A stretch of DNA of 64,000 bases from Pristiophorus japonicus (Eukaryota). Location: positions 145,142,001 through 145,206,000 of the forward strand of contig NC_091984.1 of NCBI RefSeq assembly GCF_044704955.1, given 5' to 3'. The notes beneath the pieces are model-generated. The model did not search any database and was not told the DNA's origin. It worked only from the letters and a program-made list of their open reading frames with translations. Of this stretch, positions 1 to 64,000 are shown one piece after another; positions within the stretch are counted from its first letter, which is position 1, and each line of letters begins with the position of its first letter. Position numbers and translations under genes: made by a program.

Positions 1-1706
1 TAGTACCAGAGTCGCTATACCTCGACAAATTGAGTGATTTCCCATTGGAGAAATCCAAGATAGAGCTGCGAGGCTATTTGGGAGAGAACATTCCTGTGGT
101 AGGTCTTATCACTGTACCGGTGACATACAAGGATCAATTTCAGAGCTTGCAACTATTAGTAGTGGCAGGAGACAAGCCTGCCTTACTAGGAAGAAATTGG
201 TTGGGATCACTGAAGCTGGATTGAAGAGAGATTTTTCGTGTTGAAACGAGATTTTCATCAAAGGATGATGTTGTCAAGAATTATCCAAAGGTGTTCTGCG
301 AAACAGGCAGTCTGATCCAAGGCTTCAAGGCGAGTGTCAGGGTACAGAAGGACGCTAGATCGGTTTACTGCAAGCCACGTCCCGTACCATATGCACTCAA
401 GGAGAATGTTGAGCAAGAACTCAAAAGACTAGAGACTGAGAACATTATTTGTAAGATTGATCGATGTAATTGGTCTACACCATTGTTGTTGTACCTAAGT
501 CCGATGGCAAGGTAAGATTGTGTGGTGATTATAAAGTAACCGTACACTCGGTTCTATAGGTTCTAGAGGGTAATATCCCCAATACATTGCCAAATGTAGA
601 AGATTTGTTCACAACACTGACAGGTGGTCAGATCTTCTCAAAGTTGGATCTTACAAATGCCTACTTATAACTTGAACTAGGTGAGGAGTCCAACTCATGT
701 TTGACAATAAACACTAGGCCTATATCAATTTAATAGGCTACCATTTGGAGTGTCATATTCCAAGGGGTGATGAACCAGATTTTGCAAAGTATTGAAGGGG
801 TAGTATGTTATTTAGATGACATACTAATTTTAGAACCAAATAGGAAAATTCATAATAACATATTGAATGAAGTCATCAAACGGCTAGAGAAGCACAGAGT
901 ATGAGTGTCTGCTCGCAAGTGTGAGTTATTTCAAAACTCCGTGGAGTACTTAGGGTACAGAGCAGACCAAGATGGTTTACATCCAACTAAAGGAAAGCTA
1001 GATGCAATCAAGAAATGCACCCACTCCCAAGAATGTCACTGAACTTCGATCATTTCTGGGTCTTTTGAACGATTATGGGAAGTTCCTACCAAATTTGGCT
1101 ACAGTGTTACATCCACTGAATGAACTATTGAAAAACCAGGTCCATTGGAAGTGGTCAGAATAATGCGATACAGCATTCAAGGAGTGTAAAAGCAACTTGG
1201 TCGAGAGCACCATGTTAGTTCACTATAATGTATCTAAGGAGATCAAGCTAGCATGTGAGGCTTCTCCGTATGGAGTTGGGGCAGTGATCGCTCATGTACT
1301 ACATAGTGGGGAGGAGAGACCAATTGCTTTTGCTTCACGCACTCTCAATGCCAGTGAGTGTAATTATGCGCAAATTGAAAGGGAAGCTTTGGCATTAATG
1401 CTTGGGGTCAAGAAGTTCCACAAATACTTGTATGGTCGTAAGTTTACCATCATTATGGACCACAAGCCCCTGACAGCAATCCTCCATCCAAAGTCCCCAG
1501 TTCCAACATTAGCTGCATCCCGAATGCAGATATGGGCTTTGATTTTGTCAGCATATACATATGATACTGAATTCTGACGATCAGCTGATCACAGTAACGC
1601 TGATGCTATGTCTAGATTGCCTTCCCCATCACAAGTTACACGTGATAGGGAAGAAGTGTTCTATTTTTCATACATTGATGAACTGCCAGTCACAGCTGAA
1701 GAGATT
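1..1706 (+). mobile_element. Ty3/Gypsy LTR-retrotransposon pol fragment (protease end, RT, RNase H), decayed and truncated
   Basis: ORF pieces ALLGRNWL, KPRPVPYALK, YLDD (tatttagatgac near 809), LACEASPYGVGAV, RPIAFASRTL, NYAQIEREALA; many stops and frameshifts; ends abruptly at a Harbinger TIR. Confidence 0.9.
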
Positions 1707-2127
1707 GGTCTAGACTTTCCACTTTGTTCACTCGGGCCCAAAAAATAGGTGATGTTCCAGCCTTAGTGGTGTTTCAGCCTTTATGATCGCTGGACCATCG
1801 CCCATTTTTTGGATCGTGACTTTTGGCTCAGTGATAGCCTAGCGATGTGAAATGGGCGAAGCGAGAACCCAGGGATGTGACATCGCCCAGCGATAGTGCA
1901 GCGATGGTGAAGGCAAAAGCTTCCCTAGCAATGGGCTTCTGCGCATGCGTGCTTTCTTTTTGGTGGAATGTTTTCCCGCTTCTCGAGAGGTCGGGGGTCA
2001 TCCACACATATGCAGAAGGGGAAGAGATATTGAGAGAGGGTAGAGAGAGCGAGATAGAGAGAGGAGAAAGCCAGAGACAGAGAGAAGAGAGAAAAGAGAG
2101 AGAGAGATAGAGAGAGAGGTAATGAAT

Positions 2128-5100
2128 ATGTCTGACAGTGATGAAAGTGTTAGAGATGTGGAGAGTGGGAGGAAGAGGTCCTAACCCTTTTCGGATGAGG
2201 ACAACGAGGTGCTCGTCGCAGAGGTCCACTCCCGGTGGGCCCAAGTGACCAGGGGAGGGGGAGGGGGTGGTGCAGAGCGTGGTGGGAAACCAACACCACG
2301 GGCGTACCATCAGATATGGAGTGAGACCGCCACTGTCATCCCGTCTGCATCCCACGAAGCCACGGGATCTGATCAGTGCCGCAAGTGCTGGAACAGCCTT
2401 GTGCTTCAGCAAGTGTAAGTATGAGTTTATATTGTAATGATGCAAATTCTAAGTATAATTATAATTATAACTTTCAATCTCCTGGATTGAATGTAAGCTT
2501 GTTATTCTAACATATATGAGATATATCATGCCCGCTAAAAACTGGACGTGGTTATGAAGCTGTGCCCATTTTAAGTCTCTCTGGCTACTGTCACTTACAC
2601 AGGGACCTAGCATGGACTGGGGGAGAGCTGCCTTTGCTCACTGTCTGGCCTGGGACAATTTTGGACATTAGCTACTGTCATTGTTGAGTTGAATGTAGAT
2701 TGTATTCGAGAGTGATGTCGGCCTCAAGCATTCGCTCCTAAACACACCGATCTTTGTTATAACCGTGCATCATTTGTGGACACACATCCTATTAGCATAT
2801 AACGTTGGGAACTGTTGTCTATAAATGATATAACCTAGTCAAGTAACTTATGCCATGCTCTTTTCACATTTGACAAGGAAGATATCTCATAATCGGGTGC
2901 TGCAGAGGTGCACCGGACGAGGCCCTGCTGTAATACAGACAATGACTGGCCTTGAGGAACATGCTACAGCACTAGTGGGGGCCCACAGTCACACGGTCAC
3001 CACCCGTAGTGTTGCCGGACCCTCCCATGTGTCACGTGAGTAATGTTTCAAGCAGTGCTTTAGTAATGTTACATCATCTCATTATAATAGAATAGACAAA
3101 TGATGTCATGTTATGCATGCGGCCTCTGTGCTACTCTCAGGTCGAGAACATAAGAACATAAGAGCAGGCCATCTGGCCATCGGTCTCCTTCTCTGTCCAC
3201 ACCCCATAAACCCTCACTCCCTTATCATTCTGTCTATCTGTGACAGATCCAACCTCCACAGCTCTCTGGCGCAGTGAGTTTCACATAGATGTACCACCAT
3301 ATGTACTACCATATGATGCATTAATATGTAACGTCTCTCGCTCACATTTATTGCAGTAGTGCTGTTCCTCCAATGTATGCCAGCGCGGTGCAGCAATCCC
3401 TTCTGTTCCAATAAACTCAATTGTGTGTTGCAGGTCTCCCAGCTCCAGAGGCGCCAGTGGAGGACACACCCTCACATGCACCTACCCCACTGCATGTGTC
3501 ACTCACCTTCCACACAGCATGTCACTCACCTACCCCACAGCATGTGTCACTCACCTGCCCCACTGCATGTGTCACTCACATACCCCACTGCATGTGTCAC
3601 TCACCTTCCCCACAGCACATCACTCACCTACCCCACTGCATGTGTCACTCACCTACCCCACAGCATGTCACTCACCTACCCCACAGCATGTGTCACTCAC
3701 CTGCCCCACTGCATGTGTCACTCACATACCCCACTGCATGTGTCACTCACCTTCCCCACAGCACATCACTCACCTACCCCACTGCATGTGTCACTCACCT
3801 GCCCCACAGCACGTCACTCACCTACCCCACTGCATGTGTCACTCACCTGCCCCACAGCACGTCACTCACCTACCCCACAGCACGTCACTCACCTACCCCA
3901 CTGCATGTGTCACTCACCTACCCCACTGCATGTGTCACTCACCTACCCCACAGCACGTCACTCACCTACCCCACAGCATGTGTCACTCACCTGCCCCACA
4001 GCATGTGTCACTCACATACCCCACAGCATGTGTCACTCACATACCCCACAGCATGTGTCACTCACCTACCCCACAGCACGTCACTCACCTACCCCACTGC
4101 ATGTGTCACTCACCTACCCCACAGCATGTCACTCACCTACCCCACTGCATGTCACTCACCTGCCCCACAGCACGTCACTCACCTACCCCACTGCATGTGT
4201 CACTCACCTGCCCCACAGCACATCACTCACCTACCCCACAGCACATCACTCACCTACCCCACTACATGTGTCACTCACCTGCCCCACAGCACATCACTCA
4301 CCTACCCCACAGCACGTCACTCACCTGCCCCACTGCATGTCACTCACCTGCCCCACAGCACGTCACTCACCTACCCCACAGCACGTCACTCACCTGCCCC
4401 ACAGCATGTCACTCACATACCCCACTGCATGTGTCACTCACCTTCCCCACAGCACATCACTCACCTACCCCACTGCATGTGTCACTCACCTACCCCACAG
4501 CATGTCACTCACCTACCCCACAGCATGTGTCACTCACCTGCCCCACTGCATGTGTCACTCACATACCCCACTGCATGTGTCACTCACCTTCCCCACAGCA
4601 CATCACTCACCTACCCCACTGCATGTGTCACTCACCTGCCCCACAGCACATCACTCACCTACCCCACAGCACGTCACTCACCTGCCCCACTGCATGTCAC
4701 TCACCTGCCCCACAGCACGTCACTCACCTACCCCACAGCACGTCACTCACCTGCCCCACAGCATGTGTCACTCACCTACCCCACAGCACGTGTCATTCAC
4801 CTACCCCACTGCATGTGTCACTCACCTACCCCACAGCACATGTCATTCACCTACCCCACTGCATGTGTCACTCACCTACCCCACAGCACGTGTCATTCAC
4901 ATACCCCACAGCACGTCACTCACCTACCCCACAGCACATCACTCACCTACCCCACTGCATCTGTCACTCACCTACCCCACAGCACATCACTCACCTACCC
5001 CACTGCCTATGTCACTCACCACGGGTGGTGAAGAGGAGGAGACCACCAAGCCCGAGGAGGAGGAATACTTGGAGACAGAGGAGAATGCCTCTTGCATCCC

Positions 5101-5607
5101 TCTGTCTGGTGAACCTGCGGCCATGATGATGATTCCCACCGAAGAGGTAGCAGCAACAAGCGGCAACGAGTTGGCGACACCAAGCCGCACATTGGTGCTG
5201 TCAGGGGCTTAAGCAAAGGCTTACCCTGGACGATTGCATCGACAGCCTGGCAACGAATGTGTGAGGAGTCTGTCATGATCCAGCGTGAGCAGCTCCAGGT
5301 GTTTGTGGGGTTCACGGATGAATTCTCCCGGGTGTCTGCTCGCCAAGCGGAAGCGATGCAGCAGCTGATCCCCGAGATGCATGAAATCTCCGCCTCCTCC
5401 CATGCATTGCGGCATGCGTTCTTGGCGGCACACGGCACTGCACCCCGAGCTCCCGTGACCACAAGCACCGGCACACAGGCGGGTCCGGACGATGCACCTC
5501 CTCCTGACTCGGAAGTCCATCCCCCTGTTTTGTCCTCCCCTCCAACAGCCCCCCAACAGGTGATCGTGACACCACATCCCTCACCGTGGCAAGAAGTCTT
5601 GCCGTAG
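2128..5607 (+). pseudogene. Harbinger Myb/SANT-like DNA-binding protein gene, about 3 exons, decayed
   Basis: Exon 1 about 2128-2414 (RKRS*PFSDEDNEVLVAEVHSRW...IWSETA...QCRKCWNSL, then GTAAGT); exon 2 about 2878-3035 (RKISHNRVLQRCTGRGPA, then GTGAG); exon 3 from about 3434 includes the minisatellite and an acidic/helical tail. Confidence 0.7.
3475..5020. repeat. Minisatellite, 23/25-bp units (CACTCACCTACCCCAC[A/T]GCATGT[GT]), about 1.5 kb
   Basis: Direct tandem repetition; explains the three overlapping stop-free ORFs 3359-5212, 3421-5031 and 3423-5126. Confidence 0.97.
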
Positions 5608-6392
5608 CCCACTGCACACTGGCTTCATAGCAATACCCGGGGACCCAAACGTGTGGGTGAGGTAAGGAGACGCTTGGTGCAGGATCTGGGGGAAACGTGG
5701 CCACAGGTAGAGAGGGGGTGCAATGTGTTTTATATTGTACATATTGTTCACATTGTTCATTGTTGGTGTTTTCATTGTTGTTTCACTGTTGGGGTGTGGG
5801 TGGGAGAGGGGGGTGCTTTTGTGTTTGTAATTTAAAAATAACGTTCAAGAGTTATTATTTTATTAAAACAATTTTATTTCACTTTACAATTGTTGTGCAT
5901 TGTCTTCTAATAACGTAAACATGAATGCAACTGTTGTGAAACAATGGCCAGGCCGGACCCAGTTAGGATGAAATGTCACTTATGAATATAAATACAATAA
6001 CATGTCTAATTGTGAGTGGATCTATCTTTAAAAGGCCCTTAAATAATTCACAAACTATCTAAGCCCCTGTTTAAGCAGCCTCCTCGCTTCCTGCAACGTT
6101 CAAAATGGCGTCCGTAGTGCCAAGCTCTGTGAGGAAGGCCAGGCAATAACAACTATTCTCCAGCAATGTTCTCGGTGAGCGATCAGCCCGGCGATGTGCC
6201 GACGATGTGCCGGAAGTTGGGCTGGGCGATGTGCGGGCGATCACCTCGGTGATGTGAGCCAAAAGTTGGGGGGATAATTCTCCGGGATGTGACAGCCCAA
6301 CTTTCCACTTTTGAGTCAAAATGGGCAATAGCAGGCCTTTTTGGGCAATATATGGGCACTAGCCCAGCGATGTAAAGTGGAAAGTCTAGCCC

Positions 6393-6506
6393 TATGTTTC
6401 TATGTTTCTAACCATGATCTTATTGAATGGCAGAGCAGGCTCGAGGGGACAAATAGCTTTCTCAACCTAGTAATTCAACCTAGTAATTCTTATGTACTTA
6501 TGTTCT
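6393..6506 (+). mobile_element. CR1 LINE 3' tail fragments
   Basis: (TATGTTTC)n tail and ccatgatcttattgaatggcagagcaggctcgagggg, matching other CR1 3' ends in this window. Confidence 0.7.
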
Positions 6507-6508
6507 AG

Positions 6509-6653
6509 TGCCGCCCACAGTGTGTGTGATGTCAGAGCCCCGCCCACAGTGTGTGTGATTTGAGAGCCCCACCCACCGTGCGTGTGATTTGAGAGTCCCG
6601 CCCACCACTCATGTAATATCAGAGCCCCGCCTACTGCACGTATGATGTCAGAG
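6509..6653. repeat. 29-bp tandem repeat, 5 copies, each with a GC-box-like CCGCCC
   Basis: gccccgcccacagtgtgtgtgat(g/t)t(c/g)aga repeated at 29-bp period. Confidence 0.85.
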
Positions 6654-6689
6654 CAAACACATCTACTTGAAGGAACAGACAGGTAGATT

Positions 6690-7335
6690 GATGGAGAGGT
6701 TTTGGCAGGTTGTTCCAGAGCTTGGGGCCCAGGCAACAGGAGACAGGGCCAGCAATGTTTGAGTGATTTTAATCAGGGATGCTCAAGAGGGCAGAATTAG
6801 AGGAGCACAGCATCTTCGGGGGTTGTGGGGCTAGAGGTGATACAGAGATAGGGAGGGGTGAGACCATGGAGGGATTTGAAAACAAGGAAGAGAATTTTGA
6901 AATCGAGACGTCGCTTAACCGGGAGCCAATGTCGGTCAGCGAGCACTAGGGGTGATGGGTGAGTGGGCTCGGTGCGAGTTAGGACACGGGTCAATGGGCA
7001 CAGGGGTGATGGGTGAGTGGAACTTGGTGCGAGTTAAGACACGGGCTGCCTAGTTTTGGATCACCTCTAGTTTACGCTGGGTAGAATGTGGGAGGCCAGC
7101 CAGGAGTGCGTTGGAATAGTTGAGTCTAGAGGTAACAAAGGCATGGATGAGGGTTTCAGCAGAGGATGAGCTGAGGCAGGGGTGGAGACGGACGATGTTA
7201 CGGAGGTGGAAATAGACGGTTTTAGTTATGTTGCGGATGTGTGGCCGGAAGCTGATTTCAGGGACAAATATGTCACCAAGCTTGTGAATAGTGTGGTTCA
7301 ACCTCAGACAGAAGTTGGGGAGAGGGATGGACTCA
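6690..7335 (-). mobile_element. L2-clade LINE RT C-terminal fragment
   Basis: HIRNITKTVYFHLRNIVRL...AETLIHAFVTSRLNYSNALLAGLP and HWLPVKRRLDFKILFLVFKSLHGLTPPYL. Confidence 0.85.
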
Positions 7336-8180
7336 TGGCTGCAGTAAATTTTTGTTCTAATTCGGAAAATTATTTAAAGCCGAAAAAATACGGGGAAGTG
7401 ATTTTGGATGTGGCTGGTTCATTTGAAGTTAAATTTTGTTGGGTGTTGTCCCCTGTTTGAAAGCTTTTCTCAGGGTTTTTTAAATCATGTTACGACAGAC
7501 GAGAAATGACTTGTGGTCACATTTGTATCTCAGAGTTTGTGAGAGACGGAGGGAACGGCAGCAGAAAAAGAGGAAACAACATCTCCAAAACTGATCCCAA
7601 CTCATCGCCGAGGCTGGGGGTCGATAAGCTCCGAGCAAGTTTCACCACTTTATTCACTTTCTTATTTGAGCTCTGATTGGATCCGTTTACTTGATTATTT
7701 TTTGGTGCATGTGTAACGACAGTATTGAGGCAGCGCAGATAAACATGGAGCATTTTCTTCTCCCAAAGCTACATGGGGACTGGAAAACAATGTAAGATTT
7801 TTCATGAACGTTTCACAAAAAGTGAGTGTTGGAAACACTTTTCCACCTAAGTTTCGAAGATAATTTCAGAAGAAACAAACAAAAATCAATTATCCCCTCA
7901 TCAAAGCAATTCTCAACCTGATCTTAAAATCCAAATGCTTTTAAAGTGTCTCCGAATTGCTTAAACCATGTAAAATTGAAGTTTCTCAGTATTAGATTTG
8001 GAACGTGCAGGTTTATACAAACATGCACCCCATGCTGTTAAGGAGGGGAGGGCAGTGAAGGATTTGTAGGAGTTACACCTCACTTTTTATTGACTGATTA
8101 TAAAGTATCAATAAGCCATTTAGGAAGAGAACCAAAAAAAGGTCAACACACAAACCATTTAAATTTATATAATATAAAAA

Positions 8181-8565
8181 CAGAAAATGCTGACAATACT
8201 CAGCAGGTCAGGCAGTAACTGTGCAGAGAGAAACATTGTTCACGTTTCAGATCTGTCACCTTTCAACAGAACTGGGAAATGTTAGAGGTGGAACAGATTT
8301 AAAACCGGTGCAGAGGCAGAGAAAGTTGGGAGGGGAGGAAGGAAAGGAAAGGTTTGTGTTATGGTGCAAGGCATGAGTGGTTAAATCCTGCCTCTGCACC
8401 AAGTTAAAATCTGTCACATCTCTAACTTCTTCCAGTTCTGACGAAAGGTCACAGACCTAAAACGTTAACTTTGTTTCTCTCTCCACAGATGCTGGCTGAC
8501 CTGCTGAGTAGTTCCAGCATTTTCTGCTTCAGTTTCAGATTCCAGCATCCGCTGTATTTTGCTAT
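8181..8565. mobile_element. Penelope-like element-derived inverted repeat (about 140-bp arms) with degenerate minimal hammerhead ribozyme cores
   Basis: Arms 8181-8319 and 8388-8526 are reverse complements; AGTT-CTGACGA-A-AGGTC-ACA-GACCT-AAAAC-GTT-AACT at 8434-8470. Confidence 0.65.
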
Positions 8566-9499
8566 TGTGAACCATTTTGTTCTAAAGTCCAAACAAGTCC
8601 CAGGAAAAATGTAAATATAGATTTACTCTTAAACGTTTAGTGGAATGTTAATAGAAACAATAATTGTGTAATGATGTGTAAAAATTTCAGGAAGAAACTT
8701 TAGAAGAAACCAGTATTTGTTTATTGAGAAAGACACAGAAAATACTTTGATTAAACTGATCATGTACAATTTCGATTTGATATATATCTTTAAAATAATA
8801 GATTAAAAATTGGGAGTACAATGAAGTTTAATTGGGAAGTATGCTGAATAATTTAACACGTCGTGGTAAAAGCACGGATGAATATTGTGCCGAATGTTTG
8901 AGAGAAAAACATTAGAAGGAAAATTTATAAATAAACATCTTTACGTCACCATATTATAAACATTTCCAAGTCAGTCTGATTGGTTCTCCTGTCCAGGAAG
9001 AAAGATGCCTGTACATTTCTGTTCAATGATCGCTTTTCCTGCTTTTTGTTTTTAGTTCTGTGACACACTGTGTATGTGTTTTTCTGCACTGGTGAATAAG
9101 TGCTGTATTTCTGACATGTTACCTGGGGGGTGTGCTGGTTCAAGAAGACCACGTTTAATAATGGAACTGATTGCAGTTGGAAATTCGCGTCCCGTTTTGG
9201 TTCAATTCTTTTCAATATCGTGAACTAAAGAACTATGGCTTTATATTTGTTGGTTGTCTGTTTGCATTGTGATGAATATTCTAATTACTTATGTGGACGT
9301 ACAGCACGTCAGCACCATAGGAAAGGCCCTGCTCCGGCTGTATGTGCAGCCGTTGCTATAGTGACATCACGGAGGGGGCTCATACATTGACCACTTTATA
9401 ATTAATACAAATTGCTCGAATAGATATGCCTCTTTCAGTTCATCTTGTGCATTTTCATTGTTTGTCGATGCACAACCATGTAACTCAGTGACGTTTCTA

Positions 9500-9765
9500 A
9501 AGAGCTAGTGTATTATTATATCCCACTCATTTCTGACATGGTTTGATACAGGTTGAACATAACTTCTCTGCTTTTGAATTCTAATCCGTTAGAAATGAAC
9601 TCCATTGTTTTATTTGCACTGTTATGGCCTTATTATCCTCCGTTGCTACTTTTAGTGATTTGTGTATCTGTACTCATAGATCCCTTTGCACCTCGACACC
9701 ATTTAGACTTATTTTCCAAGGGTCGGTAGGGTCCGTATCCCTCCTACCATTTTGCACCACCTCTC
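9500..9765 (-). mobile_element. CR1 LINE fragment
   Basis: Decayed match to the CR1 ORF2 C-terminal region seen at 19016-19300. Confidence 0.55.
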
Positions 9766-9769
9766 AGTA

Positions 9770-10694
9770 ATTCGCTAAGCCTGTGTCAGCTCCGTCTAGT
9801 TTCTGAAGCCTACCCTGCCCCAGTGGATTGCGGGCGTTCCAATCACACTATCATGGGAATAGTAGTGAGGATGCCGGTCATGGATGGGACAGCCCGACCC
9901 TCACTGGCATACAGGGTGGAGAACACTGGGGTCATTCAAGGAGGTGCACATGTTCATTTCACAGCGTTCCCACCTATGACATAAAGTGGGTGCAAGCTAA
10001 GACAGATACTGACCTCTCTGGGTGCCGGAGCCAGGGTGCGCACATAATACTGTGCCCCCAGCACTTGAACGCCTATTCCAAACCACAGTGCGGGTTTAAA
10101 GCTACTGGCACACAACCTATCAACTGTACCATGGAGGTGATGGCACAAGTCCATGTTCCCCCACAGGTAGCATATATAGGGGGTGGGACATACTGTGTTA
10201 CCACGAGTGCACCCCACTACCAGCACGGATAGCACATTTGGTGTCCGGTGAGTGAAAGCATTTTCTGTTTTAAACTCGAGGCAGAAGTTCAAGTGGCTCA
10301 GGAACGGATTGTCCCCATTCCTGAACCCTCCTCTGTTCACCTCACTGTAAGTGACAACATAACAAACCTGCAAGACTGTCGCATACTTTGGTTACGAGAT
10401 TCCCCCCTCTACCCGAACATCTTACTGCCCTACTGAAAGCTGTTCTAGAGTATAGAACATTTCTATACTCCAGAACAAAAAACAGTTGAGATAGGGGGCG
10501 AGATTTCAGAAATCACAGTTCCACCTTGGTGGAATATTTTCAGAAATATAGAGGTCTCAGCCGGGATCAGAATAGCTTCCCACGTTTTAGTTGTCTGCCA
10601 GCTCGCGATTATTCTTTATCTATGGTGTACTACGTGCAGGGTGAGAGGCAGAGGTCATTGGTCCTGGCACCAGAGGGTGCTGGACGAGCCCTAG
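9770..10694 (+). pseudogene. env-like fusion glycoprotein C-terminal half of a long-LTR retroelement, decayed
   Basis: Reading across frameshifts: IMGIVVRMPVMD..YRVENTGVIQGG, Cys-rich DLSGCRSQGAHIILCPQ..CGF..INCTM..TYCVTTS..WCPVSESIFCF, then a helical stretch, PWWN and a TM helix RIASHVLVVCQLAIILYLWC; stop at 10692-10694; followed by a polypurine tract and LTR. Confidence 0.65.
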
Positions 10695-11070
10695 CTGAAC
10701 TTAAGGATTGTATCAGGGAGGGAAACACAAAATATGATAGAACACTGCAGAAGAATCGCAGTCGCCCGGTGAGGTCCGGTTTAGATTCCACCTGCTGTAA
10801 AAAACGCAGAGGACAAGTGTTAAAAAGTTTGTCCTATGTGTATTTTACTGTGTACTTTTTGTGAAACTGGAGTAATGGAGGGGCGTTGGACCCTTTCTAT
10901 GCTGTAATGTGACTTATGACAGAATTTACCTGTAAACAGTAATACATCTCAAAGGGGAATGTACGTTTGGGTTTAGCTAGGTAAATTACAGGGGAAGGTG
11001 GGCTCTCGGGAATCAGGAATTTTGTTCATTTAGGATGACACTCTGGGGCGAAGAGTGGCAAATGGGGGAT

Positions 11071-13191
11071 TGTAAGATTCCAAAATTCATGGAAAGCCCG
11101 CCAGTGTTTGGACTCACTGAAAAGGAAATTAAGCAGAAAGTTTGGGATCCTGAAATGCCCATGGAAGAAATCTACGAGTTTTAACCAAGTTTGGGATTTT
11201 AAAAAGGTGCATGTTGGGTTTGTGAGAAAAGGGCTGCAAGATCAGGGGTGGGTTCAACTTCTGAAAAACCCGTTTGGATATTGGAGCTAATCAAGCTAAT
11301 CAAGCTGTCTGGGGATATTGGAGCTAATCAAGCTGTCTGGGGATATTGGAGCTAATCAAGCTGTCTGGGGATATTGGAGCTAATCAAGCTGTCTGGGGAT
11401 ATTGGAGCTAATCAAGCTGTCTGGGGATATTGGAGCTAATCAAGCTGTCTGGGGATATTGGAGCTAATCAAGCTGTCTGGGGATATTGGAGCTAATCAAG
11501 CTGTCTGGGGATATTGGAGCTAATCAAACTGTCTGGGGATATTGGAGCTAATCAAGCTGTCTGGGGATATTGGAGCGAATCAAACTGTCTGGGGATATTG
11601 GAGCTAATCAAACTGTCTGGGGATATTGGAGCTAATCAAGCTGTCTGGGGATATTGGAGCTAATCAAGCTGTCTGGGGATATTGGAGCTAATCAAGCTGT
11701 CTGGGGATATTGGAGCTAATCAAGCTGTCTGGGGATATTGGAGCTAATCAAACTGTCTGGGGATATTGGAGCTAATCAAATTGTCTGGGGATATTGGAGC
11801 TAATCAAACTGTCTGGGGATATTGGAGCTAATCAAACTGTCTGGGGATATTGGAGCTAATCAAATTGTCTGGGGATGTTGGAGCTAATCAAGCTGTCTGG
11901 GGATATTGGAGCTAATCAAGCTGTCTGGGGATATTGGAGCTAATCAAGCTGTCTGGGGATATTGGAGCTAATCAAATTGTCTGGGGAACTGTTTACTCTC
12001 AAACCTGCCCGCAGAAGACATTTACATTTCAACAATCGACCCAAGGAAGTACAGTTTCAATCCAAGCACAGGACCCATTCGACACATGCATAATGCCAAT
12101 CACCTTTCCGGCCTGCATAGAAAGCTGGGTCCCAGGCAGACAACTCGACACCAGAAACTAGCTTTAACAATTGCGATTCGAAACCCACAGATAATTTTAA
12201 CAATTGACGCATTTTCAATCCAGATACCGGTAACGAGCCCACCAAAATTAAACAAAGAACCAAGGTTGATTTGGCGAGCAGATTAGGGGATCTCACACAG
12301 TATAACTGGGGGCCAGTTTTTATAGTCAGGACTGCACTTTGCTTCTACAGCAGCCTCGTATGCTTCAGAGCTGGCAGACAACAAGATCAGCACACCAGCT
12401 TCGTTAACCTGGTTCTTCAGAACATCAACCAAGACAGGATCGCAAGTGACCAGGACATCAAGCACACCGTGGCAGCGAGAGGCTCATGAAACAACCACCA
12501 AGTTATTACCAGCAACCAAATTGGTAATATTGAGCCACCACGACCAACGATTTCAAAACCGAAGTCACCTCGACGAAAACACGAAGATTTGAAAGCTGTT
12601 TCCACTCTACCAGCTATCCCTGAGCTACCAACGGGTACAACATTACCTAAAAGAACTTTAAAAACTACTGCTGAAGGAAGAAAGTGGGTACTTAGCCCAT
12701 AGATCCAATACACGCCCTACCGCATCAGCGGACACCACCCAACTGTGGAACACGCAGCAAGAAGTCCTCTCCTACGTTCTGGGTAGGGCTAGCAGAATCA
12801 ACAATGCACCCCGAAACGCGACCCATTACCGACTGTCAAGGAAGGGTTGGTGAGCATTGTCCCTGAAGCCCCAGAGCCTAACTTAGTTAGAAAGAGGAAT
12901 TGGGAGGTGGGCGGTATTGACATGCTATGTATTCTCTTGTGTTTTAGTAAAGGATTCCCTATTAGAGTGATAAGTTTTCTCTCATTTAAAATGATAAGTT
13001 TTCTCAGTTTTTAATAAAAGGTGTATTCATTCTTCTTGAATAAAATCCATAACTTCTTTGTACAAAACGGTTGTCTGCTGCACTTTATCACACCCTGATT
13101 AATAAATCCAGGTTCGAGAACCAGGGAGTGGGAGCAACTCACAACCGCTCTGGGTCAGGAAGGAAAACTGACAGACACACCACCCTCAACA
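11071..13191 (+). mobile_element. Long 3' LTR related to the LTRs at 41425 and 49508
   Basis: Starts TGTAAG after gggggat and ends CAACA; shares blocks such as ccagtgtttggactca, catggaagaaa, aagtgggtactt, gaagtcctctcc and ttggtgagcat with the 41.4-kb LTR; AATAAA near 13014 and 13040. Confidence 0.85.
11279..11987. repeat. 28-bp tandem array (ATATTGGAGCTAATCAAGCTGTCTGGGG), about 25 copies, inside the LTR
   Basis: Direct repetition; the related LTRs have a single copy (acattggaactaatcaaattgtctggga, 41758-41785). Confidence 0.95.
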
Positions 13192-13400
13192 CTCAGTACT
13201 GCCACTCTGACAGTGCAGCAGTCCCTCAGTACTGCCCCTCTGACAGTGTGGCACTCCCTCAGTACTGCCCCTCTGACAGTGCAGCACTTCCTCAGTACTG
13301 CCCCTCTGACAGTGCAGCACTCCCTCAGGACTGCACAGTAATGTATGTCTTTATTTTACACTCAGGTCCCTGGAGTGGGGCTTGAACCCACGATACAACA
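13192..13400 (-). repeat. SINE-derived 30-bp tandem repeats (ctcagtactgcccctctgacagtgcagcac-type) plus tRNA-SINE head fragment
   Basis: 4-5 tandem copies; ccctggagtggggcttgaacccac resembles the SINE at 38385-38410. Confidence 0.6.
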
Positions 13401-14751
13401 TTGCATCACTGGATGCTGCACAGTCTGAGCTGTGAGTCATATCCCGACCTCAGTTGGAACAGCTAACTCAGAACAAACAACAACAGCAACTTTTATACAG
13501 CACCTTTAACACAGTAAAACTCCCCGAGCGCTTCACAGGAGCGTTATAGAATAAAGATTGACAGCGAGCCATGTAAGGAGACATTGAAAATTGCAGCTCA
13601 GTCAAATTGTGAGTGAAATTGGCAGTGCTGCCTTCATACCAAAAGGGGGCGATGTTGGTTCTGAAAAGACCAAATTTTTGGACAATTTTTGTGTCACGCA
13701 ATTGATTGGTTTGTAAAACGCGTTTTTACCAAACCTCCAGTCAGGTTTGCAGAATCATTTCCAGTTCCCCACGTGTCATTTGATGGTGGATCTCAGCGTG
13801 TATCTCCTCGTCCGCTCGTGAGGCGGTGTCTCAGACTGATTGGTGGGTCAGCAGCCACTCCGCACCGCAGCGAGCATCGGCAGGCCATTCCACTGTGGGA
13901 GGCCTCACCGCAGAGCTCGGTGCACGGGGTATATCCACACAGGGACGCTCTGCCACCAGGTACAGCAGCAACAAACTGCATTGCTGTAGCAACTGGAACA
14001 TTAGAACAACATCCCGAGGCAGCTGACAGAGGCGTAATCTGGTCAAAGTGGTGCTGAGCCAAAGGGGGAGGGGCTGGGAGGGTGATCAAAACCCTCAGTC
14101 ACAGATTGGGTTTGAAGGGAGGTCTTAAAAGAGGAGAGGGATGGAGTGGCAGAGAGATTTAGGGAGCAGGGAGTTAGGGCCCAGGCAGCTGAAGGCACGG
14201 CCCCCAATGGAGGGGGAAGGGAAGGGGGGATGGATAAGAAACCTGAGCCAGATACCGCGGCCCCTGAACACAACAACAACTTGCATTTATATAGCGAGTG
14301 TTGTGACAATGACAGACAGCGAGAATATAACCCTGATAATGTAACACAGTATTTGCAGCACTTGACACTGTGGGGAAAGCTTGTAATTTTAAATCCATGA
14401 GCTGTACATAAGTGAGAACAGGACCTGTTTGTGGCCGGTGCGGAGATCACCACTTACAGAAGGTAGTTACTGCAGGGAATTCAGGGCCACAGTCACCTCC
14501 TGGACTAGTTTCCATCGCCTGGGGGGGGGGGGGCGGGGGGCAGGGGGGCAGGAGAGGAGTTTCCCAGATTTATTTTCCCCCAATGGGTTTTTACCTGGTT
14601 TTTCGCCTCTCCCGAGAGGGTGTGGTGGAGAGTCTATACTGTGATACACAAGGTATCACAATTGTGTGGGACGGGCTGGATGGACCACAGGGTCTTTACC
14701 TGTCCGTCACTCTCCGCGGGTTTGGGTTTCAAAGATGTGGAGCTGAATTGG

Positions 14752-14915
14752 AAAGAAAGACTTGCATTTATATAGCGCCTTTCACCACCTCAGGACGTCC
14801 CAAAGTGCTTTACAGCCAATGAAGTACTTTTGAAGTGTAGTCACAGTGGTAATGGTGGAGACACGACAGACAGTTTGTGCACAGCAAGCTCCCACATGTG
14901 ACTATGACCAAATAA
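14752..14915 (-). mobile_element. Shark tRNA-derived SINE with L2-type tail (DeuSINE-like), fragment
   Basis: Similar to copies at 38020-38460 and 39497-39770. Confidence 0.7.
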
Positions 14916-15126
14916 TGGGCCCAAATTGCGTATCGCCCCGGTTGGGGCGGTAACTTTCCCTACGTCCAGGTCCCACCCCGGAAGCGAAATTGGGGTCACG
15001 GCCCCTGACAGGAAGTGGAGCGCAATGTAGTGCACTGCAGCTCCCCTGGGGGTGGGCTCGGGGGCTAGTGCCGGGCTGCACCATCGCGGCACCGACCCCG
15101 CCACATTGGCACAGAAAGGCCCGACC

Positions 15127-16843
15127 GGAGAAATTTTTTAGCCAGTATGTAACAAGCCCAACAAGGGAGGGGACGGTTCTGGACTTGGTTTTGGGGAATG
15201 AAGAGGGGCAGGTGGAAGGGGTATCAGTGGGAGAGCATTTTGGTGCTAGTGATCATAATTCAGTTAGATTTAGGGTAGTTATGGAAAAGGACAAAGATAG
15301 ACCAGGAATAAAAGTTCTCAATTGGGGAAAAGCCAATTTTGCTGAGCTGAGATGAGATTTGGCCAAAGTGGACTGGAAACGGCTAGTTGAAGGTAAATCA
15401 GTGTCAGAGCAGTGGGAGGCATTCAAGGAGGAAATCCTGTGGTTTCAGAGAAAGTATGTTCCCTTAAAGAAAAAGTGTGGGACTAACAAATCTAGAGGCC
15501 GCTGGATGTCAAGGGAAATACAGTGTCGGATAAAGTAAAAAAGGGAGGCTTATGACAGATACCGAGGGCTCAATACTGCAGGAACTTTAGAGGAGTATAG
15601 AAAGTGCAGGGGTGCAATTAAAAAGGAAATTAAGAAAGCAAAGAGAGAGCATGAAAACATTTTCGCAAGTAAAATCAAGGAAAACCCAAAGATGTTTTAT
15701 AAATACATTAAGAGCAAGTGGATTGCTAAAGAAAGAGTCGGGCCTATTAGAGATGTTGTGTCTCTGCACCTTGTTACAAACTCACACGAGGCATGGATAT
15801 ATCATACACGGTCACCCTGTGACCTTCACTTTATTCCCATGACTAAAGAGTGCTGATCCTGGGTGGGACCTCCCCTTTTAAACCTGGAAGCCCAGGTGAG
15901 GAGCTCACTCCCTGTGGTCAGGGTGTGAATTACAAGGGTACAGGTACAGTATGCATGAGTTACAGTTACATACTTATAGTCATTGCAAGATGGTGAAATA
16001 CATGACAAAGGTAATCTGTGTGTGGAGGCGTAAGACGTGGGTATGGATCTTAATGAATACTTTGCATCTGTTTTCACAAAAGAGAGGGGCGATGCAGACA
16101 TTGTAATCAGGGAGGAGGAGTGTGAAATATTAGATGAAATAAACATAGTGAGAGCGCAAGTATTAAGCGACTTAATAGCGATGAAAGTGGATAAATCCCC
16201 TGGCCCGGATGAAATGTATCCCAGGTTGCTCATAGAAGCAAAAGAGGAAATAGCAGAGGCTCTGACCATCATTTTCCAATCCTCTCTGGCTACAGGTGTG
16301 GTATGAGAGGACTAGAGGTCTGCTAATGTTGCACATTTGTTTAAAAAGGGAGAAAGGGATAGACCAAATAATTACAGGCCAGTCAGTGATGGGAAAATTA
16401 TTAGAAAAAATTCTGAGAGACAGGATCAATCTTCATTCAGAAAGACAGACATTAATCAAGGACAGTCAGCATGGACTTGTTAAGGGAAGATTGTGTCTGA
16501 CTAACTTAATTGAATTCATCGAGGAAGTAATAAGAAGGATCTCTGACGTCAGCACGTTTGATGTAGTGTATATGGATTTTAGCAAGACATTTGATAAGGT
16601 CTCACATGGCAGACTGGTCATGAAAGTAAAAGCCCATGGGATCCAGGGCAAACTGGCAAGTTGGATCCAAAATTGGCTCAGAGGCAGGAAACAAAGGGTA
16701 ATGGTTGATGGATGTTTTTGTGACTGAAAGGCTGTTTCCAATGAGGTTCCGCAGGACTCAGTACTAGGTCCCTTACTTTTTGTGGTATATATTAATGATT
16801 TAGACTTGAATGTAGGGGAATGATAAAGAAGTTTGCAGATGAT
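15127..16843 (+). mobile_element. CR1 LINE ORF2 (endonuclease end to RT), decayed, interrupted by a solo LTR
   Basis: QYVTSPTREGTVLDLVLGN, KSPGPDEMYPRLL, SQHGLVKGRLCLTNL, DVVYMDFSKTFDKVSH, KFADD. Confidence 0.92.
15754..16007 (-). mobile_element. Solo LTR (254 bp, probably Gypsy) inside the CR1
   Basis: TGTTG...TGACA termini; polyA signal on the minus strand (TTTATT near 15829); CR1 continues on both sides; no TSD. Confidence 0.65.
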
Positions 16844-19015
16844 GTGTAATGAGAATGGACTAATTAATAATCTTATTGTGCGAGGGGCCCCTTATTAAGA
16901 TGGTGAGTGACACAGTTAGTTCAGAGCCTAGGGTCCTGAAATTAAGGAAAGGTAACTTTGATGATATGAGACGTGAATTGGCTAGAATAGACTGGCGAGT
17001 GATACTTAAAGGGTTGACGGTGGATAGGCAATGGCAAACATTTAAATATCACATGGATGAAATTCAACAATTATACATCCCTGTCTGGACTAAAAATATA
17101 ACGGGGAAGGTGGCTCAACCGTGGCTAACAAGGGAAATTAAGGATAGTGTTAAATCCAAGGAAGAGGCATATTAATTGGCCAGATAAAACAGCAAACCTG
17201 AGGACTGGGATAATTTTGTAATACAGCAGAGGAGGACAAAGGGTTTAATTAGGAGGGGGAAAATAAGGTATGAAAAGAAGCTTGCTGGGAATATAAAAAT
17301 TGACTGTAAAAGCTTCTATCGATAAGTGAAGAGAAAAAGATTAGTAAAAACAAATGTAGGTCCCTTGCAGTTAGATTCAGGTGAATTTATAATGTGGAAC
17401 AAAGAAATGGCAGTCCAGTAAAACAAATACTTTGGTTCTGTCTTCACGAAGGAAGACACAAATAACCTTCCGGAAATTCTAGCGGACCGAGGGTTTAGTG
17501 AGAAGGAGAAACTGAAGGAAATCCTTAATAGGCAGGAAATTGTGTTCATGAAATTGATGAGATTGAAGGCCGATAAATCCCCAGGGCCTGATAGTCTGCA
17601 TCCCAGAGGACATAAGGAAGTAGCTCTAGAAATAGTGGATGCATTGGTGATCATTTTCCAACAGTCTATCGAATCTGGATCAGTTCCTCTGGAGTGGAGG
17701 GTAGCAAATGTAACACCACTGTGTAAAAAAGGAGAGAGAGAGAAAATGGGTAAGTATAGACCGGTTAGCCTGACAGTAGTGGGGAAAATGTTGGAAACAA
17801 TTATTAAAGATGAAATAGCAACGCATTTGGAAAGCAGTGACAGGATCGGTCTAAGTCAGCATGGATTATGAAAGGGAAATCATGCTTAACAAATCTTCTG
17901 GAATTTTTTGAGGATGTAACTCGTAGAGTGGACAAGGGAGAACCAGTGGATGTGGTGTATTTGGACTTTCAAAAGGCTTTTGGGAAGGTCCCACACAAGA
18001 GATTGGTGTGCAATATCAAATCACATGGTATTGGGGATAATGTACTGATGTGGATAGAGAACTGATTGGCAGACAGGAAGCAGAGAGTTGGGATAAACGG
18101 GTCCTTTTCAGAATGGCAGGCAGTGAATAATGGGGTGTCGCAGGGCTCGGTGCTGGGACCCCAGCTCTTTGCAATATACATTAATGATTTAGATGAAGGA
18201 ATTGAGTGTAATATCTCCAAGTTTGCAGATGACACTAAACTGGGTGGCGGTGTGTGCTGTGAGGAGGATGCTAAAAGGCTGCAGAGTGACTTGGAAAGGT
18301 GACTTGATGAGTGGGCAAATGCATGGCAAATGCAGTATAATGTGGATAAATGGGAGGTTATCCACATTGGGGGCAAAAACACGAAGGCAGAATATTATCT
18401 GAATGGCGGCAGATTAGGAAAAGGGGAGGTGCAACGAGACCTGGGTGTCCTGGTTCATCAGTCATTGAAAGTTGGCATGCAGGTACAGCAGGTGGTGAAG
18501 AAGGCAAATGGTATGTTGGCCTTCATAGCTAGGGGATTTGTGTATAGAAGCAGGGAGGTCTTATTGCAGTTGTACAGGGCCTTAGTACACTGGAGTTTAG
18601 AAGGATGAGAGGGTGTCTCATAGAAACTTATAAGATTCTGACGGGACTGGACAGGTTAGATGCGGGAAGAATGTTCCCGATAATGGGGAAGTTCAGATTC
18701 AGGGGACACAGACTTAGGATAACGGGTAGGCCATTTAGGACTGAGATGAGGAGAAACTTCTTCACTCAGAGCGTTGTTAACCTGTGGAATTACCTCCCAC
18801 AGAGAGTTGTTGATGCCAGTTCATTGGATAGATTAAAGAGGGAGTTAGATATGGCCCTTACGGCAAAAGGGATCAAGGGGTATGGAGAGAAAGCAGGAAA
18901 GGGGTACTGAGGGAATGATCAGCCATGATCTTATTGAATGATGGTGCAGGCTCGAAGGGCCGAATGGCCTACTCCTGCACCTATTTTTTATGTTTCGATG
19001 TTTCTATGTTTCTAT
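16844..19015 (+). mobile_element. CR1 LINE ORF2 to 3' end (second subfamily), decayed
   Basis: KSPGPDSLHP, MKGKSCLTNLLEFF, VSQGSVLGPQLF, ISKFADDTKL, FFTQSVVNLWN; (TATGTTTC)n tail. Confidence 0.95.
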
Positions 19016-19300
19016 GGATCCACAGCCCTGTGGTGACCAGAACTGTACGCAGTACTCTAGCTGTGGCCTAACTAGTGTTTTATACAGTTCAAGCATAACC
19101 TCCTTGCTCTTGTATTCTGTGCCTCGGCTAATAAAGGCAAGTATCCCATCTGCCTTTTTAACCACCTTATCGACCTGGCCTGCTACCTTCAGGGATCTGT
19201 GGACATGCACTCCAAGGTCCCTCCGTTCCTCCACACCTCTCAGTACCCTCCCATTTATTGTGTATTCCCTTGCCTTGTTGCCTTTCCCCAAATGCATTAG
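19016..19300 (-). mobile_element. CR1 LINE fragment
   Basis: RDLGVHVHRSLK...LELYKTLVRPQLEYCVQFWSP. Confidence 0.9.
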
Positions 19301-20370
19301 AACAAGGCTGCAGTTAGAGCAGCCTTTCCATCCACTGACAGCGCTCACTGAGTCTGACTCATGGCATCGATCAGTTGGACATTGATCTGGAAACACCAGC
19401 CCCCTGGTGAGGGAATCAAGGCTCTGATGCGACTGATAAAAGTCAAGATGAGGTTGCGGAGAGGTACACAGCTGCTACTGGACACAATGAACAGGAGGAG
19501 GCCATTCAGCCCCTCGGGCCTGTTCCCCCATTCAATCAGATCACGGCTCATCTGTATCTGAACTCCATCTACCCACCTTGGTTCCACAAGTTCCAAGGCC
19601 TATACTCTCTTGAGTTTAGAAGAATGGGAGAGGATCCCATTGAAACATACAGAATTCTGACAGGGTAGATGCAGGGCGGATGTTTCCTCTGGCTGGGGAG
19701 TCTAGAACCAGGGGTCAAAGTCTCAGAATAAGAGGTCGGCCATTTAGGACTGAGATGAGGAGAAACTTCTTCACTCAGAGGGTGGTGAATCTCTGGAATT
19801 CTCTCCCCCAGAGGGCTGTGGAGTCTCACGGGTCAAGTTTCAGGCCGCGCCTAGAACGGCGCAGCCCCGACATGGACGCCCGTTTCTCGTGCCTAAAAGT
19901 GCGACAAAAATGTACCTTGCAATTCTCGGGCTCCCTGCAGGTCCCTCGCAGCTCGGCGCGGCGTGCAGACATCAGCAGGGGGCGGAGCCACAGAGTCGCG
20001 CCAATTCTGCAAGTGCAGGGGGCGGGGCTAAGTCAAATGAGAGAACGTCCTGCCGACAGCCCTGCGCCGTGCGTGTTGGAGCACGCACGCCCGCGCAGTA
20101 GCCCATAAACATTGGCACTCGGCCATTTTTAAAGGAACTTGAACAAATGTGGTGATTTGTCTCGTGGACCTCTGGAAAGGCTTGGGATTGAATTTTGGTG
20201 ATTTTTTGATGTCTGAAAGAGTGTTTTTAGCAGCACTGTTGAAGAAATCACCTGCTGATATCAGTGAGTGCTGCTTTTCACCGCTAAACTTCCAGAACAG
20301 GTGCTGCATAGTTGCATGCAAAATAAGGACTGTGTGTTTTGAAAAATAAGAGTTTCAATTCAATACAGCA

Positions 20371-22180
20371 ATGGAAAAACGTCCACCAAGAACAAAGACT
20401 TTCTTGCATGAGGAAGTGGAGATGTTCATAAACGTCATTGAGAGATGGCAGGAGCTAGATACCAGCAACAGAGGTCGCATAAAAGTGCCACCTAAAGAAA
20501 TGAAGAAACGTTGGAACCAAGTTGCAAAATAGATCTGGAAGCCAATGTAAAAAGAAATGGCACGACCTTGGTCAAGTAGTTAGTGGGAATAATTTTTTCA
20601 TTTTTTAATGTAATCGTAATTGTGATGTGACTATTTATATGTCCCTCCCTGCAGAAAGACGCATTTTGTAATAAGTTATATTTAACTCTTTGCCGAAGAA
20701 AGTGGCCCACAACAAAAGGGAAGCAACTCGAACAGGAGAAGGCACGCTCAATCTGCAGCAACTGACACCCTTGGAAGGGAGGGTAGCTGCCATGATGAGT
20801 CGTACATGGAGAAAAGCATTCAGTACAGCACAAGCTGGGCCCACACGCGAGGAAGAGGGTAAGTCCTGAAAATGCATCGTGGCCCTTGAAAATCAACCTA
20901 CTGCCTGGCCTGCTATATGTGAGAGTACTCATGCCCCCCATCCTGCCCCCTCCCTTGCTGTTAAACATTTGACTGTTCTGATATATTTTGCAGAACATGA
21001 TGATGATGATGATGCCAACCCTGAGGATCCTGAAGACACAGAACAAGAACCAGTACAACCAGATGCGGACGATCCAGACTGGATGCTGGCGGCGATGACT
21101 GAAATGTCTACAGGGGAGAACTTCCAAATTAATGTTTATGAGCCCCTATTAAGGGGCATCTGAGTTTCAACCCCTTGCATCGGATCTAGTTCCACCTTCC
21201 ATGGTTTTGATTCCGACGTTGCGGGTCCCAGTGGTGCTGGTGATATCATGAAGCAGTTTACAGCCAGTGCACCAGAGTCCAAGGCTGCGCCTCTCACTCG
21301 CATAGGTTCTGGTTCCACCTTCCATGGTTTTGATTCCGATGTTGTAGGTCCCACTGGTGCTAGTGATATCATGGAGTAGTTTACACCTATTCACCCACCG
21401 AGCGCCTAACCGTCCTAGCACGCGCCTCTCTCTCTAGTACTGCCGTCTGGAACACAGAGCATCCCACCGACTGAGCCCACGCCTCTCTCTCTAGTACTGC
21501 TGTCTGGAACACAGAGCATCCCACCGACCCACCCCATGCCTCTCTCTCTAGTACTGCCGTCTGGAACACAGAGCGTTCCACCGACCCATCCCACGCCTCT
21601 CTCTCTAGTACTGCCGTCTGGAACACAGAGCATCCCACCGACCCAGCCCATGCCTCTCTCTCTAGTACTGCCGTCTGGAACACAGAGCGTCCCACCGTCC
21701 CAGTCCGCGCCTCTCTCTCTAGTACTGCCGTCTGGAAAACCGCGCGTCTCACCATCCCAGCCCGCGCCTCCCTGTGTAGTGGTGCCGTGTGGAACACAGA
21801 GCGTCCCACCGTCCCAGCCCACGCCTCCCAGTGTAGTGGTGCCGCGAGGCAGGCCCAGGCAGAGGAGAAGGAGATTGGAGACACGCTCTCCTGAGATGCT
21901 GCATGCAACAGATGCGGCTCAGGTTGTGGCATTGGGTATGAAGACCAATGAGCTTACCCGATCACTCATCGGTAGCATCAGTGCAGTGGGTGAAGAGGTG
22001 ACGGTCCTGATGGGAGAAATAGCAGTAATGACACGGGAACTTAGGGAGGGAATGTCCAAGGGAGTGCTACCGACGGCACAGGCCGTCAGAAAGGGCATGC
22101 AAGTGAAGGCACAGGCCCTCATGGAGGTAGCTGCTGCAATAAGGGCACACAGCCCCGCCAATCAAATGACACCCCCATGA
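20371..22180 (+). pseudogene. Harbinger Myb/SANT-like gene, 3 exons, decayed
   Basis: MEKRPPRTKTFLHEEVEMF...KKRWNQVA...QCKKKWHDL; exon 2 KKVAHNKREATRTG ends at GTAAGT near 20859; acidic exon 3 from about 20994 has in-frame stops. Confidence 0.8.
21165..21845. repeat. Tandem repeats in the Myb gene last exon: two 123-bp units, then about 7 units of 57 bp
   Basis: gcctctctctctagtactgccgtctggaacacagagc at 21424, 21481, 21538, 21595, 21652 and 21709; both unit lengths are multiples of 3. Confidence 0.9.
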
Positions 22181-22687
22181 AGAAGTGAACATTCACTGAG
22201 ATGTGGATGAGAGATGGTTACAGCCGTTCTTTGCTGCTTTTGTTCTTGTTCTTGATGTAGCTGTAGCAGTGTTTTTCACTTGAAATTGTTTTGTAACTTT
22301 TGTAACTTTACAACTTATAAGTGATCTTAGGGTTTTTAAGTGATCTTATAGTGTAAATGCTCGCACTTTTTGTAACTTATTTAATTTTGCAACTAAAAAG
22401 TGATCTTGAAGTTAAAGTGACCTTAAGAGTGTAAGATTTTTCACGTTGAAATTGTTTTGTAACTTTACAAGTTTATAAGTGATCTTAAAGTTTTTAAGTG
22501 ATCTTCAAGAGTCATATTAAAAAGTAAAGTTTGATACAACAAATATTTTATTACAGTGACGTTAACTTTTCAATAAAAAATGTTTTAATTAAAACTGAAT
22601 CATGTTCCATTAACACAACACAACATAGGAACAACTCCAAAGAATAAACATGTCCATGCGCAACAGTTGTTGCAGAGCCCTCAGGCA

Positions 22688-23903
22688 TCAGTAATTGAAG
22701 CGTTCACGGATGAGCTGGTGGCGCAGGGCTCGAGCAATTGTTAAAGGAGCACGATGGACGGCACTCCTCCGACCTCGTGCTCCGGCATCAGGCACTTGCA
22801 TGCTTTCCTGATCGTCGTCATCATCCTCATCCTGCTCTTCCAAATTACTATCATCAGGCACTGGCCCCTCATGTGGATCTTCTGGTTCCACTACCAGCTC
22901 CTGCTGCCTCATGATGGCTAAGTTATGGAGCATGCAACACACAACAGTGAAGTGACCGACAATCTGAGGAGAGTATTGCAAGTGGCCTCCGGAATGGTCC
23001 AGGCATCGGAAACGCTGTTTCAATATGCCAATGGTCCTCTCAATGATGCTGCGCGTCGCAATGTGCGCCATGTTGTATTGACGGTCAGCTTCCGCCCGTG
23101 TCACATGTCGGGTCTTCATGAGCCAGGTGGCCAGGCCATACACTTTGTCTCCCAGTAGCCAGCTCTGCCCTTCTGGCTGCTGCCCAAACATGTCAGATAT
23201 AATGCTGTCGCGTCGGATGAAGGCATCATCTGTGCTGTCAGGGTATCTCGCATCGACTGACATGATGCGCTGCTTGTCGTCACACACGAGCGGTACATTG
23301 ATGGAGTGGAAACCTTTTCTATTCCTGAACTGTTCAGAATCCTCCACAGGTTCTCACAAGGCGATGTGGGTACAATCAATGCTGCCCTGTACCTTTGGGA
23401 AGCCAGCAATCCTGAAGAAGGCCACAGCCCTCATGGATCGCTTGTGCGGTCATTGGGAAATTGATGAAGTCATTCCTCTGCACATACAGTGCAGCCGTGA
23501 CCTGGTAAACGCTGGCATGAATTGCACGTTGAGAGATGGCGCACACATCTCCAGTTGTAGCCTAAAACGATCCCGAGGCATAGAAGGCAAGTGCAGCTGC
23601 TCCCTTCACTTCTACAGAAAAGGCAGTTGGTGTTCTGCTTCTGGGCTGCAAATCTGCTCTCAGAATATCACAGATCTCAACAACAACTTCTCTGTAGAAA
23701 CGTAGCCTTTTGACACAATCAGCCTCGCTCATGTCCAGGTACCAGCGCCTGGCTCGATATTGCCGATGTGGGTAAGGTCTCCTGCCCATCAGCCTATGGG
23801 CTATGAAGTTCCTGGTGCGGTGAGCTCTAATCAATTCTCTCCTATGCAGTGAATTGCTGGCGAACCATTGCATAATCCGTGGTGTTGACAATGCAGCACC
23901 CAT
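22688..23903 (-). pseudogene. Harbinger DDE transposase (HARBI1-like), frameshifted
   Basis: RPYPHRQYR, LRFYREVV, ALAFYASGSF, GSIDCTHIAL, NRKGFHSINV, WLLGDKVY, YNMAHIATRSIIERTIGILKQRFRCLD, CCMLHNL. Confidence 0.93.
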
Positions 23904-23989
23904 TCTGCAATTACAAATTTAAGTTTCAAACTGGCTAGCTGGCTGCCTCTCCCTCCCGGTGCTTTGCACGCCTACCCTGTCCCCTGGCC

Positions 23990-24270
23990 AAATAGCCTCA
24001 GTTACCCTCGCAGCTCGAAGGCTGCTGGCTGTGTCTTCGGCCGCCGTCAGCCACTGCCACCATCCCTATCCTGTGGCCGAATAGCCCAGCCTCGCTCGCA
24101 GCTCGAAGGCTGCTGGCTGTGTCTTCGGCCGCCGTCAGCCACTGCCACCATCCCTATCCTGTGGCCGAATAGCCCAGCCTCGCTCGCAGCTCGAAGGCTG
24201 CTGGCTGTGTCTTCGGCCTACGTCAGCCACTGCCGCTGTCCCTATCCTGTGGCCGAATGGCCTCAGTTAC
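23990..24270. repeat. 88-bp tandem repeat upstream of the transposase; site of the ERV insertion
   Basis: cagctcgaaggctgctggctgtgtcttcgg at 24011, 24099 and 24187; the unit continues after the ERV at 31511. Confidence 0.9.
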
Positions 24271-24871
24271 TGTTAGATCTCTTAATTCCCAATGAAATAC
24301 GAACTCCGACTGTAGTTTTAATGTAACTTTATTCTGGCAGCAGCAACAAGCTTCTGGCTTTAAGCCAGGCCTTTGTCCTTCTGAGACCACATGGCCAAAA
24401 TGGCTGTACTTATACCTGGTTCAATTTACAGAAAAGAACTCACCTTCTTTGACCTTATTGGCTCAATTGATAGTCTTTTAACCTTTAATTGGCTCACTAC
24501 CCAAGCTCATAAAATATCAAGTTGATTGATGACTTAATGCAACATGCTGAGTAGCACGTAGCAGCTTTGACTTGGGGTCTGTGAATTTTCACAAAACTGC
24601 AGCCAGGCTGCAGAGCTTGAATACTCTATCAATCCCCACTTTGATTCTTTCACAAACGGAATCATAAAACATCAGCTATCACTGGTTAAACATTCTACAA
24701 AATAATGTCATAAATGTTAATAGAGTATCCTTCTAAAATTTGTTGATATGTTTCGCCACATGTCCGGACTAGTAGCTTCCATACAAATTTATACCAACCC
24801 GAGTACCATCGTGGCCACAATGGAAGTCTGGTTTTAGTAGGTTAATTAACCTTATTCCAATTTAATCTAAA

Positions 24872-25852
24872 TCAATATCTTAATTCAACCAGTAAACAAC
24901 CTTCCCTTAAGCATAACATATCCCTGTGCCACGTACAGACGGTGGGACCTGCAAGGTGTCTCACATGTGGGACAGCAGCTACAGTCACTTGTTTGCAACA
25001 ACATTTAATCAACATAAACAAAAATATAAAAGTAAAATAATTACAACGACTAGAATTAAACCTTCCACCAATGAAGTTCCTATTGAACCTAGCCATTCAG
25101 TGGCTCCACTCCACAAAGTGAATGATGGGGGTTGCTTAAGTTTTTCTACCTCCTTTTGGATATGCTCCGCTAAGTGGGTAATTTCTTCGAAGCTATCAGG
25201 GATATACGTGCAACACTCAGTTCCGAGTAGGGCGCAAGTACCTCCCTTTTCAGCCAGGATGTAGTCAAGGGCCAGTCTATTCTGTAGGGCTACTGTGCGG
25301 ATTGCGATCATTTCTGCATTGATTTTAACTAAGGCCACTGAGGTATCATTGGCTACCCAGTTCCACAACGGTTGCCATGTTAATGGATTCCCTTGCCAGT
25401 TTGGCGGTCCCATACCTGGGGATCAGAATGGCAAAGAACTTCTCTGTTTCTGTGATAGCTCTCTTAGGATGGAGTAAATGTTCCGACAGTGACTCTATAT
25501 GATACATATATAGCACAATGTAGGCTAAATAGCAGGATCCCGTCCAATTCTGGGGCAGCCAAGGGTAGGCCTTGTGGCCACACACCCAATAGGTGCCATT
25601 ATAGGCAATGAAGGTTAGCTGTTTCTTTGTCAGCAACACTCCGGGACCTGTCCAGGCTTTTCCATCTGTTTTATTCAGAATCCCCGTTACGTTAAGAATT
25701 CCCACATCGGTCCAGTTTGGACGGTTCCGTGGCTTGATTATATTATAATTCCGGGAGCAGTTACTATTTCCCTTTGATGCAGAGGGTCGGCTAGTAAGAA
25801 GTAGGCCTATGCCTAGACTGCCTACAATCAGTAATACAGTAAATTTATACAT
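24872..25852 (-). pseudogene. env: ERV env, gamma-type TM, SU very short
   Basis: Signal peptide MYKFTVLLIVGSLGIGLLL; GTYWVCG..WTGSCYL; HPKR/AITE cleavage site; immunosuppressive domain LQNRLALDYILAEKGGTCALLGTECC; TM helix. Confidence 0.9.
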
Positions 25853-25876
25853 TTTGGCAAAAAGTAATTGTCCTTA

Positions 25877-28800
25877 CTAGATTTCAGCTTCAGTTACAGG
25901 TGCTCGTTTAACGTGTGAAGCGTGGATCCAGGCTTTCTTTCCTTGGACTTTAACAGCTGCCTGGGTGGTCAATAACACTTGATAAGGACCCTCCCATTTG
26001 GCACCCAAAGGTTCTTGTTGCAACTTTTTCACATACACCCAGACTCCCGGGATGATGTCATGTCCTCCTTCAGGTGGATTACCCCAAGCTGCCGATACCT
26101 GTCGGGAAACAGAACTAGTAGCATTGGTTAAGTTCTGACAGTATGATAACAAAGTGTCACTCATTAAGTGAACATCAGCTTTCCTTAAATCACTAGATCC
26201 TGGCAGCGACATGGGTCTTCCTGTTATAATTTCAAATGGGCTTAGACCTGTAGTTCTGTTCGGGGTTGCCCTAATGCTACATAGCACTATTGGTAGTGCC
26301 TGGGGCCATGGTGTTACTTCTTGGTGATATTTGGCAAGCCGTTGTTTCAGAGTTCGATTCATTTGCTCTACTTGTCCTGATGATTGTGGATGATAAGGAC
26401 AGTGTAAATCCTACGTAATGTTCAGTAACCTACAGACTTCTTGGCAGACAGCACCTGTGAAGTGTGTTCCCTGATCTGAGTCAAGGCTAATTGGGACTCC
26501 CCATCGGGGAATGTAATCCTTACATAAGACCTTTGCAATGTGATTGCCTGTGGCTCTTTTAGTTGGGACAGCTTCTACCCATCTAGAGAATCTGTCGACC
26601 ATGACAAGAATGTTAGTGTATCCTTGGAATGAAGGAAGAGGTATATAATCAACCTGCAGATGCTGGAATGGTCTGACAGGGGCAGGGAGCCTCAGTTGGG
26701 GCATTACCGTGATGGGTCCAGAATTATTTTTCTGGCACACCACACAGCGGTCTACTACCAGCTGGGCATGTTTTTTAAATCCCCGACCCCACCAGCTTTT
26801 CTGGAACCATGCCGTCATCTGTTGTGAGGCCAAGTGTCCCCACGAGTGGATCTGTTGGGCTAAAAAAGGCATAAGCGCTTGTGGCGCGACTGGCTTATCG
26901 GTAACTCTTTGTCTTCAGACACCATCTTCATATAGCTTAATTCCTGCCTCAATCCATGTCCATTTTTCCTCTCGGGAGCGCTCGCCTTGCATTGTTTGAA
27001 GGTCTCATGTCAGAGTCCTGAGTGCTTTCAATCTGCACTCCTGTGTTGGTTCTTCTGGAGGAACGTCCTGTGAGGCAGCATCTTTAGCTGCCTGGTCGGC
27101 TAGGGCATTTCCCTGAGCTTCTGTGGTATTTTCCTTGGTATGGGCTTTACACTTCAGGATGGACACTTCCTGAGGTAATTGTATGGCCTCTAGTAAGTCT
27201 CGGACTTCTTTTCCATTTCGGATAGGTGTACCAGCAGCAGTGAGGAATCCCCTTTTCCGCCACAGCAGACCAAAGTCGTGGGCGACTCCAAAAGCATAAC
27301 GTGAATCTGTGTAGACATTAGCTGTCTGTCCTTCTGCTATTCAACATGCTTCTGACAGGGCCAGTAACTCGGCCTGTTGTGCTGACATTCCTGAGGATAA
27401 ACATCCTTTTGCCAGTACCTCATATAAGGTTGTAACTGCCCATCCTGCTTTTCTGGTACCATTGTCAACAAAGGAGGAACCATCTGTAAACAAGATGAGG
27501 TCTGGGTTGTGCAGAGGGTCCTCTGCTGCTAAGGCTGCTTCTTCTGTTTCTTTTAAAATCTCCACGCAGTCATGCTCTTCACATTCCCCCCCCTCTTGCT
27601 CCCTCGATTCTGACATCGGGAGCATAGTTGTGGGATTAACTGGGCTGGCCCGGATGATACGGAGATTAGGAGCTTCCAAAACTGCAGTCCAGCGGGTCCA
27701 TCTAGCTGCCGTCACCTGAGACATTCTATTCATAGACAGCAAAGCATGTATGGTGTGGGGACACTTGACAATCAGCTTTTGGTCGAGAACTAGACCCGCA
27801 ATGATCATTACCGCTCGATATGTAGCTTCCATAGCCCTTAGGCAACTTCCCCATCCGAGGGCTACCGCATCCATTTTTGCCGAATAATAGCCAATAGGTC
27901 TTTGCCGATCCCCATGTTCTTGTGTCAGTATAGCTGTCATAGATCCTTCTTTGTCATGGACAAACAGGGTAAATGGCTTATCACTGTCGGGGATTCCCAG
28001 AGCCGTTGCCGAACACAAAGCCTTTTTCAAACTCAGGAAGGCCTCTTGTTGTTCCTTAATGAGGGTGATGGCTTCTTTAGAAACACCTTTCTCCCTTAAG
28101 ATATCATTCAATGGCTGAGCAAGCTGTGTGAAGGAGTCAATCCAATTTCTGTTAAAGTTACACAATCCCAAAAAAGACCTTAGTTGCTGAATAGTGGTGG
28201 GTTTTTTAGCAGCCTGATTGGCTGCAGTTATATCCTGGGTAAGTTCTCTCTTTCCTTGTGAAATCTTTTGTCCCAGGTATACAACCTCTTCTTGGGATAT
28301 TTGTGCTTTGTCGATGCTGGCTTTATGTCCTTTCAGCCAAAGGTGGTCCAGCAAAGCTCGTAAATCTTGTTCATGTTGTTCTTCCGTGTTTGAAGCTAGC
28401 AGGATATTGTCTACATATTGGATGACTGTGGATGACAGGGGAGGTAATTCTCGCAAATGGCTTTGTAAAGCCATGTGAAATACCGTAGGGCTGTTGTGGA
28501 AACCCTGCGGTAACCGGGTCCAAGTATACTGTTGTCCTTGGACCGTGAAAGCAAACCAGAGGCACCGACCAAAATCCGTTGGCCATATCTATAACTGAGA
28601 AATATTTATGTTCCGGTTTGAGGGCATTAAAAATGGTGGAGGGATCTGCGACCAAAGGAGCTTTTTGATCAATACACTGGTTAGCTTTCCTATAATCGAC
28701 AGTCAAACGCCAAGTCTCATTAGATTTCTGTACCGGCCACATGGGGCTATTGGAGGAGCTATGCATTTTAATAAGCACCCCTTGTTTCTCCAATTGCTGA

Positions 28801-29342
28801 ATAACAGGTAAGATTCCCGTGATGGCAGTTGGACTGATGGGATACTGTTTAGTGCATGGAGGCTTGGTCCTGGTAAATGACACAGGCTCCATCTGGAGTT
28901 GGCCACAATCGTTCTTATCTTTAGCCCATATCGGGTGTTCCTTCAATTCTTCTTTCTTCAAAGTTCTAATTGACCATGTCACCCGACCATCCTCGAAATG
29001 CAACGATGAATCTACTTGGATTAGAACGTCCATTCCCAAAAGGGGCTGATCTACTGGGCCTATCCAGACCGGCCTGGTTAGTTCATGTGGACCCAGCCCT
29101 ATAAGTACCGGTATTGTCCTTTTAATTTCCATTTTATGGCTCCCAACTCCTTAGACTGTACGTGCCCTACCATCCAACGACAAAAAGTCTCCATATTGTA
29201 GGGGTAAGCATGTTAATTCCGCCCCTGTGTCTAAAAGACAGTCCACATCCTTATCGCCCACCCTCACAGTTATATATAGCCCATCTCCCCTTTGTTGAAT
29301 TAGTGCGAGGAGGTGGACCAGGGTGGGCTCTAATCGTTTTTT
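25877..29342 (-). pseudogene. pol: ERV pro-pol (protease, RT, tether, RNase H, integrase)
   Basis: LLDTGA; IDMANGFWSVP; LPQGFHNSP; QYVDN (YVDD mutated); FTDGSS...SAQQAEL; HLQVDY, DSDQGTHFT; WEGPYQVLL. Confidence 0.93.
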
Positions 29343-30899
29343 GCTATCCCAAGTAACTCCTTCTGTTGTTGTATTGTCAGTCGCTTAAATGCTTCTATGA
29401 GGTCGGTATTTTGTGACAAGCCTGGTTTGTTGGCTGAATTGTATCCCTGGCTGTGTCCTCTTTCCCGGCCGCGACCTTGCTATTTTGCCCTGCACGTCTT
29501 GGCCCAGTGACCTTCTTTCCCACAATAATGACATTTTCCCGGTAATTTTCCTTATAAATATTTATCGGAATCCTGTGATTTCCATCCCATAGCCTGTACA
29601 GCTCGGACTTTAGCTCCCATATCCCGATCTAATTGGTTACATCGATCCACCAATGCTGCAAAGGTAGTTCCTCTACCTTCCCAGTCCGGTAACACTACCT
29701 TAAGCATTTTGGACAGTTCTGGCTTTTAACCTGCCACGAAAGCTGCTTTCAGGGGTCCAAACACTTGTTCATCCATTTCCTCATCCATATTATTCATACC
29801 CGAATGCCGAATGTTCTAGCCACGTGCATCTAAACCGCTCGGCAAACTCCAGGACCTCCTCTGTTCCTTTCTGTTGGCAGGCTGCAATTTTTTCCCAGTC
29901 TGTCTTAGCTGGACTGAAGGCTTGCAGCCAGTGTTTAATCGCCTCCCACCCTGTGTCTAATTCTTGCTCATCCTGCCCCAAAGCTTCTTCTATCTTGTCG
30001 TGCAATTTTCTTCCCTGTGTTTTTGGCACCATTATGGTCAAAATTTGCACTCCGTCCCAGGGATGACGTTGATATATATTTCTTAAGCGGTCCAATTGGT
30101 CCCACGTTTTTACTCCCCCTTTCTTTGGATTGGGCAATTCCTTGGACCTTTTATCAATTTTCTCTGGGTCTGCCGGATCATGAACTAAATATTCTGCATA
30201 CCCACTTTTCTTCGTTTTTTTGGTTCCGCCCTCATCCACAGTCTCTTCTGATTTGACTACAACTCGTCTTTTTTTAAATGGGGCAAAGCGCACCCCTAAT
30301 TCTTCATCCTCCGACCCTGTATCTTCGGAGGATTCAGAATTCGTATCAATTCCTTGGTCGTGTCTTCGGGTTTGCTCTTTTAATTTATCCAAACATGGGT
30401 ACCCTGGGAATTGACCGATACATTTTCCTTTTCCTATTACTGTCTCTTGACCGAATGATTTTTTCCATTCTTTAATTTCACCTTTAAGATCTTTAACTTC
30501 CGCTTCCGATTTTTCAAGTTCAAGTCTTGTCTGTCGCAGCTGTGCACAAACAGCTTGCAATTGGTCCTTTGTACTGGTCAGTTCATCATCATGTTGGGAA
30601 CGCATTATAATTTCATTCCGCTTTCGGATCTGTCCCATAACGGCTAGGGACCATCTAGTTTGCTCTTTATTTTTCATACGGGTCGTTTTCCCCCAGACCC
30701 TTTTAATCTCGTCCAAGGACCATTGTCCTTTGGAGGTACCGTATTTTTGTTCGATCTTAATATGGGTTTTAGATAAGTTGAATTGTTGCTCTATGTATTC
30801 TTTCAACTGTTGGAGGATTTCATCTTTCGAAACCTCAGATGGTGCCTGCCCGCCTTTAACAGTTGTAGGCAATTCTTTGCTCTTATCTCCTGCTGCCAT
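29330..30899 (-). pseudogene. gag: ERV gag
   Basis: 369-aa ORF with an MHR-like QQKGTEEVLEFAERF; zinc knuckle CHYCGKEGHWAKTC near 29490-29535; ends GCA AAA AAC GAT TAG. Confidence 0.88.
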
Positions 30900-32444
30900 A
30901 ATACTGATTTCTTTACTGGGGTCTCGAGTCGTAGGCTTTCCAGCCGATGTGTGGGTCGGTGATTAATTAACTAACACAACGCCGAAGTTAGATGTCTATG
31001 GGACCTCGAGCCGACTACCAACCGGAGGGTTCACAAACCGGAGGCTTTTGGAATCGCGTCGAAGGAGAGGCAAATTTAGACTTTTGACCGAGGACTTTTA
31101 TAAAGAGGCATCCTTACCTCAGTATGTCGGTCCGATGTCCAAAATTCAGTTTCTTCCCTCAGCGATCGTGTTCGTGATGCCAGAATTGTTTGATCTCTTA
31201 TTTCCCAATGAAATACGAACTCCGGTTGTCGTTTTAATGTAACTTTATTCTGGCACCAGCAACAAGCTTCTAGCCAAAATGGCTGTACTTATACCTGGTT
31301 CAATTTACAGAAAAAAACTCGCCTTCTTTGACCTTATTGGCTCAATTGATAGTCTTTTAACCTTTAATTGGCTCGCTACCCAAGGTCCTAAAATGTCAAG
31401 TTGATTGATGACTTAATGCAACATGCTGAGTTGCACGTAACAGCTTTGACTTGGGGTCTGTGAATTTTCACAAAACTGCAGTCAGGCTGCAGAGCTTGAA
31501 TTCTCTATCAGTTACCCTCACAGCTCGAAGGCTGCTTGCTGTGTCTTCGGCTGCCATTGAGTCACTGAGGCCGCCCCTGTCTCCAACATGGAAGGAAGGC
31601 CTGCCTGAAGCACCGCAGCTCGAAGGCTGCTGCTGCTTCACACAGGTGGGAATATTCAATATTTTGTATTTGCTTTGTTTATAATTTTTTATTCGGGCTG
31701 GCTCTTTATTTGTATAAGTAAGACTGTTGAATGCTTGTAGAATTTAATTACTTCCCTCCTTCCCCCCACCATTCCCTAAGCCTGATTTTTCACCTACGCC
31801 TGATTTCTAAAGTGTAGATAAGGTTGTTCTGAGCAGACAAAAATCTACACTTGCTCCATTCTAAGTTAGTTTGGAGTAAGTTTTCACTGCCTAAACTTTC
31901 AAAACAGGCGTAAGTGGCCACACATGCCCCCTTTTGGAAAAAAAAATCTGTTCCAAAATGAAACTGTTCCAACTCACTGGAACTGGAGCAAATTAAATGC
32001 CGAGAATTGCAATTTCTAAGATACTCCATTCTAAACCAGTTGCTCCAAAAAAAAGGAGCAACTCGAGTGGAAAGTTGACCCCTCAGTCTTTGAGTATATT
32101 CAAGACGGAGATCGATAGATTTTTCGATATTAAGAGAATCGAGGGATATGGGGATAGTGCAGGAAAGTGGAGTTGAGGTAGAAGATCAGCCATGATCTCA
32201 TTGAATGGCGGAGCAGGCTCGAGGGGCCGAATGGCCTACACCGGCTCGGGAGGGGCAGAGGGGATGGGAGGGGGAAGGAGGGGCTTGTGAGGTAGGGGGG
32301 CAGGGAGGTGGGGATGGAGTGGGGGCTGAGTTGGGATCGGGAGGCTGAGGGATGTGGTGTGAGGAGGGCGGGAGTGAGGGAGGGAGGCGGGGGAGTGGCT
32401 CGAGGTGGGGGTGGGGAGAATGGCTCGGTGGGGCGAGGGTAGAG

Positions 32445-32870
32445 ACTGACATCGGCTTCCAGTTCAGCAACGCCTCAATTTTAAAAATTCTCATCTTTTT
32501 TTCAAATCCCTCCATGACCTCACCCCTCCCTATCTCTGTAATCTCCTCCAGCCCCACAATCCCCCGAGATGTCTATGCTCCTCTAATTCTGCCCTCCTGA
32601 GCATCCCTGATTATAATCACTCAACCATTGGTGGCCGTGCCTTCTGTTGCCGAGACCCCAAGCTCTGAAACTCTCTCCCTAAACCTCTCTGCCTCTCTAA
32701 CTCTATTTCCTCCTTCAAGACGATCCTTAAAACATACCTCTTTGGTCACCGACACTAATTTCTTCTTATGTGACTCGGTGTCAAATTTTGTATCTCATAA
32801 TACTCCTGGGAAGTGCCTTGGGACGTTTCACTACGTTAAAGGCGCTATATAAATACAAGTTGTTGTTGTT
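32445..32870 (+). mobile_element. L2-clade LINE 3' end
   Basis: Reverse-complement match to 6760-6950; ends ggcgctatataaatacaagttgttgttgtt. Confidence 0.8.
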
Positions 32871-32940
32871 GAATTAGGCAAAATCTGGTATTCTGGATGT
32901 CACTGCTCCTTTTCACGCCCTCTCCAAAGCACGCACAGCA

Positions 32941-35592
32941 AATGTAACGCCCCTATTTAAAAAAGGAGGGAGACAGAAAGCAGGAAACGATAGACCAGTT
33001 AGCCTAACATCTGTGGTTGGGAAAATGCTGGAGCCCATTATTAAGGAAGCAGTAGCAGGACATTTGGAAAAGCGTAGTTCAATCAAGCAGAGTCAGCACG
33101 GTTTTATGAAAGGGAAATCATGTTTGACAAATTTGCTGGAATTCTTTGAGGCTGTAACGAGCAGGGTGGATAAAGGGGAACCAGTGGATGTGGTGTATTT
33201 GGATTTCCAGAAGGCATTCGATACGGTGCCACATAAAAGGCACAAGATAAAAGTTCATGGAGTTGGGGGTAATATATTAGCATGGATAGAGAATTGGCTA
33301 ACTAACAGAAAACAGGGAGTTGGGATAAATGGGTCATTTTCCCATTGGAAACGGTAACTAGTGGAGTGCCGCATGGATCAGTGCTGGGCCTCATCGATTT
33401 ACAATCGACATTAATGACTTAGATGAAGGTGCCGAGTGTAATGTAGCCAAGTTTGCTGATGATACAAAGAAGGACGTTGAGCTATCCAACAAACACTATC
33501 ACACATTACACCAAACAAATGAAAAAGTAAGGGAGGAAATTGAGAAAGTGATAGCCCTTCCAAAATGTGATTTGGGATTCAATATTCAGATTCTCCCCTG
33601 GGTTCGAATTGTGTCTCATGCATTAGCCATTGTATAGTTGGTTATAGTGGTGTAACTATTTATTTTATCCTGTAAGTTAAAAGTGAATACAAAGAAAAGG
33701 AATCTTGAAGGGTTGTTAAGATGAACCAAAGCCAAAGTGTTTGGATATAAAACTGAAGTCAGATCAAGGCCGAATATTTTTGTTATAAAAGTGTTGGTTT
33801 GTCGGGAAAAAGTACTGCTTTTTTGATGTAAAAAAATAATTTTTGACTGAGACTGCAATACACCCAAAAAGAGCTCATGAAAAAAGAAGAATTCCACAAA
33901 TAATGTCTCTAGTTTTAAATGTACGAAACATTAAAGGAGGGAGTGTAAGATGACGAATCTTCAGAAAGCACAGAAGGAGACGATGAACTAAAGATTAATA
34001 CTAGCTTTTGGAATTTAATACAAGCTTTTGGAATGAAGCTGGATAATTAAGGACATTCTTGGTCAGGAACCAAAACTGACTTCATGCATAACAAGAATGG
34101 AGTTGTTACGTGAGGCCCTGAACTTGATTGACCAGGGTGGGGAAAACAAGCTCACTGGAGACACCAAACCTGTAAAAAGACTGGACAACAAAGGAACCAC
34201 ACTAGGTACACATTTTTTGAGACGAGGTGTTAAGATGAGAAATCAACTTGAGCCTTGCAGACTCAGTGTGCAACTGGGAAAACAGATGTGTCCATTATTG
34301 CAGTCAATCACCCAAGGGGACCACAATCAAATGTATCTATGTAAGCACTTTATCAGAAACTGCAGTGGCAGGACATCAGTCATAACCTGGATATAAATAT
34401 GCGAGCTAGAAGTAGCTCTGCAGAATACGGATGAAGGAAAGAAACAGACGGAAGAAGAAGCACACGTGTACAGATGGACACAGGTCGAAAGAATGAACAG
34501 ACAAACGGACGGAAGGATGTGGTGTAAACGGAGGGAACAGCACTGCAGAGAATGACCAGAAGCACAACCAACCGGGCACAGAACCAATGACCACAAACTT
34601 ACAATAGATACAGCCAGGGAGGGTGATTGTATGTCTTCAGTCAATTTCTAAGAATCAGAGTAGATTGAAAAACAATCACCCTATAATACAAAGATGGGTG
34701 GGAAAGCAAATTGTGAGGAGGACACAAATAGTTTGTAAAGGGATATAGACCAGCTAAGTGAATGGGCAAAAATTTGGCAGATAGAGTATAATGTGGGAAA
34801 ATGTGAGGCTTTGCACTTTGGCAGAAAGAATAGAAAAGAAAATTCATTTTCAAATGGAGAAAGATTGCAACCTGCTGCAGTACAGAGGGACCTTGTGCAT
34901 GAAACACAAAAAGTTAGTATGTGGGTAAAGCAATAATCAGGAAGGCAAATTGTATGTTGGCCTTTATTGCAAGGGGGATAGAGTATAAAAGCAGAGAAAT
35001 CCTGCTACAACTGTACAGGGTATTGGTGAGGCCACACCTGGAGTACTGCGTACAGTTTTGGTCACCATACTTAAGAAAGGATAGACCTGCATTGGAGGCA
35101 GTTCAGAGAAGGTTCACTAGGTTGATTCTGGAGATGAGGGGGTTGACTTATGAGGATAGGTTGAGTAGGTTAGGCCGATAATCATTGGAGTACAGAAGAA
35201 TGAGAGGTGATTTTATCGAAACATATCAGATAATGAAGGGGCGACAAGGTGGATGCAGTGAGGATATTTCCACTCAGAAGGGAAACTAGTACTAGGGGTC
35301 ATAGTCTCAGAATAAAGGGCCGTCCATTTAAAACTCAGTTGAGGAGGAATTTCTTCTCTCAGAGGCTTGTAAATCTGTGGAATTCTCTGCCCCAGAGAGC
35401 TGTGGAGGCTGGGTGATTGAATATATTTAAGGTCGAGATAAATTTTTGAGTGATAAGGAAATAAAGGGTTATGGGGAGCGGGCAGGGAAGTGGAGCTGAG
35501 TCCATGATCAGATCAGCCATGATCTTATTAAATCACGGAGCAGGCTCGAGGGGCCAGGTGGCCTACTCCTGCTCCAATTTCTTATGTTCTTA
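32941..35592 (+). mobile_element. CR1 LINE RT to 3' tail, split by a 1.2-kb insertion
   Basis: SQHGFMKGKSCLTNL; FADDTK|MGGK rejoins across 33470/34695; LYRVLVRPHLEYCVQFWSP; cttatgttct tail. Confidence 0.92.
33471..34685 (+). mobile_element. Fragment of a third long-LTR retroelement (env C-terminus, polypurine tract, partial LTR)
   Basis: KHYHTLHQ..EEIEKV..P..NIQILPWVRIVSHALAIV*LVIVV*LFILSC aligns with the env end at 10455-10640; aaaggagggag-TGTAAG at 33944; flanked by ATACAAAGA duplication. Confidence 0.65.
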
Positions 35593-35910
35593 ACCCTTAA
35601 TTCCCTTACCCAACAGGGCGCTGATGATGCCGGAGAACCAGCCTGAGCCTCAGATTCTAAACTGCCCACTGCAACACTGGACTGAGACGCAGAGGGAGCA
35701 GAGTGTGTGCAAAGTGGTGACTGGCTGGTCCCCTGGTCCCCTGAGACCACTCCAGTCCGCGACCTCCCGCCCCCAGTCCTCCACAACCCTGGTCTCCCCG
35801 GGTGCCCTGTCCTTCCAGGGGCCCTCCCGATTGCGTCGGTCCCCCAGTTCCACACAAGTTCAGGCCTCGATCACCCCCACCCCCATCCCCTACCGACCCT
35901 CCAGCACTCT

Positions 35911-36065
35911 NNNNNNNNNNNNNNNNNNNNNNNNNNNNNNNNNNNNNNNNNNNNNNNNNNNNNNNNNNNNNNNNNNNNNNNNNNNNNNNNNNNNNNNNNN
36001 NNNNNNNNNNNNNNNNNNNNNNNNNNNNNNNNNNNNNNNNNNNNNNNNNNNNNNNNNNNNNNNNN
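35911..36065. other. Assembly gap (N run)
   Basis: 155 N bases. Confidence 1.
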
Positions 36066-36066
36066 A

Positions 36067-36240
36067 CAGTCACACACACACACCTGCAGGCGGTTCTGGG
36101 TAACAGTCGCACATACTCACACACAAACACACCGACAGGCGGTGCTGGGTAACAATCACACACACACAAACACACCGACAGGCGGTGCTGGGTAACAATC
36201 ACACACACACACACACACCTACAGGCGGTGCTGGGTAAGC
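36067..36240. repeat. CA-rich tandem repeat of about 45 bp (cacaccgacaggcggtgctgggtaacaatcacac), 4 copies next to the gap
   Basis: Direct repetition; probably the cause of the gap. Confidence 0.85.
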
Positions 36241-36743
36241 CACACTTACACTCAGGGACATGTACACGGTGATACAGTGACTGCTCCTCTCCCTAAACTG
36301 AGGCCTCACTCGGTACAGTTTTGTGCTGCTGCCACGAGCCACACGTTAAGGAGAGAGAATGCAACGTTGTGACTGTGGCCTCCTGCCCCCAGATTGCCCC
36401 CAGCAGTCAGCACAAGTGCACAGTGCGATCCCACCATCGGGGGCTGCCCCAACACCCCCAGTGTGCAGAGTGAGAACCAATGCTCAGACTGGGAGGGTTT
36501 AATCCCAGCAGCTTTTTGTGTCTCTGTGTTTAATCTTGTGCACTCCAGGGGTTCGAGGTCAAATTGATCGTTTTAAAATGATTGATAATTGGCTTTGAAG
36601 CAAATCTCCTGCTGACTTGCCATTGATTGACAGCCCACCCAGCCAATCAGGACAGACACTTACTGAAATGCAGCCAATCCAGCTGAGGGGGAGGTGGGAC
36701 ATTTCCAAAGCACTCGCCAGACACAGACTGAATATTCTTCACG

Positions 36744-36749
36744 TTTATT
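36744..36749 (-). terminator. Candidate polyadenylation signal of the kappa C transcript
   Basis: First AATAAA-like signals on the minus strand downstream of the stop (TTTATT at about 36839 and 36744). Confidence 0.4.
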
Positions 36750-37274
36750 GCCTTTTACAGATTCACATTTACAGAAACAAGAATTGAATAAACAGCCCAG
36801 CGAGAGCGAGCTGGAGACATTCGCAGGGAGAATGCAGCTTTATTAAAACAGTTATGGGGATTTTCTCCACACCATGAGAATCCTGTCCCTTTAAACGGGG
36901 ACAAAACCTTGAATTGTAACAGCAGGGTGAGCAGGGAGGAGGTCTGCTTACTGAAGCGGCACTTCACAGTTTAACATTAGTTTTACTCTGCTGACAGTCT
37001 TCAGCATCTATGAGAGGTTTGACTTGGCAGCACGAATCAACACGGTCCCATCAAACCCTCCCAGGGCAGGTACAGCACGGGTTAGATACAGAGTTCAGCT
37101 CCCTCGACACTGCCCTAATAACGTGCCTTACCCCCTGACCCTCAGATGCTTTCCCTGACCCAGTCCCGAGAAGGAAGAGAGTAGAAATGCAGTGCTGACA
37201 ATGACCTTTGCCCTCCCGCCTCACCCCCTGTTCTATTTAAAGTTGCGTCTCCCCCGCGGACTGTCCCTGACACA

Positions 37275-37600
37275 CTACGCACATTCTGCTCTCCTGATGC
37301 CCTTGCTGAGGGGAGAGGAGAGACTCTCGTGGGTGAGGCTGCAGGAGAAGCTGGCGTTGGACTCCCAGTCGGAGCCAGAGAGGGTCAGCAGGCTGCTGAC
37401 ACTGTAGGTGTTGTCCGAAGCTCGCAGGTAGTCGCTGGTCTGGACCCCGGCTGAAATGGTCGCTCCGTCCTTCTTCCACTCCACCTCCACCGCATCGGGG
37501 TAGAAGTGATCGGCGAGGCACCAGGGTGGCAGTGCCCTTGGTCGTGACCTCCTCCGGGAGGGGGGCAGCAGGGTCAGTGTGTGTGGTGTCTTCCCTCGGC
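37275..37600 (-). CDS. IGKC: Immunoglobulin light chain constant exon, shark kappa (NS4/type III); two compensating deletions, so possibly a pseudogene or assembly error
   Basis: Acceptor tccctttcAG at 37601-37602; TLTLLPPS / PEEVTTKGTATLV / CLADHFYPDAVEVEWKKDGATISAGVQTSDYLRASDNTYSVSSLLTLSGSDWESNASFSCSLTHESLSSPLSKGIRRAECA*; C1-set Cys/Trp and terminal Cys; resembles shark kappa C as I recall it. Confidence 0.92.
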
Positions 37601-38019
37601 CTGAAAGGGAGGAGAAGGATGTTTAATAGGTGTATATTAGTGTCTGTGTGTGTGTGTGTCACTGTGGGTGTTTCCGTGAGAGTGCGCTTAAGTGCGTGTG
37701 CGAGTGCATGTTAGTGGGTGGGGGGGGGGGGGGGGTATGGGTGTGTGGGTCGGGGAGGTGGGGTGTGGTTGTTGGGGGATGGGGTGGGGGTAGGTGGGGT
37801 GGGTGCAGACGGGCGTCTCTGTGTGGGTCTGTGTCACTGTGGGTGTTTCAGTGTGGGGATAATTCACATCTGATAACAGAGAGTTGAGTTAATGAACTCC
37901 TGGCTGGCGATTAACCATTAGAGGCGAGCAACACTAATTCTTAATCTTCTTTGCCTCGTTTGGTAAGTTTAATATAAATATAAATCCGTTCGATGTTAAG
38001 GTGATCACAAAAAAAAATT

Positions 38020-38460
38020 TTGCATTTATATTACACCTTTCACAACCTCCGGACATCTCAAAGCACTTTGCAGCCAATGAAGTACTTTTGGAGTGTCGTC
38101 ACTGTTGTAATGTGGGAAACACGGCTGCCAATCTGTGCACAGCAAGCTCCCACAAACAGCGATGTGATAACAACCTGATAATCTGTTCTTTTGTCATGTT
38201 GGTTGAGGGATAAATATTGGCCAGGACACCGGGGAGAACTCCCCTGCTCTTCTTCAATATAGTGGCATGGGATCTTTTACATCCACCTGAGAGGGCAGAC
38301 AGGGCCTCGGTTTTACGTTTCACCTGAAAGACGACACCTCTGATAGTCTGCACTGGAGTATCAGCCTAGATTTTTGTGCTCAAATCCCTGGAGTTGGACT
38401 TGAACCCACAATCTTCTGACTCAGAGGCGAGAGTGCAACACACTGAGCCACGGCTGATAC
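38020..38460 (-). mobile_element. Near full-length shark tRNA-derived SINE (DeuSINE-like)
   Basis: tRNA-like head (tggctcagtgtgttgcactctcgcctctgagtcagaagattgtgggttcaagtcc) and L2-type tail. Confidence 0.8.
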
Positions 38461-39004
38461 TCAAAATCAGATTGGACTGTTGTATAAACATCTGCAGTGC
38501 AGGGTTGGCACACATTCAGCACTGAAATGGTTAACAGTAAGAGTCGGTAAAGACTGAGTGTCCCGTTAAGAAGCTGTTCAATGGCAGGAAGCTCGAACTG
38601 TGGATGGGTGGATACAGGGGAAACAGGCTCAGCAGTGAGAAAGCTCAGATCACACACAGATCGGGAGAACTTTATCCGGGAACATTGCGGCACACTTGTA
38701 TAAACACACTTCAGCAAGGCTTCATGTTGGGTGTCGGTGTAGAAGCTTCTAGATTGCATTTAAAAGCTTGCTGCCCAGCACTGGGGTGAGGTCAAGGATG
38801 AGGATACAATTAGCCTCAGTGTACCGGGGTCAGACAGGGTCACTGCTCCCAATGATCCCGTGACCTCCTGGAAGGTCAGGGTGCGCGGACAATGGGTGAA
38901 GGTCAGGATCAGGACCCTCCCATTTCAATGAAAGAAAGCCTTGAATTTATATAGCGCCTTTCACAACCTCAGGACGTCCCAAGGTGCTTTACAACCAATT
39001 GCAC

Positions 39005-39770
39005 ACAGGCAGTTCTGGTCACCACATTACAGGAAATGTGTGATTGCACCACAGAGGATACAGAGGAAATTTACAAGAATGTTCCCAGGACTGGAAATTT
39101 TTAGCTATGAGGAAAGATTGGATTGGCTGAGGTTATTTTGTTTGGAGCAGAGGAGGCTGAGGGGAGATTTAATTGAGGTGTATAACATTATGAGGGGCCT
39201 AGATAGAGTGGTTAAGATGGATCTATTTCCCTTAAGAGAGAGGTCAACAACCAGGTGATATAGATTTAATGTGTGGGTCGAGGGAAATTGAGGAGAAATA
39301 TTTTCCCCCAGAGGATGGTGGGGTCTGGAACTCATTGCCTGAAAGGGAGGTCGAGGCAGAAACCCTCACCACATTGAAGAAGTACTTGGATGTGCACTTC
39401 AAGTGCCGTAACCCACAGGAACATGGACCAAGAGCTGGAAAGTGGGATTCGGCTGGGTAGTTCTTTGTTGGCTGTCACGGACACGATGGGCCGAATGGTG
39501 TCAGCAAGTGGCTCAGTTGGTAGCACCCTCGCTTCGGAGTCAGAAATTGTGGGTAAAAATCCCACTTGGCCAATCAACAGAACAGAACAAAAACAGGTTA
39601 TTTGGTCATCAGCACATTGCTGTTTTTGGGAGCTTGCTGTGCACAAATTTACTGCTGCATTTCCTACATTACAAAAGTGAGTACACTTCAAAAAGGACTT
39701 CATTGGCTGTAAAGCACAATGCGATGTCTGGTGGTCGTGAAAGGCGCGATATAAATACAATTCTTTCTTT
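39005..39770 (+). mobile_element. CR1 3' end (39005-39495) followed by a tRNA-SINE (39497-39770)
   Basis: SYEERLDWLRLFCLEQRRLRGDLIEVY; SINE head gtggctcagttggtagcac and tail ggcgcgatataaatacaattctttcttt. Confidence 0.8.
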
Positions 39771-40169
39771 TCTCAGAGCCGAGCGTGCTGGTGACTGAGT
39801 CATGGCTCACAAGTCACGGTCGATCAGCCTGATACGCTCAGTCTCTGGGCTCACACTGAGACAGTGAGCCCACTTGGGGAGCTCAGTCTCTGGGCTCACA
39901 CTAGGACAGTGAGCCCACTTGAGGGTGAGCACTGCTGGCTGGGTTTGTGTCCAGGATCAGGAGAAGGGAGCACATTACCAGCCGCTGTTCAAAGTTGTCA
40001 GATTTTATTCTCAAACTGGGGGCCGTGACGAAAGACTGGGGACTACAGCGCTTCAGACAGCATGTTAGAAGGGGATTTGCTGTGGGTTAACTGGTCCAAG
40101 TAGCAGCGGTCTGTGTTTACAATCCACCAGGTGAAGAGCTCATATGGTCAACAGATTTTGCCTCGCTCA

Positions 40170-40760
40170 CAAAGGCAGGTTTTTCTCATCGGCGACTTCA
40201 ACAGTGCAACACCATGTGGGGAAAGTGCAGCAATGACCACAAGGGGGAGAAGGTGATCAGTAAGCAGCAACAACACAACCTTCCCTTGATATATTAACCC
40301 AGGATCAAATGGACCATCCAAAGTACACCATGCGACCAGAGTCACAATCCCCAGCTCGCTTTGACACCTCTGACAATGCAGCAAACTTCAGAGCGAGGTA
40401 ATGTCAGTGATCCCTTGTTCACAGCATAGACCATTGCAAGTGACTATAGAGGATGTGGTTCCACACAGGACAGGAAGCTACATACCGAGACTCATACACA
40501 ACGATTGCGGTCAATGACTGCAAACGTCTTACCTGTGAATTGGAACCATCTGTAATCTTACTGTGACCCATGATCACTGTGGAGAATTGATCGCCCTGGT
40601 ATGGAGGGCTGTCCAAGAGTACATTGCAGGGAGTATGGACACCATATATACCCGGGCTTCCAAATCAATCCACATTCGAAGCGCTATTCAGGACTGTTTG
40701 ACTAAGATGCCTTTGATGTGTGGGATAGTTGGTCAGATAACCGGTTATCAACTTGTCATG
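40170..40760 (+). mobile_element. Old non-LTR retrotransposon APE-endonuclease relic
   Basis: FLIGDFNS..MWG motif at about 40180-40225; heavily decayed. Confidence 0.4.
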
Positions 40761-41124
40761 GGTTAATGTGTATTGAGGGGGAGAGACAGACAGAGAGAGA
40801 GAGAAAGCCAGAGATTGATAGTTAAAGAGAGGGAAGGAGACAGAAAAGATAAATACGACCTCTTTCACCCATCTTTTGGTCACCTGCCCTGACATCTCCT
40901 TCTGTGGTTCGTGTCAAATTTATCTGTTTTGTCTTATAACACTGCTGTGAAGGGCCTTGGGGCGTTTTACTGCGTTACAGGCACTATATAAATACAAGTT
41001 GTTGTTGAGATAGAGAAAGCGAGACATACGGAATGAGAGAGTTGGAGAGAGGAAAGGACAGAGAGATAATTAGAGATGTATAGAGAGAGGAAGGGACAGA
41101 GACAAATAGAGAGAGTCTGGGTTA

Positions 41125-41222
41125 AAGATAGATAGATAGGTAGATAGATAGATAGATAGATAGATAGATATAATGATTGATCGATAGATAGCTAGATAGA
41201 TAGATATATATAGATTGATACA
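41125..41222. repeat. (GATA)n microsatellite
   Basis: Direct repetition. Confidence 0.95.
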
Positions 41223-43011
41223 GAAATCTCTGTGCAGAGCAAAGAGCCTGAGCACAGTCAGAGAACTGCGATGGAATAAGTCACTGTATTCCTGTAGAAC
41301 TGAGGTTACACAGTAGAATTTTAGAAGCAAATTATATCAGGTGATCTTAGGAGAATATAAATTGTGTCTATTTATTACGGGGGTGGGGGTGTTACCATGG
41401 ATACAGAAGTATAGTGGGAAATAATGTAGAATTTACCAACATCTCGCAAAATCCAGGTACCTTTCCCTGCAGAGGAGAAGAATCCCTTTCTGGACTTTTA
41501 AAATGAAAGGAAAACTTTGGGACACAAATGACTTTTAAAGGGGCAGACAAGGCCTGCAGGGGATAAAAGTGGGTGCATTCATGGAGACCCCCAACCCCCC
41601 GCAGTGTTTGGACTCATATGAAAGGGAATTTAATTTGGAACGATCTACCAGAAAGTTTGAAATCCTAAAGTGCACATGGAAGAAACTACGAACTTTAATC
41701 GAATTTGGGATTTTTAAAAGGTGTATGTTGGGTCTGCAAGAAAAGGGGCCAGTTTGGACATTGGAACTAATCAAATTGTCTGGGAACTGTATACCCTTGA
41801 AACTTGCCCCTTGAAAACATTAGCATTTAAACAATGCCACATACATATTCCAACACCAATTCAACAGGCATAGAAATATCTGGCTCAGGCCAGACTAGCA
41901 CAATGGAGAGCTCATCAACTTCGAAAAGCCTATTAACGCCAGATTAAAATCACTTAATCAAGTTTCAGTTAGCTGGGCTAGATTTGATGGGAGATAACGG
42001 AGTCTTTTTTTGTGGGTATATCTATTCCCAGTTTTACCAAGGAACAGACTCGAACAGCAGAACACAGACTCAAACACAGACAGACACAAGCAGCCGGAAG
42101 TGGGGAGTGAAGAAATGGAATAGTGAAGGAAACTACCAGAAATCATCAAGGACCGACCGAGCACGAGGCCCATGAAATGGAAGGTTGTCAGCAACCAAAT
42201 TGACAACCCGGGCCACCACAACCAGCGAAACGACCAACCAAAACCAACTCAGCAAAAACCGAAGAATCGACATTTATTTCCACTCTACAATCTACTTCGG
42301 AATGACCAACGGGTGAGAAATTACCAAAAGGGACTAACTAAACTATTCCTAACCAAAGAAAGTGGGTACTTACCCCATACATCCAAAACGCAACTTACCG
42401 CATCAACGGACGCACCCCAACCGAAGACTACGCAGTCCGAAGTCCTCTCCTCCGACCGGGGTACGGCTCACCTAGAAGGCCAAGTGCAGCGAACCCCAAA
42501 ACCGCGATTCACTGGCAACTGTCTAAAGAGATTGGTGAGCATGGCCCCTGAACCCACAGAGCTATAACTTAGTAGTTAGGGGAATTGGGGGAGGGAGGCT
42601 GGGATAACTTGTGTAAATGTATCTGCATTCGCCTCTTTACCCCATTTAGAGTTTAAGCTGTATTCTTTTCCGCACAGACTATAATTGGACAGTTTATTCA
42701 ATTTGTTGTACCCCTCAGTGTGTATTAGTCTGTGTGAGTTATTAAAGGGTTGCCTTTTACTTCTTTTTAAACACAATAAAGCCATACCTGCTTCCTATCT
42801 TGAAACCGATTGTCTGTCCAAGTCTGTCACAGTCCCTTCATAATTCCAGTGTCTAGAACCAAGGGTGTGGGAGCGATTCGGAACCGTTCATATAAGGTCA
42901 GAAGGGAAAGCTGACCCCCTGCAAACCACCCCTTACATAATGGCGACCTCGATGGGGCACTGGTACAAGGGACATGATAAGAGAGAGACTGGTTTCAGGA
43001 AACGAAGCAAA

Positions 43012-44772
43012 ATGGAAGAGGGGATTTCCTCGTATGTGTTTAAGAGGGTAAATGTGGCTAAGGAGTGGGTACTCGATCTATTGTATGCTGAGCATCCAGA
43101 AGATGCTGCAGCTCAATGGACCGAGAGCAAGGACCATAAAAGGTCGAAAGAGAAGGCCATTTGGCTAATTTGCCTTCAGCAACAGATCCGGCTTCTAGAT
43201 GAGGAGAATGAGAAATTAAAGGGAGTACTGAAACAGGCAGAAGAGAGGTCCAGCGCAAGGGCCACAGTTGGGGAAAGGCTGTGGACAGAGGTGGGACAGT
43301 TAAAGGAAAGTAGAGACCTCACTAAAGAAAGGCACAAAACCCAACTGGACCTTTTACAGTGTCAGATTATTGAAGCCAAGAATAGCGAACTGGCATTGCG
43401 GGAAGAGAATTCCTGCCTCGCCAAGCAAGTTAAAGAGTACGGGGAGAGGGTGAGAGACATTCAGGTAGCCTATAAGGTAGCCAGTGCCAGGGAATTTGAG
43501 GCAGGAGACCACGGCCCCTGCCAGCAGCAGATCCAAAGCTTGAACCTTGCTCTATCCCGGGCTAAATGCATGGTGTGCCTGATAAACCCGGGTTTAGCCC
43601 AGGAACACCTGGTTGGGCAAGGAGAAACCCCTCAGTCACTGCCTGCAGCTCCCAGGAATGGCCCTGGGCAGCAGGGGTGTCAGCCAGAGTGCGGGGCAGG
43701 CAAGGATTGCAAACTACCAACACCAGCAGCCCCGAGTTTTAACTCGGCTTGGCAGCAGGGGGAAGAGGGCGAGCCAATACAAGAAGGGCCGGAACCAGGG
43801 CCAATGCACCCGGTCCGGCAGCAGAAGTTTGGCCCGCCTGATGCCAATGGGGCAGCAGGACCCCTAGAAAGCAACTTCGTAGTCCCCCACGACATCCAAA
43901 AACTGAGGGCTATGATAGGCCACCTAAGTAAGCTCACCCAACAGGGGGATCCCTCGGTACACTTCCTGGAAGTGGAACACACAGGGAATATTAACGGGTG
44001 CGATGATTCAGAGCAGGCTAAGTTGTTGCTCTTCTCACTAGACACCAAGCTGTGCCATTCCCTCTCTGCAGACAGAAGAAAGGGGCGAAACACGTACGCT
44101 ACAGTTAAGGAGGAGCTTCTAGAGGCCATGGGTATGAACGACGGGAATCCTTTCTCCCGATTGGAGAAAACAGTGCAGCTCTATGGGGAGACTCCACAGG
44201 CTTTCGCCGACAGGTTGTTGCCGGTCTACGAAAGGGCCTGTAGTGGGGTTCTTGACCGGGCCCACCTGAACCCTAACGAGCTGGCTCACTGGCTCCGCAG
44301 CCTGGTGGCAAACAGCTTACCTGGAGTAAAGGCAAAAGCCTAGGTCTGGTTCGATCCAAGAGATCCCAGAACCACCGAGGAGACAGTGGTCAGGCAGTTG
44401 ATCCTGGCTTACCGGAACAGTAGAGGGACAGAGGAGCCCTCCTCTAAAGGGAGGGTCCATGAGATTAAACCCAGCCAAGGCAAGAGAGAGTGGCATCAGG
44501 AAGGTGGGAACCCTCCCCACAAAGGGGGCGAGTGTTTTGGGTGTGGGAAAAGTGGGCACTGGAGGAAGGATTGTAGGAACCCCTGGAAAGGGACTAAGGG
44601 AAAGGCCACTCCAGCTCCAGCCCGTAAGGCCGGGGCAGGAACACCCGACACATATGAGACACTCGTAGCCACCCTACAGACACTCATAAACAGACAGGGA
44701 GCAGTAGCTATCGCAACTGGTCCAGCAGACGGTACGGTAAAACCCTCTTCTCCAACCCACCCAGATGCATGA
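43012..44772 (+). pseudogene. gag: gag (coiled-coil N-terminus, CCHC knuckle), one internal TAG
   Basis: ORFs 42865-44343 and 44386-44772 are in the same frame; CFGCGKSGHWRKDC. Confidence 0.88.
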
Positions 44773-47700
44773 CTAAGGCCAGTGCAGCCTGTGTACCTGT
44801 GTTCCCTAGAGTACGATGCCTGGAAGAGACCGTGCGTTACGATGGAGGTGGAGAAAGTGAAAGGGACCTACCTGCTAGATACCAGTGCTTCCAGCACCCT
44901 TGTATATGCAGATAACCCAGCTACCTCACCTCTATCGAACGGGGTCCCGTACAGTCTAGTGGGGTTCACAGGCAATGAGCAAACTGGTTCGTTTTCCATC
45001 CTGCTCACCATTCAGTTAGGGACACTCAAAACCAAATGGAAGTGTGTCCTGATGAAATGGCAGCACAAGGGAAAAGGGATCCTGGGAGCTGATTTTATCA
45101 TTGGCCACCAGATCCTAGTGGATCTCAGGAACCACTGTCTATGGGGAGCCATAGTGACTGACAGAGAAGGTGAGGTGGCGGTGATCCCAGAAAAAGGGGC
45201 CAAGGGAACATTGTGTACCGTGAAGCCAAAGGAGGGTTATGACTTGGAATTACTGGTCAGTAACACCCCAGTGGAGTACCAGGCATATGTACGGGCACAA
45301 CTTGCAGCATTTGCCACCCACAAACATGACTGTGGTAGGGTAACGGGGGTGGAAGTTAGTATAGTAGGGGACCCCATTACCCGACCACAAAAGCAATATA
45401 AATTCCCCAGGGAGGCAGAGGCAGACCTGACAACGGCGCTGGGATCACTGGGAGAGCAAGGGGTGTTAAAACCGATAGCAACCCATGTGAACTCTCTACT
45501 GTGGCCGGTTAAGAAACCGGACAACTCGTGGAGGGCCACCGTGGACTATCGAGTACTAAATAAGAATATCCCTGCCTGTGCACCCACTGTAGCAGCCGTA
45601 GCGGATCTCATAGGGAGTATTCCAGCATCTGCGACCACTTTCACAGTGCTGGACATTTCAAATGGGTTCTGGTCCATTCCTTTAAAACGGGAGGACCAGT
45701 ACAAGTTCGCCTTTACCTTTAAGGGCCAACAATACACGTGGAACTGTCTTCCCCAAGGCTTCCACAACAGCCCCAGCATTTTTCACCAATGCATGGCGAA
45801 CTGTTTAAAGGGCTTTAGCAGACCCCAGCAGTTGGTGCAGTATGTGGATGACCTGCTCCTGTTCACCGATCAGGGGGAGGAGCATGGTCCACTGCTGGCT
45901 GAGCTGCTGGAGCTGCTAAAAGAAGAAGGGTTTAAAGTAAACCCCAACAAGGCACAGATCGGTCAGAAGGAAGTCAAATTCCTGGGGCTGACTGTGCGCG
46001 CTGGGGAAAGGGCCATAGACAAGGCTAGAAGGGAGGCAGTACAGGAGTTACCAGCCCCCAACACAGTGACAGGGGTAAGGTCCTTTCTCGGACTCACCGG
46101 GTACTGAAGAGACTTCATTGAGGATTATGCAGCCACCGCAGCCCCTCTGCTCAGGCTCCTACACAAGGGTGCAGAGTGGGACTGGGATGAGGGTTGCGAG
46201 GCAGCATTTAATCAGCTCAAGAAGGACTTGCAGACCGCGCCAGCCTTAGGAGCGATAGATGTAGGAAAGGAGTTTTTCCTGGAGGTGGCAGCCAGCGGGG
46301 ACAGTTTGAGCTCAGTGCTGCTTCAAGAGCGGCATGGCCAGCTGAAACCAGTGGTTTACTCCTCCAGGATCCTCACAGATGTGGAGAAGGGGTACTCCAA
46401 CTGTGAGAGACAACTCCTAGCCACACATTGGGCAGTGAAAAGATCCTTGATCTTCACGGGAGGGTCTCCTCTAACACTCCTAACCCACCACACACCTACT
46501 CAGATGCTCCTAGATGGGAGGATTAAGGATGGGACGGTGAGCAGTGCCAGCATTGCTCGCTGGACCCTGCTCCTCTCCCAGATGGACCTCAGAGTAGAAG
46601 GCCTCCGTGAGCCAAGGCTCGCAGCCAACCTAATCGACCCAGGGAAAGCCCACAGGTGCTCCATAGAAGGGGTATGGGAGGTGAGCATTGGCCTTCAGGC
46701 GGGGTTACGCCCTGCAGGCCGGGACATCGACATGGACGGGTCCAGCAAAGTATCTGCTGGCGAACGACTCACTGGGTGCGGAGTCTATGACCCAAGGACA
46801 GGTATTGCCCTGGCAATCAAGCTCCCCAGCACCATGAGCGCCCAGCATGCTGAACTGTCCGCCGTAATGTACGTCGTGACCCACCCCGAGGAATTCCCTA
46901 CCTCGTACACGATTTGCTCGGACAGTATGTTCACCTGCAATTCATGTACGGAGTACCTGGCTATCTGGTCCCGTCGCGGATACACGTCCGCTGATGGGAG
47001 ACCCCTGGCAATCAAGCCCCTGCTGGAGAAAATCATGACAGCGGTGGGGGAAGAGGGAAAGGTCTACATACATAAGGTGAAGGCCCATTCAAAAACCGAA
47101 CCCCGTGCAGAGGGAAACCAACAGGCTGACAAACTGGCCAAAGAAGGTGCCCGCACGGGAAAGTTCTGGGACCCCTATGACACCGGCCGCATAGCAGCGG
47201 TCAAGAATAAGAACAGGGCAGCAGAGAGTACAGGGGATAGCCTTGGCCCCGGACTTAAAAACAGTTCAGGCACAGGACCCGGTCTGAAAGCTGTCCTGAA
47301 TGCGCTAGCTAGAGGAGAGAGAGTAGAAGGTCCGTACGGCACAGCAGCCATTAGTTAAGGAAGGCATGCTGTTTAAAGAGGGACAATGGGTCGTGCCACA
47401 GCAGCACCAGAGGGAATTCCTAAAACTGGCCCATGAGGGTCCAGGAGCGGGACACCCCGGGCCTGAGACCACCTGGCAACGTGTGGAACAGGCAGGATGG
47501 TGGCTGGGACTCAGGGAGGATGTCCGCGAGTTCTGTGCGAACTGCCTGGTGTGTGCTGCGAACAACCCTGACCCCCAGAAAAGGAAGGTGTCCCTAGGAC
47601 ACGTCAGGAGGGTAGAGGGACCATGGCAGTCAATCCAAATTGACTGCATCGGGCCCCTACCCACTACCCAGGGAGGCTACAAATACTGCCTAGTCCTGGT

Positions 47701-48946
47701 GGACGTGTTCTCAAAATGGGTTGAAGCCTTCCCCTGCTGAACAGCCACCGCACTAGGGACAGCTAAGATTCTAGTGAGGGAAGTGTTCTCCCGGTGGGAA
47801 CTCCCACAGTATGTGGAGTCGGACCAGGGGAGCCATTTCACCGGGCAGGTAATGCAGGCAACCCTTGAGGTGCTCGGCATTGACGGGAAATGGCACGTTG
47901 CCCACAATCCACAGTCATCCGGTATTGTGGAACGTTTAAACCGCACCATTAAAGAAAGGCTGCGGAAGGAAACGGGAGACTCACCCCAAAAGTGAGTAGA
48001 GGTCTTACCGTTGGTCCTAATGGGGAGCCGAGCCAGCCAGTCAAAGAGCACGGGGTATTCCCCATACGAGCTCATGACTGGCTCGATCATGCTGACCCCC
48101 ACCCATGTCCTAGCCCCGGTGCTCACAGAAAGTCAGCTCAGAGAGGTGAACCGGGACCGGTTTGTCAGGAACCTGTTTGAACACCTCAAATAGATTCACT
48201 GGCAGGCTGCTAGTAACATGGGCAGACAGCATCAGAGTAACCGATTGCTGCTAGAACCCAGCAAACACCACGAATGGGAGATAGGGGACCAGGTCATGGT
48301 GAGGAACTATGCTCGGGTCGGGGTTTTTGAAACATTATATATAGGGCCATACAGCATTGTGGACAAGGCAAGCCCGATGGTCTATGCCATAAAGCTGCCC
48401 CGCCGTACTAAGTGGTTCCACATCAACCAGTGCAAGCTGTACAACCCAGGGTCAGCCAACCACAGAGGACAGCCGGGAGGGATGAACCATCCTCAGGACA
48501 GGGACCCTCCGTTGGCCGCCCCCGACAGTGGAGGGCCCACAGGGAATGTGGCAGGCTCAGAAACCGTGCCTATAGGGGCGGTGAATTGCAGTACTGGAGG
48601 GGCTATCCCACCCATCGTTTGGGATTCGGACGCACCCTCAGTAACCCAAGCCCTGAGAAGGACACTCCATACACCACGGCCAAAGATACCGTGGTCACCG
48701 GCAACTGAGCCTCAGCGATTCTACCCTCGGAGAAGGGCAGCCCGACAGGAAAAACCGAAGGTCAGAAGTACAGAGGCCGCTCAGAGTCGGGACCACCAGC
48801 CAGCCGCCTCCAGCGGTGAGGGTCTCATAGGAGCAGTAGCAATGAGCTTTCCCAGAGACAAGGGTTTCCAGCTCACCGGCTGCGGGGAAACCCTAGCACC
48901 CAGGCGGCTATCAGGTCGCACAAGGCATGGGCCTGACAGGGACTAA
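44773..48946 (+). pseudogene. pol: pol: protease, RT, degenerate RNase H/tether, second RNase H, integrase
   Basis: LLDTSAS; LDISNGFWSIP; LPQGFHNSP; YVDD; KPVVYSSRIL..YSNCERQLLA; DGSS..SAQHAEL..SDS..KVKAH..GNQQAD; [28 protein letters not shown]. Confidence 0.93.
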
Positions 48947-51699
48947 CCAGGCCACCTGGAGACCGGTGATGGTTGTACATAGCTCTAATTTTAGTTTAAG
49001 GCAGCTGACTGCAACATTTTACATTTTAAGGTTTAGTTTAGAATTGAAGTTAATGTTGCAGTAATGTTAAGGTGATTATTTTGAGTTTGTCTTGTGTGTC
49101 AGCCAGCCTGAGAGCAGTTCTCAAGGGCAGGATCTAGACATTACCGGGTGATGGACAAACCTCAGGAGACCAATTGATGTTGTTTAGTTTTAATCTATGT
49201 TTTCTTTCCTGCTGTAATGTGGTTGTACATTGCCTATATGCTGGTGAATATAATGTAACTGAAATGAAATGTAACTGTGCTGAAATGCAATTGTAGTAAT
49301 TGAACCCCCTCCAAGCTGGGAGGGTATAAATGTAAAAAGTTTTTACCTGTAAAGGGAAAAGTGTGCATCTATGGTGATGTTGCATAAGTGTAATGCATTT
49401 TGGCTGTTAGTTTAGCTAATTTACGGGGAAGGTTATCTCTTGGGAGTCAGGAACTTTGCTCACCTCGAAGGATGATACCATAAGTGATATGGTATCACAG
49501 GGGGGAATGTAGAATTTACCAATATCTTGCAAAGATTCCAGGTACCTTTCTCCTGCAGAGGAGAAGAATCACTTTCTGGACTTTTTAAATGAAAGGAAAA
49601 CTTTGGGACACAAATTAATTTTAAAGGGGCAGACGAGGCCTGCAGGGGATAAAAGGGGATGCATTCATGGAGACCACCCCCCCAGTGTTTGGACTCATAG
49701 GAAAGGGAATTTAATTTGGAACTATCTACCAGAAAGTTTGAAATCCTAAAGTGCACATGGAAGAAACTACGAACTTTAATCGAATTTGGGATTTTTAAAA
49801 GGTGTATGTTGGGTCTGCAAAAAAGGGGTGGAGTCAATATCTAAAGGGCCAGTTTGGACATTGGAACTAATCAAATTGTCTGGGAACTGTATACCCTCGA
49901 AACTTGCCCCTTGAAAACATTAGCATTTAAACAATGCCACATACATATTCCAACACCTTTTCAACAGGCATGGAAATATCTGGCTCAGGCCAGACTAGCA
50001 CAATGGAGAGCTCATCAACTTCGAAAAGACTATTAACGCCAGATTAAAACCACTTAATCAAGTTTCAGTTAGCTGGGCTAGATTTGATGGGAGATAACGG
50101 AGCCTTTTTTTGTGGGTATATCTATTCCCAGTTTTACCAAGGAACAGACTCGAACAGCAGAACACAGACTCAAACATAGACAGACACAAGCAGCCGGAAG
50201 TGGGGAGTGAAGAAATGGAGTAGTGAAGGAAACTACAAGAAATCATCAAGGACCGACTGAGCACGAGGCCCACGAAATGGAAGATTGTCAGCAACCAAAT
50301 TGACAACCCGGGCCACCACAACTAGCAAAACGACCAACCAAAACCAACTCAGCAAAAACCGAAGAATCGACATTTATTTCCACTCTACAATCTACTTAGG
50401 AATGGCCAACGGGTGAGAAATTACCAAAAGGGACTAACTAAACTATTCCTAACCAAAGAAAGTGGGTACTTACCCCATACATCCAAAACGCAACTTACCG
50501 CATCAACGGACGCACCCCAACCGAAGACTACACAGTCCGAAGTCCTCTCCTCCGACCGGGGTACGGCTCACCTAGAAGGCCAAGTGCAGCGAACCCCGAA
50601 ACCGCGATTCACCGGCAACTGTCGAAAGGGATTGGTGAGCATGGCCCCTGAACCCACAGAGCTATAACTTAGTTAGTTAGGGGAATTGGGGGAGGGAGGC
50701 TGGGATAACTTGTGTAAATGTATCTGCATTCGCCTCTTTACCCCATTTAGAGTTTAAGCTGTATTCTTTTCCTCACAGACTGTAATTGGACAATTTATTC
50801 AATGTGTTGTACCCCTCAGTGTGTATTGGTCTGTGTGTGTTATTAAAGGTGTGCCTTTTACTTATTTTTAAGCACAATAAAGCCATACCTGCTTCCTACC
50901 TTGAAACCGATTGTCTGTCCAAGTCTGTCACAGTCCCTTCATAATTCCAGTGTCTAGTACCAAGGGTGTGGGAGCGATTCGGAACCGCTCATATAAGGTC
51001 AGAAGGGAAAGCTGACCCCCTGAAAACCACCCCTTACATAACAGATAAAAGGATGAGGACCCCTGAATTGGGGACAATAGATGGGGAATCCCGTCTAGTT
51101 GCCCTTGAGAAGGTGGGGATGGGGCCACTTCTTCAAACGCTGCAGTCCACCTGGTGAATGTACCCACAGTGCTGCGCTCGGCAGCATCTTTCAGTATCGT
51201 GACCCCTTGACGGTGCCAGCAAATATCAGCGGGTAATATTTTGCAATGTTGCTGATCTTTTGCAATGAGCAAAACCTGTCAATAATTTATTGATCGAAAG
51301 TCGGCAGCATGATAAACATTTCGAAATCAAGTCATCCCAAACCATTATTCGTCAAACCACCAATGTATTCAACAATTCGAGCAGTGTTTCAGTGAGTTAT
51401 TAATTTCCTGCCCGCCCTACTTAAACAGAGTTATATTTTAAACTGTGGTGACACTTCATTAACAATTCATTTGGTTATAAAATGACTGCGAACAAGGCCA
51501 CGTGTTTCTATTTTCCAGGGTTGTGCAAGGATCGAGACTCAGAAATCAAATGTCCAACATTCATCGAATCTAAGCACCAATGTTATCAGCTCAAAATAAA
51601 AATAATACCATTGCTACTTTACTTTAATGTGTATATTTGATCCACTTTCCATCCCGTCTGTCTCAGGATTGACTGCTCGTGCAATGTTCCGAATATTCA

Positions 51700-54600
51700 T
51701 ATTGCAATGTGTTTTATACCTGACGGCAAATTTATAATCATTGATTTTTTGCGGCCATAAGTGGACTTTCTCCTAGACTTGGTTTCAGGAGCTCCTTGAC
51801 AACACGGAACTGTGAACGGCGACCCACACAACACAGATTCCCTTTCATTTCCCAGAACTACAGTGTGATGTAACACTTGTGACTGACACACTAACAGTTT
51901 TGGCCCATCGCCGGCTCTCAGCAGATACTTACTTCCGTTCCCTAGAATACCTAGTAATATAAATCAATGTCAATTCAAACCATGTGACTTGTCATGGAGT
52001 ACAGTTACTGTCAGTCCCAGTTAAAGGTGAGGGAGAGAAGGGAGGCAGAGAAAGTCAGCAGGAGAAGGCCAGCCCGATTCTCCCAGCACAGCCCGGCTCC
52101 CTGTCTCTGCCACAGATCTGCCACGACATAAACTGACAACATGCCACTGTGTGAATCCTCCCATTCTCACTGAGAGACATCATCCTGATACACGCAAGGT
52201 ATAACATCACTGGGTCTTTAGTTGTAGGTTAAAAGAGCATTATAATATCAACACACATATTCCAAAGGGAGAGAGAGAAAAGGGAGCAGGTGATATTTCT
52301 GAATTTCTGACACTAACCGGAAATCAGCAACAAATACTGAGTGCAGGGCAAACAGCAAGTTCCCAGAGCCGGCAGAAGGGCAGTAATACAGTGGGCACGG
52401 ATTCACACAATTAGTAACAGCTTACAGTGACTTGGCGGGGACTGTAAGGACTGCAAGAATACAATCACAGACCATTTGATACTCTGGAGTTTACACTCAC
52501 ACTGAACATGGATTTAGATGAATGTAACTCCCGCTTCAGAAATGGCGATGACTCGGGGTGTGGAGACAGGGAAAGAAGTGAGTGATACAATTTGAGAATA
52601 TGGCGATAAACAACGTGAACTAAAGACATCTCCAGTCACACTTCCAGCAGCAGACGGGATATGCATTGACCAGAACCGCGAGGAGACTTTGCCCGACAGT
52701 GTCAGTGTATTATGATGTCAATGAACATATTACACAGGGAAGGCAGAGGAAAAGGAGAAGATGATATTCAGCACATTTCTGACAGTGAGCGCTGAGCAGC
52801 AAAACAAAAGCTTCGGAAGAAACAGAACAATCTCTCGGGCCCGCAGCAAGCGCAGTCATAAAGTGAAGCCCTGCTTCACAGAGCAAGTCATTTCAAAAGC
52901 AGTTCCCGGGATACTGAAAGCAGCCTTTCGAACTGGAACAGGTGACAGGGATATCAGCCAATGGGACCGCACTGAAGCAGGCCATTCGACCCATTGTAAC
53001 CGGGCCTGCTCCCTGAAAGATCTGGCCAATTCATCCATGTCGCTGCTTCTTCCCCATATCCCAGAAAGTTTTATTTGTCAAGTAGATAACCAATTCTCTT
53101 CTGCGAGTGATTATTGCATCTGCCGAGCCAACCTCTCAGGCAATGCATTCAAGATCAGAGCAATAAATTCAACTGGGTTTGTCTCTGAGAATTGACGGTG
53201 ACCTTGGTGCTGGACACAGGGCGACAACTGACCCTGGGCCTTGATATATTCCAAAAAGCCTTATTGTTACAGGCGCCTATCTTCCAGTGCGATCATTGGG
53301 CTGCATTGACCCTGGAAGTGGAGACAGTCAGTGGGGCAGTCAGACTCGCTTCACTCTGAGCTTACTGACTTACATCTTTCAATAGACTGTAGACTTTTAC
53401 AATCTAACAGCCAAAATATCCGAGTTTTAAGCTGCTCACATTTCTTTCACATTAAACCTGGGAGGTTGTGTCGCATCCGGTGGCGGGAACTCATTGACTG
53501 AATGTGAGATGTCAGTTTCCTGTTGAAGTTGCATATCCATCGGACCGAACGGTTTAACATTGGCCGCTTTCACACACTGGGCTCTGACACACGGAACTGT
53601 AACTGTGCGGGAGAAGAATGTAAGACAGACACAGATTATGGGGCGGAGTGACAGGACTGCATCAAGTTGTGAAAGGTTGGGAGATGGGAGGTAGAAGCAC
53701 ATTGTTCCCAGTGGATGGGGGCTCAAGGAGGAGGCACCAAAGGCACTAGACATTTGGAATAAGGAACAGGACAAACTTCCCAACAAATAGTTGTGAGGTT
53801 GTGAGATTCAGTTCCAGGGTTTGTGTATAAGCAGCAAATATGTCCACATAAAAGTGGATGGGATAGGTGTGTGAGGGAAGGGGTGATGAGGGATGTGGGG
53901 ACAGAGGGGTAAATGCCATTCTCACTAGCTGCTCACTATAAGGATCTGACGGGATTTTAAATGTGAATTTGAATCGGGTGTTGAGCGGCTGTTTCTGGAT
54001 GTGTGTGGAGCGGGAATCAGAGGGGGAGAATCTGGGCCAATTTCAAACATACTGAGTGTACAGTAATTGTCAGACATTCCCGGCTGTTACAGCAGGTGGA
54101 GGGGAAGGAGAGGCTGTCTGTTGTAATGTGAATAAACCCATTGTATCATAAACTGCGCGGATTCTCAGCTATAATTGCACCAGTCCCAATGTCAGTAAAT
54201 GAAGGAAATAAATGATGTTTAAAATTAACATTCTAATGTCAATAAAACGCTCAGTTAAGGAACACGGGAGAGCGGGAAATATATTCACTGAATTTCTGAT
54301 AATGAATGGACTTGGAAAAACGCAGCGAAAAAGGACAGTTACCGAGATAGGATCAGTAATGTAGTTAACCCCTGGTCTGAACATTTAGTCCCGGAATATA
54401 GTCACTTCCCGGGGATTCCAAGGAATGCTACAATGGGACAGTAAATCATTCCTGTCTGTGTCAGTGTCGGTAGCACGGTGAATGGATAGGCGGTGAACAG
54501 ATCTCTCATTCTGACAGAGAAGTGATGGTGACTCTTGGCTCTGGACACAGGGCTCCAACTGACTGTCAGATGTGAGATTGAGGGAAATTCCTTATTTATA

Positions 54601-54900
54601 ATCAAGGAACACCTCCCGTGGGATCAGCAAATAGCAACATTGACATTACTTCCAGTCAGTGGGACAGCGGGACATCCCCCTTCATGGAAAGGTGTTATGT
54701 AAGTGTTTATAAATTGATGTTGGGTGTTATGAAATGAAACAGCCCAAAGATTGGAATAATATGATGGTCCCATGTCCATGTCTGGAAGTACTGAAAGCCG
54801 GGCCCCTGAACCACAAACAGCTCCCTTTTCCTTCTGTGCTGGGACCCGGCTCACACATGGCCATGCACCAATTGCATTCCCCCAATTCTCAGACACCTCT
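51700..54900 (-). pseudogene. Possible decayed fibronectin type III repeat gene (FNDC7-like)
   Basis: Successive minus-strand FN3-like fragments: NWGNAIGA...PDMDMGPSYYSNLWAVS, PSISHLTVSWSPVSRA...GMIY...GIPG, RVSCRPVSS, TVPCV, TVPCC; 53197-53232 and 54527-54563 are paralogous. Confidence 0.3.
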
Positions 54901-55884
54901 CAAGGTTTCATACCGCCCCCGACCATGAGAACTCGCTCTTGTTCATCTCACACTGAGCTTTCACAATTGGAATACCAATCTGTGTCCTTAGAACAGGAAG
55001 AGGTCGGGCTTTCGACCAACAGGAGGAATAAAGTAACATTCAAACCTCAGACAGAACAATGTGCCCAGGCCCTGAAATAACCTGGGTTTGATAAGGATTA
55101 GGAGCAGGAGGAGGTCATTGGGCCCCTCGACCCTGCTCCACCATTTAATGAGATCATGGCTGATCTGAAATGTCAGTGGAATTAAAATGCTCTGAATGTT
55201 TCAGGGGATGATACAGACACCAGACGCCGGACAGGTGGGAACCGAGGTATAGGGACCCGGACAATATTGCAATAAGCTCTGCCAAGTGTGAAGCAGGATG
55301 TGTCTGGAGATCTCCGTCCCCCAGGATGCTGCGGTGGGTCCAACGTTTGTGCTCAGCTCATTATTGTCCATTATTATCCATTCTGTGCAGGCCCACTTTG
55401 ATCCTTTCAGTAATATAGGATATTAGGACTAGGGATATAGTAACATTGGGAACAGGAGCAGGCCATTCGGCCCATTGGGTCTGCTCCCCATTCACATAGA
55501 TCCTGGCCAATCTGCAGGCCAGCTCCATTTTCCCTCCTTGCTCCATATCAAGTGATACCCTTATCTAACAAATATCTTCCATCTCAGCCTTGGAAGCCCC
55601 ACTTGGCCCTGTATCCACTGGGGTGGGAATACCCACATTCCCACTACACTTCCTGCCGAAAAGTGCTTCCGGACCTGGCTCCTCAAAGGCCTAGATCTAA
55701 TTGTACCTTTATTTCACCAGGTCTTTAATCCCACACCAGAGGAAATAGTTTCTCTGCATCGACCCGATAGAAATGGTTCACATTTTACACAACACTATCA
55801 GATCACCCTCCAGTCCCCTATACTGCAGTGAATTTATGTCATATTTATGCAATATTTAGCCACTAAAACCTGGTAATATTCTGT

Positions 55885-56036
55885 GCAGGAAGGTTCTCTT
55901 CCCTTCTAATGGGCGGGAGGGACCTCCACAGGAGACCAATGCAGCCTGGTTGCACAATGCACAGGACTCAAGCGGGAATGTCATCAGAGGACCTGGCTGC
56001 AGTGGTGCAAACCTTTCAATGATCTCAGTGGATCAC
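55885..56036 (+). pseudogene. Myb/SANT exon relic of a third Harbinger-family element (continues after the Gypsy insertion)
   Basis: RKVLFPSNGR..PPQETNAAWLHNAQ...TWLQ..K.FNDL across frameshifts. Confidence 0.6.
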
Positions 56037-56040
56037 AAAC

Positions 56041-59000
56041 TATTATTTATGTATACTTGTATTTACTCTGTACAGCCATCAGAGGGCTTATCCCCTGGAG
56101 TCCCAAAGGATCCCATAATCTCTTGGGAGCACAGGTATTTAAGGAGGCTTCACAGGTTAGAGAGGCACTCTGGAGACCTGCAATAAAAGACTAAGGTCAC
56201 ACTTTACTTTGAGCTCACTGTTCAGTCTGACTCTTTCTCCATACACAACAACTGACGACGAGATACAGATAGTGAACCCAAAGATGCAGAGAACAGTGGG
56301 CATCCTGGAGAAATTCTCGGAGGAAGATGATTGGAAAACTTTTGTGGAGTGACTCAACAAATACTTCATGGCCAATGAGCTAGATGGGGAAGAGAGCACT
56401 GCCAAACGAAGGGCAAAACTCCTCACCATCTGTGGGGCACCAACTTATGGCCTCATGAAGAATCTGCTCACTCCAGCGAAACCCACGGAGAAATCGTACG
56501 CTGATTTGTGCATACTGGTCCGAGAGCATTTGAACCCAAAGGAAAGCATTCTGATGCTGAGTTATCGGTTCTACACCTGCAAAAGGATCTGAAGGCCAGG
56601 AAGTGGCGAGTTATGTTGCCGAGCTAAGACGCCTTGCAGGACATTGCGAATTTGAAGGACATTTGGAGCACATGCGCAGAGACTTTTTCATATTTGGGAT
56701 TGGCTATGAAACCATACTTCGCAAACTTTTGACTGTAGAGACCCCAACCTTAATTAAGGGCATAGCGATAGCCCAGGCGTTCATTGCCATCAATGACAAT
56801 AGGAAGCAAATCTCTCAGCACCAAATTGCTGCTACAAATACAGTGAACAAACTGATGTTGTTTTTGAATCATAACGTACAGGGCAGGTCACACATACCTG
56901 CAGCTACATGACCGCAGATGTCTCAGAGTCCACCATCAAGGGTGATGAGTGCAAGCTATTAACACCTTGTTGGCGCTGCGGGGGTGATCATCGCTTCTAT
57001 TCATGCCGATTCAAAGACTACGTTTGCAGGGAATGTAGTACAATGGGACGCCTCCAACGAGTGTGCAGGTAAGCTGCAAAGCCTGTTAAATCTGCAAACC
57101 ACCAGAGGAGGACAGATCCACACAGGATCACGATGAACCAGAGCCTCAGATCGAGGAGGCAGAGGTACATAGCGTGCACATATTCACCACGAATTGTCCC
57201 CCGATAATGCTGAATGTTGAACGAAATGGACTCCCGGTCTCAATGGAGCTGGACACGGGCATGAGCCAGTCCATCATGCGCAAAATGACTTTCAAAAAGT
57301 TGTGGTGGAACAAGGCCTCGAGGTCAGTCTTAACTCCAGTTCGCACGAAACTAAGAACTTACACGAAAGAACTGATTCCTGTAATCGGCAGTGCTACCAT
57401 AAAGGTCTCCTACGATGGAGCGGTGCAAAAGCTACCACTCTGGGTGGTACCGGGCGATGGTCCCACGCTGCTCAGCAGGAGCTGGCTGCGAAAGATACGC
57501 TGGAACTGGGATGACGTCCGAGTGCGATCGCCCGCTGACGACACTTCGTGTGCCCAGGTCTTAAACAAATTTTCTTCTCTGTTTGAACCATTCATCGGGA
57601 AATTCCAAGGATCAAAAATGCAGATCCACCTAATTCCGGCGGCACAACCCATCCATTACAAGGCGAGAGCAGTATCGTACAAGGGTAGAGATCGAGCTAG
57701 ACTGGCTGCAAAGAGAGGGCATCATTTCGCGGATCGAGTTCAATGAGTGGGCCAGTCCTATCATCCCAGTCCTCAAGGGAAATGGCACCGTCAGAATCTG
57801 TGGCGATGACAAAGTAACTATCAATTGTTTCACCCTGCAGGACCAATAGCTACTACCAAAGGCTGCCGACCTCTTTGCAATGCTGGCGGGAGGAAAGACG
57901 TTCACGAAGCTGGATCTGACTTTAGCCTACATGATGCAGGAACTGGAGGAATCATCGAAGGCCCTCACCTGCATTAACATGCACAAAGGTCTTTTTGTTT
58001 ATAACAGATGCCCGTTTGGAATCTGATTGTCGGCAGCGCTATTCTAGAGAAACATGGAAAGCTTACTGAAGTCAATCCCGCACACCGTGGTCTTCCAGGA
58101 CGACATCTTGGTCACAGGTCGGAACACAGTCGAGCACCTGCAGAACATGGAGGAGGTTCTTAGTCGACTCAACTGCATGGGGCTCAGGTTAAAACGCTCA
58201 AAGTGCATTTTCCTGGTGCCTGAAGTGGAGTTCCTGGGAAGAAGGATTGCGGCGAACAGCATCAGGCCCACCAACGCGAAGACGGAGGCAATCGAGAATG
58301 CGCTGAGGCTGCAGAATGTGACGGAGCTGCGGCTGTTTCTGGGACTCCTGAACTACTTTGGTAACTTCTTACAGGGTCTCAGCACACTGTTAGAACCACT
58401 GTACATCTTACTACGAAAAGGGGATGAATGGGTTTGTGGCAAAAGCCAAGAAAATGCCTTTGTAAAAGCGAGAAAATTGCTATGCTCAAACAAATTGCTT
58501 GTGTTGTATGATCCATGTCAGCGTTTGGTACTAGCATGTGATGCGTCGTCATATGGCATCGGGTATATATTGCAACAAGCTAATGATTTCGGGAAAATGC
58601 AACAAGTTGCTTTTGCATCCAGAAGTCTGTCTGAGGCTGAGAGAGCCTACAGCATGATTGAGAAAGAAACGTTAGCGTGTGCATATGTGGTAGAGAAAAT
58701 GCATCAATATCTGTTTGGGGTAAAATTTGAATTGGAAACTGACCATAATTAACTTATATCGCTGTTTTCCGAGAGAAAAGGGATAAATACCAACACATCA
58801 GCCTGCATCCAGAGATGGGCGCTTATGTTGTCCGCATACAACTTCGCTATCCGCCACAGGCCAGCCACAGAAAACTGCGCCGATGCTTTCAGCAGGCTGC
58901 CATTGGCCACCACAGGGATGGAATTGGCGCAGCCCGCAGATCTAGGCATGGTTATGGAAGCATTTGAGAGTGAGCAATCACCCGTCACTGCCCGACAGAT

Positions 59001-60492
59001 CAAAACCTGGACAAGCCAGGACCCCTTATTATCTCTAGTCAAAAGCTGTGTGCTTCACGGGAGCTGGTCCAGTGTCCCAGTGGAAATGCAGGAAGAGATA
59101 AAGCCTTTCCAGCGGCGCAAAGATGAAATGTCTATATATGCAGACTGCCTTCTGTGGGGCAATCGAGTAGTGGTCCCCAAGAAGGGCAGAGACACCTTCA
59201 TCAATGACCTCCACTGTACCCACCCGAGCATTGTAATGATGAAGGCGATAGCCAGATCCCACGTGTGGTGGCCCGGTATCGATGTGGACTTAGAGTCCTG
59301 CGTTCACAGATGTAATACATGCTTGGAGTTAAGCAATGTATCCAGGGAGGTGCCGCTAAGTTTATGATCTTGGCCCTCCAAACCGTGGTCTAGAGTACAC
59401 GTTGACTGTGCAGGACTGTTCTTGGTTAAAATGTTCCTTTGAGGTTGAAGAGCGTACTCCAAGTGGATTGAATGGGAGATAATTTCGGCGAGCACATCCG
59501 CTGCCACTACTGAAAGCCTGGGGGCCACCTTTGCCACACACGGCCTACCCAATGTGCTGGTGAGCGACAACGGACCATATTTTACCAGTGCTGAGTTCGA
59601 AGAATTCATGAGCCGTAACGGGATCAAACATATCACATCTGCCCCGTTTAAACCAGCGTCCAATGCGCAGGCAGAGAGAGCAGTGCAAACCATCAAGCAA
59701 GGCTTGAAGAGGGTAACTCGCCCATCCCAAGTCCTGCTTAGCTACCGCACAGGACCCCACTCACTCACTGGGATCCCACCTGCTGAACGGCTCATGAAAA
59801 GAGCACTTAAGACAAGGCTCTCGTTAGTTCACCCTGATCTACATGAACAGGTAGAGAGCAGGCTGGCTTCAACAAAGTACACACTGTGATAGCGCAAATG
59901 TGTCACGCGAGATTGAAATCAATGATCCTGTATTTGTATTCAATTATGGACAAGATCCCAAGTGGCTTTCCGTCACTGTCATGGCCAAAGAGGAGAGCAG
60001 GGTGTTTCGCGTCAAACTTTCAAATGGACTCATTCAACAGAAACACTTGGACCAATCAAACTCAGATTCACGGACTATCCTGAGCAACCCACCTTGGACC
60101 CTACCGTTTTTGATCCCCCAACATACACACGAGGGGCAACCGGCACCACGGTTGACCATGAAGCAGAACCCATCATCCGCAACAGCCCAGCAGGGCCCAA
60201 CACACCAGGGGGCAGCCCAGCAAGGCCAGCTCCACAGCAGCCCAGTGAGGGCCCAACAAATGATTCAACAGCAGCTTTCACACCGAGATGATCAACCAGG
60301 GCAAGAAGGGCCCCAGATCGACTCACATTGTAAATAGTTACACTTTTGAATTTGGGGGGATCCCTTGGGAGCGCAGGTATTTAAGGAGGTTTCACAGGTT
60401 GGAGAGGCACTCTGGAGACCTGCAATTAAAGACTAAACTCACACTTTACTTTGAGCTCAGTGTTCAGTCTGACTCTTTCTCCATACACAACA
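56041..60492 (+). mobile_element. Ty3/Gypsy LTR retrotransposon, full length, decayed
   Basis: 5' LTR 56041-56250; 3' LTR 60360-60492 lacks its 5' part; PBS TGACGACGAG (tRNA-Ser-like); gag from 56284 with zinc knuckles; ELDTG, FQDD, LACDASSYG, LVSDNGP, AERAVQTIK. Confidence 0.95.
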
Positions 60493-63400
60493 CAGATCCT
60501 TACTGAAAAGCCACACTCTACCTCATCCTGCTGTGCCAATCCTCACATCCCCATCACTCTACCTTCCCTAATCCTGCACTTCCTTACTCACACCAACTTA
60601 GCTTGCACCTCCACTCATCCCCTCTCTCTATCTCCATTATCACATCCCTTTCTCACCAGCCACCCCTCGCACTCACCCTCACCTCGTCCAATCATACCAA
60701 CTAAGCACACAAGGGTAGGCACTTGGCTCTTTTAGCCAAATAGTAAATCTTTATTTTTAACATGTTGCCTTCTTGGACAGTGGAAGTGTCTCAGTGAGTT
60801 GCAGTGATTAGCGAGACATAACATTACTCCCGCAATGGTGCTGAGTGTGAAAGGAATGATTTGTGCATTGTAGGGGTACTGTATGGTGCTGTTGTGGGGT
60901 GGTGCCAAACTGGTGCATCATGTGGCAGCCACAGTGCACAGTGTGAAGGGAAGTAAATGTGGCCACGGTGAGGGTATCCCTGGCCTCCCGGGCAGCAATG
61001 TCTTCAGGTGCTGATGCCCCGTGTCCTGTGCAGCATCAGGTGATTACGGAGAATGTTGATGCTGTGGTTGGTGCTGCTGGTATGTCTGGTGATGCTGGTG
61101 TGTCTGGTGATGTTGATGTGCCGGGTGATGCTGGTGTGTCTGGTGATGCTGGTGTGTCTAGTGATGCTGGTGTGTCTGGTGATGATGGTGTGTCTGGTGC
61201 TGCTGGTGTGCCTGGTGATGCTGGTGTGTCTGGTGCTGCTGGTGTGTCTGGTGATGCTGGTGTGTCTGGTGATGCTGGTGTGTCTGGTGATGCTGGTGTG
61301 TTGGGTGCTGCTGGTGTGTCTGGTGCTGCGGGTGTGCCGGGTGATGCTGGTGTGCAAGGTGATGCTGGTGTGCCTGGTGCTGCTGGTGTGTCCGGTGATG
61401 CTGGTGTGCCGGGTGATGCTGGTGTGTCTGGTGATGCTGGTGTGTCCGGTGATGCTGGTGTGTCTGGTGATGCTGGTGTGCCGGGTGATGCTGGTGTGTC
61501 TGGTCATGCTGATGTGCCGGCTAATGCTGGTGTGCCTGGTGATGCTGGTGTGTCTGGTGATGCTGATGTGTCCGGTGATGCTGGTGTGTCTGGTGATGCT
61601 GGTGTGCCGGGTGATGCTGGTGTGCCGGGTGATGCTGGTGTGCCTGGTGATGCTGGTGTGTCTGGTGATACTGGTGTGGCTGGTGATGCTGGTGTGTCTG
61701 GTGCTGCTGGTGTGCTTGGTGCTGCTGGTGTGTCTGTTGATGCTGGTGTGTCTGGTGCTGCTGGTGTGTCTGGTGATGCTGGTGTGTCTGGTGCTGCTGG
61801 TGTGCCTGGTGATGCTGGTGTGCCGGGTGATGCTGGTGTGCCTGGTGATGCTGGTGTGCCGGGTGATGCTGGTGTGTCTGGTGATGCTGGTGTGTCTGGT
61901 GATGCTGGTGTGTCTGGTGATGCTGGTATGTCTGGTGATGCTGGTGTGCCGGGTGATGCTGGTGTGTCTGGTGATGCTGGTGTGCCAGGTGCTGCAGGTG
62001 TGTCTGGTGATGCTGGTGTGTCTGGTGATGCTGGTGTGTCTGGTGATGCTCGTGTGTCTGGTGATGCTGGTGTGCCGGGTGATGCTGGTGTGTCTGGTGA
62101 TGCTGGTGTGTCTGGTGATGCTGGTGTGCCGGGTGATGCTGGTGTGTCTGGTGATGCTGGTGTGCCAGGTGCTGCTGGTGTGCCTGGTGATGCTGGTGTG
62201 TCTGGTGATGCTGGTGTGTCTGGTGATGCTGGTGTGTCTGGTGATGCTGGTGTGTCTGGTGATGCTGGTGTTCCGGGTGATGCTGGTGTGTCTGGTGCTG
62301 CTGGTGTGCCGGGTGATGCTGGTGTGCCAGGTGCTGCTGGTGTGCCGGGTGCTGCTGGTGTGCCTGGTGATGCTGGTGTGTCTGGTGATGCTGGTGTGTC
62401 TGGTGATGCTGGTGTGCCTGGTGCTGCTGGTGTGTCTGGTGATGCTGGTGTGCCGGGTGATGCTGGTGTGTCTGGTGCTGCTGGTGTGCCGGGTGATGCT
62501 GGTGTGCCGGGTGCTGCTGGTGTGTCTGGTGATGCTGGTGTGTCTGGTGATGCTGGTGTGCCTGGTGATGCTGGTGTGTCTGCTGATGCTGGTGTGTCTG
62601 GTGCTGCTGGTGTGCCGGGTGATGCTGGTGTGTCTGGTGCTGCTGGTGTGTCTGGTGATGCTGGTGTTTCTGGTGATGCTGGTGTGTCTGGTGATGTTGG
62701 TGTGCCTGGTGCTGCTGGTGTGTCTGGTGATGCTGGTGTGTCTGGTGATGCTGGTGTGTCTGGTGCTGCTGGTGTGTCTGGTGCTGCTGGTGTGTCTGGT
62801 GATGCTGGTGTGTCTGGTGATGCTGGTGTGCCAGGTGCTGCTGGTGTGTCTGGTGATGCTGGTGTGCCGGGTGCTGCTGGTGTGTCTGGTGATACTGGTG
62901 TGTCTGGTGATGTTGGTGTGCCGGGTGATGCTGGTGTGTCTGGTGATGCTGGTGTGTCTGGTGATGCTGGTGTGTCTGGTGATGCTGGTGTGCCTGGTGA
63001 TGCTGGTGTGCCGGGTGCTGCTGGTGTGTCTGATGATGCTGGTGTATCTGGTGATGCTGGTGTGTCTGGTGATGCTGGTGTGCCGGGTGATGCTGGTGTG
63101 TCTGGTGATGCTGGTGTGCCTGGTGCTGCTGGTGTGTGTGGTGATGCTGGTGTGTCTGGCGATGCTGGTGTGCCAGGTGCTGCTGGTGTGTCTGGTGATG
63201 CTGGTGTGTCTGGTGATGGTGGTGTGCCAGGTGATGCTGGTGTGTCTGGTGATGCTGGTGTGTCTGGTGATGCTTGTGTGCCGGGTGCTGCTGGTTTGTC
63301 TGGTGCTGCTGGTGTGTCTGGTGATGCTGATGTGCCTGGTGCTGCTGGTGTGTCTGGTGATGCTGGTGTGTCTGGTGATGGTGGTGTGCCAGGTGATGCT

Positions 63401-64000
63401 GGTGTGTCTGGTGCTGCTGGTGTGTCTGGTGATGCTGGTGTGTCTGGTGATGCTGGTGTGCCGGGTGCTGCTGGTGTGTCTGGTGATGCTGGTGTGCCGG
63501 GTGCTGCTGGTGTGTCTGGTGATGCTGGTGTGTCTGGTGATGCTGGTGTGTCTGGTGATGCTGGTGTGCCGGGTGCTGCTGGTGTGTCTGGTGATGCTGG
63601 TGTATCTGGTGATGCTGGTGTGCCAGGTGCTGCTGGTGTGTCTGGTGATGCTGGTGTGCCTGGTGATGCTGGTGTGCCGGGTGATGCTGGTGTGTTTGGT
63701 GATGCTGGTGTGTCTGGTGATGCTGGTTTGTCTGGTGATGCTGCTGAGCCTGGTGCTGCTGGTGTGTCTGGTGATGCTGGTGTGTCTGATGACGCTGGTG
63801 TGTCTGGTGATGCTGCTGTGCCTGGTGCTGCTGGTGTGCCCGGTGATGCTGGTGTGTCTGGTGATGCTGGTGTGTCTGGTGATGCTGGTGTGCCTGGTGA
63901 TGCTGGTGTGTCTGGTGATGCTGGTGTGTCTGGTGATGCTGGTGTGTCTGGTGATGCTGGTGTGTCTGGTGCTGCTGGTGTGTCTGGTGATGCTGGTGTG
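60493..64000. mobile_element. Continuation of the Harbinger-derived element, with a minus-strand transposase C-terminal relic
   Basis: Minus strand 60950-61000 reads IAAREARDTLTVATF, similar to the transposase end IARALRHQLIRERF at 22690-22740; TTTATT at 60750. Confidence 0.45.
61070..64000. repeat. 18-bp (2 x 9) satellite GGTGATGCTGGTGTG[TCT/CCG/CCT], over 160 copies, running off the window
   Basis: Direct repetition; phase is the same at 61070 and 63968 (161 x 18 bp). Confidence 0.98.

Follow-up and report, generated by a model that had tools for sequence, protein, structure and literature searches.

The DNA examined here, positions 9,770 to 13,191 of a 64,000-nucleotide stretch of the Pristiophorus japonicus genome that was analyzed as a whole (the window), is very probably the dead 3' fragment of a multi-copy endogenous retrovirus (ERV) that likely belongs to the snakehead retrovirus (SnRV) group (clade Huo / class III) and whose envelope protein is predicted to resemble the fusion (F) proteins of paramyxoviruses and pneumoviruses (class Ib). 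The features of the fragment, and those of a related provirus further downstream, are listed in window coordinates.

9537 to 9765, reverse strand: LINE-like reverse-transcriptase fragment that adjoins the env relic and cuts it short (tblastx match to fragments of the same kind elsewhere in the window, E 2.7e-10)
9766 to 10694, forward strand: relic of a predicted F-type env, with Cys-rich β region, second heptad helix, PWWN, transmembrane (TM) helix, and short tail; 86–98% identical to 39 other scored places
10572 to 10628, forward strand: predicted TM helix (hydropathy scan, 19-mer with mean Kyte-Doolittle value of 2.1; helix 483–523 in the model of a related copy)
10925 to 11070, forward strand: pre-LTR segment and polypurine tract (PPT; 11060–11070), the segment aligning to 49342–49516
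11071 to 13191, forward strand: 3' LTR of the env-bearing subfamily (2.1 kb; TG...CA), enlarged by a tandem array
11294 to 11987, forward strand: tandem array inside the LTR, 28 bp × 24.8 copies
41425 to 51038, forward strand: complete env-less sister provirus, with 5' LTR 41425–42937, primer site 42941–42958, and 3' LTR 49508–51038
48943 to 49136, forward strand: segment sharing homology with the sequence that immediately precedes env in env-bearing copies (scores of 59–111 against shuffle maxima of 34–50 in all three copies tested)

The relic (9766–10694, forward strand) preserves, in broken form, about 310 codons from the 3' end of an env gene, in which 13 cysteines were read across two frames (2 + 11). 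Its PWWN motif lies at 10524–10535 and is PWWD in most other copies of the env family. The gene is interrupted near 9975 by a frameshift, at 10230 by a stop, and at 10376–10456 by a cluster of small indels and frameshifts; searched with the env-family profile, it yields four matching frame pieces with E-values from 3.5e-32 to 1e-11. A sequence-only reading of this DNA had proposed a decayed env open reading frame with a Cys-rich ectodomain, PWWN, and TM helix, all of which were confirmed by frame reading, hydropathy, and the family profile. The ectodomain and helical stalk that it described stand in part: a decayed env is present, but only its C-terminal portion, without signal peptide, furin site, fusion peptide, or first heptad helix. 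The match to other env copies starts at 9766, the relic being joined at ~9765 to the reverse-strand LINE-like fragment, which is presumably of CR1 type. The missing 5' part was found neither in the 64-kb window nor in the 20 kb upstream of it, and a Pfam search of the relic returned no match. A motif scan agreed that CX6CC and LxNRxxLD (ISD/CKS-17) are absent from the relic, unlike the env at 25 kb, which contains both; the two motifs are also absent, by reading, from a longer copy of the env. The relic is dead and unable to make a working protein. Domestication was considered for it and ruled out because it has no signal peptide and contains several frameshifts.

Downstream of the relic, 10925–11079 aligned to 49342–49516 of the env-less provirus with a score of 94 against a shuffle maximum of 37, whereas 10690–10900 aligned to the env-less element no better than shuffled sequence (scores of 30 and 37; shuffle maxima of 31 and 38). 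The LTR that follows is 82–87% identical to LTRs of env-bearing proviruses and matches those at 41–51 kb in patches only, at ~70% (70–83% per patch). The copy number of its tandem array differs among duplicated loci. The earlier claim of homology between the segment from the env to the LTR and 49390–51038 is upheld for the pre-PPT segment and the LTR patches and fails for 10690–10900. Placing both elements in one LTR family was correct as to homology and overstated as to closeness, given ~70% patches here versus 95% between the two LTRs of the provirus itself.

When the genome was searched with the env relic, the best 40 of 4,396 candidates were scored, and all 40 places match at 86–100%. Three of the scored copies have the window's flanks in common and are segmental duplicates. 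We examined 10-kb flanks for 20 of the remaining 36 copies and found family LTR, gag, or pol upstream of env in every one (20/20). Reverse transcriptase (RT), RNase H, and integrase lie directly upstream of env in 7/20, which links this env to a pol, and LTR-gag-pol-env is visible within the examined stretch in 4/20. The proposed genome check for a pol linked to this env thus had a positive outcome, with a gag-pol related to that of the provirus at 41–51 kb. The full-length layout is LTR, primer site, gag, pro/RT/tether/RNase H/integrase, env, PPT, and LTR, with gag and pol in one frame and stops between them. The full-length env encodes a signal peptide, an R-Q-R-R site, a long helix, the Cys-rich β region, a second helix, and a TM segment; the RQRR cleavage site is present in 16 of the 20 env copies, and the segment C-terminal to it is polar for a fusion peptide. 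Among eight env-bearing proviruses, LTR-LTR distances range from 0.043 to 0.124, and an exact 4-bp target-site duplication was found in three. Six shark genera, along with one skate and a pair of frogs, have homologues of the env, and these are also the hosts of the nearest Pol proteins.

Several variants were seen among the 20 examined copies. Six (L021, L022, L025, L026, L029, and L030) form a pol-less gag+env subfamily with a common deletion junction running from protease to the integrase tail and, in the five measured, LTR divergence of 0.04–0.08. A short env form, in which the N-terminal surface part was lost by internal deletion, is found in 7/20 (L021, L022, L024, L025, L029, L030, and L033), and a long form, with that part whole or partial, in another 7/20 (L026, L031, L032, L034, L036, L037, and L039). 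The N-terminal part of the long form gave an Ig-like signal, a hint only (Pfam Ig_3, E 0.039, in one of eight proteins scanned), and SnRV Env has a Cys-Trp-Cys pattern that looks similar to it by eye. A distant relative of the env, 32% identical, lies at L022:775–1263 (as oriented, opposite strand) and represents a further F-type family in the genome. Long uninterrupted F-type env genes are annotated in bamboo shark and frog (P0057 and P0067).

The polymerase of the env-bearing family groups with that of SnRV. Identity of its RT is 46% with SnRV Pol, 51–54% with frog and coelacanth Pol, and 32–35% with three natural loki-type RTs that were selected by motif and whose loci are too short to hold an env. 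By eye, its LPQGF and QYVDDLL motifs are those of the SnRV row, and the loki rows have PFGY and IYVDDIL. An RT tree was computed from RT alone (28 rows and 249 columns: 21 of 43 Pol hits, three env-bearing copies, three loki-type sequences, and the window), and it places the family with SnRV and the frog and coelacanth Pols at 86/87, inside the retroviruses, whose clade has support of 84/73. The loki-type rows stand apart at 100/99, and the only foamy-like row, which is not a true foamy virus, is far from the family. A shark+loki clade was rejected by the AU test (p-AU 0.030). The primer site of env-bearing copies is identical to that of SnRV at 16/18 bases, and we take this site to correspond to tRNA-Arg. 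The dual RNase H is formed by a tether (PF17919/PF17917) followed by PF00075 (E 7e-20); to our knowledge, a tether with a second RNase H is common to all retroviruses. The best PDB matches of the RT are foamy virus enzymes, SnRV being without a structure. SnRV-like ERVs are known from the elephant shark, according to the accessible portions of four reports (PMC4422223, PMC4977317, PMC6001957, and PMC12193657).

For the envelope, a profile was built from 27 homologues and searched against 177,635 PDB sequences. Its best match was parainfluenza F (E 0.0068), in a collinear alignment that matches the furin site, cysteines, and second helix, and one of the 27 family members matched Baculo_F (E 0.0011). 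Pfam PF00523 was matched in no env search, the longer copy giving chance matches only, and single-sequence PDB searches returned nothing for the env and likewise nothing for SnRV Env. The AlphaFold model of one natural env copy was poor (pLDDT 61, pTM 0.29). When this whole model was submitted to Foldseek, 12 matches were obtained at E ≤ 0.001 (best 3.6e-5), and the 11 listed were all F proteins of measles virus, hMPV, or RSV or foamy virus Env. For a domain model of the β region (pLDDT 79, pTM 0.49), the top 13 of 13 Foldseek rows were F or foamy Env, none at E ≤ 0.001, and a Foldseek-free (VIA) search ranked foamy Env first of 48,161 chains (Z 5.4, rmsd 16). These structural matches are weak, with TM-scores of 0.1–0.26, rmsd of 14–33 Å, and VIA Z values of at most 6.5–6.9 across the env searches, which is under the tool's trust level. 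The VIA wide search returned coiled coils only for the whole model and, for the last domain, scored Ig/FN3 sandwiches nearly as high; in a search of BFVD, the eight best rows were chuvirus/lispivirus-type and other glycoproteins, with F proteins from rank 12. Each of these tests is weak and they converge, so that the envelope is likely of class Ib as that class is used in the part of PMC11468914 available to us, with the fold itself a prediction. The fusion-protein comparison called for earlier accordingly came out in favor of an F-type env, by the profile match to parainfluenza F and the Foldseek matches to F and foamy Env, with PF00523 unmatched and TM-scores below 0.3.

An alternative, which we regard as unlikely, is that the family is a recombinant: a pol of the SnRV group would have gained its F-type env at a late stage, the donor being a lokiretrovirus, a foamy virus, or a negative-strand virus, and such an envelope would then not be ancestral in the group. 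Exchange of env is frequent among retroviruses, the best sequence match is to a paramyxovirus F, and the family copies are mosaics, all of which are consistent with such a capture. The distribution of env homologues argues against it, as the six shark genera, the skate, and the two frogs are the same hosts that carry the nearest Pol proteins. In addition, 198 columns of the env profile, starting at the furin site, align with SnRV Env at an hhalign probability of 76% and an E-value of 2.4e-5, versus a probability of 0.5% for a control env; in an hmmsearch with the profile SnRV Env took the top rank, but with an E-value of 0.29. Finally, no loki Env was seen among 32 env hits (names checked for eight).

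It is very improbable that the protein is a generic class I fusion protein that resembles F only in its helix-β-helix order and cysteine richness; the low TM and Z scores, the coiled coils that fill the unbiased whole-model search, the near-equal Ig/FN3 scores for the last domain, and the other glycoproteins atop the BFVD search would fit such a protein, but class Ib proteins come first, and align collinearly, in the profile search, in two Foldseek runs, and in the VIA wide search with the helix-poor domain. Returning to the predicted F-type envelope, its relationship to the provirus at 41–51 kb has to be considered.

That provirus contains gag and pro-RT-tether-RNase H-integrase, with stops and frameshifts, and its own two LTRs are 95% identical (K2P 0.034). 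At the DNA level it is 78–82% identical to seven env-bearing copies in pol, 70–74% in gag, and 71–80% in the LTR over parts only, and the primer site of its env-less subfamily differs from that of the env-bearing copies. The integrase-to-LTR junction was found whole, at 95–100%, in all of the best 40 scored places, many of them on other contigs. The env profile matched 0/20 env-less loci, which were taken from these best 40 so that an env-bearing member could be missed, versus 20/20 controls. Homology between env-less and env-bearing copies ends ~30 nt before the env ATG and resumes from the pre-PPT segment, from which we infer that env was lost by deletion. The provirus represents a complete, separately amplified sister subfamily that likely lost its env. 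The relic is not, as had been suggested, its missing env, since the provirus has both LTRs of its own, is 18–30% diverged, and belongs to a subfamily without env at any of the 20 loci; nor does the window hold complementary halves of one virus, as the env family comes with a gag-pol and a primer site of its own.

We consider it highly doubtful that both elements are the gag-pol and env halves of a shark lokiretrovirus. An F-type env, a dual RNase H, and related LTRs would be as in lokiretroviruses, the C-terminal half of the env looks by eye like published Loki Env rows, and the nearest Pol matches are labelled 'NYNRIN-like', where the consulted text of PMC7947760 reports the Loki integrase as close to CGIN1. 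Against this, RT identities, motifs, the tree, and the AU test all place the family with SnRV-clade retroviruses, the exact loki RT motif has 0 matches in this genome (a weak test), and 28 kb separate the relic from the downstream provirus, which has both its own LTRs and a different primer site. Lokiretroviruses, a lineage sister to other retroviruses, are defined by RT phylogeny and, in the part of Wang and Han (PMC7947760) consulted, have an RNase H that groups with foamy viruses and were found in 0/6 cartilaginous fish. As judged from the sequences compared, the env family resembles lokiretroviruses in its envelope type without being a lokiretrovirus.

In the history that we propose for the SnRV-group family, it would have entered the germ line through infection. 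From what is known of F proteins, its Env precursor would be cut by furin and trimerize, membrane fusion would come from two helices zipping into a six-helix bundle, and the N-terminal part with the weak Ig-like signal would have bound a receptor. Defective sub-lineages would then have spread inside the genome: gag+env copies with pol deleted, which would depend on polymerase supplied in trans; copies whose env has an internal deletion; and the env-less subfamily, in which a deletion starting just before the ATG would have been followed by copying as an intracellular retrotransposon. Retrotransposition in cis and complementation in trans, the mechanisms behind the env-less and pol-less spread envisaged here, are described in the available portion of PMC10435555. 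The window fragment would have had its 5' end cut off and would later have been duplicated along with the surrounding gene cluster.

Other elements were noted in the window. At 33467–33640 on the forward strand (profile E 9e-9), the second helix and TM remain as the tail of another F-type env, a more distant one; a purine tract and a stretch resembling an LTR come after it, at ~33935–34685, and the whole sits in a LINE fragment. At 24271–31510 on the reverse strand is an epsilon-like provirus with a gamma-type env (ISD + CX6CC), the RT of which groups with fish epsilon-like rows. An immunoglobulin constant-domain-like exon was recognized by reading at 37275–37622 on the reverse strand. On contig C8, between 143 and 148 Mb, the relic recurs with its flanks at three places and the env-less provirus at about nine, which suggests a duplicated Ig gene cluster.

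The family joins an orthoretrovirus-type polymerase to a predicted F-type envelope, and in the literature examined, as far as its text was accessible, a pairing of F-type Env with retroviral pol has been described for lokiretroviruses and foamy viruses only. We found no statement of an F-type Env in SnRV-clade retroviruses in the accessible open literature, subscription papers and Repbase being outside our scope; the portions consulted of PMC9040795, PMC12440569, PMC11089739, PMC13709493, 10.1101/2023.10.26.564294, 10.1101/2024.03.25.586437, and 10.1101/2024.03.17.585361 contain none, and paper supplements could list shark SnRV-like env genes. We put forward, tentatively and as somewhat less than an even prospect, that all SnRV-clade orthoretroviruses, among them SnRV itself, normally have an F-type (class Ib) Env. 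As foamy viruses and lokiretroviruses carry it too, this type would then be the ancestral retroviral envelope, the gamma/beta SU-TM type being a later replacement. This order of events is scenario 3 of Wang and Han, in the part of PMC7947760 seen. It would be directly testable in SnRV, which grows in culture. An F-type Env, if it holds for SnRV and also for the related elements of sharks and frogs, would bear on whether retroviruses acquired env one time or two and on which type is the older. The genome, for its part, likely records the loss of env and then the separate spread of an env-less daughter lineage.

Among known systems, the SnRV clade (including CmiERV lineage I of the elephant shark) is alike in RT motifs, tree position, primer site, and dual RNase H, and in an Env that has a basic cleavage site but lacks ISD and CX6CC, SnRV Env aligning weakly to the family. 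The family differs from SnRV in an RT that is only 46% identical, an LTR of ~1.5 kb, an env of ~700 versus 1134 codons, and, on an unsystematic look, no 3'ORF after env; the consulted portions of PMC4422223, PMC6001957, and PMC12193657 do not attribute an F-like Env to the clade. Lokiretroviruses, as described in the available text of PMC7947760, share gag-pol-env between LTRs, a tether with RNase H, and an Env with signal peptide, RXKR-type site (here RQRR), coiled coil, TM, and weak F similarity, but the family's RT falls outside their clade (32–35% identity, other motifs, AU p=0.03) and PF00523 is undetected in it. Foamy Env (Fernandez et al., PMC11468914, as far as accessible) and paramyxovirus/pneumovirus F, both class Ib, are the best structural matches of the family Env, for which the same order of cleavage site, helix, β domains, helix, and TM is predicted (TM-scores < 0.3); unlike foamy viruses, the family has an ordinary short signal peptide, gag-pol in one run, and an RT that is not foamy-like in the tree. 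The stable, many-copy deletion derivatives recall other env-less and non-autonomous ERVs (accessible parts of PMC10435555; gag-only BHIKHARI, 10.1101/2024.03.25.586437), from which this case differs in that env-less, pol-less, and short-env derivatives occur together with the parental layout in one shark genome.

What the first reader, a model, noticed from the sequence alone, without database searches (positions are those of the whole stretch)
41425..51038. Retrovirus-like provirus with dual RNase H, 1.5-kb LTRs and no env
Seen: RT with LPQGFHNSP/YVDD, a degenerate Gypsy-like RNase H followed by a second retroviral-type RNase H, integrase with GPY, a CCHC gag, an Arg-like PBS and only about 560 bp between pol and the 3' LTR. 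Established: tether plus RNase H is typical of retroviruses and lokiretroviruses, not of ordinary vertebrate Gypsy elements such as the one at 56-60 kb; foamy virus Gag lacks CCHC. Inference: an env-deleted member of a loki-like lineage, young enough (similar LTRs, few stops) to reconstruct.
Basis: partly seen in the sequence, partly recalled or inferred. Interest (0 to 1): 0.7.

Follow-up and report, generated by a model that had tools for sequence, protein, structure and literature searches.

The report
Envelope-less snakehead-like endogenous retrovirus family
This is one broken copy of an endogenous retrovirus family, likely from a cartilaginous fish, in which copies lacking the envelope gene through one shared deletion outnumber envelope-bearing copies about ten to one, likely because they spread by copying inside germ cells; it groups with ordinary retroviruses near snakehead retrovirus, not with lokiretroviruses.

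Summary
The anatomy is real: LTRs of 1513/1531 nt (96.8% alike), a tRNA-Arg primer site, a CCHC gag, pol with tether plus second RNase H and a GPY integrase, and 561 nt from pol to the 3' LTR with no env. 'Env-deleted' is confirmed directly. Copies of the same family (about 90% nt) carry a ~2.3-kb env segment at window 49130|49131, and env-minus junctions outnumber env-plus 91:9 among the first 100 of 623 exact matches. 'Loki-like' is not supported. RT and RT+tether+IN trees put it inside canonical retroviruses (support 94-100), with amphibian and coelacanth relatives near SnRV. AU tests reject window+Loki (p=0.018 RT; 0.0003 concatenated). Tether and integrase score better against Loki than SnRV, likely through slow evolution; on integrase alone, Loki is not rejected (p=0.07). 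'Young' is doubtful: five premature stops, a frameshift, and LTR distance 0.033 (7-74 Myr by published rates). A sister family (87% RT) in the same genome has env and LTRs 99.4-99.9% alike. Verdict: new member of a known kind (class III / SnRV-like ERVs of cartilaginous fish), with a clean env-loss record and an unclassified, non-gamma Env.

The parts
41425..42937 (+). 5' LTR, 1513 nt, TG...CA; AATAAA at 42775
42941..42958 (+). primer binding site for tRNA-Arg(CCG), 15 of 18 nt matching in this copy
42940..44772 (+). gag: ATG overlapping the primer site, coiled-coil N-half, likely capsid region, one CCHC knuckle (44533); premature stop at 44341; ends in TGA in frame with pol
44770..44775 (+). 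gag-pol junction TGA-CTA, likely a readthrough site; TGA in 20 of 20 copies where the junction was found (21 examined)
44773..46107 (+). protease and reverse transcriptase (YVDD at 45841); premature stop at 46105
46108..46600 (+). tether: degenerate Gypsy-type RNase H
46690..47180 (+). second, retroviral-type RNase H
47327..48946 (+). integrase (HHCC, core, GPY at 48344) and low-complexity tail; in another frame than RT-RNase H; premature stops at 47738, 47993, 48191
49130..49131 (+). env deletion junction: about 2.3 kb holding env lies here in env-plus copies of the family
49499..49507 (+). polypurine tract
49508..51038 (+). 3' LTR, 1531 nt

Best explanation
This is a decayed proviral copy of an endogenous retrovirus that sits inside canonical retroviruses beside SnRV-like (class III, clade Huo) elements and lost env by one shared ~2.3-kb deletion, after which it likely multiplied by retrotransposition in germ cells to outnumber its env-bearing parent about ten to one. 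Shown: anatomy, deletion point, env-plus copies of the same family, hundreds of dispersed copies with 4-bp target duplications, and exclusion from Loki. Inferred: tRNA-Arg-primed reverse transcription; Gag-Pol made by readthrough of UGA-CUA; an intracellular copying route; a cartilaginous-fish host. This copy cannot move itself. It was later carried along in duplications of an immunoglobulin light-chain cluster.
For: RT tree of 105 rows: Loki 100/100 outside a canonical clade 100/94 that holds the window, which groups with frog and coelacanth Pols (98/86) and with SnRV (94/90). The reduced RT tree gives 99/94 and AU p=0.018. Concatenated trees give 100/99 and, with the mixture model, 100/97; AU p=0.0003. 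SnRV identity of P0040 is shown by the 10,688-nt record L068 (length as) and the published RT row. SnRV shares a coiled-coil gag with one CCHC and an in-frame gag-pol stop. Env-plus copies: L070 (92% nt) and 10 of 10 further loci carry env after the left junction; the lost segment measures 2284-2346 nt in the 5 of those 10 where both ends were found. The env-minus junction was found in 50 of 59 family loci. There are 623 exact junction matches, 91 env-minus and 9 env-plus among the 100 listed, and 1505 exact LTR-end matches. LTR distance: env-minus 0.017-0.064, median 0.031, n=10; env-plus 0.037, 0.063, 0.066, n=3.
Against: The position within canonical retroviruses is unstable: a clade with SnRV on RT (94/90, open in the reduced tree), but a basal grade in concatenated trees, although the grade-plus-SnRV clade is not rejected (p=0.09). 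Integrase alone does not reject window+Loki (p=0.07). My trees held no class II viruses, no Odin elements and no CmiERV lineage I, and only 2-6 Loki rows. The intracellular route is not shown: env-minus genomes could have been carried by Env from env-plus relatives, and copy ratio alone cannot tell the two apart. The env-plus age sample is only three copies. Readthrough and gag start are untested.
Confidence: 0.78

Rival explanations
1. Env-deleted lokiretrovirus, or a vertebrate Odin-like element.
For: Dual RNase H; tether and integrase score higher to Loki proteins than to SnRV, foamy or class I; the integrase resembles the published Loki/Odin rows by eye; integrase-only AU does not reject (p=0.07).
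Against: RT signature and identity (46% to SnRV, 36-40% to Loki); four RT-containing trees; AU p=0.018 and 0.0003. Loki forms its own clade without the window in the tether, RNase H and integrase trees. The family's env has no PF00523 match. The published screen found Loki in 0 of 3 chondrichthyan genomes. Odin never had a visible env, whereas this family has env-plus copies.
Confidence: 0.04
2. A recombinant: SnRV-clade RT joined to a Loki-derived tether and integrase.
For: Discordant best scores by domain; the Loki paper reports frequent domain replacement among retroviruses.
Against: Tether and integrase trees do not join the window to Loki. They leave both in a basal polytomy with short branches, while SnRV, foamy and ERV-L-like rows have long branches. 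The same pattern holds for all frog, coelacanth and bird relatives, which slow evolution explains without a swap.
Confidence: 0.08
3. Same classification, but the env-minus form spread as a defective passenger, packaged and transmitted by Env from env-plus relatives, not by copying inside the cell.
For: Env-plus copies of the same family and a very young env-bearing sister family exist in this genome; age ranges overlap.
Against: Env-minus copies keep full-length gag-pol and a gag-pol junction that is TGA in 20 of 20 copies found. They are about ten times more numerous and include younger insertions (0.017) than the three env-plus ones dated. Env-less ERVs are reported to proliferate more easily (passage, which also reports exceptions in anamniotes).
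Confidence: 0.1

Closest known systems
Snakehead retrovirus (SnRV) and SnRV-like / clade Huo ERVs, including CmiERV lineage I of elephant shark
   Same: RT signature and 46% RT identity; coiled-coil gag with one CCHC; gag and pol in frame across one stop; tether plus RNase H; weak Env similarity around the furin site (19% over 268 aa, E 4e-4). SnRV-clustering ERVs are published for elephant shark, and clade III ERVs dominate in chondrichthyans (2843 RT hits in 6 genomes).
   Different: UGA-CUA rather than UAG-GGC at the junction; 1.5-kb LTRs; gag ATG overlapping the primer site; no 3' accessory ORF seen; much less diverged tether and integrase; env deleted in most copies. CmiERV lineage I was not compared directly.
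Frog and coelacanth Pol proteins named 'NYNRIN-like' or 'Gypsy integrase-like' in databases (P0003, P0005, P0007, P0008, P0009)
   Same: Closest named relatives: 51-55% RT, 40-42% integrase, same domain order; same RT clade (98/86).
   Different: Automatic names only; their proviral structure and env could not be fetched here.
Lokiretroviruses and Odin retrotransposons
   Same: Tether plus second RNase H; similar integrase; Odin lacks env.
   Different: Different RT signature; separate clade in every tree; Loki Env matches PF00523, this family's Env does not; Odin is known from sea anemones only.
ERV-L / ERV3 and ERV4
   Same: Class III neighbourhood; ERV-L is an env-less family that amplified.
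   Different: ERV3 and ERV4 are listed with 5-bp target duplication, no zinc finger and no GPY; this family has 4 bp, CCHC and GPY, and no dUTPase hit.

Membership tests
Retroviridae (canonical) | RT groups inside the canonical retrovirus clade | tested here: met
   100/94, 99/94, 100/99, 100/97; class II viruses not sampled
Retroviridae (canonical) | tether plus second RNase H, PR-RT-RH-IN order | tested here: met
Retroviridae (canonical) | env gene in the lineage | tested here: met
   absent from this copy, present in family copies and in a sister family; Env role inferred from position, signal-like start, furin site and C-terminal hydrophobic stretch
SnRV-like clade / clade Huo (class III) | RT clusters with SnRV | tested here: inconclusive
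   94/90, open, basal grade, clade not rejected p=0.09
SnRV-like clade / clade Huo (class III) | CCHC gag, in-frame gag-pol stop, GPY (seen in some SnRV-related ERVs) | tested here: met
Lokiretroviruses | RT monophyletic with Loki, sister to canonical retroviruses | tested here: not met
   AU p=0.018 and 0.0003; RT motif differs
Lokiretroviruses | dual RNase H | tested here: met
   shared by all retroviruses, so not diagnostic
Lokiretroviruses | Env matching PF00523 fusion glycoprotein | tested here: not met
   no PF00523 hit for family Env; genome search blank but without positive control
Lokiretroviruses | integrase grouping with Loki/CGIN1 | tested here: inconclusive
   basal polytomy; AU p=0.07; no CGIN1 row available
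Odin retrotransposons | no env in the lineage; RT sister to Loki | tested here: not met
   env-plus copies; RT motif differs from published Odin rows; no Odin row in my trees
Spumaretrovirinae / foamy-like ERVs | gag without CCHC, pol in a separate frame, RT with foamy viruses | tested here: not met
   CCHC and in-frame junction; the two foamy rows form their own clade
ERV3 (ERV-L) / ERV4 | 5-bp target duplication, no zinc finger, no GPY | tested here: not met
   4-bp duplication, CCHC, GPY (table)
Ty3/Gypsy (Metaviridae) | single active RNase H, RT among Gypsy elements | tested here: not met

The most novel reading that the evidence does not exclude
The element belongs to a slow-evolving, poorly described basal grade of canonical retroviruses (cartilaginous fish, frogs, coelacanth, birds) that keeps the ancestral Loki/Odin-type tether and integrase and carries an Ig-tipped, paramyxovirus-F-like Env homologous to both SnRV and Loki Env. 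Integrase and env would then be inherited from the Loki-retrovirus ancestor, not gained separately as proposed, and the near-identical-LTR sister family would mark a recent or ongoing infection of a cartilaginous fish by such a virus.
Probability: 0.25. Interest if true: 0.72.

Novelty: new member of a known kind. Interest (0 to 1): 0.38.

Why it matters
It corrects the label: this is not the first chondrichthyan lokiretrovirus. What remains useful is a clean record of env loss in an early-branching jawed vertebrate: one deletion point, parent and derivative both present, about 1:10 in number, and datable by LTRs. The same genome holds a very young env-bearing sister family whose Env is not gamma-type and has no Pfam or PDB match. 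If the basal-grade placement and Env homology hold, these elements bear on whether env and integrase were gained once or several times in retrovirus history. The gag start overlapping the primer site is a small, unusual design feature.

Tried and rejected
Structure prediction gave no usable model for Gag (mean pLDDT 40, 2 sequences) or Env (pLDDT 36, 1 sequence), so no fold search was run. The capsid and F-like assignments stay inferred. The protein atlas held neither query. An Env profile of 7 rows found nothing significant in PDB or Pfam. Genome searches with PF00523 (no positive control) and with SnRV Env were blank; the second missed a real Env family, which shows how weak these blanks are. 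PF00429 env hits belong to another, class I-side family (about 38% RT identity). My first env count, 30 of 30 env-minus, was biased: most env-plus copies read differently at the polypurine tract. It was replaced by the junction count. Env loss by splicing was considered and rejected: the lost segment does not begin GT or end AG. The '18,499 candidates' is not a copy number. Sequencing runs: no RNA holder listed; contigs of a second organism label cover the pol end and the stretch to the 3' LTR in two adjacent pieces, a weak hint only. The bacterial promoter scan is irrelevant. Earlier findings of the scan: none returned. PMC9447858 passages gave nothing on NYNRIN's viral relatives.
Full report
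1. Observation. The LTRs are 41425-42937 (1513 nt) and 49508-51038 (1531 nt), 96.8% identical, K2P 0.033. Pfam finds zf-CCHC, RVT_1, the Gypsy-type RNase H-like families, then RNase_H (E 7e-20), then integrase zinc finger, core and an SH3-like end. The best solved-structure matches are MLV RT for tether plus RNase H and foamy, then MLV, RT ahead of Ty3 for the polymerase. The primer site pairs with a host tRNA-Arg(CCG) gene. The copy is broken: five premature stops and a frame change between RNase H and integrase. LTR distance gives 7.4, 33 or 74 Myr with the rates used in PMC7947760, PMC10699275 and PMC4422223, so 'young' depends on a rate nobody has measured for this host.

2. Host and setting. 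The host is likely a cartilaginous fish (inference): the only Gag homologue found is from a skate (39% over 97%), a sawshark-labelled protein holds a 72% integrase piece, the genome is 5.9 Gb, and the insertion lies 4 kb from an Ig C1-set exon in a repeated segment. The same insertion with the same flanks recurs at several places on contig C8. Those are segmental duplicates, not new insertions.

3. Family. Twenty top RNase H hits were fetched (20 of 150 scored). They are 92-99% identical over the internal region and use several LTR types. Of 12 independent insertions with both ends, 9 have a perfect 4-bp target duplication, 2 have one mismatch, and the window's is imperfect. Exact patterns give floors of 1505 LTR ends and 623 deletion-junction sites. 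Gag and pol are in frame across TGA in 20 of 20 copies where the junction was found, of 21 examined. The next codon is CTA in 17 of 19 loci scored, the context listed for alphavirus readthrough in PMC13517186. Readthrough itself is inferred.

4. Env loss is secondary. A longer-spaced LTR pair proved to be a copy of the same family (92% nt) with an extra segment at window 49130|49131 that encodes an Env-like protein. A search with that segment returned 40 scored matches at 92% or more. Ten were fetched, all carry env after the same left junction, and the segment is 2284-2346 nt in the 5 where both ends were found. The env-minus junction was found in 50 of 59 family loci. The 9 misses include the env-plus copy (2 loci), loci that do not reach the site, and mismatched ones. 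Among the 100 listed of 623 junction matches, 91 are env-minus and 9 env-plus. One deletion at the base of the expansion is the simple reading. The ends are not splice sites, and there is at most one base of overlap, so an RT jump is likely. An earlier 30-of-30 count was biased and is set aside.

5. Sister family and its Env. Searching with a coelacanth relative found a second family: RT 86-87% aa to the window, LTR pairs 99.4-99.9% identical, env-length coding region in 10 of 10 loci. The Env has a signal-like start, a weak Ig match, an RQRR site, about 400 residues from there to a C-terminal hydrophobic stretch, and no CX6CC. It has no significant Pfam or PDB match and a weak match to SnRV Env around the cleavage site (E 4e-4). 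By eye, its layout before and after the cleavage site resembles a published Loki Env. That resemblance was not computed and is only a lead.

6. Phylogeny. References came from database hits labelled against the published RT alignment. P0040 is SnRV (99% to the 10,688-nt record). P0151 is feline foamy virus and P0089 WEHV-1. P0065, P0124 and P0079 carry the Loki signature, P0079 matching Loki-Aro. Of 198 proteins with an RT hit, 43 partial ones were dropped. Gypsy-like rows were thinned from 43 to 11 and redundant rows removed, leaving 105. That tree has Loki outside (100/100) and canonical retroviruses 100/94. The window sits in a 13-row clade with frog and coelacanth Pols (98/86), inside a 25-row group with SnRV and ERV-L-like rows (94/90). 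A 48-row tree keeps the window canonical (99/94) but leaves the SnRV link open; AU rejects window+Loki, p=0.018. Against this, tether and integrase score better to Loki than to SnRV. Single-domain trees show why: the window, its relatives and Loki have short branches in a basal polytomy, while SnRV, foamy and ERV-L-like rows are long. Integrase alone cannot reject window+Loki (p=0.07). Concatenated RT+tether+integrase trees (43 and 22 rows) again exclude Loki (100/99; 100/97; AU p=0.0003) but draw the window's relatives as a basal grade; a clade with SnRV is not rejected (p=0.09). No class II, Odin, CGIN1 or CmiERV rows were available.

7. How it works. Shown: the parts and their order, the deletion, the copy ratio, target duplications. 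From established retrovirology: tRNA-primed reverse transcription, PPT-primed plus strand, integrase-made duplication. Inferred: readthrough for Gag-Pol; gag starting at an ATG that overlaps the primer site; and spread of the env-minus form by copying inside germ cells. Carriage by helper Env remains the main rival for the route.

8. What is known. SnRV-clustering ERVs are published for elephant shark (PMC4422223, part 1 of 2 read). Clade Huo spans all vertebrate groups (PMC6001957, passages). Clade III ERVs are the majority in chondrichthyans (PMC11089739, passages). SnRV-related ERVs with CCHC and GPY are noted as unclassified (PMC4299795, passages). Loki was found in 0 of 3 chondrichthyan genomes (PMC7947760, parts 1-3 of 4, supplement searches and part 12 of 54; the supplement is held cut). 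Odin: PMC9040795, parts 1-2 of 4, alignment file 2 (2 of 3 parts) and file 6 (1 of 4). Passages only: PMC12440569, PMC12193657, PMC8278194, PMC4977317, PMC9447858, PMC13517186, bioRxiv 2024.03.25.586437 and 2021.11.23.469661 (their supplements were not seen and may list this lineage). PMC10699275: parts 1-2 of 4. PMC11468914 (foamy Env linked to paramyxo/pneumovirus F): search listing only. The 1996 SnRV paper was not held. Searches listed no paper describing this family, but Repbase and subscription journals were not searched.

9. Verdict. A real, well-formed but decayed provirus: a new member of a known kind. The loki claim fails; the env-deletion claim holds and is now documented. Interest 0.38, for the env-plus/env-minus pair, the young sister family and an open question about the deep position of this slow-evolving lineage.

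Noticed in passing
window 42938-42945 and family loci: The base before the primer site is A in all 37 junctions scored (spacers TAA, CA, GATAA, GAACA), creating an ATG that overlaps the primer site and opens the gag frame (full gag-length frame in 9 of 10 sister and 2 of 27 own-family junctions). The skate homologue P0317 is annotated with the same start. Actual use is untested.
   Followed up: partly
loci L087-L106 (own genome): Env-bearing sister family: RT 86-87% aa, 77% nt, LTR pairs 99.4-99.9% alike, Arg primer site, TGA-CTA junction, env-length coding region after pol in 10 of 10 loci; at least 137 env matches at 94% or more.
   Followed up: partly
window 37266-37520, minus strand: Immunoglobulin C1-set exon (E 6e-19), likely a light-chain constant region. 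The provirus with the same flanks recurs at several places within about 4.3 Mb of contig C8, so it was duplicated with the cluster.
   Followed up: partly
window 9724-10682 and 33470-33718: Fragments of the same Env type (52-60% and 39% aa to the sister Env), outside the element.
   Followed up: no
window about 25000-31000, minus strand: A second, decayed retrovirus with tether, RNase H and a TLV_coat env, likely of the class I-side family.
   Followed up: partly
window 22691-23353, minus strand: Harbinger-type DDE_Tnp_4 transposase fragment.
   Followed up: no
   Followed up: partly
window about 60900-64000 and 3300-5200: Long minisatellite arrays (18-nt unit at the window's end).
   Followed up: no
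proteins P0073, P0209-P0223: Conserved bird 'NYNRIN-like' Pol proteins with an altered RT motif branch near the base of canonical retroviruses; possibly a domesticated pol. Not checked against the literature.
   Followed up: no
protein P0003 C-terminus; SnRV env start in L068: A frog relative ends in a hydrophobic stretch plus an Ig-like sequence by eye, and the sister Env has a weak Ig_3 match (E 0.001-0.02): an N-terminal Ig domain may be a shared Env feature of the lineage.
   Followed up: no
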